Shown one piece after another: positions 1 through 64,000 of a stretch of DNA of 64,000 nt. A program made the translations under genes and the position numbers. How positions within the stretch are numbered: position 1 is the stretch's first letter; each line of letters starts with the position of its first letter. The stretch covers positions 806,001 to 870,000 of the forward strand of contig NW_025765037.1 in the NCBI RefSeq assembly GCF_003918875.1, written 5' to 3'. This stretch comes from Haliotis rubra (taxonomy: Eukaryota). The notes under the pieces were generated by a model. It saw only the letters and a program-made list of their open reading frames with translations. It ran no database searches and was not told the origin of the DNA.

Positions 1-456
1 CCTTACAGCATCATTTTCTCAAATTGATATGACAATTTCTCTCACAAGTTAACTGTATTTCCTACATTGACAGCTCCAAGAATAACTGGGCAGTCTACAG
101 GATGAACTTAGTCAATGACAGATGCTAAAGTGATTTTTTTTTGGCACACTGGATTCCATGCACATAGGGTTTCATGATCTATAATGGGAGTACTTGTCTG
201 TTCTTGTAGGCAAGGTTTGCTTTTAAGAATAATAATGTACTTTCAATACATAACTGAGTCTTTCAAGAAATATATGAACTTGAGGATCTGCCCAATCATT
301 TCAGTACTGACATGATTGCAACATACCTTGTCCAAGAATTCTAGGAATCTTATTTTCTAACATGATTCGAACAAGAACTCAATTATTTGTAACACTAAAA
401 TTCTCAAGTATCTTATCAAATTGGAATAAGCGATTGCCAATACCCATTTGATGCCT

Positions 457-604
457 ATCCCTGCCTGTGATACACATTAGGAAGTAAATGGTCAAACACT
501 TGATGCCATCCATTCCCTGCTTGTGATACACATAAGTAAAGGTCAAGCACTAGAAACCTGTTTATCCCTGCTTGTGAGACACAATGGGAAGTAATGGTCA
601 AGCA
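457..604. repeat. Three diverged copies of a roughly 55-bp unit downstream of the EPC stop (probable 3' UTR)
   Basis: TCCCTGC(C/T)TGTGA(T/G)ACACA..AAGTAA..GGTCAA(A/G)CA repeated. Confidence 0.7.
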
Positions 605-1081
605 GTCGACCATGGAGACAAGGTAGAATGTAGAAGATGAATAACATTACACATTCCATTTACATGTCACACACACGCATTCCATAGAATTACCCGTAGA
701 ATTGCAGCATCACTATAATGGGTGTTTAACTGGACAACAGCTGTAACATGTAGCATCTAGATTTAATCATAAGCACTTCACACATGACAAGTATTTCTGT
801 TGTTAGTCCCCATATCACTTGTACAAGAATATATGCACAACATTCTAAACAATACAATGAGTGTTGCCCATTCCGAAGCATGTTTTTCTACATGTGGTGT
901 TGCACTGCAGCCAGGGTTGTATGCATGGCTGTTGTAATGAATAGTTCCGTCGTCTGGCACTACACCAACTCCATCTTGAGTCGGACTGGTAGGGCAGGAG
1001 TGTGAGCCACGCGCAGGTGGCAGTACCAGCGCACGCTCACTGTTGAAGAGTAAATAATCAGAAGACTACTCTCTCCAACCA

Positions 1082-1154
1082 TCAAGTAACATCCATTGGC
1101 AAAACTTGGTCTTTGTTGAAAGTGCTCACAGCATTGTGGTCTTCATGGTTTTGT
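1082..1154 (-). CDS. EPC1: EPC terminal exon 15 (QNHEDHNAVSTFNKDQVLPMDVT*)
   Basis: tttatAG acceptor in phase 2; ends M-D-V-T-stop like the MEVT C-terminus of EPC proteins. Confidence 0.8.
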
Positions 1155-4100
1155 CTATAAATGAAAAATAATGAATTTCTAAATTGAGTGATTTCAAGGT
1201 CTAGAAAGACTTGAAGCAATAATCTCTGATTGGATGAGTTTTGAACAGTCCCACTTTGGTGAAACCCACAACTTGGTGCTGACAAATCTAGGAACATGAC
1301 TGACATGGATTTGATTGATTGATTTTTCTTTAATGCAGCACTAAGCAATAGTCTGGTATATGGCAGCGGTCTGTAAATAATCGAGTCTGGATCAGACAAT
1401 CTAGTGATCTACACAATTTGGATATGATGACACGTGTCAACCAAGTCAGCGAGCCTGACCACCCGATCCTGTTAGTTGCCTTTTATGACAAGTATGGGTT
1501 GCTGAAGACCATTTCTAACCAGGATCTTCACGGGTTGACAGGGATTTGAAATTTGCAAATCAGAAATCTTGCAGCAATTTGTTGCCATGAAGCTGATCAA
1601 CATGTATCCAAATTGTATTTGTCCATCCCAAATATCACACTAATGGAATAGAAGCTGGTGTTCTATTGAAAAGGTCTAAAAGCGAATTATAGTTAAGTTC
1701 CTCACAGAGAACACACACAAGAAGTAAATGACTTTTTTAATGTGATTTTGGCAAACTGTTATGCAGAGTCTGAATATAGTAATAGTTGTAGTATCCAACT
1801 CACTTGAGCAAATTGAGTGCTGTGGCCGGTGTTGTTGACAGCTTGAATGTGCTGGTGTTGGCTGGCATCACTTTGTTGTTTACAGATGGCTTCATGAACG
1901 TCGATGCCGAGGACACCTTCACTGACGTAGCTGCTGTCAAAGCTGTTGTAACTGCTGCCGTTGTCACTGAACACACATTGAGAGGGAAGTTTAACTGAAG
2001 AATGTTAGCTGCTGGTGAGGTTGAAAGTCCACTTGTTTTACCTATGAAAAGAACACAGGATGTCACATGCATCAACCTCAACGCACACCAACATTTACTT
2101 ACATTCCACTAAATTAGTTCATACATCCATCATACCTTTTGAACAGACATATGGATGTAAATAGCTTAAAGTTTGAAGAAAACATTCAAAATTAACAATC
2201 ATAAGAAGTCAGATAGTTTCTAACTTGAGAGTTCACAGACTTCAGTTCCTCTCCGACAATAAAGCCCCTAAACTCTGTCAAATAACGAGATAACATTTTA
2301 ACATGGAAGTCAGTAATACTGAGACTGATTGTTCTGAACACACAATGTCTTTTAGAAATTGGTCAAATATAACAAATGTAATTCTAGTACTTCTGGGGAG
2401 CTGAGTCGGGGGTTTAATTGGATTTCTAGACTAAAAGAGTGTTATGTCGAGAAAAGCATTTGCTAGATTAGACTTCTTTCTGAAAGACCATGTGTATTAA
2501 CAGCTTTTGCTAATGGGAGCCATGCCAATTTACACATCAGAGGGGTACAAAAAGAACCTGACCTAATCTTCCAGTTATCTAACTTCCATCTTTCTGAAAG
2601 CCTTTATATGGATGACATCAACCCCATCCCGACCCTGAAAGTACTAGAATCTCCAGTTTACAAAGAAAGTGTTCCCCCGAAACCCTTATTAAATTGTGAT
2701 CAATGGTAAGGTATTCAATCATTCTTTAACTATTCCTTACTGTCTATCAATGGTCCATTTGTTGTGACAGCAACTGTTGGTGGTGTTGTGGTCGTCTGTG
2801 TCGTCACAATAATTGGCGGTGCAGTTAGTGACGCCGACAACAATGATGATGGTGATGTTGACACGGGGGGGGTAATGAAACAGATGGGGTAGTTGTTATA
2901 TTGTTCGATGAGGATGAAGATGAAGAAGTGGATGTAGTTGTAGTAGTAGTAGTTGTTGTTGTAGCACCAATATTTGCACTGGGAAGCTGAGAAGAATTCA
3001 TCACTGCACTCACAGCAAACTCGGCACTGGCAGAGTCCAATGTAAACCTTGAAGTTGGCTGTGATGAGAAAGATTGGCCAAGAATCACAGAAGAGTCTAT
3101 CTCAGACGCTTCAAGTTGAAGCAGTTTTTCCTCCTGTTCCCGTTTCATTTCAAGCAATTGTTCTTTATGAGACTGGTAGGTCTCAAAGTTAAACTCGACA
3201 GAAACCGGAGTACTTGACGGTGACCGACTACCATGCCTAGAGTCACTGTCAGGGGGCGGAGTTTTTGGACGAAAATGAGGACTGAAAATAAATGTACAGT
3301 TGATAGCAAATGTCAAATAACACATACCTACAGGCAAGCAAGTCATGACTTAAATTTCAGCTTCAGAGATAGAGAAAAAGGGTAAACAAAAAAGAAGTGA
3401 TGTAAAACATCAAAACTTGTTACTAAGGAATCTAGGGACCATTAAGTATTTAATATCGGCCCCTTGATACTTACTCTTAAATTTTGACCACTGCTATTTT
3501 ACCAAGACTTAAAGGTTCAAGTGTTAAACAATATATGAAAAAAGAAGAAGCCTTTTGAGACTTACATTTTTTTCCCCCGTATATATGTGACATATTCACC
3601 GAGCACTTCAGGTGAATGTGAGGGATCACCTAGGTCGAGTCTGTCTAGGCCGTCATCCCAGGGTGTATAAGCTCGATCCAGAATGACTCTAGATATGAAA
3701 GGAATGCAACATTGTAGAACTACAAGACAATAAAGCTAACAGACAGCAGTGTCTGTTTTTATCTACTCAAATTGTGTCCTTCAAACCTTTGGCGATCATC
3801 AGCCTGACTCAACATGGACTGGTAACTTTTCTAAAACATCTATTGCCTGACAACCATAAAAAGACAATACAAAATGATCATAAGAGCAACATCAATCATT
3901 CACGTATTATCTCAGACTATTTCAACCACATAGAACTGGATGTATGTGAGTATGTGAGTGAGTGAGTGAGTGAGTGAGTTTAGTTTTACGCAGCTTTTAG
4001 CAATATTCCAGCAATATCATGTTGGGGGGTAGAGAAATGGGCTCCACACATTGTACCCAAGTGGGGAATCGAACCCCAACGCCCTAACTTGATCTGAAGC

Positions 4101-7100
4101 TTAGTACCCTTAGGAGTGAAACAATCAACAATAGCAGCAAACATTCATACGCAATGATACTATAAAGAGTTCTTGAAACCATTAAAGTAGCCATGTTTTG
4201 CCCAAATTTGATTACAATTGTTTACCACAGTCCAACGTTTTCCATACCTTCAACCCTAAACTTTGTGTTAGTATTCTTAATAAAAGTTTCTGAATGATTG
4301 ATTTTATTATTTCAGGGTAAGTAAGTAAATATTGCTATAATCCGCTACAGCAATATTGCAGGTATTCACAGCTAGTATATTTCAGTGTGTACAGTTGATA
4401 CAAAACATCTGTCAACTATCCTAACTTAATAATCTTATTTCAACTGAACTTGATCAACTTACCGCCCACCCCTGCCAACTCGACGCCTGGAGAACCCAAC
4501 ACAGTTTCTTGGAGGAGGTAGTGACATGAGAGAATATCTGTATTTTTTATCACCAAGGCCACCTTCATCAGGACTACACCAGGACCAGTTGCCTTGACGA
4601 CCCATGAGAGGCTGCAAAAATAATGATTTTGTGGGTTAAATTATGAAATCAATTATCCTTGTTCCATAATACAATACTTCAATTTAATTTTTATTGTGAT
4701 TTTCGTGGATGTAATTGGCTGAAAGTCAGAAAGAGTTCAATAAGATCCAGCATACACATTATTAGAAATATAGGAATTTCATCAATTCTTTACTACAAAT
4801 ATCTAAGAACAAGCAGCTCTTATGGTTAAAAAGATCAATTACATTTTTGATCCATCAACAGCCTTACTATTCTGTCAACTATGAATCGGCTTTGAATGAC
4901 CCGGATACACCGGTAAATGATGCTGAACTGCTGACCAAAAGTAACATAAGGGAAGCACAGAATGATATTCTTCTGGCTCATAAATATTAATCTTCACATG
5001 CCATACAATCCTTTCACAAAATAAGAATCCAGAAGAAAATTCATTCTTCGTAAAAACAGATTTGTGCACTTGCAATTCCAGAATGAGATTGCATACAAAA
5101 CCAACAGAGTGTCTACTGCAAAAGAGACATACTTACAGTGAAATAATGACAATGTTTCCTTCTCTTGAAGGCAAATGGACCATCAGGATCATTTTCATCT
5201 TCATGATCTGATGGAGACATACCCTGGAATTAAAGGACAGATCTTGTAAGAATATCTAAAAATATCTTGTTTCATACAGGAAATTAAGTTCAACTGTGAC
5301 AAACTATCAATTACCCTACACTTATCAGCCTTATTTCAATCTAGCTCTTATTAAGCAAAGAGCACAAGACAACATTACTGGGCTCCGTTTCACAAAGTTC
5401 TTAGCACTTACACCATTCTGAAAGGATTCCAGGTATATGAGAGCATGTCAGTGAAATGTGGGAGAAAAGCCCAAAATGATGCAGATCTTAGATGTTCATC
5501 ACTTTGGGAAAAACAAGACTTTCTGGTTTGGGCGTGCCCAAGGGAGGCAACTCTACACATTGAAAAGTGGTGCTGTACACCGCTGAGCCTCTCCTTCCCC
5601 TCTATACATAAGTAAACGTTGACACACAGCAAAGGATACACGTTTAATAAGAAAACTCACAGGAGAAAGCCCGTCATCATCAGAGCTGTCTATATCTGGA
5701 TGCAAGATGTCCACTTCGCTGTAGTGGGATGAGGTAATGTTGGACGTTTGATGATGGTGGTTGTGATGGTGATGATGCTGTTGCTGCTGGGATTGTTTCC
5801 GTTTTCGATATGCTCGCTTCTTGGGTTTGGGGGCAATATCCTGTAACAACATAAATAGAATAAGAAATTCAATTCACGTTTATGTCTTTGGACTTATCAA
5901 GAATTCACATGGAATCAACGTATGTTTGATTTTAGATTTCTAAGTATTCTTTTAAATCAATCATGTTATCTTGAATGAACAAAAATGGTATCACAAAATA
6001 AGGCAAGCATCTCTATAGTGAGACAGAGAAAAAACCCCTAAAAGTGCATCAGCTTTATTGCAGCCACCATATGGTAAGCTAAAGTATATCATATCAATTC
6101 CATTACGAATAATTACTATGCAAATCAGTTGTAAGAAATATCATTAGCAAGAATGCATGATGAAAACATCTTAATTCATCAAGTTTAACTCCCATACAAA
6201 TATGACAAATGTTTCCATGCTTACCCCATTCACCCCCTGGACCCACTCCCCAGACTTTGAGAGACTAAATGGTGGAATGAAAGACGGATGCTTATGTCGC
6301 TCAGCTTCAGCATGAGCTAACAACTTGCCATCAAAATCTTCACTTTGGTACCTGCAACACAAAGGTATGCCATATTAGCAAGGATAAAATGTTTCAATCG
6401 CTACCAAACAGCAGCAAATCATATTCACAACTAATAGGTCTCAAGAAACTACATTTCAACAAAGTCAGCGTATGTTCTCAAGGTCTGTACAACATTAAAA
6501 GCATGAAGAAATGGTATCTAAAAACCCACGCCAGCTTGCAAAACTGACAAAGACTATCAACATTTAGTAGAAGCAAAAGGCAAACAAATTGTTTATCATT
6601 GCATTTCAGAATCTCCTGTCTCTACTATAGCTAACTACAAATGTAAATGTTCAGTAAGTGTTCCAAGTATGCTTATCTAAACAGGGCCCCAATGTTGGAG
6701 CATGAAAGTTACGATCAACTTAGCGTTACGATAGCTTGGTGCAACAGGGCCCAGGAAGGACAAGCAGGAAATTCTTAGACAGGTCAAGCTGCTACATGCT
6801 GTCTCACCTTTTTTCTAAAACTTCTATTGTTAACTGAAGCAACTCTTTCTTGGACTTTTCCCTTCTCTTGATCACTTCCAGCAACGTACTGCAAAATTAG
6901 AAAAATAGAAATGTTTTATGCTGCATATCACTGTAAAAAATGTGTCCTGAGGGCATGTAAACAAGTGCTTTGATCCACGAGTTCAGATTTACAGGGTTCA
7001 ACAATCATTTTTAAATTTAATGGTTTTCAACTTAGACAAACAAGAAAACATCTAAAAACATTTCCGGGCAATAATGTAATTTTCTGACTATTGTATACTT

Positions 7101-10100
7101 ATCCTGACTCATGCTAATGGTCAAATTTATTACAGCTTTAACATATTGAATGATGCTACAAAAAGTAACTCGCAGAAATCAGCAGTGAAATAGCCGAACG
7201 ATTCTTAATTATACGATTGCCCAGAATAATTAGTAATGTTTCCTTATCCTGACTCATGCTAATTATGCTTGTCTCCTTCCTCTTGCGAATGATAGTGGAA
7301 CACTTGAAATCCCTTGAAGTTCCCTTTAAACATGCGGACATAAAATCCCTCACCCAGGAGTAGCGTCCCTTTCCTCCTTTTGCCGCCCGAATGGTCACAT
7401 GATTGGCCATATTTGTCACTCTCTCCGTATGTAAGCCCAACACCCAGATTTACAGGGAAATCCAGAGTACCATAAGAGAGGTGGTTGGGAGGGCTAACCT
7501 CATGAGTCAGGATAAATATAATATATCAATTTTAGTCAGAAAATTACATATTTTTCCTTATCCTGACTCATGCTTATTATGCTTGCAGAATCCGTCAGAA
7601 ACGGTGGTGGGTCAAGCCACGTTCTGGATTCCCTGGTTGTAGATTTATGTCCTGTATTACCCCCCTTGGGAACTTATGATGGCACTGTTGAAGATTCTTT
7701 CAACCTCTCTCTGATGAGTCTGGGGGGACCACAACCTGACATTTTCGTGTGGATTTTAGATATACTAATATTCCATTAGTTATCTATTGTAACTCCACTT
7801 CCGTGGGCGTCTCAGTGGATAAGGGGATGAATAGGCGCTTGAATATTCGTCTCCTTGTTTTAGTTCTTTGTAAGTAGATTTGAAGTGCTCTAACTGGGCA
7901 TAAGGATAGATCCTGTGTATCCTGTGGCCCAAGGACTGTAGATAGCGCTGGGATGTGGAACTGTCAGGCTGGCTGGGCAGTTGGTTCTTGGCAATAACAT
8001 CCCATCTGAGTCCCAGATGTACGATGTCTTGATTCAAATTGTGTTCGTTCAAAGTCTAGAGCATGTATTTCTGACATCCTTGCAGCTGTTGCTAGGGCGA
8101 TCAGTGGGCGCAACTTTAATCTCCCTCTGCGAGTCATGTCTTGAGCTGAGGTGAGTAGACTGAGCATGCTTTGCCAAGCACATAGTGTCAACGGAGAGAG
8201 CCATGCTTGAGATATCATCTGTTGTATTTTGACCTAACGATCCTCTGGAACGACTATACGATTCACTGGTGTGATGAGTTGAATTCCTAGGAATTGCAGA
8301 TCTTGTTTCGACTCCAGTTCCAACTTGAGGAGATTCACTAGCCATCCTAGTTGAGTGAGCAGCCTGATGGTGAAATCTAGTTGCAGTCTGAGTTGACTGG
8401 GATCTTGATTAGCTTGAATCCTGTTGTCCAGGTAGAAAGCACTGCATAGACCTCGACAATGTAGATATATACTGATGGGCTTTGTCACTCGAGTAAACAA
8501 CCAGGGGGCCGACGATATTCCAAATGGCAGGACCTTCCATTGGAAATGACGTCCGTTAAAGAGGAATCGTAGATATCTCCTTGATTCCGGATGGATTGGG
8601 ATGTGGAGGTCCACATCTTGCAGATCTATGCTGGCGAGGTAGTCTGCTGGACAAATGACATGTCGGAGCTGAGGAAGATGTATCATCTTGAATTTTGCTG
8701 GTCTGCGTAGATACTCCCGGCTGAACTTCCTAATGTTGTAGATGAGCCGAAATTTCTCCTTGGAATTCTTCTTCGGTACCAGGAAAATTGAGGAGTAGAA
8801 CCCTGGCGTGATGAGATCTTGATCTAACTCTTCTACTTCCTCTTTGTCGAGTAGGGCCTTGATAGAATCGTCCAGTTTTCCTATCTGGTCGGCTGCGTAG
8901 TTGGAGGCCATCGGGTTGCTTGTGAGCGGGCGAGTGGCTTCTAACTGTATCTTGTACCCTCTGCGCAGTATCTGGGATACGTAGTCCTCCTGTAGTATTC
9001 CCCAATTCCCACAGTACCGTTGAAGACATCCACCCACTGTCCAAGGTTGTACAGGAACGGCTGGAGGTGGAAGACTCCAGTAGTTCCAAACCTGGCCTTC
9101 AATGCTTGATTCCTCTTGCACCCCTGGGTGCTCGGCCTCTTCCGGGGTTACCTCTAGGAGCTCTGGTTGGGCGACAAAAGGAGCCTCTTCCTCCTTTCAT
9201 ACTGGAATACTTCTTTTCTCTGGCTCTCTAGACTCCTGCAACTTAGATTTGCTGGAGTAGCGTTGGGACGTCTGACGAATCACGTTAGCCAAAGTGTCGA
9301 TGGATGATGGATTTAATCATCATAACTTCCCTAGAGTCATGAGAGACTTCTCTGGGGACTTCTTCAATTCCTCCTCCGAAGATGTAAGATGATGACCATG
9401 GGGTTCTGTATAGAGACTTGGTGAAGCGTTCACTCCAAGTGCATGCTGACAATAACCCTTGTCTTCTCAGGAGAGTCAAGCCCGCTGAGGTGGATACTAG
9501 GTGCTCCGACATAAATTGATGGTCTCTCTTCTTCGTAAGTAGAGCGGAGTATATCATCCGGTCTTCTTCGGCCGAGGAATTCTTGAACTTCGAGATGAGT
9601 GTTTCGTTGATAGCCCTCGATCTGGCTAATCCGAAGAAAGTACGTCTGGTGGTTGTATCCAGCTGCGCTAACTTCTTATCATCAATCTTGTATGTTCTTT
9701 GACAGGAATCGGTGATAATCTTATAGTCATCATCAACCTCTGGAGCCTTCAGGAAGGGTTCCATCTTATGTAGAGGGAATTTCCTGGCGTTGAATGTCAG
9801 GATGTGCTGACTCTGCGACTTGGTGGCTTTATCAAAAGCTGCATTGAGGTTGTCTGGTACTTGGGTTGGTCGGTGGAAAGGTGAGTGTGTCGAAATCAAC
9901 TTTGGACATCTTGTAGGTAAACACCTCATCTGTGTCCTTAGAAGGTGATGATAAGTCCAAGCCATTGGCGATCCAGGAGTTAATTTCCGTATCGGAGAAG
10001 ACGCCTTCACTTTCATCCTGATTTAGACATCTCTCGCTTTAAGGATGCACGACGACTTGAGTCTCTATAGGATGATCTATAAGATGAGTTTCGCACAGGC

Positions 10101-13100
10101 GATCGATCCCATGTGATCTTGAATCCTTCCTGGGGGGTTGAGATAATTCTCTAGACCTTCGTGAAGGTGGATTCCTGGACGTAGCTTCCCCTCTGTAGGA
10201 GTGCCTTCGCGCAGGCTCTTGATGGGCGTCAGAGTCTGATGGAGATGACGATTCATATCTGCAACGTCTGTAGGGTTCGGGAGAACGCCTTGATTCCTTC
10301 CTGCGTGGAGACTTCTTTGCACCATTCTCTGGGGCTATCTCTGGTACAGGGGAGGAAAAAACTTTAAAATTGCTAGTGTACTCCGGTACAGTGGCACATG
10401 TAAAATCACTTGCCCTGATAATTTTCCCTTATACGGGCTGTTTTCTTGTTGATTTTTTTAAATAAACAACATAATTAACATTGGAAAGTCAACTGGACAC
10501 CAGTACAATGTGATATACAAATTTGCTTGCCCGACAGGAAAAAACACTGGAGTCGGACGTCTGGCAATGGGATTTTTCCACCCCTGCTGGTACCCGATGT
10601 CTGCGTTGATAGTAGGTCTTCTGTCAATGTCTGCGCTGATACCAATGTCGATGTAGCTGTAGCAGCAGACTTTGTCTTCTTACTGACGATAGGACTTCAG
10701 GTATGAGGATGGGTGGATCATCATAAACATCTGCTTCTTCCGGAGGAACAATCTCGGCTGAGAAAGACCTCGTCTTCTGTGTAGAGCTGATCTTAGACTT
10801 CGCTGAAGTCTTCATGGTAGTAGCCTTCTTTTTCTGCGAAGATGAAGATTTGGTCTTCTTCATCTGCAATGAGGTCAGCTAAGTAGACGATGATCTCTTA
10901 TGGCCTCCGGCGTTCACCCCTGGTACATCGACCTGCTCGTGAGAAACGTTCAGCAATTCACTAGAATTATGAATATCTGCAGCAGTGGTTAACACACGGT
11001 TATCAGCGCAATCACTCGATTTAGACATGACTTGTGAATACCTACATACCCAGTCCTTAGCACATCTATGGATGGAAAAAAGGTAATTATTGAATTCAAC
11101 CGAATTTAATTTTACACAATACTTACAGCGAGAGCTGAAAGAACATGAAACAGTGCAAGTAGGACATAATAAATGAGGGTCAGCCGCAGACACTCGGTAC
11201 CTACAACGAATACAAGTTTTCATCAATTGTAAACATGAAGAAAACACGTCAAACAATGGAAAATTTAGAACAAATTTCAAACCGTAATGTAGAATATAAT
11301 CCTAAAAACTGAATACAGCAATAATTTTGATGTAAGGTCCGATATTATAAAAGGATATGTGCCGTATAGGGACTCAGGTGCTCTCACAACCGTCCTCAAG
11401 GGCGAAGAAGGAGAGTGTGACAAATATGGCCGATCATGTGACCATTTGGGTGCCAAAGGGAGGAAAGGGATGCTACTCCTGGGTGAGTGATTTTACATCC
11501 CCTTTTTCAAAGGGAACTTCAAGGGATTTCAAGTGTTCCACTATCATTCGCAAGAGAAAGGAGACAAGCATAATTAGCATGAGTCAGGATAAGAAAACAT
11601 TACTAATTATTCTGGGCAATCGTATAATTAAGAATCGTTTGGCTATTTCACTGCTGATTTCTGCGAGTTACTTTTTGTAGCATCATTCAATATGTTAAAG
11701 CTGTAATAAATTTGACCAAATTTCTTGCATTGTTAAATTGTGGTTCATACTTTAACTAATGGACTGGTATGAAGATAAATGCTGTTTTAAAGTTAATTCC
11801 ATGTTGATGAGTGGTTTATGTGATTTTGTACTTGAGCTGAAAACTGTTCAGCAAATCAACTGTTTCCATTGTGACACAAAGTATGGAGTTTCCATAATTC
11901 TTATGCTAGTTTGATTCACTCTGGTTACAAATATCCTCACTCCACAGTTGCCATGGGAATAACATTAAACATTAATACATCCTACAGATTGGTTTACTGG
12001 GTGTGGTCTGAGTTACCTCCCTTGATCTAGACCCTGATTATAGATGTCCTTAACACAATGGAGTCAAACTAATCATCTGTAGTGTAACTGATCACTAGAT
12101 ATGCTAAAAGTACAAGAGAATCAACTTCAATCAACACTTCTGCTACATTTGCCATCTATTGAGGACCCATAAAAATTGTATCCCCATTATCAATTTTCAC
12201 AGGAATATGCTAGTGGATTCCTCAACTTCCGGTGTTAATAAACACAGCAGATTTCCATCTTGAGAGTTTGTAAAACCCATGCATTTATTACAGTTAAATC
12301 TTGGGTGTTTCAAGGTGAGCGATTCTAGACAATATTTATATATCATATATATATATATATGATACTCACACTGCACGACTGAGGTCCCTCCTGAGTTTCA
12401 ACATTTTTTCATATGAGACTTCATCATTCTTGCGATTCTGAAATGAAATAAATCAGTGGATTTCAAGGTTCTGACAAAAAGGTCTTCAGTTTGAAAATTA
12501 CTTTCACTGAACGATCTTCAAAGCAAAACATTAGGATTATGGCAAGAACTCAGTAATTGTAATTCAAAGATTACATACTATTTACACAAATTTTTTGCTT
12601 TGTTGAGTACACTTCCATGCAGGCCTGGAAAAACAGTAAGAATGTACCTTTCTCGTTTGCATCTTCTCCGTTCTCCGTCGGAAGGCTACGTATGGGTTAT
12701 TTGTGGTTGACCCATCACGCTTCTCAGTCTTCACAGTTGCTATCAATGGCTGTTGCTGTAAAGGATTAACATTTAATCCATCAAATTTTGTTACTTATCA
12801 TAAAGAAGTTTCAATAAGCCTACACAGAGAAACAAGAAGACAAAGTCATCAATATCCCCCGCATAATGGCAAAATACTCTTCATGATTATGTGTACGAGT
12901 TTTGATTATGTCAAATATTTAGGTGTGTATATAGAAAAGTAGAAGGAGAGTATTGAAAGGTTTTTAAAGTTCTGCTCCGGAAAAGAGCACTACCACTAAT
13001 TTCAGTTTAGTCAATCTTGTTGCCATGGAAATGCCAAAAATATTTTATTCAGAATTCCAAAACTACCAAAAGGCACCAGTACACCACCAGACCAATGTAT

Positions 13101-16100
13101 GTGCCAAGTTTGGAGAAGAAATATAGAACAGTTTCAGAGTTCTGCTCCGGAAAAGACAAATGTGCACGGATGGACTGACGCACTCCATTTTAATACCCCC
13201 CGCAAAACGTGTTGAGGGGGATAAAAATTGTTTTATCATGTTGCTTGAAGTCAGACATGAGAACAGCAAAGCACAAAAAACACTGAAAATTTAGCCTGGG
13301 GTCTTGGGGGTCTTTTATTGCAGATTTACATCGATCTAAAAAATGTTCGAAATGAAACAAAAATCTGCAGAAAATTCTCATGTCTGTGAAGTGCATAGTC
13401 GTTTTTTAGAAGTAAAAAAAAGTAGTTACATCATTACATTTTGTAACAATTTACTATACTCTTGCTAAAACCAAAAAAATGCCTCAGAAATATGCAATTC
13501 AATACTCACTGTGCGTAACCGTTTATTGAGCCAATAGTCATACACTGCAATGATAAGATCATCATCTTCTTTCAGTAACAACTTAGCTTCCTGGAGGGTA
13601 ACCACCTGCAATGAGATCAGGAAGCACTATCAGAGCCATTCACAAAAACAATATCTTACATTACCAAAGCATCCTCTCCAATAATCTGCAACTAATAATT
13701 TAAGCCTCTTCCTCTTTAGCATATTTATTGGCACGTTCTCAGAGAAGCAAGACTATGAAATTTGTTTAACTGTACTAACATGAATTAGGAAGGTTTTTCA
13801 TTTCAGTTCAATTTTAACACATGAACTGCAGATATGGAACTGAACATTGGACTCTAGTCACCCTACAAAAATATTTGACTGGAAGCAGTGTTTAAAATAT
13901 AAAGACTACATTATGGCAAAAGTACATGAGATTATAGATTTTCAACTGATTGATGAAAAGGCAGAAACATTTGTCACTATTGTCATGTAAATTGTAATCA
14001 GCACCAACCTGCTGACCACTGCCTTTTTCCAACCTATCCATCATCTCTTCAAACTTGAGAGGCGTGATTTCCATCTTCTTGGCCTGCTCATTGAGCCAGC
14101 CCTCGTCCTCGCTGTCCATGTCATAGTCTGGTATTTCCTGGTCCATACCAAACGCTGTCAGAACAAAGTCAGGGTCAGTTTTACGGTACTTTGGCAATAT
14201 CTCAAAATGTGATGATTTGCTTCAAACATTTTAAGAATCTCTTGTTTTTTACATCACAACACACTTGTCCATTTGAGAACAGTATGAGTAATCTCTAATT
14301 TGCACACCTTTAACTGTCAGCAAAAACTAGTGTTCCAATTGTTTATTGATGTACTTAGTTCCATAACACAGAATACATTATTAAGATTAACAGTTTCAAA
14401 TAGTCTATAAATACACCTTTTTCAGTTGGACATGATAAAACACTTATTCTATAAGTGTTTTTATAAAGTGTGAATAGTACTACTTACAGTCCCAGTTATT
14501 CATTTCAATAAAATATTACTGTCCATACAACAAGATTTCAAACAGGCATTTTACTTTTATGAGTAGACTAAAACATGCTGTAAGAGGCATGTAATGCAAT
14601 TACTTCTGTTCAAAGACAAGGACTCCGATGGAATTGCAGCTCACTTTGATATGTGGTCAACAGCTTATAAAGGCTAAAGAAACACTAACTACAGTTGCTC
14701 TCAGCATTATTATTTAAACATTTTCTGCATATATACTGTTAAGAAAACACACACAGTAGCCAAGTTTTCAAGTCTGCAAGTACAGATGTACTATTTTAGG
14801 AGAGAGAGGAGAAAAATAAAGTGAGTGAGTATGGTTTTACGCCGCTTTTAGCAATATTCCAGCAATATCACGACAGGGGACACCAGAAATGGGCCTCACA
14901 CATTGTACCCCTGTGTGGAATCGAACCCGGATCTTTGGCGTGACGAGCCAACTCTTCAACCACTAGGCTACCCCACCGCTCCAGAAAAATAAGAGGAAGA
15001 TATATTTTGAGACACAAATGCAGTAATGCTTAGTATAATGTTGGTGAATTTGAAGTGGAACACTTTTATGGATAGACAACTTCTTTGTTGCAGCGTTTCG
15101 GTGTAGATCCTGATACCTTTATCAAGCAAATGATGACGGTGTTAGGATCTACACCGAAACTTCGCGTCAAATAAATACTACTGCAACAAAGAAGTTGTCT
15201 ATCCATAAATGTGTTCCACTTCATCATACCAGCTTCTAAATGCCACTTAAGGAAGTTGGTGAATTTCATTATGAAAACACCTCTGAATCTAAGGAATGAA
15301 ATACTTAAAGACTTTTTGCAATTTTCTTGACAAGTCTACATAGTTTGGAATTCATGATAAACCTCTAGAATTTGGAAGTAGTCTAGTAGGATCCTTTTAT
15401 TCATTCATTTGAACCTCTTGACAAAATCAGTGTCAACATTGGGTGGAACAAGCCTGTGAATTAGATGCTTGATTGGCATTTTAGAAGATGATATTTGATG
15501 AACATAGAGATTTTTTCTGGGTTACATCTTCTTTTTATTCTCGAGTACAACGTTTCAGGGCTTGTTCTGGCCCTGAAACGTTGTACTCGAGAATAAAAAG
15601 AAGATGTAACCCAGAAAAAATCTCTATGTTCAAGCCTGTGAAGTTTCAGGTTCTATGTTCCAGTGGTTTCAGGAAGGTGCTTACAGATGCTAATGCAGAA
15701 GTAGGCAAGACATAACTTCATTTGACTTTTAGTCAGATGAACTAAAAATTCACTTAAGATTTTCAGAAATTTCTACTCAGATCAGATAATACAATAAGGT
15801 AAATTAGTACTGGGTTGTGATCAGTAGGTTCTGATTATGTGAAACAAACTGCCTACTGCATGAATGTAGTATTCCTACCCTGAATGTGGATGTACTGCTT
15901 CCCCAGTTTGAAGTCCTGCTTGTAATATTGGTCATACTTCTCAGCAATATCTTCCACTTCAGGAATAGGAATAACCAGTGCCTCAGATGTCCCATAGACC
16001 TGCTGTGCGGACAAGGCTCTCTGAAGATGGTGCTCCTGCAATCATACAAGCTTAGGTTAAGACTGGTACGTACAATACTATGCATAGATGTGTTAGTTGC

Positions 16101-19100
16101 AAAAACCGATACATGAAGAAAAATAATATTGGCAAGACACAACTAACACGAAACCATAAAACTGACTATTCAAGCATTCCTTTAAGATACCTATAATGTC
16201 CAACATACAGCTTAATTAAAATGCTTATGAGTGAGTGAGCTTAGTTTTACGCCGCACTCAGCAATATTCCAGCTATATGGAGGCGGTCTGTAAATAATCG
16301 AGTCTGGACAAGACAATCTAGTGATCAGCAGCATGAGCATCAATCTGCGCAATTGGGAACCGATGACATGTGTCTCAAATGCTTATGACTAATGAGTTGG
16401 AGAGCAACCATGTTTTAACCAGATGTGCAGGGATGAGAACGGGCATGAGTGAAAAAAGAAAAAAATAGATCAGATCTGCCAAAGAGAGAGAGAGGGAGGG
16501 CAGTCATTTTGTCTAATTGCTGGGATGTCCAGATAGAGCCATGGGCTCTAGCCAACTACATCAACAAATACTTTCTATCAATCTGTCTATCCAATGTATT
16601 ATAACAATATTGAGTTGGATACCTGATTGGGTCTTGAATTTTTTATAAGTATTATCTGTTTATTCCACAAAATTTCTTAAATGTTGCAGCAACAGAGTGA
16701 AGTTCCTACCTTGTGGTATTTACTTGGTAGTTTGAATTACACAGGCAACACATTTGTCATCAGTTACACAATTATCCAAGTCAATGGCAGACAAATAAAG
16801 AAGCAGTTGCTTGATACATCTTTCAGTTTGAATATTTTTATGATGCAACTGTTTAGTGAGTGAGATATGACATTGGTCACTTTGAACAGAATTTTAGTTA
16901 GATCACCATTAGGCTGATGTGGGAGAAGAGTTTATGCTTATCTCTTTGGTTAGTCATGATGTTGGGTGCTAACAAAAATCAAAACATTGTCAGACAGAAT
17001 CCAAATGAACATATGACCATTAGTTTCTGGCTTGTCATTATATGACAACTCTGCACTGCAGACAATGAAGAGAAAAAATACAAAGAAACAACCAAGATAG
17101 TCAACAAAACTGAGAATTCCTATCAAAATATGGTAGAGCCCGAGCCAAATACTAACCCCACCCTGATTTTCAGTGGATTTTAGTCTTTGTATATGAAATT
17201 GCATAATCTCTGACTGATCAGAAATTATATTTAGTGGTCTGTATCTAAAAATTGTTAACTGACTATGACAATACAAAGCTCCATATTAGCTCCTTGTAAT
17301 AAAGAATGCGAAATAAACAATCACAACCCAATTATTGACAATTGAGATGCTGGTGAACAAAATACTCATACTTGTTTTTTAAACAGCCTGCACAGATACA
17401 CTACTCAGGCAGGACCAAAACGTCGTATTTAGTAAATGGTGTGGTCCTTATCAAATCTGGTTGGGTTGGGTTGGGTTGGTTTGTTGTTTAATGCTGCACT
17501 CAGCAATATTCCAACTATATGGCAGCAATCTGTAAATAATCAAGTGTGGACCAAACAATCCAGTGATCAACATCATGAGCATGACCTACGTAATCGGGAT
17601 ATGATGACGTGTCCACCAAGTCAGTGAGCCTGACCACCTGATCCCGTTTGTCGCCTCTTACAAGCAAATCTGGAGTAATTTACTTTAACAGTGTTTAATT
17701 TAGCCTATGAAGGCCTTTCAGATGCTGTACCCAACATCTTTGTTTATCAACATTTACTGATAAATGCATCATCTGCACATGAACTTTACTGCAGTGAATA
17801 ATGAACAAAAGACGTCTCACTGATTACAACTGACCCATGTACTGCTGTTGTGTGCTTATGCAACAATGAACACATTTAGGGCAGCACATGAAAGGAAGAC
17901 AATTATAAGTAACAGGAGTGAGGTGAGTGAGAGAATTGTTTTCCACAGCTTTTAGTAATTTCACAATGGGGGACACAAGAAATGGGCTTCACACATTGTA
18001 CCCATGTGGGGAATCAATCCTGGGTCTTCGGCATGACGAGCGGACGCTTTAACCATTAGGCTACCCCACCGCTCCAAAAGTAACACGAAACAGCATGTTA
18101 AGAATTGTTATAATGAAAAATGTCTGCAGTACATATCCGTGTGTATGTGTAGTGTCCAAAAGTGAAAAGTTACATGCCAACACCTGGCACTGAGACATTG
18201 AACCAACTACAGTGAATACCATTTTGACAAACTGCTTGAGTACACCGACACTTCAATGAACCAAGAAAGGGACACATCCAACCTCATTTCTTAAGTTGTT
18301 AAGACAAAAATCAAGTGTTGGGGATTAGGCTCCTATTTCACAAAGTTATCCCCATGTTGTGAATGTCGTTTGTAGTTAAGGTATCAGTCTAAACATTGTT
18401 TAAGTACAAGTGTTCTCTGCCATTAATGGGAATCCACGATGAACTGACTGAGTTTGGTTTTACGCCGCTTTTAGCAATATTCCAGCAACATCACAGCGGG
18501 GGACACCAGAAATTGGCTTCACACATTGTACCCATGTGGGGATTCGAACCCGGGTCTTCGGCGTGACGAGCCATGGCTTTAACTACTAGGCTACCCCACC
18601 ACCCCATCCATGATGGAAAACTGCAGGTCACATGCGACACCTGACAGGCTAACACTACACATAAAAACAGTCCTTTTACCACTATCACTAATATCAAAAA
18701 CTCAAGAACCCTTTTCCCGGGGTACATAATATCCAAAAATATTTTCCTGATTTTTTAATATATAAGCAAAGGTCTCTATCTGATCATGGTTGCTCTTAAC
18801 CATGAAGCACATTTTCCAATCAAGCATTCATTTCACTAACATCATATTTGATCTATAATAAATCATTTACTGGTGACAAAATATGTTGCAGATCTTGTTC
18901 AAGTAATCACATCACAACCATGTGTGTGTCAGCCCAATGCAAACCATGAGGTATAGAACTATATCCACTGTTCAGTTCAATTTTATTACTATTGTGTAGG
19001 AGAGTCCTAAAACTTCAAACTTCAAATTCGTTTAAAGGCGAAGTAACAAGTTCAAAATTTTCAGATTGAATGTTGAGGTTGCAGACATGTTAGTGTGGCT

Positions 19101-22100
19101 ACACAGGTATTTGTTTTCACCATTGTTACAGTATAGCAATCGCGAAGCATACAATTTGTGAATGTATTGCAATATGGGTACAAATGTTGCAGTAGGTTTG
19201 TGAGAGTATCTTCACTGTCCACCTGATGAAGCCATCAAAGAAGGTTACCCCCATAAATAACGAGCTTTTCTGAACGAATATTGCATCGTCAAACAAGGTG
19301 TATTCGAATCAAACTGATGGAAAAGTAAATGGTAGACATTACTTATTTCCATGTCAGTGCCTCTATCAATACTTTCAATGAACAAATGGAAGTCATTGAT
19401 AGTTTGATGCAAGAAAACAAGATGTAAATTTGTTTGTGATAACTCACTACTGTTTTAAGTCCCAGAAGTCATAAAAGAGTGATGATCAGAAGTAATGACT
19501 TCAAGTTGCTAATGTACCGTGACATTTGTTTATATACTTCCTGTCAAAAAGTTTAGACTCACTTAAAACACTCACTATATTTTATGGATTTTTACTGATT
19601 TCTCCACAAACTTGGGGGAACCAACTACAAACCTTATGCAGATGAATTGCACGAGGATCATGCATCAAATTGCTGAAAGGCATGTGCAAATATTGTGCAT
19701 GTGAACAGCTGCATTTTGGTGTCAAGTTTTAAGAATTCGCCAATTTTCATCGCTTTTTATAATTTATTGAACTCATGACAATAATCTTTTCAATGTTACG
19801 AATTTGCTTTACAATACATCAGTTCACGTGTAAACAGGACCTTTAAACAGTATGGAATATTTTGCGAAATATAGTTTAGAACAGCTGCCTGAAGTAAATG
19901 GCTATTTTTACACTACTGAGTCTAAACTTTTGAAAGGAAGTATATTATATTGTTTTATATCATAACCATGTTATGAACAATACGCAACCACTTGATTTCT
20001 TACTGTACTGCTACACCTGCATAAGGCAGCTTTCAAGGAAGGGTTGGAGTCTCCCATTGATCAGAGGGACTAGCTGTTTTCTTACTGGAATCTAGTTCTG
20101 AACCTAAGTTGCCTAGGCTTGACAAGCAAATTCTTTAAATGTTGGTTACAACTTAGGGTTAAATGCTGCATTGGTGAGAATATAGGTTTCATTGGTGTGC
20201 TAAGAAAATGCAAATTATCAACCTCCCCACTGTTATTGCAATGTGTGGATTCAAATAGACAAAGGATCATAATTGAGGCAGATCATGGCGCAAGTAATAT
20301 TTTAAGGGCATCATCCTGCTTCTTACAAGGAGGAGAGGGCTACCTAAATTATTTTTATGCATCTTGGGTTTCTTTCAAGAACACTAAACAAGTACTTGAC
20401 AAATATATTGTGACAATTCAGGCAAATAGATGTTAATGACTAAATAAAGTAAAGATGATTGTTACCACAATGGTAGAAATTTACACAAAAGCTTCATAAT
20501 CCATGAAGGTGGCTAGTAGTCACAAACACTAAATCATCCTTATGAATTATATTTCTTTTTCCAGATGACGTTGGTGAGACAACTTAAGTTTTCATTCAGA
20601 GATGGTGACTCATTACAACTTGGAAATGTATATCAAATGTAGCCTTTCAAAAGTGGTAAATCATACAAAATATTATATATAAAGAGTTTTGTCAATCAGT
20701 TTCCAATAATGTGGCAAAGACTACCAAAACTCTCAACAATGAACATCAACAGTAAATGTCAGTATAAAATTCAAGTAGAAACTCATATACTTTGTATCTG
20801 TGGAAGTGTTTCTGCAAACATGTATTGTACCCCTATCAAAGTAGCAATTACTATTGTCTAAGATTTTGATAAATTCAAACCACACAGTTGAACTATCAAC
20901 TGTTTTAAATGTTGTCAGTCATAATTTTTCTTACTCTGGACTCAACAACAAACCAAAAGTACTGATAAAATTAAGATCACTGATCCATACATAAAAAACA
21001 TATGGCTTGTTTTCAGAAACATTTAAGCTGGGTCATTATCTAAATGCCACCCATGGTATAAGTATGCATACTTTTCTGTAACGAAATGTGAAAAGAGAAC
21101 GTAAGAAACTTGCATGCATAAATTCGCAGTTTGGGACAAAAGTGGCGGTCTCAGACTGTCAGGCAAGCACATATTTCAAACACTGGAAATTGATAGCAAT
21201 CAGACCAAATTAAGCAAGTTTTCTCCATTTACAGTTAAAAATTAAATTATAAAAGAGTAGGATAAATCTTAGTGACATGAAAGCTCTGTATTTCTAACAT
21301 GACCAGACAAAGTGATGGTTATTGGCTTGAATTTGGTATTGTTTTTCTTTGTAATAAGGATTTGTGCATTGCAACAAGTACCACAACAGATTGCATTCAG
21401 TCTTCAATTTGTTAGTTTGTATTCTGTTAGAAGTTGCCATGGACACAATGCACGTACAACAGACACATTCTGTAGTGGAAACTGGTTGCAAACAGTCAAT
21501 GGACACATTTGTTTCTTTTACTTTTCTTTCAAGTTAAAATCCATGAATAGTCCAGGTTGATTATATACTTAAAGACAACGATTACATTCCCGACTCAGCA
21601 ACTGTTGCATACACAGAGTGAATAATATTGATACTGGGATCACAACTGGAGGGTTGGCATGAAGAAGGCATCTACCACAAACCACATACACCGGTCTTGG
21701 CTCACCTATGACTAATGCATTACACAACTCCTTAAAAATATGAAAGAAAACCCCTTATTATTGCTTCTCTATGAGAAGAACCAGACATGTATAGTGTCGG
21801 CTTTACTGGTCACTGGTTGTTCTTTTTTAACAATGAATGATGTAGTAAACACAATGTGTGCAACCTATGTTCACTGAATGTCAAAAATGACATATTATCA
21901 TGTTATGCTGATTGCCTCAAAAATCAAAATAAGCATAATAAGTAGCAACCGTGCACCATGACTGTAATATCAGCACCCACTGGCAAACATTATTCAGGAA
22001 TTGACACAAAATGAACTCAAAAGACACTTCAAATATTCAGTACAATGATGCCTCTGTTGAACAAAGTGTGAAAGGAATAAACTTGAAAGAATTCAAAGTA

Positions 22101-23261
22101 TGTTCAAGCAGGTTTTCCAACGTATATATATGTGTGTGTGTGTGTGTGTTTGTCTATGATCAGCTGAAGATACTGTCTGTTTAGTTTTTACTACACCTAA
22201 GACAGCAACATTAATTATCATGCTTTCTACAGTCCAAGGTTTACTCCAACCGTGAACACTGCAACATATGAAGTCCAAAATTGGTTTAACTGATGTCACA
22301 ACACGATAACACTCACACTGAACCAATCATGTGTTTTGACTGTAATACAGATACGTGTAGCTTATGGTTATATGCACGGTGTACACAAACAAACTGAACA
22401 TGTTATTTTCTAGCTGCAACATATATGCCCCAGGGTAAGAAATTGAACATCAATTCACTAAAAATGTGCAAGAAGATTGAATGGGTGCACAACTGAAGCA
22501 TCGATCATTACCGCAAGTCTACAACAAACAATTACGAAAATAAAAAACAAGAAATAGATAGCTAATGAGATTTTAATACTATTAGGTCTAAAATGTGTTA
22601 AAGACACTGCAATATTGCAAAATATTTGGCAGAAGTTCAAAAGGGGAATCCCCAATATATTGCAGGGATTCCCTTGACCCAGATAAGACAAAACTTGGTT
22701 TACTTGTAACCTGGTGAGTTATTTCAGTTTATTTGTCCATAACAACAAGTTCTAAATGACAAAGGGGGTCCACATCAGCCGACAATGTTGTCAGTTTTTG
22801 TACTTTTCCGACGAGATGAAATTTTGACACACACCAAGTTCGCATCGTATCGTCACTACTGTCTAAATATGGCGCTTGATGTCACGTGACTTAGTGGACA
22901 AAATAATGCTTCACAGACAAAGACTGGACGTTTCCTGGCAATATTTTCAGAGTCATGAACACAACGATATCCATGAAATGCAGCAACAACATCAATAAGT
23001 AGCGCAATCGCCTCATAATGTCCCTTTCGAATGAATCTAGGTAAAGTGCGCGCCACCAAGATGGCGGCCAATCACAAATTCCGGTTGCTCTAAACAAAGG
23101 CAACGTACCGTTTCCTCTTCTTTTTCCATTCCAGTCGGCATCAGAGGTACAGATCTGTTGATCGTTGCAAAATCAGGTAGATCAGGTATCTCATCCGCCC
23201 TGAAAACAGGCATGGGCTTCGTGGCGTCCAGCGCCCGAGCCCTAAACGATACCTTGCTCAT
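1082..23261 (-). CDS. EPC1: Enhancer of polycomb homolog (NuA4/TIP60 subunit), 15 coding exons, whole-gene span
   Basis: Spliced translation begins MSKVSFRARALDATKPMPVFR, contains EHHLQRALSAQQVYG, PDYDMDSEDE, NPYVAFRRRTEKMQTRKNRKNDE and GFSRRRVGRGGRVILDRA, and ends PMDVT*, all recognisable EPC1/EPC2 family motifs. All introns are GT-AG with matching phases. One frameshift is needed in exon 13. Confidence 0.95.
1313..1535 (-). mobile_element. SINE-like family B in the last EPC intron
   Basis: Diverged full match. Confidence 0.78.
1804..2041 (-). CDS. EPC1: EPC exon 14 (SKTSGLSTSPAANILQLNFP...ALNLL)
   Basis: ttcatAG acceptor, GTGAGT donor, phase 1/2, open S/T/A-rich frame. Confidence 0.78.
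2741..3281 (-). CDS. EPC1: EPC exon 13 (PHFRPKTPP...FTLDSASAEFAVSAV...NGPLID), contains an apparent 1-nt frameshift at 2865-2872
   Basis: tttcAG acceptor at 3282. The frame stops at 2825 as written, but adding one C to the C8 run continues it to a GTAAGG donor at 2740 in the phase required by exon 14. Confidence 0.8.
3566..3688 (-). CDS. EPC1: EPC exon 12 (VILDRAYTPWDD...IRGKK)
   Basis: atctAG acceptor, GTAAGT donor, phase 2/2. Confidence 0.88.
3945..4080 (-). mobile_element. SINE family A, 5'-truncated
   Basis: (GTGA)n tail and body match. Confidence 0.75.
4463..4611 (-). CDS. EPC1: EPC exon 11 (PLMGRQGNWSW...GFSRRRVGRGGR)
   Basis: tttgcAG acceptor, GTAAGT donor; EPcB motif. Confidence 0.92.
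5137..5223 (-). CDS. EPC1: EPC exon 10 (GMSPSDHEDENDPDGPFAFKRRKHCHYFT)
   Basis: ttccAG acceptor, GTAAGT donor; conserved NDPDGPFAF motif. Confidence 0.92.
5661..5840 (-). CDS. EPC1: EPC exon 9 (DIAPKPKKRAYRKRK...SSDDDGLSP)
   Basis: ttacAG acceptor, GTGAGT donor; basic NLS-like stretch and Gln/His tract. Confidence 0.88.
6225..6351 (-). CDS. EPC1: EPC exon 8 (YQSEDFDGKLLAHAEAERHK...GVNG)
   Basis: gttgcAG acceptor, GTAAGC donor, phase 2/0. Confidence 0.88.
6808..6888 (-). CDS. EPC1: EPC exon 7 (TLLEVIKRREKSKKELLQLTIEVLEKR)
   Basis: ttttgcAG acceptor, GTGAGA donor, phase 2/2. Confidence 0.92.
7118..7426. repeat. DIRS 3' inverted terminal repeat
   Basis: Reverse complement of 11410-11718 with scattered mismatches. 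Confidence 0.92.
7500..7585. repeat. DIRS internal complementary region (ICR)
   Basis: catgagtcaggataa...tagtcagaaaattacat is complementary to 7074-7113, followed directly by tttttccttatcctgactcatgcttattatgcttg, complementary to 11565-11597. Confidence 0.85.
7780..8218 (-). pseudogene. DIRS tyrosine recombinase fragment, frameshifted
   Basis: LIALATAARMSEIHAL (catalytic Arg box of DIRS YRs), then in another frame LRWDVIAKNQ; no HxxR or Tyr C-terminal part seen. Confidence 0.75.
8234..9121 (-). pseudogene. DIRS reverse transcriptase, catalytically mutated and truncated before RNase H
   Basis: VGGCL..W, GFYSSIFLVPKK, FRLIYNIR, IDLQDVDLHIPI, LPFGISSAPWLFTR, FLGI; YLDD reads YLDN. Confidence 0.9.
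9285..11280 (-). pseudogene. DIRS ORF1/gag-like region, broken by stops and a MITE
   Basis: N-terminal Cys-rich CxxC...DPHxxCxxC...CxxC, K/S/R-rich linker, then helical ORF 9285-10016 ending in a ..YIFGG-like motif directly upstream of RT. Confidence 0.65.
10347..10586. mobile_element. Non-autonomous TIR element (MITE) nested in DIRS gag
   Basis: TIRs CAGGGGAGGAAAAA / TTTTTCCACCCCTG, AT-rich interior, flanking direct repeat CTGGTA (6 bp). Confidence 0.8.
11410..11718. repeat. DIRS 5' inverted terminal repeat
   Basis: Reverse complement of 7118-7426. Confidence 0.92.
12370..12437 (-). CDS. EPC1: EPC exon 6 (NRKNDEVSYEKMLKLRRDLSRAV)
   Basis: tttcAG acceptor, GTGAGT donor, phase 0/2. Confidence 0.92.
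12648..12755 (-). CDS. EPC1: EPC exon 5 (QQPLIATVKTEKRDGSTTNNPYVAFRRRTEKMQTRK)
   Basis: tttacAG acceptor, GTACAT donor, conserved motif. Confidence 0.92.
12830..13227. mobile_element. Helentron-associated (HINE/DINE-like) non-autonomous element, tentative
   Basis: Starts AAACAAGA, subterminal CCCCCGC, internal duplicated AGTTCTGCTCCGGAAAAGA, degenerate (GACG/GATG) tract, terminal hairpin TACCCCCCG...GGGGGATAAAAA. Confidence 0.45.
13510..13605 (-). CDS. EPC1: EPC exon 4 (VVTLQEAKLLLKEDDDLIIAVYDYWLNKRLRT)
   Basis: ttgcAG acceptor, GTGAGT donor, 96 nt. Confidence 0.92.
14009..14154 (-). CDS. EPC1: EPC exon 3 (AFGMDQEIPDYDMDSEDE...GSGQQ)
   Basis: gacAG acceptor, GTTGGT donor, phase 1/0. Confidence 0.93.
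14821..14981 (-). mobile_element. SINE family A
   Basis: Full match; TSD AGAAAAATAA. Confidence 0.85.
15052..15254. mobile_element. Penelope-like palindromic insertion with two degenerate hammerhead cores
   Basis: Inverted arms gaagtggaacac..atggatagacaacttctttgttgcag / ctgcaacaaagaagttgtctatccataaatgtgttccacttc; TGATGA..stem..CCGAAAC motif; 12-bp TSD GTTGGTGAATTT (15040, 15255). Confidence 0.7.
15461..15632. mobile_element. Penelope-like fold-back insertion containing a perfect 63-bp-arm palindrome (15499-15632)
   Basis: Arms 15499-15561 and 15570-15632 with an 8-nt loop; GAAACGTTG hammerhead-type 3' half; flanking direct repeat CAAGCCTGTGAA (15449, 15631). Confidence 0.65.
15879..16035 (-). 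CDS. EPC1: EPC exon 2 (EHHLQRALSAQQ...YIHIQ)
   Basis: ttgcAG acceptor, GTAGGA donor, phase 0/1. Confidence 0.93.
16228..16374 (-). mobile_element. SINE-like family B, 5'-truncated
   Basis: Flanked by AAATGCTTATGA direct repeat. Confidence 0.8.
17459..17664 (-). mobile_element. SINE-like family B
   Basis: Diverged match, (GGTTG)n tail. Confidence 0.75.
17923..18075 (-). mobile_element. SINE family A
   Basis: Head and body match. Confidence 0.8.
18443..18604 (-). mobile_element. SINE family A
   Basis: Full match. Confidence 0.85.
19535..19942. mobile_element. Tc1/mariner-type MITE, copy 1
   Basis: TIR TACTTCCTGTCAAAAAGTTTAGACTCA / TGAGTCTAAACTTTTGAAAGGAAGTA flanked by TA; homologous to 48903-49323. 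Confidence 0.8.
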
Positions 23262-23775
23262 CTTGCCACCCTAGATATGCTAATGAGCCTGTTCAAGGAA
23301 GTTTTCGTACAAAGTGACGGTTAGAGCCCTCAATTGCGGACTCTACCACACTGAAAACAAACGATAGTGTCAATACATTTTGCCGAAGGTCTAAATCTAG
23401 CACTAGAACGTCGCCCTAGTTTACCCAAAGTCCGCAAACCCAGTATATTTTCTACGATTTTCGTGTTTCATCATGGCGGACTTGCCAGTCCATCAAGGTA
23501 TCCCAAGATTCATTGTACATTGGCGGGTGCGCGCGCATGTGTTTTCATTCACACACAAGCGTACTACGAATCTTACTACAAACAGAGACTGGTAATCAAT
23601 TTAATTGCTGGTTATTTTTGTGAGGTTCCCACTATAGCTACTGTACGCCTTATAGATCGACTGCTGCTCAAATCATTGCATGACAGTGACACATGTATTT
23701 GGTGTCTGGGGGTATATAGTGCTGTGCGGCGATAGCTAAACGGAATGGGCGTGGCTTGACAATATTTCCACGTGG
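22865..23775. promoter_or_regulatory. CpG-enriched EPC promoter / first-intron regulatory region
   Basis: YY1-type CAAGATGGCGGC (23057) next to CCAAT (23068), YY1-like AAATATGGCG (22865) and CATGGCGG (23472), E-box palindromes GTCACGTGAC (22881) and CCACGTGG (23768), NRF1-like TGCGCGCGCA (23528), GC box GGGCGTGGC (23747). Confidence 0.6.
23109..23261 (-). CDS. EPC1: EPC exon 1 (MSKVSFRARAL...MEKEEET)
   Basis: ATG at 23261, donor GTACGT, phase 0. Confidence 0.95.
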
Positions 23776-24103
23776 TCGAAAATATGTGTTTTCACATGCA
23801 TTGTGACCAGTACATTTTTCAGCAATTGTATCCTGCAATATTTCATATAATTATCTATGTTCATTGGACATTGTAAATGTTCATTTCTAAATATATCTTT
23901 TTTTGTTCAAATCGTTTAAATACCTGATTTTGAACAATGTTACATATGGTATCTGTATCATAGTATATGTGTTTTGTACATTTTGCACACATAGCCATTT
24001 ACGAACATTGACGATCGCCCCTGTAATACTTGTACCTTATTATTTCTATTACAGGCTCATCACAGGCGATTTAAAGGGAAGGCCCCCCACAAGGATACAC
24101 AAG

Positions 24104-24338
24104 GTGAGTGAGTGAGTTTAGTTTTACGCCACGCTCAGCTATATGGCGGCGGTCTGTAAATAATCGAGTCTGGACCAGACAATCCAGTGATCAGCAATGA
24201 GCATCGATCTGCGCAATTGGGAACCGATGTCATATGTCAACCAAGTCAGCGAGCCTGACCACCCGATCCCGATAGTGGCCTCTTACGACAAGCATTGCAT
24301 GGTTACTGAAGGCACATTCTAACCCGGATCTTCACGGA
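24104..24338 (-). mobile_element. SINE-like family B
   Basis: Full match. Confidence 0.83.
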
Positions 24339-24957
24339 TGGATGCATAAGGACCTGGTAGGACCATGGATATTTGGACAGCTATTAAATAATTATATTAT
24401 TAATATAAATTATTGATGTCACCACATACGTTGCCACTGTCGATGCACTCCATTATTCAACCATTTATTCACGTTCAGGGAGTTATTACTTGCATTCTGA
24501 ATAACCTCTGTTCATAGTTTAAATCACCATGACCTTTATATTAACACCCCCACCCTAACCCCCGAAATTCCCTATTTCACAGTCTCTAGAATCTCTAGGT
24601 CTGTCAAATGTCCCCAGTATAATATTTTCCTCCCAAAGGAGGTCAAATCTTAAACACACCGTGACATGGCAGATGTCACGTTGACCCACTGTCTCTGTCT
24701 AATATAATGGGCGTATATGGGACGTCCTATATTCCAACCCGTCAGGTGTGATTTACCATGATAATCTTATACTGGGGCCATTTCCACTAAATGCCAATTT
24801 CTCGGTGTATACCCGGACGACCTAATTTGGATGCCTGACACAATTTCAAATCACCTAAAGTCTGTTTACAGTGAAAACGTACCGATGAATTTCACTTTAA
24901 ACTAAAAAGTAAACGAAATAAAGTGAAATTATGATTGCGAATACTCATAACTTTACC

Positions 24958-25279
24958 TTGCCAATTGAACATTAAAATCTCAGAATTTTATTCAACTTGG
25001 GATAAAATTTGATTAACAAACGATCATAGTTTCAAATCGCCATTATTGGTTTGTATTACAAGGGTGTATGCACATCAAATGAAACACCGAGAACAAGTAG
25101 GGTTGGTCTAAGTTAACGCTCATCACGCACCGCACGTGCATTTGTTTCACTGTTCCAACTACTGCGCTTACCCCCTTGTAATACAAACCAACGATATCGA
25201 TTTGAAACTATGATCGTTTGTTAAACAACTGTTATCCCAAGTTGAATAAAATTCTGAGTTTTAAAAGTTCATTTGGCAA
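24958..25279. mobile_element. Fold-back element with about 110-bp imperfect inverted arms
   Basis: ttgccaattgaac..ctcagaattttattcaacttgggataa..aacaaacgatcatagtttcaaatcg..ttggtttgtattacaaggg mirrored at 25170-25279. Confidence 0.75.
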
Positions 25280-25473
25280 TTATAATTAACGCTGACACAA
25301 GACTAAGATATTTGTGACCACTTAGCTGCACCGATTTCTCTGCAAACCAAGTCACAATGTAATGACGAAACACTTTCCCCAACGCGTGATGACTACTAGT
25401 ATTTCCTAAACACATATTGATACTCCGGTATCAAAAACATAATCCGGGTGCGATTCTCCACATGGGTACAATG

Positions 25474-25656
25474 CAGGGACGGATACAGCTTTTTAAGAAA
25501 GGGGGGTGCACACTCTTGAGAAAGGGGGTGCACACTTCATTTACACCTCCGTTTTCACGAGAGTTTCAAATGTCATTAAATAAACTTTCAGGACAAAAGC
25601 GGGGGGTTGGGGGTGGGGTGCGCACCCCTGCATCACCCCATCTAGAAGCCGCCGTG
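25474..25656. mobile_element. hAT-like MITE remnant interrupting a family A SINE (25445-25710)
   Basis: CAGGGACGGATACAG.. start with G-rich GGGGGTGCAC subterminal repeats; SINE A halves on each side. Confidence 0.45.
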
Positions 25657-26109
25657 ATATTGCTGGAATACTGCTTAAAGCGGCGTAAAACCATATTCAC
25701 TCACTCATTCAAAACATCATCCCAGAGAAGATTAAATCAAGGATGAAAGTAAGTAAGCAAAATAACTGAAAAAATTTATACGGAAATATTTGATTATTCC
25801 AAGCTCGTATAATCACCCTGTAAATTATTATCTAATTTTATAAACCCAACCAAGCATGGCAGGCCCTCATTACCTGATAACGACATTATCATACATACAG
25901 TAACTGCGGCATGTACTGTACCGGAAGTATGCCCTATGCTGCTTGGTTAATGAGCATGTCCGCCCCGCTGTGTCCTGTGACGTTCATCTAATCAATGAAA
26001 TCCCTGGGATTCCGGGTAAGAACATAATGCTGGTTGTTAGAGGCGACTTAATGGATTGCGTTGTCAGGATCAGTAACTTAGTTGATTGCCTGTCATTGAC
26101 ATAGAAAGA

Positions 26110-26354
26110 GTGAGTGAGTGAATTTAGTTTTACGCCGCACTCAGCAATATTCCAGCTATATGGCGGCGGTCTGTAAATAATCGAGTCTGGACCAGACAAC
26201 CCAGGGATCAACATCAAGAGCATGATCTACGCAATCGGGATATGATGACGTGTCAACCAAGTCGGCGAGCCTGACCACCCGATCCCGTTAGTCGCCTCTT
26301 ACGACAAGCATGCATGGCTTACTGAAGATCAATTCTAACCCGGATCTTCACGGG
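26110..26354 (-). mobile_element. SINE-like family B, full length
   Basis: ACCCGTGAAGATCCGGGTTAGAATTG..CTTGTCGTAAGAGGCGACTAACGGGATCGG..GCTGGAATATTGCTGAGTGCGGCGTAAAAC(TCAC)n; TSD TGACATAGAAAGA. Confidence 0.88.
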
Positions 26355-26595
26355 TGACATAGAAAGAAGATACTTGTTGTTACTCTGCCTGGTGCTGGGC
26401 ATATGGGATAAAACCAGGACTGACCAACTTGGGGTCGGTATATTGGGTCTGATTGGGGTATTCATGTTAAACTGCGGCACGGTATCTCAGTAGGTTGGTG
26501 GGCCCGGCGAAGTCCAGGGGCCCGTTTCACAAAGATGTACAAAATCATGCCCAGATTATTACAATCGTCTCACACTAACACATATACATGCACGT

Positions 26596-26841
26596 GACCC
26601 GTGAAAATCCGGGTTAGAATTGATCTTCAGTTACCCATGCTTGTCTTAAGAGGTGACTAACGGGACCGGGTGTTCAAGGTCGCTGACGTGGTTGACCTAT
26701 GTCTTCGTATCCCAATTGCGTAGAACGATGTTCATGCTGTTGATCCCTGGATTGTCTGGTCCAGACCCGATTATTTATAGACCGCCGCCTTATAGCTGGA
26801 ATATTGCTGAGTGTGGCGTAAAACTAAACTCACTCACTCAC
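26596..26841 (+). mobile_element. SINE-like family B, full length
   Basis: TSD TATACATGCACGT. Confidence 0.88.
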
Positions 26842-27163
26842 TATACATGCACGTAGGTCGTTCCGTATGTGCAGTGATCTTGAACTCCATGTATAGAACA
26901 CAATTCACCTCACCTCAGTGTTGATGATAGCAGTCAAGCTATTTACAGATCGCCATCGTACAACAGGGATGTTCCTGAGAGCAGCGGTTACTGATACTGC
27001 TGATAATGACAATACGAATAATCTGAAATGTAACATTTAAAATATCAACAATATGTTCACTTCAATGTATATCATGCTTTTTTGTGTTGTTCTGTAAGCA
27101 GTGTTTCTAGTTCAACTCCGATATGACCTCCGCTTTATTTATGTCCACAAAGTAATGTTGATG

Positions 27164-27295
27164 TTCGTCACACCGAAGACCCGGGTTCGATTCCCCACAT
27201 GCGTACAACGTGTAAAGCCCATTTCTGGTGTCCTCCGCCGTGATATTGCTGGAATATTGCTAAAAGCGGCGTAAAACTAAACTCTTTCACTCACT
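27164..27295 (+). mobile_element. SINE family A, 5'-truncated
   Basis: B box to tail. Confidence 0.8.
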
Positions 27296-27452
27296 TGGAT
27301 GAAAACATTGCTACTACTATATTTACTTTAAAGAAACGTAACGCGATTAAGTTTAAAGTGGGAGAAAAACACGAAGTGGTACAGGGCTCGGATGTCTACC
27401 ACTGAAACCCACGAGTATGTAGATGGTTCTGACAAACGAAGGATCATTATCA

Positions 27453-27622
27453 GTGAGTGAGTGAGTGAGTTTGGTTTTACGCCGCTTTTAGCAATATTCC
27501 AGCAATATCACGGCGGGGGACACCAGAAATGGGCTTCACACGTTGTACCCATGTGGGAAATCGAACCCGGGTCCTCGGCGTGACGAGCGAACGCTTTAAC
27601 CACTAGGCTACCCCACTGCCCC
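27453..27622 (-). mobile_element. SINE family A (tRNA-Asp-like head, (TCAC)n tail), representative full copy
   Basis: GGGTAGCCTAGTGGTTAAAGCGTTCGCTCGTCACGCCGA..CCCGGGTTCGATT head; GCTGGAATATTGCTAAAAGCGGCGTAAAAC tail. Confidence 0.88.
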
Positions 27623-27774
27623 CATTATGAGTGCCAAGTAAGAGATGAACCCATGATCAAAGGTTTCTGAAACCTTGGGACAGAAACCCTGCACGATGAA
27701 TTGCAGCGCATTATGTATGACGGGGTCATCGGTAGCGCCCCACCAAATCGCCCACCCCTAAGTAACTGGTCGAC

Positions 27775-27930
27775 GGGGTAGCCTAGAGGTTAAAGCGCTC
27801 TCTCGTCATCACACTGAAGGCCCGGGTTCTGTTTCCCACACGGCTACAATGTGTGAAGTCTATTTCTGGTGTCCTCACCGTGATATTACTGGAATATTGC
27901 TAACAGCGGAGTAAAACTACACTCACTCAC
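27775..27930 (+). mobile_element. SINE family A, just upstream of the RBBP9 acceptor
   Basis: Head to tail match. Confidence 0.8.
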
Positions 27931-27958
27931 CCTCAAAACCTTAGTGTTTACTTTGTGA

Positions 27959-28579
<621 letters not shown>

Positions 28580-28596
28580 CAATCCTCTCAACGTTG

Positions 28597-28602
28597 AATA
28601 AA
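28597..28602 (+). terminator. Candidate polyadenylation signal AATAAA for RBBP9
   Basis: AATAAA 18 nt after the stop, followed by T-rich sequence. Confidence 0.5.
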
Positions 28603-28805
28603 TAGATCGTTTGTCTTCAGTTATTATTCGTTTTTACACGGAATGATTGAGTGAGCCAACTGGGCGTGACGACATTTTACTAGTTACCATCAGTACTATC
28701 TGAGTGTCACACTAGTTCCCTATTAAGCTTGGAGCAAGCAAACCAACATCAGAACTTGGCCCAGTACGTTTATGTACTGTCCCTGAACCTTGCCCCTGGA
28801 TCTCT

Positions 28806-29342
28806 GGGGGCGGTGGGGTACCTAGTAGTTAAGACCTTCGCTCGTCACGCCGAAGACCCGGGTTCAATTCCCCATGTGGGTACTAACCGCCTCCGTGGTG
28901 TAGTGGTTAGAGCGTCCGCCCGGAGAGCGGAAGGTCGCGGGTTCGATCCCCGACCGCGTCATACCAAAAGACGTTAAAATATGGTACTTGTTGGTCCCTG
29001 CCTGGTGCTCGGCATTAATGGGTACAACAAGGACTGGTCGGCTCGGAGTCAGTATAATGTGTCTGAGTGGGGTATTCATGCTTCACTGCGGCATGGTATC
29101 TCAGTGGGCTAGCACTATAAAACCAGCTTCAGTCTGGGCTAGTACAAGCAGCCGCACATACACATACACATGCATGCACGTCGTCATATGAGCGAAATAT
29201 TCTCAAGCACGACGTAAAAACCAATTTCACCTCACCTCACCCCATGTCGGTACTACGAGTGAAGCCCATTTCTGGTGTCCCCCGCCTTGATACTGCTGGA
29301 ATATTGCTAAAAGCGGCGTAAAACTAAAGTCACTCACACTCA
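28806..29342 (+). mobile_element. SINE family A split by a family C insertion
   Basis: Head 28806-28885, remainder 29240-29342. Confidence 0.82.
28886..29239 (+). mobile_element. SINE family C, full length (tRNA head, (CTCAC)n tail), nested in a family A SINE
   Basis: A box GGTGTAGTGG, B box GGTTCGATCCC; 16-bp TSD CCCCATGT(G/C)GGTACTA at 28870 and 29240. Confidence 0.88.
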
Positions 29343-29734
29343 TGGATCTCTGTTGTAGGTTACCCTACCTGGCGCTCGGCATTAAGGACTAAAAGAAGGA
29401 TGGGCCGGCATGGAGTCAGCATAGTGCATGCATGAGTGGGACAGCCATGCTAGTGCGTCATGGTAGGGTAGTGCTATCAAAGCGGCCTAAGTCAAAACGT
29501 GTAAAAGCAACCACACACACGCACGCAAACACGCTCGCACACACTATTTCACATCAGATCACCACAAACATTCAATGCTTGGCCGGCCCTAGGATGCCGG
29601 TATAGAACAGGTCCCTGTAGCCTAACGTTTGTCGGGATTCTATGGCAAAATTTATAGATCCCAAATATATATCATACTCGTCCTCCTCAAGACGAGTCAG
29701 GTGATCAGTATACGTCCCGAGTAGACATGTTCCC

Positions 29735-30602
29735 TTTGTTTGGATTCTGGGGCAGAATATATAGGTCCCAAGTATGTCTAACGCTAGTCCGTCTTGTATT
29801 GGATTCCGGGGTAGAATATATTGGTCCCTAGTATGTCTGACGGTAGTCCGTCTTGTATTGGATTCCGGGGCAGAATATATTGGTCCCTAGTATGTCTAAC
29901 GCTAGTCCGTCTTGTATTGGATTCCGGGGCAGAATATATTGGTCCCTAGTATGTCTGACGGTAGTCCGTCTTGTATTGGAGTCCGGGGCAGAATATATTG
30001 GTTCCTAGTATGTCTAACGCTAGTCCGTCATGTATTGGAGTCCGGGGCATACTATATTGGTCCCTAGTATGTCTGACGGTAGTCCGTCTTGTATTGGATT
30101 CCGGGGCATAATATATTGGTCCCTAGTATGTCTAACGCTAGTCCGTCTTGTATTGGATTCCGGGGCAGAATATATTGGTCCCTAGTATGTCTGACGCTAG
30201 TCCGTCTTGTATTGGATTCCGGGGCAGAATATATTGGTCCCTAGTATGTCTAACGCTAGTCCGTCATGTATTAACGCTAGTCCGTCTTGAGTCCGGGGCA
30301 GAATATATTGGTCCCTAGTATGTCTAACGCTAGTCTGTCTTGTATTGGATTCCGGGGCAGAATATATTGGTCCCTAGTATGTCTAACGCTAGTCCGTCTT
30401 GTATTGGATTCCGGGGCATAATATATTGGTCCCTAGTATGTCTAACGCTAGTCCGTCTTGTATTGGATTCCGGGGCAGAATATATTGGTCCCTAGTATGT
30501 CTAACGCTAGTCCGTCTTGTATTGGATTCCGGGGCAGAATATATTGGTCCCTAGTATGTCTAACGCTAGTCCGTCTTGTATTGGAGTCCTGGGCAGAATA
30601 TA
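29735..30602. repeat. 59-bp minisatellite, about 14 copies
   Basis: CTAGTATGTCTAACGCTAGTCCGTCTTGTATTGGATTCCGGGGCAGAATATATTGGTCC. Confidence 0.95.
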
Positions 30603-30896
30603 TTGCTCGTTCGTGGGATCAGTATTTAATGTTTGTACGCCTGGGAGTGATGTAGGTTTTAGACGTTGAATTCACAATACAAGTAGTAATTCAGGGCCAT
30701 TCAAAACCAGCGGTATATTTAGCAGTTGCACACGGGGCGAGCCATGAGTGTTCAGGAAACGCATGCTAACTCTCCTTAATAGAGTGCGTGCATGTCCGCT
30801 GTGGATATCAACAGGAACCAGGACGAGACTCTATACCGCGGTACTTGGGTACAATAGCTGTACCGTATGCTCCAGCTGGCCATTGTAATATTACGG

Positions 30897-31141
30897 ATGA
30901 GTGAGTGAGTTTAGTTTTACGCCGCAATCAGCAATATTCCAGCTATATGGCGGCGGTCGGTATATAATCGAGTCTGGCCCAGACAATCCAGTGATCGACG
31001 GCATGAACATCGATCTGCGCCATTGGGAACCGATGACAGGTGTCAACCAAGTCAGCGAGCTTGACCACCTGATCCCGTTACTCGCCTCTTACGACAAACA
31101 TGGGTTACTGAAGATCAAGATTCTAACCCGGATCTTCACGT
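30897..31141 (-). mobile_element. SINE-like family B
   Basis: Full match; TSD-like TGTAATA(T/C)TACGG. Confidence 0.85.
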
Positions 31142-31659
31142 GTCTGTAATACTACGGGACCGTGGAAGCAAAACACACCGCACCCATCTGAGGATGTCGG
31201 ACGACGTATACGTAAGCGGATATGCTCAGATCAGAACCAGAGAGATAAATATACAGTTTACTGCTGACGGCGGTGTTTAACATTAGCCAACTCGCTTAAC
31301 GATAGTACACGCAGCAAGGATTATCGACCAACAACCATTCAGATGCCAGGCCAAGTGTTAGTCTTACTCCAACAACACCTCCAGGTCTTCAATGGTTATC
31401 TTGTGTTTACAGTACGAAACAAAGCGGGTTGACATTGCGGGACATTCCTGGCTGTATCGAAAAATAGGCTATGGCATTGTTCACACTGAACAAAAACATT
31501 GTATATTTTAGTCAGGGTCTATACATCATTCATGTAAACTATTGAAGAGCCTCTCCTCATCAAGGTTGTGTTTGAAAGGAGAATAAACATAGAGGTTACT
31601 GTATTTTAGCCGCAGTCAGCTGTATAGCGCTGTCTCATAAATAACCAAGGTCCAGCAAT

Positions 31660-31816
31660 GGAGTGAGTTTGGTTTGACGCCGCATTTAGCAATATTTGAG
31701 CAATATCATGGCGGGGATACTAGAAATGGGCTTCACACATTGTACCCATGTAGGAAATTGAACCCGGGTCTTTGGCGTGCCTAGCGAACGCTTTAACCAC
31801 TCGGCGACCCCACCGC
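31660..31816 (-). mobile_element. SINE family A
   Basis: Diverged full match. Confidence 0.78.
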
Positions 31817-32532
31817 TAGCTCCACCGCCCAGGAAACGTATTTGACTGCACGAGTGACTGTACGTGCGAGTTAAGGCCGTAAATTGTAACCATCATTAAG
31901 TACGTTACCTCCACGTTAAGCATTGTGAACCTTCAGTTCCGGAATTCCCATGTGTAAGAACACATATGTGCTTAAACCCGTGATGATGCACAGAAAAATC
32001 CATCTGTGTACAGCTGAACCGGGAAACCATATCTGTATCCAGATCTCTGTACGATGCTATCTTGCCCTACCGACTAGCCCTTCTGAAATACGAATGACCA
32101 AACACGAAGCAAAGCTGCCAGCTAATTGAGGCTCCATATCAATTTTAAAGGAGTTATCAGTTATAATGAAAATTATATACATTTGGTTATAGATTAAGTG
32201 TTAGTGTACTAAAATTTATAGTCTAGTCTAGTAAGGATGTAGATTTGTTTTTTTTGTTTGTGTATTTGGCAGAAAATAGCAGTTACATGGAGCTCCTTTA
32301 TCTCCCCGTGACCAGGTGGTTAGTCGGGCAGGTTGATGTCAGTCGCCATAGCGCTCGTAGTCGACTTAATCACAGGAATATCTCCCTTAGATCGGCGATG
32401 CTGCTCTTCATCTTCTTCACAGCCAGCTGATGTATTGATCAATAATGCCTTCATGTAAGGAGTATTTAGTAGCTGACTGATGGGGCCGCACGAACATAGT
32501 CTGGGCAGAGTAGTTGACGGGCCGCACTAACA

Positions 32533-34490
32533 CCACCTGGATCATGGAGCTGACGGTCATCACCCGGATCATGTAGCTGATGGACATCACCTGGATCATG
32601 GAGCCGAAGGGCATCATCTGGATCATGGAGCTGGATAATGGAGCTGACGGTCATCACCTGGATCATGTAGCTGATGGACATCACCTGGATCATGGAGCCG
32701 AAGGGCATCACCTTGATCATGGAGCTGGATAATGGAGCTGACGGTCATCACCTGGATCATGTAGCTGGTGGACATCACCTGGATCATGGAGCCGAAGTGC
32801 ATCACCTAGATCATGGAGCTGATGGACATTACCTGGATCAAGGAGCTGAAGTGCATCCCCTGGATCATGGACCTGGATAATGGAGCTGACGGTCATGACC
32901 TGGATCACTGAGCTGACGGTCATCACCTAGATCATGGAGCTGACGGTCATCAGTTAGATCATGGAGCTGACGGTCATGATCTGGATCACTGAGCTGACGG
33001 TCATCACTGATCATGGGCTCATCACTTAGATCATAGAGCTGATGGACATCACTTGGATCATGGAGCTGATGGTCATCACCTGGATCATGGAGCTGATGGA
33101 CATTACCTGGATCATGGAGCTGACGGTCATCACCTGGATCATGGAGCTGATGGACATTACCTGGATCATGGAGCTGATGGACATGACCTGGATCATGGAG
33201 CTGATGGACATGACCTGGATCATGGAGCTGATGGACATGACCTGGATCATGGAGCTGATGGACATGACCTGGATCATGGGGCTGATGGACATGACCTGGA
33301 TCATGGAGCTGATGGACATCATCTGGATCATGGAGATGACCTGGATCATGGAGCTGATCACCTGGATCATGGAGCTGACGGGATCACCTGGATCATGGAG
33401 CTGATGGACATCACCTGGATCATGGAGCTGACGGACATCACCTGGATCATGGAGCTGATGGCATGACCTGGATCATGGAGCTGGACGATCATCATCACCT
33501 GGATCATGGAGCTGACGGTCATCACCTGGATCATGGAGCTGACGAGTCATCACCTGATCATGGAGCTGACGGATCAAGGAATCATCACCTGGATCATGGA
33601 GCTGACGGGATCCTGATGGGATCATGGAGCTGAAGGACGGTCATCACCTGGATCATGGAGCTGACGGTCATCACCTGGATCATGGATCTCGATCATGGAG
33701 CTGAAGGACATCACCTGGATCATGGAACCGACCGACATCACCTGGATCATGGAGCTGACGGTCATCACCTGGATCATGGAGCTGACGGTGACATCACCTG
33801 GATCACTGAGCTGACGGTCATCACCTGGATCATGGAGCTGACGGATCATCACCTGGTCATGGAGGTGACGGTCATCACCTGGATCATTGAGCTGACGGTC
33901 ATCACCTGGATCATGGAGCTGACGGTCATCACCTGGATCATGGAGCTGACGGTCATCACCTGGATCATGGAGCTGACGGTCATCACCTGGATCATGGAGC
34001 TGACGGTCATCCTGGATCATCATGGAGCTGGATCATGGATGGAGGTGACGGTCATCACCTGGATCATGGAGCTGACGGACATCACCTGGATCATGGAACC
34101 GACAGACATCACCTGGATCATTGATCTGACGGAGAGCACTTGGATCATGGAGCTGACGGTCATCACCTGGATCATGGAGCTGATGGACATCACCTGGATC
34201 ATTGATGGACACTGACGGATGACCTGGATCACCGAAAGGATCATGGAGCTGACGGACATCACCTGGATCATGGAGCTGACGGACATCACCTGGATCATGG
34301 AACTGATGGACATCACCTGGATCATTGAACTGACGGAGATCACCTGGATCATGGAGCTGACGGACATCACCTGGATCATGGAGCTGATGGACATCACCTG
34401 GATCATTGAACTGACGGAGATCACCTGGATCATTGAACTGACGGACATCACCTGGATCATGGAGCTGACGGACATTGACTGGAACATGGA
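32533..34490. repeat. 27-bp minisatellite, about 70 copies
   Basis: CACCTGGATCATGGAGCTGACGGTCAT and variants. Confidence 0.95.
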
Positions 34491-35271
34491 TCTGTTGAAG
34501 AAATGAAGAGAATGTCCCCATTAGTCGATCTGCAGAAACCAAGCTCCCTTTCAGTCCAGGTGCAGAAATGAAGGGGAGTTCTGTCTGTTCCTCTTGCTGC
34601 TCGATATGTAGATGGACAGAATCGTAATTCAAGCGAAATATTTATTCGTAAAATGGTCGGAACCTGAACCCATACGGGAATGTTGCTGACTACAGCTACA
34701 AGAATGTATTCTTTTGAGCCAGGACAAGTCCAAGTTTGTAAATATTTGTTGTAAAAGAGATGTCACCGTTTTGTTTAGTGATACGATACCAGAACACGCG
34801 ATCCTAAAAATACCCAAGACACGTGCACAGGTAGAGCTAAAAGTGAGTAGAGGTCGTCCTATTACGAAACCTTTCCATTGCGGACCCCTGGCTTATGACA
34901 TCTCTCTTTAGCTTTAAGAGACAATAGTGGATGTATTCTAACATATAGCGTACCATAATGGGGACTCTCGATGTCAAGTTGGCGAGAGCCAAAACCAAGA
35001 CTAACGTTTAGTCTCTCAATATATAGAATTTTGATAGAAACAAATAATTCCTTTTAAATTGAAAAGGAGCCCAGTGAGAAAACGAGGCGGGTGTTTAATT
35101 GACAAAACTTGGATGAAGTTGAGGTTGCAGAGAGAGGCAAGAAAAGCCCTTTCTGTGGTCAAGGTTTAAAACATAGTACAGCACTGCAGGTGCACCTACT
35201 TCTTTAACAGGTGCACAAAAAGATATATGTGAGCTACAGCTCAGTGTCCAGGTAGTCTTTCCTGGGAAAGG

Positions 35272-35540
35272 GAGGTGGGGTAACCTAGTGGTTAAAGCGT
35301 TCACTCGTCACGCTAAAGACCAGGGCCTAGATTTTCGAAGTTCTCTTAGCGCTAAGATAGTCGTAAGTGCCATACATTAACATTAACTTACGACTATCTT
35401 AGCGCTAAGAGAGCTTCGAAAATCTAGGCCCTGGGTTCGATTCTCCAAATGGGTACAGTATGTGAAGCCCATTGCTGTTGTCCCCACCGTGATAGTGCTG
35501 GAATATTGCTAAAAGCGGTGTAAAACTAAACTCACTCACT
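35272..35540 (+). mobile_element. SINE family A split by a palindromic MITE
   Basis: Head before 35321, GGGTTCGATT onward after 35433. Confidence 0.82.
35324..35430. mobile_element. Palindromic MITE (PIF/Harbinger-like) inserted in a family A SINE
   Basis: GGCCTAGATTTTCGAAG..CTTAGCGCTAAGATAGTCGTAAG / CTTACGACTATCTTAGCGCTAAG..CTTCGAAAATCTAGGCC flanked by CAG/CTG; fragment at 47610-47661. Confidence 0.8.
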
Positions 35541-36274
35541 TTCTTGACAATCTTCGTATTTTGTTTACTTTTCATACTTGTTTGAAACTATCAATTACAC
35601 AAGTACCTAACTTTAGTAAATTTCAGTTTGTTCAGATAAAACCAGAAATGTTATTAATCGAACGTATATCACGTTTCACCCGAACACTGTAGTGCAAGGG
35701 AGATAACTTACGATACTAGGTGAATGAAACTTTTTTGGAAGACGATTTATGCTTTATTAATGTAATAATTATTTACCTAACATTTGAAATATTATTAAAA
35801 TCGAAAAACTGTGTCTATGATTTTAAATTTAACGTGTTCGTGTGCCTAAGTTTGCTACTTACACGATGATTCCATTTCAGATAAAAATCTCGAGCATCTG
35901 TTACAGGCGACATGATTCAGCTTGTGGTCGGTGATTTGGTTGACTATTGGCAGTGTTGTGTCTGTTGTTCAATTCTACTTAATTTTGCCACTTACACGAT
36001 GCCACTTACAGATCCAACAACTGTCAGTGGCCACGTGATTCAGCAGGTGGGCCGGCTCGGTAAGGATTTTATTCAGTAAGGATTTTATTCCCGCTTCTGC
36101 CACTGTAAGTAGGCGTGCATCAACTGGGTTTGCATTATTACCAATTCGAATTGCTAATATACTTTCGGTTAATGCGGGTCGTGCCCTGTGCATATTTTGT
36201 GAGCATTTGGTTGGATCAGGGATTGTCGAGGCTAGTGCACGGCAGGGGATCACTGTTGGGTATTCTGTGTATCA

Positions 36275-37632
36275 GGGTCATTGTTGGTCTGGTCTGTTGG
36301 ATATACTGGCTTCATTGTAGGACTGGTCTGTTGGATATACTGTTGGATATATCATTGTAGGTCTGGTCTGTTGGATATACTGGGGTCATTGTAGGTCTGG
36401 TCTGTTGGATATACTGGGGTCATTGTAGGACTGGTCTGTTGGATATACTGGGGTCATTGTAAGTCTGGTCTGTTGGATATACTGGGGCCATTGTAGGTCT
36501 GGTCTGTTTGGATATACTGGGGTCATTGTAAAGTCTGGTCTGTTGGATATACTGGGGCCATTGTAGGTCTGGTCTGTTGGATATACTGGGGTCATTGTAG
36601 GTCTGGTCTGTTGGATATACTGGGGTCATTGTAGGTCTGGTCTGTTGGATATACTGGGGTCATTGTAGGTCTGGTCTGTTGGATATACTGGGGTCATTGT
36701 AGGACTGGTCTGTTGGATATACTGGGGTCATTGTAGGTCTGGTCTGTTGGATATACTGGGGTCATTGTAGGTCTGGTCTGGTCTGTTTGGATATACTGGG
36801 GTCATTGTAAGTCTGGTCTGTTGGATATACTGGGGTCATTGTAAGTCTGGTCTGTTGGATATACTGGGGTCATTGTAGGGCTGGTTTGTTGGATATACTG
36901 GGGTCATTGTAGGTCTGGTCTGTTGGATATACTGGGGCCATTGTAGGTCTGGTCTGTTGGATATACTGGGGTCATTGTAGGACTGGTTTGTTGGCTGTAC
37001 TGGGGTCATTGTAAGTCTGGTCTGTAGGATATACTGGTCTGGTCTGTCATATACTGGGGTCACTGGTCTGTTGGATATACTGGGTCATGTATTGTAGGTC
37101 TGGTCTGTTGGATATACTGGGGTCATTGTAGGTCTGGTCTGGTCTGTTGGATATACTGGGGTCACTGGTGTGTTGGATATACTGTCATTGTAAGTCATTG
37201 TAGGACTGGTCTGTTGGATATACTGGGGTCATTGTAAGACTGGTCTGTTGGATATACTGGGGTCATTGTAAGTCTGGTCTGTTGGATATATTGGGGTCAT
37301 TGTAGGTCTGGTTTGTTGGCTGTACTGGGGTCATTGTAGGTCTGGTCTGTTGGATATACTGGGGTCATTGTAGGTCTGGTTTGTTGGCTGTACTGGGGTC
37401 ATTGTAGGACTGGTCTGTTGGATATACTGGGGTCATTGTAGGTCTGGCTTGTTGGATATACTGGGGTCATTGTAGGTCTGGTCTGTTGGATATACTGGGG
37501 TCATTGTAGGTCTGGTCTGTTGGATATACTGGGGTCATTGTAGGTCTGGTCTGTTGGATATACTGGGGTCATTGTAGGTCTGGTCTGTTGGATATACTGG
37601 GGTCATTGTAGGGCTGGTTTGTTGGCTGTACT
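36275..37632. repeat. 34-bp minisatellite, about 39 copies
   Basis: GGGGTCATTGTAGGTCTGGTCTGTTGGATATACT. Confidence 0.95.

Positions 37633-37633
<1 letters not shown>

Positions 37634-37674
<41 letters not shown>
37634..37674. repeat. (CT)n microsatellite
   Basis: Directly visible. Confidence 0.95.
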
Positions 37675-37676
<2 letters not shown>

Positions 37677-38111
37677 AATAGGTGAGTAAAAATGTACAGT
37701 CACATCGACAGTATTTCAGCCATATTGTGACTATGAAAGTTGGTAAATGTATACATGAAATAAAAACAAACTTATATATTTACCTGCCTGCCAAGGACAG
37801 TAAAAATAACTAGTCTGTCACAAATGTACACTTAAACCTAGCATATAACCATAAAACACTATTTCTAACTTTAACGGTACAATACAAAATATAGATTGCC
37901 AACAACTGAAGGTAAATCACCATAATAGGGATCACGGGGACTTACAGTACATTTGCTTCATACATGTTCCCTAGCTGGATTCTGTATGTAGAAATTATCT
38001 TGCAAATGTAACAGTAAGTAAATTTAGTCCCCCAATGGAACCGCACAAAGCTAAGCTTGTTATTTCATCTAAGCTGAAACCAATGTGTCAGTTTCTGGGT
38101 ACAAAAATCTA

Positions 38112-38387
38112 GCGGAAACCTACATTACCCAGTATCCACTAGGTTTCCGCAACAGCGGAAACTAAGTCATTTTTTCTATGAACGTTTCAGCAAACTGAAA
38201 CTAAATAGAAGCTCAAAATGTTCAGTTTCAGTTGTAGAAACATGACGGAAACCTAGACTTATTAGTTTCAATTTTGTAAACTATGCGGAAACTCTCATTC
38301 TCTGTTTTCGGATACTGAAACTTTGCGGAAACCTACATTACCCAGTATCCATTAGGTTTCCGCAAGAACGGAAACTAAGTTATTTTT
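38112..38387. repeat. Duplicated hairpin unit with GAAAC/GTTTC motifs
   Basis: GCGGAAACCTACATTACCCAGTATCCA(C/T)TAGGTTTCCGC at 38112 and 38325. Confidence 0.7.
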
Positions 38388-39054
38388 GCTGTGATGGGGT
38401 TTAGTTTAATTCTTTATAGACTAGTTACTTAGTTCAGTCACATATAATCTATATTCTCCAAGTACACATGTTAATCCCATGAGTTTCGAGGAATGAAATC
38501 TAATTGTGTATAGTCTTGGGGTGTATAGTTTAATAAATATATACAGTATGTAGTAACAAATATAAATAGTATTCAGGTAATTAGTACTTATAATCCAACA
38601 TATTACTGAGGTATCAAGTTTAATCCAATGACGTCTTGATGTATATAGTCTTAATGTTCTCCTGCATATTTGTGAGCTGTGAAGTTCTTAAGTAGCCTTG
38701 AAGTATTGAGTTTATTCCTATGAAATATTCATGTTCTCACACGTAATGACACCTTTCGGAGTTCTCTTGGCGTCAAATCAGCTTTATCATGGTGACCTAT
38801 AAAAGGCAATGTTGTTGTTGTTGTTGTGGACAGGGTGTGCAGTGACCCATGTCGTGAGTTCACAATGATGCTCAGTCATGCAGAAACAGGAAACATCACT
38901 TTGGCAATATCAAGGGATACATTCCAGGAAATGCTGCCACAATGACATTGCACCACAATGCCCTTGCAGACCATTGTGACGTCATCGTTTGTTGGGCAGG
39001 CTATGCCTACCGTTTTGCGAACATTCGGTGTCATATTCTTTTCCGTTGACATAA

Positions 39055-39196
39055 AACCACACACACACACCCAGACAAAAACAAAACCCACCCCCACCCC
39101 CACACCACCACCACCACCACCACCACCACCACCACCACCACACCACCACACCACCACACCACACACACCACACACCACCCCACCTCACACACACCC
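39055..39196. repeat. (CCA)n/(CA)n microsatellite
   Basis: Directly visible. Confidence 0.9.
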
Positions 39197-39589
39197 ATGC
39201 CCTCACAAGAAATGGCATCACAATTCTATTTGATACTGAAGGTGGTTAAATGGTTAGATGAACTTATTACACTTAAGTAATTGGTTTTTGGTTTTCAGTG
39301 TTAACAAGCTGAAAGAATGATATCTGAAGACAATTAGATTTGTCTCTTATATTGTAAACGCCGGATTTGTATTTTACCTATTATGGACTCGCCCTTCAAT
39401 CGACCGGATCATATCAACTTCCAGCTAGTCTGTGATTATGCCTCCATACAATAACATACGGACATTGTCTCGTCGCCCTCACAAAAACAAGAAAAAAGTT
39501 GTAAAATTAACCAAAGTGCGACAATGCGACATTTTAGCCATTTGTTGCATTGTTGCCATCTCGCATTGTCGCGCTGTGAATAAGATTGA

Positions 39590-39740
39590 CTTGTTTCACA
39601 CATGTCATCGTATCCCAATTGCGTAGAGCGATGCTCATGCTGTTGATCACTAGATTGTCTCTTTCAGATACGATTGTTTACGAAGTGCCGCCATATAGCT
39701 GGAATATTGCTGAGTGCGGCGTAAGACTAAACGCACTCAA
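39590..39740 (+). mobile_element. SINE-like family B, 3' part
   Basis: Partial match. Confidence 0.7.
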
Positions 39741-40751
39741 TCCAGTAAACATCATAACGTATTCAAAGAATGTGTGGCAAGTTTGCAGAAGATATCACAT
39801 ACTATTTCTTTCTAAAGTAGTTTAAGTTAAAAATGATTAAATAGGTCCATATCTGAATATTATTCTAACAACTGATCTCGAGGTCTTGGCACAATTACAG
39901 CCACAACTCAGTGCATGGAGTACAAGTGATAAACTATCTCAATTTACACGCGATTTCTCTTCAGGTGTATCTTCCAGATATGTTTTGAATATATCCAGTT
40001 GATCGTGACGGGTACAGAGTAGCTGCCTTATTTCATACGTGGGATATTAATGGTCAAAGTGCTCTAGTGACTGTTCGAGGAGAACATTGCCACCCACAGG
40101 AAGCCATCACTTAGATTGGGGATACAGGGGGTAAATATAATGATTGCCGTGACCGATGAATGATGCATAACACACCATGCCCCAACAGTGGTAATTAGAC
40201 CCACGCCCCACCCAAGTAATAACCGCCAGGGTGCCGCCCACCCTTGTGTGTCACGGTGGGAATTGAGTGTACTGTCGGAAGTGGGTATATAGTACAGATA
40301 GGTATATGTTCGTGTGAATAGGCTGTCTGAATAATATACTGTGCTAGTTATTTAAATCGGACTTTGTGTAGATCGTTTATAGAAAAATAGCTTATTTTAA
40401 TGTAGGGCGACACTTTATTGGGATGATTGGCAACGGCGGACTTTGGGACTGTTAAATTTCTTGCCTAAACTATCTCATTAAATAGTTATCCTGACAGGAA
40501 AACCTACCTTGAAAACTGGCTTTAACCAACTAATATACCGAATCAAATCCTACCGATTCTGAAAAGTCGTGGTAACACTTCAAGGTTCAAAACACATTTA
40601 TGATACCAGTGACAAATACATCCCCATCTAATAAACGTTTATTGTTTGTTTCATTTTTAGCCGCCATAGAAAAATAGGTACAGACAATTGCGTGCTCATA
40701 AACAACCCCAGCGACAATGACCAAACAATGCAACACTCTTTTAAGGACTGA

Positions 40752-43295
40752 TGAAACTGACAACGAACCAAGATATCAAACATTATGATTAGGAAACTGA
40801 CAACGCACCAAGATATCAAACATTATGATACGGACACTGACAACGCACCAATATATCAAACATTATGATTAGGAAAGTGACAACGCACCAAGATATCAAA
40901 CATTATGATAAAGAAACTGACAACGCACCAAGATATCAAACATTATGATTAGGAAACTGACATCACCAAGATATCAAACATTATTAAAAGAAACTGACAA
41001 CGCACGAAAAAATATCAAACATTATGATTAGGAAACTGACAACGCACCAAGATATCAAACATTATGATAAAGAAACTGACAACGAACCAAGATATCAAAC
41101 ATTATGATAAAGAAACTGACAACGCACCAAGATATCAAACATTATGATAAAGAAAGTGACAACGCACCAAGATATCAAAAATTATGATAAAGAAAGTGAC
41201 AACGAACCAAGATATCAAACATTATGATAAAGAAACTGACAACGCACCAAGATATCAAACATTATGATAACGGAAACTGACAACGCACGAAAAATATGAA
41301 ACATTATGATAAGATAGGAAACATTGAAAATGAAACGCACCAGATATCAAACATTATGATTAAGAAAGTGACAACGCACCAAGATATCAAAATTATGATA
41401 AAGAAACTGACAACGAACCAAGATATCAAACATTATGATAAAGAAACTGACAACGCACCAAGATATCAAAAATTATGATACGGACACTGACAACGCACCA
41501 AGATATCAAACATTATGATTAGGAAACTGACAACGCACCAAGATATCAAACATTATGATTAGGAAACTGACAACGCACCAAGATATCAAACATTATGATT
41601 AGGAAAAGTGACAACGCACCAAGATATCAAACATTATGATAAAGAAACTGACAACGCACCAAGATATCAAACATTATGATTAGGAAAGTGACAACGCACC
41701 AAGATATCAAACATTATGATTAGGAAACTGACAACGCACCAAGATATCAAACATTATGATTAGGAAACTGACAACGCACCAAGATATCAAACATTATGAT
41801 TAAGGAAACTGACAACGCACCAAGATATCAAACATTATGATAAGGAAACTGACAACGAACCAAGATATCAAACATTATGATAAGGAAACTGACAACGCAC
41901 CAAGATATCAAACATTATGATTAGGAAACTGACAACGAACCAAGATATCAAACATTATGATTAGGAAACTGACAACGCACCAAGATATCAAACATTATGA
42001 TTAGGAAACTGACAACGCACCAAGATATCAAACATTATGATTAGGAAACTGACAACGCACCAAGATATCAAACATTATGATAAAGAAACTGACAACGCAC
42101 GAAAAATATTAAACATTATGATTAGGAAAGTGACAACGCACCAAGATATCAAACATTATGATAAGGAAACTGACAACGCACCAAGATATCAAACATTATG
42201 ATAAAGAAACTGACAACGAACCAAGATATCAAACATATCAAATGATGAAGAAACTGACAACGCACCAAGATATCAAACATTATGATACGGACACTGACAA
42301 CGCACCAAGATATCAAACATTATGATAGAAAGGACAACGCACCAATATCAACCATTATGATGACAACGCACCAAGATATCAAACATTATGATTAGGAAAC
42401 TGACAACGCACCAAGATATCAAACATTATGATTAGGAAACTGACAACGCACCAAGATATCAAACATTATGATTAGGAAACTGACAACGCACCAAGATATC
42501 AAACATTATGATAGGAAACTGACAACGCACCAAGATATCATTATGATTAGAGAAAGTGAAACACCAAGATATCAAACATATGAAACTGACAAAATATCAA
42601 ACATGATAAAGAAACTGACGCACCAAGATATCAAACATTATGATAAAGAAACTGACAACGCACGAAAAAAAATGAAACATTATGATGAGGAAAATGGCAA
42701 CGCACCAAGATATCAAACATTATGATAAAAAACTGAGAACGCACCAAAATATCAAACATTATGATAAAGAAACTGACAACGCACCAAGATATCAAACATT
42801 ATGATAAAGAAACTGACAACGCACCAAGATATCAAAATTATGATACGGAAACTGACAACGCACCAAGATATCAAACATTATGATTAGGAAACTGACAACG
42901 CACCAAAATATCAAACATTATGATTAGGAAACTGACAACGCACCAAGATATCAAACATTATGATTAAGGAAACTGACAACGCACCAAGATATCGCACCAA
43001 AATATCATTATGATAAAGAAACTGACAACGCAACAAGATATCAAACATTATGATTAGGAATCTGACAACGCACCATTATATCAAACCTCATAATAAAGAA
43101 ACGGACAAAGTGACTGAGATATCAAACATCGTGATAAAGAAACTGACAACGCACCAAGATGTCAAACGTCATGATTAGGAAACTGACATCACCAAGATAT
43201 CGAACATCATAAAAAGGGAATTGCCAACGCACCAAGATATCAAACATCATGATAAGGAAACTGGCAACGCATCAATATATCAAACATTATGATAA
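40752..43295. repeat. 40-bp minisatellite, about 63 copies
   Basis: AGGAAACTGACAACGCACCAAGATATCAAACATTATGATT. Confidence 0.95.
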
Positions 43296-44189
43296 CGGAT
43301 ATCCAATATGACATTACGCCGAATAGTAGCTCCTACACCATTTATCTGAAAATATTTTCAGAAACAATAACAATGATGTTATGCATAGTGTTGCATAGAA
43401 TGTGTTTTATATTTAATAATCACGTTTATCATCAGAAGTTTCAGGAGAATTGATCATCAGAGAATCCATATGGAGGAACTTTCCCACATCTTTCTCTGCA
43501 TCTCAACATGTAATTAAGTTCCCGAATGTCCACCCTCTTCTCACACAAGACATATAAAGAACTTCAGCCGATTCGTCTTGCGTCCTGCAACTGGTGGTCA
43601 CACTTGGTTACGCATAATTATCATAATTGGCAAACGATTGTTGTAGCTGGTATATGAGGCCAGTGGTCTCTCCCCGCCACCAGACGCCGATCTGCTTCAA
43701 GACATTCATCATTTGAGGTAATGTTATCTTTATATTCAGTAGACAGCGTTTGAACTGTATTTCCTTTACCAAGTACACCTTACAGATGTATACAGGAACG
43801 AGTAATCCATGTTTGATCGTTGTTAAAATATGCAAACAAAACATTGTCATTAGTGTCTTGTATTTGATACGGATTTCATGTTTGTCTTATGGACCTAATG
43901 GTTGCCGTGTTTTGGTAACTGTTTTCAGCCAAGTAACATCTTGTTAACGTTTGCACTTTTGTTTTAGAAATTCAATTTACAAGTGAATATGTTTTAAGCC
44001 ACAGTATATTTTCTTTACATATCAGTTACAGTGTCATGTACATTGAAGAGTAAAAAAACCTATATCCTGTAATGTTAAAAACATTGACTATTGGAGCCAT
44101 TGGACCAGAACATACAGCGCATAATGGATGCTTATCATCACTGTATATCGGAGACAGTTGTTTGGTAAAGATGGAAGCACTGTAAACTG

Positions 44190-45010
44190 GAGCTTTGCAA
44201 ACAATTAGTACCGAATGGTTGATGGTAGAATGTAAGTGGCTCATTTTTATCAAAAATATTTAGATCAAGCAGGCCTGAGCTATGTTTGGTCGACACAGAG
44301 CTTCATATCACCGTTGGTAAATGACCAGATGGTGGCCACATGAATACGTGCAAACACCATATAGTTGCGGGTACAGCAACGTGCAGCAAACTAGGACAAA
44401 GTACTGTGACTATGTGTCCCAGTCCACCCAGCTGTGAATGGGTACCTCGTTAGGATGGGAAAGCCACATTAACTCGGTGCGCCTAGTGGCTGCAAGAGTT
44501 GTATACTCTCCAGGGAGTTGGGATTGACAATACAATGTACCGTTTAAGATTCACATCCAATGATCGAGGGAAAAACAAATTGTGAAGCGCCTTGGAGTGA
44601 GCTTGAAGTAGTGCAAATATGGCGGTATAGAAATGTGGCATATAATAACTTGGTAAAGGTATCCCTGCACACTGCATGGTATACATTAGCAAGCATGGTA
44701 CGCAGCTATTATAGTAATAGTAATTCATCTGAATATTCAGCAAACCGAATCTTCAAACTAAACAATGAGTTTGAATCATATTTATCACATATTTCTTTCC
44801 TTTTACCTTCTAAATTACGATTCTTTCGAGCATCATATCACCTCAGTTGAATCAGGGAGATGGAATAACACTCCATTAGTGATCATAAAATTATAATGTA
44901 AAATGAACGGTGTTGACGAGGAATACCATTGCTTTCTTAAATGTACATAGTTTAACGACGATATATTTGATGATTGTATAATACTGTAAATATAGGAATC
45001 AACCAAATAT
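44190..45010 (+). mobile_element. Degenerate CR1/L2-type LINE ORF2 C-terminal remnant
   Basis: Frameshifted motifs KWLIFIK..LDQAGLSYVW..Q, RIFK...FESYL, VESGRWNN.P, DEEYH..LKC. Confidence 0.55.
44400..44650 (+). mobile_element. CORE-type SINE fragment interrupting the LINE remnant
   Basis: CAGTCCACCCAGCTGTGAATGGGTACC..GTATACTCTCCAGGGAG..TGTGAAGCGCCTTG; degenerate relative near 59930-60030. Confidence 0.5.
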
Positions 45011-45536
45011 GCTGACGTTCATAGAACTATGTCCAGAAGAAACTGTGTAATCATACTGATGTTGATAAAGGTCCCGGTTAATCCTCTGTCCACCTCACTA
45101 TATAGGTCATGACGCGTTTCTCGAGTGTAATACAGTTTTGTTATGTACTGAGTAAAGTTAAAACACTGTAAATTGGAGCCAAGGAGACAAATAATTAATA
45201 TCAGCATTGCATAGTGGGACCAGTGCATATTGTGGAGTGACCCTTGAAACCATTTTGTACTCGAGCAAGTGAACTACAGAGAAGTGGATATAAGATGATG
45301 AACCAGTACATTGATGTCGGGCATTGAAGGAGAAAAGAAAGGTAGCACCCCGTATATGGCTTAGATATATCCCGTATTGCCCTGTCTCTATTGGACACAT
45401 CTACGTGGGACATTGATCTCATGTTCATACATGTCTAAGATATCACGCATACCTGCTGAAGAGATGGTACAAGAAACAGTGTGTGTCTCTGCGGATGGCA
45501 CTGTTACACCATGTCATGCAAAACTGCAGTGTAACT

Positions 45537-45794
45537 CAGTGCGCGAAATAGCCACTGGCCCACTAGCCCGTGGCTAGTAAATATTCAGTCGGGCCATTTA
45601 ATCTCCATAGTCTCTGTCCCGACTGGCTGGTGAATTTTCATGGGGTCATTTTGCAAATATATCACTCTCTCCGACTTATTAAGTTACAATACACTTTAAA
45701 TCATGCAAGATTATGAATTATTTTGTGGGCTAGTAACTTTCAGGCATAGCTAGCCAGACTGGCTAGCAAAATTTGGAAACTATTTCACACACTG
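45537..45794. mobile_element. MITE with CAGTG termini
   Basis: CAGTGCGCGAAATAG / CTATTTCACACACTG, internal GGCTAG/CTAGCC repeats; no clear TSD. Confidence 0.6.
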
Positions 45795-46474
45795 AACGTA
45801 ACCCACTGAGTGTGAAGCAAAATACCCATTGCCATTGGCGGATACAGTTTATCAATCCTTTAAAAAAAAATATTTCAGTTTCCGTATTTCTGACTATATC
45901 ACTTTTAAGCAAAAAACTAACACGTGTCTTTCTCAATATAGGTTACCATTTCCTTAAGATGCTGATCTCAAGTGATCAATTCATACAGTTTTCACAGCTA
46001 TTCTACGTTCACGCCCAAGCGAATATGTCTGTGCTAGTTCGTTATAACTGTAATGGGGTTTCATACTGCTGGAGAACGATATCGTTGTTGAAAAATGAAC
46101 GGGTCATGTGGTCAGGAAATAATCCAATCGAATCCCCGGAAATGCCTTAAACATCAAAATAAGAATTGATATAGAAATGTATGGCATAAAACGCCCAAAA
46201 GTTTTATATGGATGTGCTGGTTCATTGTTATTGTAATGGGGTTTCATCCCGCCAGAGAATGATATCCCTGATGGAGCGTGTTCTACCATTCAGTAGCTAA
46301 CTGACAGGGACGTTTTTATAATAGAGCATTTGGAAAGCACTGTATTTGTACTAAATAATTTATACAAATGGATCAACAATTCAGCCATCATAATGGTTCT
46401 CGTCCGCGATAAGCAAAGACAGATCATATATCTAAAATTCCTTTTACTATCCGGGGATAGCGTAATTTTAACAT

Positions 46475-46876
46475 AATGGCGTCCAGGGCACGTGTGCATG
46501 AATGTTGTTTTACACCAAAGTCGGAAATAACCAAAGTCGGAAATAACTCGCTAGTGTGTGTGATTTAAGGCTTGGCAATAAGAACCATTGGCGCCCAGGG
46601 CACGTGTGCATGAATGTTGTTTTACACCAAAGTCGGAAATAACTCGCTTGTCTGTGTGATTTAGGGCTTGGCAAGAAGAACCATTGGCGCCCAGGGCACG
46701 TGTGCATGAATGTTGTTTTACACCAAAGTCGGAAATAACTCGCTAGTCTGTGTGATTTATTGGCAATTTAAACCATTGGCGCCCAGGGCACGTGTGCATG
46801 AATGTTGTTTTACACCAAAGTCGGAAATAACTCGCCAGTCTGTGTGATTTAAGACTTGGCAAGAAGAACCATTGGC
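46475..46876. repeat. About 96-bp tandem repeat, about 4 copies
   Basis: CCATTGGCGCCCAGGGCACGTGTGCATGAATGTTGTTTTACACCAAAGTCGGAAATAACTCGC.. at 46585, 46681, 46773. Confidence 0.9.
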
Positions 46877-47056
46877 ATGATCTCAACAGCATGATGTCTG
46901 CTACAGGCCATCTTGGTATTACAGCAGGCTATGAGTCCTATAGTTGTAACCATTCGGTCTTCCGCAACAAGCATGGTAGTGAGGAAATCCTCATTCCCCC
47001 ACCCCATGACCATGCGCTTGAATTAGATTTTGATGTACCCTTATATCTATCTGATC

Positions 47057-47905
47057 TACCCTTGAAGGTCCGGGTTAGAATGTACCTTCAGTAACCCATG
47101 CTTGTCGTAGGAGGCGACTAACGGGATCGGGGGGTCAGGCTCGCTGGCTTGGTTGACACATGTCATCGGTTCTCAATTGCGCAGATCGATGCTCATGCTG
47201 TTGATCCAGACTCGATTATTTACAGACCGCCGCCATATAGCTGGAATATTGCTGAGTGCGGCGTCAAACTAAACTCACTCACTCTCTATTCGATCTGTGA
47301 TCTGGTTAACACTTGATCTACAAATTCCTGAAAATTTGTGTTAGAATTGGTTTTCAATAATCCAAGCTTAGCTTAAGTGAGTGAGTGAGTGTACTTTTAC
47401 ACCGCACTCAGCAATATTTCAGCTATACGGCGGCGGTTTGTAAATAATCGAGTTTAGACCAGAAATCCAGTGATTAACATCATGAGCATCGAAACAAGTC
47501 AGCGAGCCTGACCACCCGGTCCCGTTAGTCGCCTCTTCCGACAAACATTGGTTACTGAAGATCAATTTTAACCTGGATCTTCACATGTGTTGTCTAGATA
47601 AAAGGTGATCCGTAAGATAGTCAGACCATACATTAACATTAACTTACGACTGTCTTAGCGCTCATCGTATCCCAATTGCTTAGATCGATGCTCATAAATG
47701 TTAACAACCCGCTGGGCCAGTGAGCATACAGTGAGCCAGTGAGCCAGTGAGCATACAGAGTGAGTGAGTGAGTTTAGTTTTACGCCGCACTCAGCAATAT
47801 TCCAGCTATATGGCGGCGGTCTGTAAATAATCGAGTCTGGACCAGACAATCCAGTGATCAACAGCATGAGCATCGATCTGCGCAATTGGGAACCGATGAC
47901 ATGTG
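47057..47905. mobile_element. Cluster of family B copies (47057-47284 +, 47377-47585 -, 47758-47905 -) just upstream of the Calx/EGF/ZP start
   Basis: Repeated family B matches in both orientations. Confidence 0.8.
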
Positions 47906-48005
47906 AGCATACAGACATTTAGATACAAACACAATGGTAGCATATACATATTCTAGGAATGTAACCTGTATTGGCCGTTTCTTGAGGGCTGACTGACATC
48001 AGGAC

Positions 48006-48060
48006 ATGATGAAGATGTTGGCGCTACTTGTCCTTGGACTCTGTGTTCAGCACGTTAGGG
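48006..48060 (+). CDS. Calx/EGF/ZP exon 1, signal peptide [18 protein letters not shown]
   Basis: ATG, hydrophobic core, GTGAGT donor in phase 1. Confidence 0.8.
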
Positions 48061-51000
48061 GTGAGTTAAAGCGTGGGTTCATGTTGAGTAACACAGTCAG
48101 CAATATTCCACCTATACTACTCGAAATAAGTTAGGGACACCGGTACTTTTCTATTACTATCGTTCATCGGTGTTTGGAAGGCGGAATATGCAAGGATCTA
48201 AGATAATTGTTGCACTTCACGAAGAAATGGTGCACGAGGAAGTATTTATGTTACATTTTACCGACTATGTCGGTGTTTTGTGCAATTCTGTAATTGGTAT
48301 GCTACTATTTGTCATGTGACCAGGGGCGGTGGGGTAGCCTAATGGTTAAAGCGTTGGCTCGTCACGCCGAAGACCCGGTTCGAATCCCCACATGGGTACA
48401 ATGTGTGAAGCCCATTTCGGGTGTCCCCCGCCGTGATGTTGCTGGAATATTGCTAAAAGCGGCATAAAACCATACTCAGTCAGTCAGTCAGTCATGGGAC
48501 CATTAATCTTTTAGCGCCTCACAGGCAGCTTGGGTTATCCAGGGTAAAAATAATTGTGCGCTATGAGCACGCTGTCGGTGTGGATCTAGCGCAATATAAA
48601 TGGACTAATTATTATTATTAACTATCAATTTCAGATAATTGTATGATTGTACTTCACGATGAAATATTACTCGAAGACACATATTTGAACTGATCTTTCC
48701 TTGGAATCTAACTGAAACATGCATTTCATAATCTAACTTAGTTTCAGGTCTGTATTCACATAATCGATGCTAAATTACTTCTCAAGTTGTAAAACTCTGA
48801 AATTTTCAACATGGTTTGTTGAACATTCATTGAACACATTATCTTAAAAATTCAATTTGGTTTCCTGAAGGACCTATTTATTACTTTGAATATTTTATTA
48901 TATACTACCCATCAAATGATTAGACTCACTTAAAGCACTCACTATATGATATGTATATATATATGGTTACATCGATGGTGAATTTCTCCACTAACTTGGG
49001 GAACCAACTGCAAACCTTATGCAGATAAATTGCACGAGGATCATGCATCAAATTTCTGAATGTGCAAATATCATGCATGTGAAAAGCTGCGTTTTGGTGT
49101 AAAGGTTTGTTAAGAATTCGCCAATTTTCACTGAGTTTCATCATTTATTGAACCTATGACAATAATCTTTTCAACGTGACGAATTTGTTTTACAATACAT
49201 CGTTCCATGTGTAAACAGTATCTTTAAACAGTATGGAATATTTTTCAAAATCTAGTTAAGGATATTTGACTGAAGTAAGCAGCTACATTAACGCTAATGA
49301 GTCTAAACTTTTGATGGGTAGTATAGTTATGATAACCAGGCCTGTATGCACTGAAAGAAAAAATTCCAGGGAAACGAAAGTCGTGTACTGTGTTTCATTA
49401 CAAGCAATAGATATTGATGTTGAACAAACAGTACGACGTTCATTAGTCGAATGACAAGTACATGGACACTGCGATTGTTTCTGTAGGTGGCGCTGTTAGT
49501 TTGTTCCCAAGCGGCATATCTGTGTCACCGACGGCTGTAGGAGAGGGGACAGCGACACACACCATCACCGTCACCAGAGACGCTCCATACACCAGCGAGC
49601 TGACCTTTCAAGTAAGATCACCACTGATGATTACAGTGATGAAGAAGTGATGATAAATGTTGGGGGTAGGGATGCTGGGAGCGGCTGTTGAAGATGGATG
49701 CCAGTAAAGGAAAAGAAATATGAAGACACGAGGAGAGCGTTGGGTAGTTTGGGTGTAGGGATGGGAGGACAGGTGGGTAGTGTGGATGTAGAGATGGGAC
49801 GGCAGGTGGGTGGTATGGGTGTAGGGATGGGAGGACCTGGAGTAGTGTGGGTGTAGGGATGGGGGGACCTGGTGTTGTGTTGGTGTAGGGAGGGGTGGAC
49901 AGGTGGGTAGTGTGGGTGTAGGGATGGGAGGACCTGGGGTATTGTGGGTGTAGGGATGGGAGGACATATGGGTAGTGTGGATGTAGAGATGGGAGGACAG
50001 GTGTGTAGTGTGGGTGTAGAGATGGGAGGACAGGTGGGTAGTGTGGGTGTAGAGATGGGAGGACAGGTGGGTAGTGTAGTGGGTGTAGAGGTGGGAGGAC
50101 AGGTGGGTAGTGTGGGTGTAGAGATGGGAGGACAGGTGGGTAGTGTGGGTGTAGAGATGGGAGGACAGGGGGGTAGTGTGGGTGTAGAGATGGGAGGACA
50201 GGTGGGTAGTGTGGGTGTAGAGATGGGAGGACAGGTGGGTAGTGTGGGTGTAGAGATGGGAGGACAGGTGGGTAGTGTGGGTGTAGAGATGGGAGGACAG
50301 GTGGGTAGTGTGGGTGTAGGGATGGGAGGACAGGTGGGTAGTGTGGGTGTAGAGATGGGAGGACAGGTGGGTAGTGTGGGTGTAGGGATGGGAGGACAGG
50401 TAGGTGGAGTGTGGGAGGTAGAGATGGGACAGGGAGGGACAGGAGTGTGGGGGGAGGACAGGTGGGTAGTGTGGGTGTAGAGATGGGAGGACAGGTGGCT
50501 AGTGTGGGTGTAGGGATGGGAGGACAGGGAGGTAGTGTGGGTGTAGAGATGGAAGGACAGGTGGGTAGTGTGGGTGTAGCGATGGAAGTGTCGGGTGATA
50601 GTGTAGTGGTTGGTGTCGGGTTTAGAGTCGGTAATTAGGGGCGGGGTGAGTGATTCATCGAAGGGAGGATAGGGCGATGTTTGCTCTTGGTATTTTTGTT
50701 TATCGAGACAGTTTTTCAATTATTCTAACGGCTATTATTGTTAGGAAATGTTTTGATTGCTCTTCTGAAAAATATACAACCTGATTTCACAAGGTGAGAC
50801 CAGTTTGAATACATCATAACTGTATGCATGTTGTGTAGTATCAGACAGTGGACAACACGGCAACTGCAGGCAGCGACTACAACGTCATCAGCTCCACCAG
50901 CGGCTCTATTGGAAGTGGTAGCCCGTCAACCACCTTCACCGTCACCATCATCGGCGACTCGGTGAGCATCCGTAGCCATGGAAACACAGATGACTGAGTA

Positions 51001-54000
51001 TCTCAATTAGCGTGAGGCCTCATCACCTCTGAGATAATAAAACTATCGCGCAGATAAAAACAGGATTAGGGACAAGTTGTTGGCATATTACCTATGTATT
51101 ACATACTACTCATAACAGCAATACTAAAAGTGATTGAGTGATTGAGTGATTGAGTGAGTGAGTGAGTTAGGTAGCAATATTCCAGCAATATCACGGCGGG
51201 GGATACCAGAAAGGGCCTTCACACATTGTAACCATGTGGGGAATCGAACCCGGGTCTTCGGCGTGATGAGCAAACGCTTTAACCACTAGACTACCCCACC
51301 GCCCCAGCAATCCTAAGAGGTTTACAGACGACCGTGTCCCCGTCCGACGGGAAATACTGACTGAACATAAATGACAGGATACATTTGTGTAAGATATATG
51401 GTGAGCATAGCTTTGGTTGGTTGGTTGATTGCAATATCCCAGCTATATGGCGGCGGTCTGTAAATAATCGAGTCTGGACAAGGAATGGTGGCAGCCTAGC
51501 ACTGATCCCAGTATACGCCACAGATCAACCCTACAAAGACCCCCGAAAATAAAAAATAAATAAAAACAAATATAAAAAACAGCCCTATAATATACCCTGA
51601 AAATCCCACACCACCCCTAAAATAAACCCAGAATATCGAACACCAAAGTCGAATCCCAGAACCCAGAATGCTCAACAGACCAGACCTACAATGACCCCGG
51701 TATATCCAACAGACCAGACTTACAATGACACCAGTATATCCAACAGACCAGCCCTACAATGACCCCAGTATATCCAACAGACCAGACCTACAATGACCCC
51801 AATATATCCAACAGACCAGTCCTACAATGACCTCAGTATATCCAACAGACCAGACCTACAATGACCCCAGTATATCCAACAGACCAGACCTACAATGACC
51901 CCAGTATATCCAACAGACCAGACTTACAATGACCCCAGTATATCCAACAGACCAGACCTACAATGACCACAGTATATTCAACAGACCAGTCCTACAATGA
52001 CCCCAGTATATCCAACAGACCAGACCTACAGTGACCCAGGTATATCGAACAGACCAGCCCTTCAATGACCCCAGTATATCCAACAGACCAGACCTACATT
52101 GACCCCATGACTATATCGCGGCGGTCTGTAAATAATCGAGTTTTGGTCCAGACAATCCAGGGATCAACAGCATGATCATCAATCTGGTAATTCGGAACCG
52201 ATGACATGTGTCAACCAAGTCAGCGAGCCTGACCATCCCATCCCGTTAGTCGCCTCTTTTGACAAGCATGGGTTACTGAAGACCAATTCTAACCCGGATC
52301 TTCACGTGTCGGTGAGCATAGCAACTACGATGACTCGTTGACATGGGTTACTGAAGACCAATTCTATCCCGGATATTCACGTGTCGGTGAGCATAGCAAC
52401 TACGATGACTCGTTGACATGGATCGATGAAGATCACTAGATTGTCTGTTCCGGCTTCGATTGTTTACAGACCAAAGTCATAGAGCTGGCAAAATGCTGAG
52501 TGAAAAACAGATACACAAACGTAGCGTCAGTTATGTCTTTAAAAAAACGTAACACTGAGTGATTGCTCAGAATCCTCGATCATTTGTGCACTGCCAGATT
52601 TACCAAACTGAACCAGTACCTTTTGTCCCGCTTTGTGTTCTGTTGTCTATCGTATATTTCGTCATATTATTAGGGGCGTTTGTATAGCTTGGTGGTTAAT
52701 GCATTTGCTCGTCACGCCGAAGACCCGGGCTCGATTCCCCACATGGGTACATATATGAAGCCCATTGCATTGTCCCCCGCCTAATATTGCAAAAAGCGGC
52801 GTAAAACTAAACTCGTTCACTCACTAAATGATAAATATCCGAACTCACTCGAATTTTATCATGCCGTTAAATATTCATTACCTAAACTTATCCTGGTGTA
52901 ACAGAGTGTATGTTTTCTCGTCTTTGTCTTTTTAACATCGGTTTGTTTCCAGGTCGTGGATCCCGATGAGACTTTTCTGTTGATGTTCACGTCATTCAGC
53001 AACACCGTCCCCGCCTTCAATGTCACAGTCACCATCACTGACGATGAAGGTAGGTTCATGTCCTTTATGGGGTGAGGTGAGGTGAGGTGAAATTGGTTTA
53101 ACGTCGTGCTTGAGAATATTTCGCTCATATGACGACGTGCATGCGTGTGTATGTGTATGTGCGGTTGCTTGTACTAGCCCAGACTGAAGCTGGTTTTATA
53201 GTGCTGAGATACTACGCCACAGTGAAGCATGAATACCCACTCAGACACATTATACTGACTCCGAGCCGACCAGTCCTCGTTGTACCCATTAATGCCGAGC
53301 GCCAGGCAGGGACCAACAAGTACCATATTTTAACGTCTTTTGGTATGACGCGGCCGGGGATCGATCCCGCAACCTTCCGCACTCCGGGCGGACGCTCTAA
53401 CCACTACACCACGGAGGCGGTCTCCTATATGGGGCGGTAGGGTAGCCTGTAGACTATCAATTAGTCTCTGAAATGAACATGTTTTACAGAAAAAAGCTCA
53501 TAGTGAAAAAAAATATAATGAAAAGGAGCCCTTAGACTTTCTTCATTTTCAGAAGTGAAGTTTAATGACAGGTGTATGCGCAACCTACATATGCTTATTG
53601 CCCACACACCTGTTATAAAAATTCACTTTCCTTTTTCACAATGGTGGTTTGTCGTTTTGTAGTATCAGTGATTTCGACTTGGTATCGTTTCTTTGTCCCG
53701 TTAGTTTATTTCACCGTCGCAATACGGACGGTGGATGTTCTTAATTATGTCCTGGTTAATTAATTGGAACATGCCTCCATTGCCACAGTGGCACCCGTCT
53801 CTCTGACGTACCCTACAACGCTCACTCGTCTGGAGAGTGTTGGCAACTACAACATCACCATTTCCCGGAGCGACCTATCAACTCACGCCTTCACCGTTAA
53901 CGTCACCACCAGCGACGGCACCGCGGTGGCTGGACAGGACTACAACAGCATCATGTCCATTCTTTCCTTCGGCTCCAGTGAAAACTCCAAGACAGTACAA

Positions 54001-57000
54001 GTTGAAGTGCTGGATGACAGTGTTAGGAAGTTTATTAATAACATAAACAATTGTCTGTAGCGTTCTATACCTTCACTAAGAAGGCATGACCGTGATAATT
54101 TGATACACTTATAAAGGACAAGGAAAAAAGTCTATTTCTTTTCCAATTTAAGGATTTAAATACTAACGAAATATCATTGATGCTTGATTGGCGTGCTGCA
54201 ATTTCGAGATTCCCACCTTGTTTACAGATCGAGGAGAGCTCGGAGACCTTCACTATAGATCTGTCTGGGACCGATATCGTAAGCGGTACCATCACCTTCC
54301 AAATAACAGATGATGATGGTATGTACAGTCATATGACAGATCTGTTCGGCAGAGCTTTCTCTAAATGATAAATCCCCCCAGGGTTCAAATTGTGAAGACC
54401 ATTTGTGGTGTCCCCCGCAAAAAGCAAGATTTTATGGATGTCAACTTCTTTATTGTAACACTCTTGCTTTTCCTCTGTTGGCATCCATAAAATCTTGCTT
54501 TTCCTATGTATTCCACTTCTAAATACCCTTCAAAGATACCTGATGAAGGAGCAAGCATACACTCCGAAACGTCGTGTTATTCACAATAAAGAAGTTGACA
54601 TCCATAAATCTTGCTTTTCCTTCAAAGATTTGAAGCTGATACACCTTGACATAACTGGAATACTATTTAAAGTGGCGTTCAACCCAGCTAATTAACTGCT
54701 TAAATCTGTATGTTTTAACTGTGAAAATATGTCATAATTAAAATGTGGATACATCTAAATATATATAATACATAGATGACGAGTATTATTCAATGGGGAT
54801 GCTACAATCCTTTCTAAAATACGAAAATCACCTCTATTCTTTTAAATGAGGATTTCTGTCTCTCAGGCTTGTGCTTGTGCCTGATCGTTTGTTAATACTG
54901 TATTGCAATACTGATCGGTGTATGTCTCAATTGAAGATCCGGGTAAAATTACTTTCGTAATAGACGACTAATGCTTGTGCTTGTGTTTGTGCTTGTGTGC
55001 TTGTGCTTGTGCTTGTAATCGTATACCAGTTGCGTAGATCGATGACTGTCAAACACTAGATTTTCAGCGCTAGACTCATTTATTTATAGAAATATAGCGG
55101 GAATTTCGTTTAACAAACAAACAAACAGAGTAACACAAACGTATATATATGATCTCCTGATGTCTGTACAGCTCGCGATGACTTTCATTGTGGACGAGGC
55201 GTCAGCCAACCATGTCTGAATGGAGGAACCTGCCAAGCTGATGGCGAGTGTATGTGCCCGTCCGGTTACCTGGCCCCTAACTGTGAGGTAGACCCAAGTA
55301 CGTATTCATATCTTACATAAGAATTCCTATCGATAGATAGTTACAAAATGTGTGTTTTTCGTGTTCTTGGACATGGAAATTATAATCAAAATTGAATGCT
55401 ATTTTTTTCGAATAAAAGGAGCTCTGCTCCGCAAGCGATTATACCATTATACGATTATGCACAAGACTCGTAAACCAGCCCTTAAATGAAACACCAAAGA
55501 AACTTTAAAAAAGGCATTATTCAATTTCAGATTCGATATGAGGGACCTCGTCATTAAAAGAACGTGTTTTCAGCTTTATTTATTTGGATACAAAGGCTAT
55601 CTTCATATTGCCGTGCCTCTTTAGTCGCTTTGCAATCGTTGCCAAACAAACGTCAAAGAATATCTCACCCTCGTGTCTGTTGACATCAAATATATCCGTA
55701 TGAGTTGATAAAAGGGAGACAACTCCGAGGCTTACTCACTTTTGTCAACAAGTGGTGATATATTTGATATCAAAAGACACGAAGGTGAAATTCTGTTTAT
55801 CATCCAATATCATGCTTGATTTGTCGTTCAAGAGAAATTTAAAACGAAACGTCACCTGTAACAAGTTCATTTGAAGACTTGCGTATGAATTCATCCAAGT
55901 AAACAAGAGAGATGGAAGAGGGAAGGAGTGACACCATTACGTCATAAAAGCAAGCACATAACAGAGCTAACATTTATTTTGCTTTTAATTTTTAAAAAAA
56001 ATTTTATGAACAAAAATAACTCATTGCGGTGGCCATCTTTGTTTACAGCTGAAGGAGATGAAAGTAGTCCGAAAATATTGACCAATCAGCAATTAGCTCT
56101 AAACGTACAAAAACGATAATTCCTAGGAACTTTCTACAAGCGATATCTCTCTGGAAACCAGTATTGGATGATAAATCACAATATCAACAAGTCCTGTGTT
56201 CGTCAGGGAACAAGTGTCATTATGATGGTGCAGGTGTTACTCATTCCCTACTTAGCAAAGAGAAATAACTGTCTATCTATGACACACATATGATGTTTTA
56301 GCGCGACACAACGGGGCTGGATGCGACAACAGGTGTGGTGATAATGGCTGGTGCATTGCCGACTCGTCTTCCGGAAGTACACTAATTTCTTGCGTCTGCG
56401 CAGCCGGCTGGGCTGGAGACCGGTGTGATGAGCGAGCTTGTGAGTGACACGTGTTTATGCGAGATGTGCATTGTCTCTATTATGTCATGATCTTGACACA
56501 GATTCTAGAACAGTCTGGAAACTGTACTGTATGACGCAACTACCCATAATGCTAATGTTTCGACCAATCGGCAGCTATTTAGATGTGTTAACGTTTTACG
56601 AAAATGGAGGACTTCGAAAGTTCATATTACCACCTTTACATGAATTTTAGTATTTAGTCACTGGCACCAGTGACTGCTGTGTTGGTATCGGATGTTACGG
56701 GAAAACCAGGACATTTTTCTTTTTATGCAAGCACCTGGAATCAACGTTTCTCAACTATATTGCCTTTAAGACTCGGTGGTATCAGTTATAGCCGATAGTC
56801 GAGACTGGTTACGTTATGGCTTTTAAGCTTTACAGTTTTGCGTCAGGGGTATGTGTATGGGTGAATGCCATAGTATGATCTACATTTGGATCTTGTTTCA
56901 AAGATGAGTGTGTGAGAGAATTTACGAGCAAGGATGCCGAAAGAAGTCCCTGAATTTACGAAGATACCAATCTCCTCTCCTCAATCCAGAATATAATCAC

Positions 57001-60000
57001 TACGAATCCCTCGCTAAACGAATAATAATTACCACAGATCTCAAAAACATTTAGAAAAGGGTGCACCTTGTTGTCAAATCACTGAAATATGTTGAAACAA
57101 TTAAAACATATAAAGCATTTTTTTTAACCTGCACCCAATTTTTTATAAGATCAATCCGGGGGGCATATACGACTTTAGCGAGTTCCAAATACCGTCTAAA
57201 CAGACCCTGGAATCCGACGTACTAAAATGGGATGAAAGTGTCAACATGAGAAAACACTACAGCACTGTAAAATTCCTGAGTGCAGTAAACCAACTTGTTA
57301 CAGATTCCGTGCAGTGCAACACCAACAACTTCAGTGTGTGCATCACGCCGTATTCTATTGCCTCCTTCGTGGGCGTTGTCTACGTCAAGGACAAGAAGTC
57401 GACGGAGGGATGCGTGTTGTCGATGGCCCCAGCGGTCGCTGACCCCAGCGATGGTCTGTTAGACTGGTGCAAGGGCTACGCAGCGGTCATCGAATACAGC
57501 GGTGGCGCCTGCGGGGACTTTGGGCCCGTTATTAGTGTAAGTTTTCTCAGGAGGAATTTGTATATGATGAGTGAGTGAGTGAGTGAATTTAGTTTTAGCA
57601 ATATTCCACCACGGCGGGGAGACCAGAAATTGGCTTGATACATTGTACCTATGAGGGGAATCGAACCCGCGTGCTCGAACTGACGAGCAAACGCTTTAAC
57701 CACTAGGCCAGAAGAAAGCACTATTCCATGACAATGTAGATACCCAGGGTTAGAATTGGTCAACAGCAACCCATGCTTATCGTAAGATGCGGCTAACGGG
57801 ATCGGTTGGTCAGGCTCGCTTTGGTTGACACATGTAAAAAAAATGCACATGATTTTGACCACTGTCTGGAACCACACGAATACTTACAGACCGCCATAAT
57901 TTATCTGGAATGTTGCGGCGTTAAAAACGAACAAACAAACAAACAAAACGATGTATTAGAAAGAATGTCATCGATGTCATTGGGATCTGACGTTTGTCGA
58001 GTTTCAGCGACCTCAGTCTGGTTGCATTTTGCAAACGTTTGCAATGACAAATTTGTTGGACATGTCTCTATTTGTCATGCAGTTTACAAGCATTGTACCG
58101 AGGTAGCAGTATCACGTTCTTTACACACATCGACTGACCAACACATGTATCTGATAACCGGCTACTTCTTGGTGCAGGACAACACTACGTACGTCATGCA
58201 ACTGATCGTGCAGTACAGCAACGTCAGCGTCTTCTACACTGACGAGCTCGTGTCTTTTACGTGCAGCTTCAGAAACGACAGCCTGACGATCACCTCGGGT
58301 TCCACCATTAGTACCAACCCCTCAACGTGAGTCACAGTCTACACATCAGTGAGTGAGTGAGTGAGTGAGTGAGTGAGTGAGGCTTTACGTCGCTTTTAGC
58401 AATATTACAGCAATATCACGACGGGAGACACCAGAAATGGGCTTCACACATTGTACCCATGTGGGGAATCGAACCCGGGTCTTAGGCGTGACGAGCAAAT
58501 GCTTTAACCACCAGGCTAACACACCGCCCACCTACCCATGGTGGCCTCTACTATCTTGGGTCACAACAATGACGAATGAACCCTTTTCCCACCGCCATAT
58601 AGCTGGAATATTGATGAGCGCGGCGTAAAACTAAACTCACTCACCATTTCCCAGATGTGCAGGTTCGATTTTGTACAGCTTCATCAGAGGTTGCTGAAGA
58701 ACCACTGCGTGAGAGTTTGTTTGAATGTTGTTTTACGCCGCACACAGCCATATTCCAGGTATATGACCTTGCTTTCACTAGGAGCGACAAAACCCTTTCC
58801 ATGTTCGTAAGAAATCACTGCTACAAAGCAGAGTCGATTGTGCAATTGGGACTATATCATGAGCCTATACTTATTTCAGCTGTTATACAGCTGTACGATG
58901 TTGTGCATTATTGGGTTGATATTTTCAGTACAATTCTAAAGAAACCGTCATGATATTGACGGAGAATAAGCGAGACTGAATCTACCAGTCTCAAATGTGT
59001 TTTATTGAATGAATATTTGAATATCTTTCAGTGCAATCCTAAGGACACATTCAAAATATTAACGGAGAATAAGCGAGAATTTGGAAGAACCGATTCGTGG
59101 CGATCATATTTTTCAAAACATTATTGGATTTCATTTCACAATCTTTCAGTGCAGTGCTAAAGAAACAGAACGCTGGCGGGTCTTTCATTCCGGCTTCTCT
59201 GTCAGTGACCGCGCCAGACAATACTCCAATCACTAGCTCCCTCAATCTTGGGGAGGAAATCAAGATCTGCGTCTCCGTCAATGATGGTACAGATAGCCTT
59301 CATGGCTGATTTGTTTCAAGATTATCAATAGTTCAAACTGAACATTAAATCCAAATTTCCTTATACACCTGTCGGTGAGAAACCTATATTCAACTTATGT
59401 GAGGGATCGAATCCCACGTCCATGATTGGTTACTCCAATGACCAGAGATCTAATTACTAAGATATTAAATGGAAACTATTCAAAATGGTGGGATATGTTA
59501 GCCTAGAGTTAAAAAATTCACACTGAAAACCAGAATTTGATTCCAATCACGGTTACTTGTGTGGTCTTTACTTGCGGTATATATATCAGACCGTTTAATT
59601 TTCGTTACCTTATAAAGTGTATTCACAAGATATCCATGTAAGTTAGCTTCATAAAAATATATTTTAAAGCCGCAAATAAATACATATACTGTTTCAGCAA
59701 CTGACTTCAAATCTGTCCTAATCCACCTCGTCATAATCAACAACACCCGCTCCGGCGCCGACTACAGACAAATGACCATCTACAAGGACGGGTAAATTAT
59801 TCATTCATATTTAGTCGTCCTTACAGAAGGGTAATCTTTCATGGTCCAGAAGACACTTCTAGTCCAGGCCCGTCATATATGTCTGACCCCGGAAACAACT
59901 GAAGCACATACTACATGCGGTGACTTTCTTTGAAATGTGTCCCTGTTCAATGCACATTGAATGGGTACCCGGTAGAATGAGATGTGACCTTCTTGAACCT

Positions 60001-63000
60001 AGGCAGCCGCGGCTGTATACTCCATTGGGACATATACGAGGGCTAACTGTTCCATTGGCTGGGGTAATAATAATATAGCTCTCTAAGTATTCTATAATTG
60101 ATCGATTTGGCAGATTGCAAATACACTGGCTTCTTCTTTTTATCAAAGAAATAGTTTCGATATCGAAGACAATCTATGAGCAAAATGTATGAGCAGACAA
60201 ACAAAACTTAACATGGTTTTGAATGACCTAGGACTGTCATTTAACTCTTGCCCAGTTTAATGCACCATTATCCTTACTAAATATCCGTGCAATACGTTGT
60301 GGTACACTTCAAACGTTCTTCAGGTAGGTAGACTCTCGTAGTCGCAAGCGGTCGTCCTCTTCTTCTAGATGTATCGATATATAGGGGGAAACTTCCTGAA
60401 ACATCTTATGTTCAAAGAAGGTGTAGTACGTGGCTGTAACGTGAATGTTCCCTCCAGTGAAGGATGGGTGTGGGTGTAACGTGAATGTTCCCTCCAGTGA
60501 AGGAGATGGGCGTGGTTGTAACGTGAAGGTTCCCTCCAGTGAAGGTGGTGTGGTTGTAACGTGAATGTTCCTCCAGTGAAATGGGTTCCCTAACGTGAAT
60601 GTTCCCTCCAGTGAAGGAGATGGGCGTGGTTGTAACGTGAATGTTCCCTCCAGTGAAACGTGAAGGATGGGATGGGCGTGGTTGTAACGTGAATGTTCCC
60701 TCCAGTGAAGGAGATGGGTGTGGTTGTAACGTGAATGTTCCCTCCAGTGAAGGAGATGGGTGTGGTTGTTACGTGAATGTTCCCTCCAGTGAAGGGATGG
60801 GTGTGGTTGTAACGTGAATGTTCCCTCCAGTGAAGGAGATGGGCGTGGTTGTAACGTGAATGTTCCCTCCAGTGAAGGAGATGGGCGTGGTTGTAACGTG
60901 AATGTTCCCTCCAGTGAAGGAGATGGGTGTGGTTGTAACGTGAATGTTCCCTCCAGTGAAGGAGATGGGTGTGGTTGTAACGTGAATGTTCCCTCCAGTG
61001 AAGGAGATGGGTGTGGTTGTAACGTGAATGTTCCCTCCAGTGAAGGATGGGCGTGGTTGTATCGTGAATGTTCCATCCAGTGAAGGAAATGGGTGTGGTT
61101 GTAACGTGAATGTTCCCTCCAGTGAAGGATGGGCGTGGTTGTATCGTGAATGTTCCATCCAGTGAAGGAGATGGGTGTTGTTGTAACGTGAAGGTTCCCT
61201 CCAGTGAAGGAGATGGGTGTAGTTGTAACGTGAATATTCCATCCAGTGAAGGATGGGCGTGGTTGTAATGTGAATATTCCATCCAGTGAAGGAGATGGGT
61301 GTGGTTGTAACGTGATTGTTCCCTGCAGTGAAGACGGGTGTGGTTGAAACGTGAAGGTTTTCAGTGAAGTGATCGGCGTGGTTATAACGTGAAGGTTCCC
61401 TCCAGTGAAGGGGATGGGTGTGGTTGAAACGTGAAGGTTTTCAGTGAAGTGATCGGCGTGGTTATAACGTGAAGGTTCCCTCCAATGAAGGAGATGGGTG
61501 TGGTTGTAACGTGAATGTTCCCTCCAGTGAAGGGGATGGGTGTGGTTGTAACATGAATGTTCCCTCCAGTGAAGGGGATGGGTGTGGTTGTAACGTGAAT
61601 GTTCCCTCCAGTGAAGGAGATGGGTGTGGTTGTAACGTGAATGTTCCCTCCAGTGAAGGAGATGGGTGTGGTTGTAACGTGAATGTTCCGTCCAATGAAG
61701 GGGATGGGTGTGGTTGTAACATGAAACTCCCTCTAGTGACGATGGATAGGGTTTGAAATGAATCTTCTCCCCTGTAAATGAAGTGTTTGACATTTCTAAA
61801 GGTGTACACCCACGAATGCGTCTGGAATCCTTGTGGCCGGATCCCCCTACTGGGACAGTGGCAACAAACATACAATGTGCATCAAGATCAAGGCCTTCTA
61901 CTTCGATGACGATGCGGGCCTGGCCAGTCCTCAACTGGGTGTTGTCGTCCAAGTTACAGTCTACACGAACGCAGGGGATGCTGTCCTGGTATGTATAGGG
62001 ACTGAGGGTCTCCTTGTTGTAGGTAGCCATAATTAGCTCGTATATGGTTGTCTTCTCAAGATAGACATATTGAACACTCACTTTACTACTCTCCACAAGC
62101 TCAAGAGTTACATAAGAGTTCAGCTGCTGGGAGTTAGCTCCCCTAGATTATGTTATGCATACATTACTGGTAGTAAATGATACACAGGAATAAACACCTG
62201 GGCCACTATGTACGTTATATTTCACTTTAACAATCAATATAATTGTAGTTGAGATAAATGGAATGTTATTGTTTATTATTGTTGTTACATGACGTTGATC
62301 TGTACATAATCGAGTCTGGACCTGACAATTCAGTGATTGACGCCTTGACCTGTGTACTTGGGACACGATGACATTTGTCAACCAAATCAGCGACAGTTTA
62401 ACGTGTAAAGACACAGTATCCTGAAGCCAGCCGACCAGTCCTTCATGTATCACCTTCATGCTTATTAGGGCCAGTCAGGGTAACAACAAGTGCCATCTTT
62501 AAAGAATACTGCCCTGATGTGTGTTGGGGTTAGAACCAACTACTCTTCGCACGATATTTGGGGAAACCTTCCCGATTTGTAAACGGCCTTGACGTGGGAA
62601 TCGAATATTATGGCCTTTAGTGATCTTCCACTGTTATACCACAGGGGACATCAGAAATGGGCATTCCACGTTGATATTTATTTGTTTCCCATCTCCCGCC
62701 CACCCTGATTTTAGATTTAATAATTAATTTTTTATTATCTCAATTTTTCCTGCCGCTGTTGAAGTGTATGGCCTGGTTTGATACACACATATAAAACGAC
62801 CAGGTCAGCTTGGTCTTTCATCCTCTATCTTATCAGAAAATATATTCGAAATCAAAGTGATTCCATCTACATCATGAATTAATAAAAAACCTATAACTAA
62901 TTGAGCTAGATTTTACAACATCATAACACATGTTACGTGATTAGTGAAAAACACTTACTAATTATTTATTTATAATTTTTCGCCCGCTCCCATGTTAGGT

Positions 63001-63232
63001 TAAGTTCGAGATGAGAAACACATAAAACATATATAGGCTGGCCATATTTGTGTCAGCATGATTCATGTCATGTAAAACTTATCTTCTGTCTTGACAAAGC
63101 TGACATGCAGCGGCATTGTACGCAGAAAGCGAGCAGCTTCGTCCCAGGAAGATGCTACTATGGGCACAGTGATTGTGCTGAACGGTGCAGGGACACCTGC
63201 AGACACAAAGACGGAAGCACCAAGGTTTCAAG
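48006..63232 (+). CDS. Secreted Calx-beta x2 / EGF x2 / ZP-domain protein, 14 exons in window, 3' end outside window
   Basis: Signal peptide exon; two Calx-beta repeats ([17 protein letters not shown]; [22 protein letters not shown]); two six-Cys EGF exons; ZP-N (VQC..GVVYVKD..C..CG..IVQY..D..TCSF); ZP-C (LGEEI..YKDGC..KAFYF); RRKR furin site and hydrophobic patch. All splice phases are compatible. Confidence 0.9.
48322..48493 (+). mobile_element. SINE family A
   Basis: Full match; flanked by GTCATG(T/G)GACCA. Confidence 0.85.
48903..49323. mobile_element. Tc1/mariner-type MITE, copy 2
   Basis: TIR TACTACCCATCAAA..TTAGACTCA / TGAGTCTAAACTTTTGATGGGTAGTA flanked by TA; interior aligns with 19535-19942. 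Confidence 0.8.
49487..49611 (+). CDS. exon 2, Calx-beta 1 N-part
   Basis: ctgtAG acceptor, GTAAGA donor; [14 protein letters not shown]. Confidence 0.85.
49740..50600. repeat. 33-bp G-rich minisatellite in Calx/EGF/ZP intron 2
   Basis: GGGTGTAGAGATGGGAGGACAGGTGGGTAGTGT. Confidence 0.93.
50839..50961 (+). CDS. exon 3, Calx-beta 1 core
   Basis: [14 protein letters not shown]...FTVTIIGDS; tgtAG acceptor, GTGAGC donor. Confidence 0.9.
51145..51305 (-). mobile_element. SINE family A
   Basis: Match with a small deletion in the tail. Confidence 0.8.
51412..52310 (-). mobile_element. Family B SINE interrupted by a 34-bp satellite block
   Basis: TSD GGTGAGCATAGC at 51400 and 52311; SINE segments 51413-51480 and 52111-52307. 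Confidence 0.78.
51670..52107. repeat. 34-bp minisatellite, inverted relative to 36275-37632
   Basis: CAACAGACCAGACCTACAATGACCCCAGTATATC. Confidence 0.93.
52673..52824 (+). mobile_element. SINE family A
   Basis: Diverged match. Confidence 0.78.
52953..53049 (+). CDS. exon 4, Calx-beta 1 C-part
   Basis: [12 protein letters not shown]...TVTITDDE; ttccAG acceptor, GTAGGT donor. Confidence 0.9.
53073..53421 (-). mobile_element. SINE family C, full length
   Basis: Reverse complement of 28886-29239; TSD TCCT(T/A)TATGGGG at 53061 and 53423. Confidence 0.88.
53789..54021 (+). CDS. exon 5, Calx-beta 2
   Basis: [12 protein letters not shown]...[12 protein letters not shown]...[20 protein letters not shown]; cacAG acceptor, GTTAGG donor. 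Confidence 0.9.
54228..54318 (+). CDS. exon 6, Calx-beta 2 C-part
   Basis: [13 protein letters not shown]...FQITDDD; tacAG acceptor, GTATGT donor. Confidence 0.9.
54419..54630 (+). mobile_element. Penelope-like pseudo-LTR insertion (partial tandem repeat plus inverted tail) inside a family A SINE
   Basis: catccataaatcttgcttttcc repeated at 54482 and 54599; 54419-54456 is the inverse of 54583-54618; contains a hammerhead. Confidence 0.75.
54535..54578 (+). ncRNA. Minimal type I hammerhead ribozyme (Penelope-associated type)
   Basis: Stem I GAUAC/GUGUU, core CUGAUGA(+A), stem II GGAG/CUCC with a 10-nt loop, GAAA, loopless palindromic stem III ACGU, cleavage triplet GUC ending 54573. Confidence 0.7.
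55172..55297 (+). CDS. exon 7, EGF-like 1
   Basis: [33 protein letters not shown], phase 1/1. Confidence 0.92.
55658..56175. repeat. Compound inverted-repeat element
   Basis: 55658-55696 is inverse to 55757-55793, and 55796-55810 is inverse to 56161-56175. Confidence 0.6.
56302..56439 (+). CDS. exon 8, EGF-like 2
   Basis: [36 protein letters not shown], phase 1/1. Confidence 0.92.
57304..57536 (+). CDS. exon 9, ZP-N first part
   Basis: [36 protein letters not shown]; tacAG acceptor, GTAAGT donor. Confidence 0.88.
57569..57708 (-). mobile_element. SINE family A
   Basis: Diverged match. Confidence 0.75.
57745..57945 (+). mobile_element. SINE-like family B, diverged
   Basis: CCAGGGTTAGAATTGG..(AAAC)n tail. 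Confidence 0.7.
58178..58326 (+). CDS. exon 10, ZP-N second part
   Basis: [27 protein letters not shown]; tgcAG acceptor, GTGAGT donor. Confidence 0.88.
58349..58530 (-). mobile_element. SINE family A
   Basis: Long (GTGA)n tail, full body. Confidence 0.82.
59150..59286 (+). CDS. exon 11, ZP linker / ZP-C start
   Basis: [31 protein letters not shown]; phase 2/1. Confidence 0.85.
59698..59791 (+). CDS. exon 12, ZP-C
   Basis: [29 protein letters not shown]; phase 1/2. Confidence 0.85.
60430..61740. repeat. 42-bp minisatellite in Calx/EGF/ZP intron 12
   Basis: GTTGTAACGTGAATGTTCCCTCCAGTGAAGGAGATGGGTGTG. Confidence 0.95.
61802..61988 (+). CDS. exon 13, ZP-C
   Basis: [33 protein letters not shown]; weak AAG acceptor, GTATGT donor, phase 2/0. 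Confidence 0.82.
63100..63232 (+). CDS. exon 14, ZP end with furin site and external hydrophobic patch
   Basis: [29 protein letters not shown]; AAG acceptor, GTGAGG donor. Confidence 0.82.
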
Positions 63233-63381
63233 GTGAGGTCGCCATACCGAACACGTTGAATATCAGATGAAGAGTATAAGAAGTTACCAGCCAGAGGAAC
63301 GTGCGCCTAAATCGATGGACAGTTTCAGGTTTATATGTCCAGTTTATTGTCGTTGGCGAAACGACAGAGTAATTGTTAATG

Positions 63382-63683
63382 GAGTGAGTGAGTATCGTTT
63401 TACACCGCATTTTAGCATAATACCAGCAATATCACGGCGGGGGACACCAGAAATGGGCTTTACACATTGTACCCATGTGGGGAATCGAACCCGGGTCTTC
63501 GGTGTGACGAGCGAACGCTTTAACCACTAGGCTACCCCACCGCCCCAAATTGTTAATGGAGAGTGAGTTTAGTTTTACGCCGCTTTTAGAAACATTGCAG
63601 CAGTATTACGGCGGAGACACCAGAAATGGGCTTCACACATTGTACCCATGTGGGGAATCAAACACGGGTCTTCGGCGTGACAC
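63382..63683 (-). mobile_element. Two adjacent family A SINEs
   Basis: 63382-63546 with TSD AATTGTTAATGGAG, then a truncated copy 63561-63683. Confidence 0.82.
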
Positions 63684-64000
63684 CGTCCTGTTAATAGAGA
63701 AATCGTAATAATCACTGATGGAGTGAAGTGGATCATTACATTTTAGGTAACAGGAATAGACATGTCTGTTTTTGATGGACTTGTATATGTAGGTAGTAGA
63801 GTAATATTTTTAGCCACATGTTTGTTACGAATATTAATAGTTAAATCGCTCTCATGTCTTCCGTCGCGCTTGTTTGGTACAATACTTTCCACGGATTGAA
63901 GATATGTATTCCAATCTCAATTAAAAATTTGCTGTCTCACCTCTGAGCACAGGGGCTAAGTTATTTCCTGTATCCATACACCTAATATGTGTCCTCCCTT

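What the first reader, a model, noticed from the sequence alone, without database searches (positions are those of the whole stretch)
48006..63232. Calx-beta + EGF + ZP protein: a polymer-forming matrix protein with predicted calcium-binding heads
Seen: 14 phase-compatible exons, mostly missed by the ORF track, give signal peptide - Calx-beta - Calx-beta - EGF - EGF - ZP-N - ZP-C - RRKR - hydrophobic patch. Known: ZP modules polymerise into filaments after cleavage at the furin site; two-EGF plus ZP proteins are described as molluscan shell-matrix proteins; Calx-beta is the Ca-binding fold of Na/Ca exchangers, integrin beta4, ADGRV1 and FRAS/FREM. Inference: I do not recall this combination being characterised. 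It could display Ca-binding domains along an extracellular filament (shell, periostracum, egg coat or sensory matrix). The Calx repeats start and end on phase-1 introns like the EGF exons, which fits exon shuffling onto an EGF-ZP gene.
Basis: partly seen in the sequence, partly recalled or inferred. Interest (0 to 1): 0.75.

Follow-up and report, generated by a model that had tools for sequence, protein, structure and literature searches.

The report
Abalone Calx-beta/EGF/ZP membrane-anchored matrix gene
This is a real, intact abalone gene for a secreted, membrane-anchored protein that joins two calcium-binding-type (Calx-beta) domains and two EGF domains to a filament-forming zona-pellucida module; the combination is undescribed in the searched literature, and its tissue and function are untested.

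Summary
Window 48006-63232 (+) carries 14 GT-AG exons with compatible phases and no stops. A 15th exon lies about 3.2 kb past exon 14, outside the window, and adds the membrane anchor, tail and stop (705 codons with the stop).

All 15 exons align in order with a 703-aa RefSeq prediction from Haliotis rufescens ("uncharacterized protein LOC124136007"). The overall dN/dS is 0.23.

The domain order is signal peptide, Calx-beta x2, EGF x2, ZP-N, ZP-C, RRKR, hydrophobic strand, TM.
- Calx-beta and EGF pass Pfam.
- The ZP module is invisible to Pfam Zona_pellucida. It is supported by AlphaFold models, whose best PDB matches are uromodulin, endoglin, ZP3/ZP1, betaglycan and ZP2. Sub-threshold VERL_C/CUT_N hits and language-model neighbours agree.
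- Calx-2 keeps every Ca-ligand position of NCX1 CBD1.

The gene belongs to a tandemly expanded family: at least 10 loci in this genome (H. rubra) and 8 clusters, all from Haliotis. The nearest other ZP-N exons in the genome sit in EGF-EGF-ZP loci without Calx exons, which fits the exon-shuffling idea.

No RNA data could be reached, so expression, polymerisation and Ca binding remain inferred. I rate it a new variant of a known kind, of moderate interest.

The scan did not report this architecture before on other DNA.

The parts
48006..48060 (+). Exon 1: start codon and signal peptide (n-region, hydrophobic core, V-R-G end); phase-1 donor
   Evidence: aligns with P0001 residues 1-19. The signal peptide is judged by eye, as no predictor was available.
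49487..49611 (+). Exon 2: first third of Calx-beta 1. The acceptor is homologous to the H. rufescens one; this species has 8 extra codons after it.
   Evidence: family Calx1 HMM hit.
50839..50961 (+). Exon 3: middle of Calx-beta 1 (the T-A-G-S-D-Y core)
   Evidence: Pfam Calx-beta 18.8 bits on the exon alone.
52953..53049 (+). Exon 4: end of Calx-beta 1 (acidic D-P-D-E-T-F loop and I-T-D-D-E end); phase-1 donor at the Calx1/Calx2 boundary
   Evidence: 58-61% identical exon in paralogues.
53789..54021 (+). Exon 5: most of Calx-beta 2, including the positions equivalent to NCX1 E385, D421 and D446/D447
   Evidence: Pfam Calx-beta 53.7 bits; aligns with CALX and NCX1 CBD1 at E 1e-10 to 1e-9.
54228..54318 (+). 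Exon 6: end of Calx-beta 2 (I-E-E-S-S-E-T-F loop at 54228-54251; I-T-D-D-D at 54303-54317); phase-1 donor
55172..55282 (+). Exon 7: EGF 1, a 1-1 phase module
   Evidence: Pfam EGF 24.6 bits.
56302..56439 (+). Exon 8: EGF 2, a 1-1 phase module
   Evidence: Pfam EGF_Teneurin 31.4 bits.
57304..57536 (+). Exon 9: first two thirds of ZP-N (five of its six invariant Cys)
   Evidence: The split codon TAT=Y matches the orthologue. The ZP-N model (pLDDT 88.6) matches uromodulin ZP-N at TM 0.57-0.60. Weak CUT_N hit.
58178..58326 (+). Exon 10: last strands of ZP-N (sixth invariant Cys) and start of the interdomain linker
59150..59286 (+). Exon 11: linker and first strands of ZP-C (the region of the internal hydrophobic patch)
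59698..59791 (+). Exon 12: ZP-C, middle
61802..61988 (+). Exon 13: ZP-C, two invariant Cys and the F-x-F strand
   Evidence: 35% identical exon in paralogues.
63100..63232 (+). Exon 14: last ZP-C Cys, consensus furin site R-R-K-R (63121-63132) and an external-hydrophobic-patch-like strand (63157-63180). It ends in a phase-1 donor. Exon 15 (TM, tail, stop) lies outside the window at C147:872446-872654.
   Evidence: R..R invariant in 9 family proteins; strand predicted, low pLDDT.

Best explanation
What it is. This is an intact 15-exon gene of the blacklip abalone (Haliotis rubra). It encodes a roughly 704-residue type-I membrane precursor with this order: signal peptide, two tandem Calx-beta domains, two EGF domains, a divergent ZP module (ZP-N plus ZP-C), a furin-type site (RRKR), a hydrophobic beta-strand, a TM helix and a short basic tail.

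What is shown: the gene structure, the domain order, purifying selection, and membership of a tandemly expanded family found so far only in Haliotis.

What is inferred from established ZP biology (uromodulin, ZP3):
- The precursor reaches the apical surface.
- A proprotein convertase cuts at RRKR.
- The hydrophobic strand leaves ZP-C.
- The ZP modules polymerise head-to-tail into extracellular filaments, from which the Calx-Calx-EGF-EGF arms project.

What is inferred from the NCX1 CBD1/CBD12 structures: the acidic clusters at the far end of each Calx domain bind Ca2+. These clusters lie at the Calx1/Calx2 and Calx2/EGF1 junctions. At seawater or extrapallial Ca levels they would be permanently filled, so Ca would stiffen the arm rather than act as a sensor.

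Likely origin: a phase-1 Calx-beta cassette was added in front of an EGF-EGF-ZP gene of the molluscan EGFZP type, and the gene was then duplicated in tandem.

The tissue (mantle/shell, egg coat or another apical matrix) is unknown.
For: Gene model:
- 15 GT-AG exons, 2115 nt, no stops, and module boundaries in phase 1.
- Collinear with RefSeq XP_046357697.1 of H. rufescens over all 703 residues.
- The same 15-exon layout is seen in the H. rufescens locus.

Selection: dN/dS is 0.23 overall. By part it is Calx1 0.30, Calx2 0.46, EGF 0.07, ZP-N 0.16 and ZP-C 0.23.

One transcript:
- There is a single signal-peptide exon, upstream of the Calx exons.
- RefSeq models in H. rufescens, H. cracherodii, H. 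rubra (a paralogue) and H. asinina all join Calx-beta to EGF and the C-terminal half.
- Collinear Calx-EGF-ZP exons occur at C1513 (two loci examined) and at C1557.

Domains:
- Pfam Calx-beta scores 53.7 bits on window exon 5 and 100.7 bits on the orthologue's pair.
- ZP, whole module: Foldseek's top 16 PDB hits are all ZP modules (E 1e-6 to 3e-4).
- ZP-C: VIA Z 10.9-11.6 at rmsd 2.8-3.9 A over 130-146 residues, to endoglin, betaglycan and ZP2.
- ZP-N: a separate model (pLDDT 88.6) has almost only ZP-N domains in its top ~20 hits, with uromodulin at TM 0.57-0.60.
- Sub-threshold Pfam hits: VERL_C 21.6 bits and CUT_N about 15 bits.
- ESM-Atlas feature neighbours are all ZP clusters, scoring 0.88-0.93.

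Processing signals:
- The R..R of the furin site and the flanking Cys are invariant in 9 family proteins.
- A strand is predicted after the site.
- The TM helix is in exon 15.

Ca site: in the alignment with NCX1 CBD1, Calx2 keeps E385, D421, D446, D447, I449, E451, E454 and D498-500.

Origin: six EGF-EGF-ZP-N loci (C2086, C381) lack Calx exons in the 5.9-7.7 kb fetched upstream.
Against: - No transcript evidence could be obtained. The only runs holding the stretch are genomic DNA, whose contigs run through introns.
- Pfam Zona_pellucida and a family-profile search of PDB sequences do not recognise the C-terminal half.
- The full ZP model has only moderate confidence (pLDDT 62). The margin of ZP-C over generic Ig domains is about 2 Z units.
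- The hydrophobic strand after the furin site is modelled at low pLDDT and is not conserved in sequence across paralogues.
- Some ZP proteins (endoglin, betaglycan) do not polymerise. Shimizu et al. 2022 (PMC9290575) suggest that most EGFZP proteins stay at the cell surface.
- Calx1 has Gly at the D446 position.
- The main text of the H. laevigata shell-proteome paper has no EGF, ZP or Calx entry.
Confidence: 0.6

Rival explanations
1. The gene and architecture are as described, but the protein does not polymerise. It stays on the cell as a receptor, co-receptor or adhesion molecule, like endoglin or betaglycan, or as proposed for most EGFZP proteins. Any shedding is incidental.
For: The TM anchor and cytoplasmic tail are conserved in the family, and the tail is under constraint (dN/dS 0.47). 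Endoglin and betaglycan ZP-C are the top VIA matches. Shimizu et al. (PMC9290575) state that most EGFZP proteins probably remain at the cell surface.
Against: The RxxR site directly after the last ZP-C Cys is invariant in 9 paralogues, and a strand follows it. This is the precursor layout of polymerising ZP proteins. By my own knowledge, untested here, endoglin and betaglycan lack this layout. The ZP-N half is closest to uromodulin.
Confidence: 0.2
2. The C-terminal half is not a ZP module but a generic pair of Ig-like beta-sandwiches. The protein would then be a Calx-EGF-Ig-like membrane protein.
For: There is no Pfam Zona_pellucida hit and no PDB sequence-profile hit. Nanobody and scFv domains reach Z 9-9.6 against the ZP-C half. 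Foldseek E-values for the ZP-N model are only 0.02-0.1.
Against: The top ranks in three structure searches are ZP domains for both halves. Sub-threshold VERL_C and CUT_N hits and language-model neighbours point the same way. The furin site, hydrophobic strand and TM order are typical of ZP precursors.
Confidence: 0.06
3. The Calx exons and the EGF-ZP exons belong to separate transcripts, or the joined model is a gene-prediction artefact.
For: No RNA reads were available here. RefSeq models are predictions.
Against: Only one signal-peptide exon exists, upstream of the Calx exons. The phases match across the Calx2/EGF1 boundary. The same order is kept in diverged paralogues at 35-60% identity and in independent annotations of four species. 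Both parts are under purifying selection.
Confidence: 0.04
4. This copy is an unexpressed or decaying duplicate of the family.
For: The family is multi-copy. Synonymous divergence from the best H. rufescens match is high (dS 0.56), and the Calx part evolves faster.
Against: All 15 exons are open with canonical splice sites. dN/dS is 0.23, with EGF at 0.07 and ZP-N at 0.16.
Confidence: 0.05

Closest known systems
Molluscan EGFZP shell-matrix proteins (Lottia LUSP-17/EGFZP, Pinctada PfuEGFZP; Shimizu et al. 2022, PMC9290575)
   Same: Both have a signal peptide, two EGF domains, a ZP module, a basic furin-type site and a C-terminal TM. Both occur as tandem gene copies. NCBI names two abalone family members 'EGF-like domain-containing protein 2'. 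EGF-EGF-ZP loci without Calx exist in the same genome and hold the next-closest ZP-N exons.
   Different: This family has two (in some paralogues one) Calx-beta domains in front of the EGF pair, which that paper does not report (0 occurrences of 'Calx'). Its ZP module is below Pfam detection. Clade membership with Lottia and Pinctada EGFZP could not be tested, and mantle expression or presence in shell is unknown.
Uromodulin (and GP2, alpha-tectorin): polymerising ZP proteins with projecting N-terminal arms
   Same: EGF domains sit upstream of a ZP module. A consensus cleavage site is followed by an external hydrophobic patch and a membrane anchor. The ZP-N model is closest to uromodulin ZP-N, and the whole-module matches include uromodulin filaments.
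   Different: Sequence identity is only 12-18%. The anchor here is a TM helix, whereas uromodulin has a GPI anchor (my own knowledge). The arms here carry Calx-beta, where uromodulin has a D8C domain. Polymerisation is not shown here.
Na+/Ca2+ exchanger CBD1-CBD2 tandem (NCX1, Drosophila CALX)
   Same: Both have a tandem pair of Calx-beta domains with a short acidic linker. Calx2 keeps all Ca-ligand positions of CBD1.
   Different: The pair here is extracellular on a matrix protein, not in a cytosolic regulatory loop. At millimolar external Ca the sites would be structural, not regulatory. Calx1 lacks one ligand.
FRAS1/FREM and ADGRV1 extracellular Calx-beta arrays
   Same: Calx-beta is used as an extracellular module in matrix or adhesion proteins.
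   Different: Those are giant proteins with CSPG or many Calx repeats and no ZP module. This comparison rests on my own knowledge and was not tested here.
Abalone egg-coat ZP proteins (VERL, VEZPs)
   Same: They come from the same genus and are also membrane-anchored ZP precursors. There is a sub-threshold Pfam VERL_C match at 21.6 bits (cut-off 27.2) in two family members.
   Different: A family profile found no VERL or other ZP chain among PDB sequences. Whether VEZPs carry Calx or EGF domains was not established here. Presence of this family in the vitelline envelope is untested.

Membership tests
ZP-module proteins (polymerising type) | ZP-N fold (Ig-like sandwich with conserved Cys) | tested here: met
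   The AF2 model of orthologue residues 322-448 has pLDDT 88.6. Its top PDB hits are almost all ZP-N domains, with uromodulin at TM 0.57-0.60 and rmsd 3.3-3.5 A. Six Cys are invariant in 11 family sequences.
ZP-module proteins (polymerising type) | ZP-C fold | tested here: met
   VIA Z 10.9-11.6 at rmsd 2.8-3.9 A over 130-146 residues, to endoglin, betaglycan and ZP2 ZP-C. Foldseek's top 16 hits are all ZP modules. The model has only moderate confidence (pLDDT 62).
ZP-module proteins (polymerising type) | Recognition by sequence profiles (Pfam Zona_pellucida/ZP-N). This is a detection criterion, not a structural definition. | tested here: inconclusive
   No PF00100 hit on the exons, the orthologue or the family. 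Only sub-threshold hits: VERL_C 21.6 bits and CUT_N about 15 bits. The family profile finds no ZP chain among PDB sequences.
ZP-module proteins (polymerising type) | Consensus furin cleavage site after ZP-C, followed by an external hydrophobic patch and a membrane anchor | tested here: met
   RRKR lies at 63121-63132, and its R..R is invariant in 9 paralogues. A strand is predicted after it, at low pLDDT. The TM helix is in exon 15.
ZP-module proteins (polymerising type) | Actual cleavage and filament formation | not testable with these tools
   This needs expression in cells, EM or proteomics.
Molluscan EGFZP family (Shimizu 2022) | Architecture: signal peptide, 2 EGF, ZP, furin site, TM | tested here: met
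   All elements are present in that order, with an extra Calx-beta pair in front.
Molluscan EGFZP family (Shimizu 2022) | Falls in the EGFZP clade of ZP phylogeny with Lottia and Pinctada proteins | not testable with these tools
Molluscan EGFZP family (Shimizu 2022) | Expression in mantle epithelium or presence in the shell matrix | not testable with these tools
   No RNA runs were reachable. The main text of the H. laevigata shell-proteome paper lacks EGF, ZP and Calx terms.
Calx-beta domain (PF03160) | Profile match above the curated cut-off | tested here: met
   Window exon 5 scores 53.7 bits against a cut-off of 27. The orthologue's pair scores 100.7 bits in two stretches. Exon 5 also matches in the own-genome Pfam scan at 52.5 bits.
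Calx-beta domain (PF03160) | Ca-coordinating acidic residues of NCX1 CBD1 | tested here: met
   For Calx2 all ten positions are kept in the HMMER alignments to 3US9, 2DPK and 3RB7. In Calx1 the D446 position is Gly. The residue numbering of NCX1 comes from my own knowledge.
Calx-beta domain (PF03160) | Measured Ca2+ binding | not testable with these tools
   This needs recombinant protein.
Abalone VERL/VEZP egg-coat proteins | Sequence membership (VERL_C profile) or presence in the vitelline envelope | tested here: inconclusive
   VERL_C scores 21.6 bits against a cut-off of 27.2 in 2 of 9 members. No proteomic data were reachable.

The most novel reading that the evidence does not exclude
The family could be an abalone (or vetigastropod) invention in which permanently Ca-loaded Calx-beta arms are displayed at regular spacing along ZP filaments on the secreting epithelium. 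That would be a periodic acidic, Ca-presenting scaffold. It could template nacre or periostracum mineralisation, or in the egg coat it could set Ca-dependent hardening or sperm interaction. It would be a new functional class of ZP polymer, not just another mosaic.
Probability: 0.15. Interest if true: 0.65.

Novelty: new variant of a known kind. Interest (0 to 1): 0.42.

Why it matters
ZP modules are the general filament-forming unit of animal apical matrices such as egg coats, urine filaments, the tectorial membrane, insect and worm cuticle, and coral and mollusc skeleton matrices. What each polymer does is set by the domains it displays.

A ZP polymer displaying NCX-type Ca-binding domains has not been described in the searched literature. 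It occurs here in an animal studied as a model both for nacre formation and for egg-coat/sperm recognition, as a tandemly expanded family.

It is also a practical warning. The ZP half is invisible to Pfam, so databases show these proteins only as "Calx-beta + EGF, uncharacterized".

If expression places the family in the mantle or in the oocyte, it gives a concrete, testable candidate for a link between a membrane-anchored matrix and calcium. If not, it remains one more mosaic ZP protein.

Tried and rejected
- RNA evidence. The single run search returned three runs of one sample. Laying them on 52900-58400 showed contigs that run through introns, for example 53665-54452 and 56068-57704. They are genomic DNA about 2-3% diverged, so there is no splice evidence.
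- Word-index protein searches. The whole-orthologue search was swamped by bacterial Calx-beta proteins. The ZP-region search found only the query itself. The EGF2-ZP-TM profile found only three Haliotis proteins. So absence outside Haliotis rests mainly on the exhaustive phmmer search with the 83-aa ZP-N exon. That search would miss relatives below about 40% identity.
- Hits P0009-P0011 of that search are bacterial Ig-repeat proteins, not ZP-N arrays.
- A family profile against PDB sequences gave nothing meaningful.
- Alternative splice choices were rejected. Exon 9 starting at 57286 does not reproduce the orthologue's Tyr. Exon 2 starting at 49512 is out of frame with the strong exon-1 donor and is not the homologous acceptor.
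- A ZP-N exon tree of 15 loci (78 columns) groups the 8 close family copies (support 97/96). It cannot order the gain or loss of Calx.
- The spliced 704-residue product has no reference, so it was not sent to any search or folding tool. Searches were done exon by exon by reference, and the RefSeq orthologue P0001 served as proxy for whole-protein steps. Scripts used per-exon pieces and split codons only.
- No complex prediction was run.

Full report
**Source and setting.** The window is C147:806001-870000 of a 1.38-Gb mollusc assembly. An earlier scan note called the genome abalone. I confirmed the species as follows. Contig C1513 of this assembly is 1,443,598 bases long. A family protein named "LOC124278399 [Haliotis rubra]" sits on a contig of exactly that length. 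The finding lies in an AT-rich, repeat-laden region.

**Observation.** Stop-free segments on the + strand and GT/AG sites gave a 14-exon model between 48006 and 63232. I then found a full-length relative without joining any exons.
- The 83-aa ZP-N exon (window:57288-57536) was scored by phmmer against 1.84 billion representative proteins.
- It hit eight proteins at E<1e-10. The remaining three hits (E 5e-7 to 8e-5) are bacterial Ig-repeat proteins.
- All eight are Haliotis RefSeq predictions.
- The best is P0001 = XP_046357697.1, "uncharacterized protein LOC124136007" of H. rufescens. It is 703 aa and 86% identical over the exon.

A tblastn of P0001 against the window plus the next 10 kb gave one collinear hit per exon at 54-87% identity. 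It also revealed a 15th exon outside the window, at C147:872446-872654. That exon encodes a TM helix, a short basic tail and the stop.

The orthologue fixed two details. Exon 9 starts at 57304, because the split codon TAT=Tyr matches the orthologue. The exon-2 acceptor at 49487 is the homologous one, and H. rubra has 8 extra codons after it.

The final model has 15 exons, all GT-AG, 2115 nt and no internal stop. The spliced product itself was never sent to a tool. Searches were done exon by exon by reference, with P0001 as proxy for whole-protein steps.

**Domains.**
- Pfam on single exons gives Calx-beta 53.7 bits (exon 5) and 18.8 bits (exon 3), EGF 24.6 bits (exon 7) and EGF_Teneurin 31.4 bits (exon 8).
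- On P0001 the Calx-beta pair scores 100.7 bits in two stretches.
- Nothing in Pfam recognises the C-terminal 310 residues as Zona_pellucida. This holds for the exons, the orthologue and eight relatives.
- A family profile finds no ZP chain among PDB sequences.

The ZP assignment therefore rests on other evidence:
1. An AF2 model of P0001:322-634 with a 9-sequence alignment (pLDDT 62) has 16 top Foldseek PDB hits that are all ZP modules: uromodulin, endoglin and ZP3/ZP1 (E 1.4e-6 to 2.9e-4).
2. VIA-align gives Z 10.9-11.6 at rmsd 2.8-3.9 A over 130-146 residues for the ZP-C of endoglin, betaglycan and ZP2. Generic Ig domains reach about 9-9.6.
3. A separate ZP-N model (pLDDT 88.6, pTM 0.83) has almost only ZP-N domains among its first 21 hits. 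Uromodulin is best, at TM 0.57-0.60 and rmsd 3.3-3.5 A, although the E-values are weak.
4. Sub-threshold Pfam hits point the same way: VERL_C 21.6 bits (cut-off 27.2) and CUT_N about 15 bits.
5. Language-model feature neighbours in the ESM Atlas are all ZP clusters, scoring 0.88-0.93.
6. The context fits a ZP precursor. The last conserved Cys is followed by RRKR, then a predicted strand, then a TM helix. The two Arg of the R-x-x-R core are invariant in nine family proteins.

I take the ZP module as established at fold level. It is a divergent member.

**Calcium site.** HMMER alignments of the orthologue's Calx pair, and of window exon 5 alone, to NCX1 CBD1/CBD12 and Drosophila CALX give E 1e-17 to 1e-9. 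They place Calx2 residues on every Ca-ligand position of CBD1. By my own knowledge of NCX1 numbering these are E385, D421, D446, D447, I449, E451, E454 and D498-500.

In the window these are the [19 protein letters not shown] and I-T-D-D-D motifs of exons 5 and 6. Calx1 keeps most of them but has Gly at the D446 position.

These clusters lie at the C-terminal tip of each domain, that is, at the Calx1/Calx2 and Calx2/EGF1 junctions. Ca binding is therefore a reasonable prediction. In sea water it would probably be structural, stiffening the arm, rather than regulatory. This is inference and was not measured.

**One gene or two?** No RNA data could be reached. The three runs that hold the stretch are genomic DNA, and their contigs cross introns. 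Indirect evidence is strong:
- The only signal-peptide exon lies upstream of the Calx exons.
- Phases match across every module boundary.
- The same exon order recurs on C1513 in two paralogous loci at 35-61% exon identity, and on C1557.
- Independent RefSeq annotations of four Haliotis species join Calx-beta, EGF and the C-terminal half.
- The H. rufescens locus has the same 15 exons.
- Against that orthologue dN/dS is 0.23 over 684 codons. By part it is Calx1 0.30, Calx2 0.46, EGF 0.07, ZP-N 0.16, ZP-C 0.23 and TM/tail 0.47.

All parts are under purifying selection, and the Calx arms are the least constrained. dS is high (0.56) and the per-exon values are noisy.

**Family and origin.**
- In this genome the ZP-N exon has 8 further close copies at 51-58% identity, seven on C1513 and one on C1557. 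On C1513, Calx-like exons were found upstream of two of the seven copies. The C1557 locus has the full Calx-Calx-EGF-EGF-ZP-N exon order.
- A more distant Calx-EGF-ZP locus lies on C946.
- All eight 50%-identity clusters found in the 1.84-billion library are from Haliotis. Relatives below about 40% identity would have been missed.
- Paralogues vary. One has a single Calx domain (P0006, 544 aa), and one set of isoforms ends after ZP-N (P0008, 356 aa).
- The next-closest ZP-N exons (29-34% identity) lie in six loci on C2086 and C381. Each has two EGF exons 0.3-3 kb upstream. None has a Calx exon in the 5.9-7.7 kb fetched upstream of the first EGF exon, either by a family HMM or by Pfam. In the family genes the last Calx exon sits only 0.3-0.9 kb from EGF1.

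Calx1 (exons 2-4), Calx2 (5-6), EGF1 (7) and EGF2 (8) are each bounded by phase-1 introns. A ZP-N tree groups the close family (support 97/96) but cannot order gain against loss.

**Comparison with what is known.** The closest described family is the molluscan EGFZP group: signal peptide, 2 EGF, ZP, RRRR/RKRR site and TM. Its members are expressed in mantle and some are found in shell (Shimizu et al. 2022, PMC9290575). That paper reports two EGFZP genes in H. discus hannai and never mentions Calx.

NCBI names two family members "EGF-like domain-containing protein 2". No paper in the library holds both "Calx-beta" and "ZP domain". The one paper holding "Calx-beta" and "zona pellucida" is unrelated. 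The main text of the H. laevigata shell-proteome paper has no EGF, ZP or Calx term, which argues mildly against an abundant shell-matrix role in abalone.

Mechanistically the best analogue is uromodulin, where EGF-bearing arms project from a ZP filament after cleavage and loss of the external hydrophobic patch.

**Verdict.** Polymerisation, Ca binding and tissue remain inferred.

The gene already exists in public databases as an unnamed prediction, and ZP modules are known to combine with many N-terminal domains. I therefore rate it a new variant of a known kind with moderate interest (0.42), not a categorical novelty.

Noticed in passing
window 49741-50585, 51673-52107, 60430-61739: There are three intronic minisatellites: 33 bp x 26 copies, 34 bp x 13 and 42 bp x 32. 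They create the longest ORFs of the region on both strands (up to 595 aa), which are spurious and are not part of the gene.
   Followed up: partly
window 53084-53635, 54372-54739, 57500-57867 (also 48294-48467, 51124-51310, 58377-58531, 63416-63700): Very high-copy interspersed repeats sit in the introns. Summed contig depth is 1e4-7e6 in the DNA runs, against about 15-60 for unique sequence. They share a recurring open-frame motif, and false 'joints' between copies appear in the read tables.
   Followed up: partly
window 54535-54578: The hammerhead-ribozyme note of the scan (s1-333153) lies in intron 6, inside one of the high-copy repeats. Rfam gives no match at gathering threshold anywhere in 47000-64000.
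   Followed up: partly
L023:896-2584 and 8459-8761; L024:692-3065 and 9613-9837 (C946:1610500-1630499): This is a distant second kind of Calx-EGF-ZP gene. It includes a 563-aa open frame with a Calx-beta match. The combination may therefore be older than the C147/C1513 family.
   Followed up: partly
L017-L022 (C2086 near 1.038, 1.071 and 1.194 Mb; C381 near 82, 116 and 140 kb): Two clusters of EGF-EGF-ZP-N loci have no detectable Calx exons in the fetched upstream DNA. They are probably the canonical EGFZP-type genes of this genome, and there are more copies than the two reported for H. discus hannai.
   Followed up: partly
L027:40133-41729 (H. rufescens JALGQA010000004.1): In H. rufescens another family member (711 aa) lies tail-to-tail 8.4 kb downstream of the orthologue. 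In H. rubra no family exon is seen within 7.3 kb downstream of exon 15.
   Followed up: partly
P0008/P0021 (H. rufescens LOC124152911); H. rubra counterpart at L025 (C1557:1052000-1061999): Predicted isoforms of 356-357 aa carry Calx-beta, EGF and ZP-N but stop before ZP-C. They may be truncated models, or a secreted form that has ZP-N only.
   Followed up: no
window 52900-58400 against runs X1-X3: The only public runs holding the stretch are DNA of one sample, about 2-3% diverged from the window. This could be another individual or a sister species. The differences that were listed lie mostly in introns.
   Followed up: no
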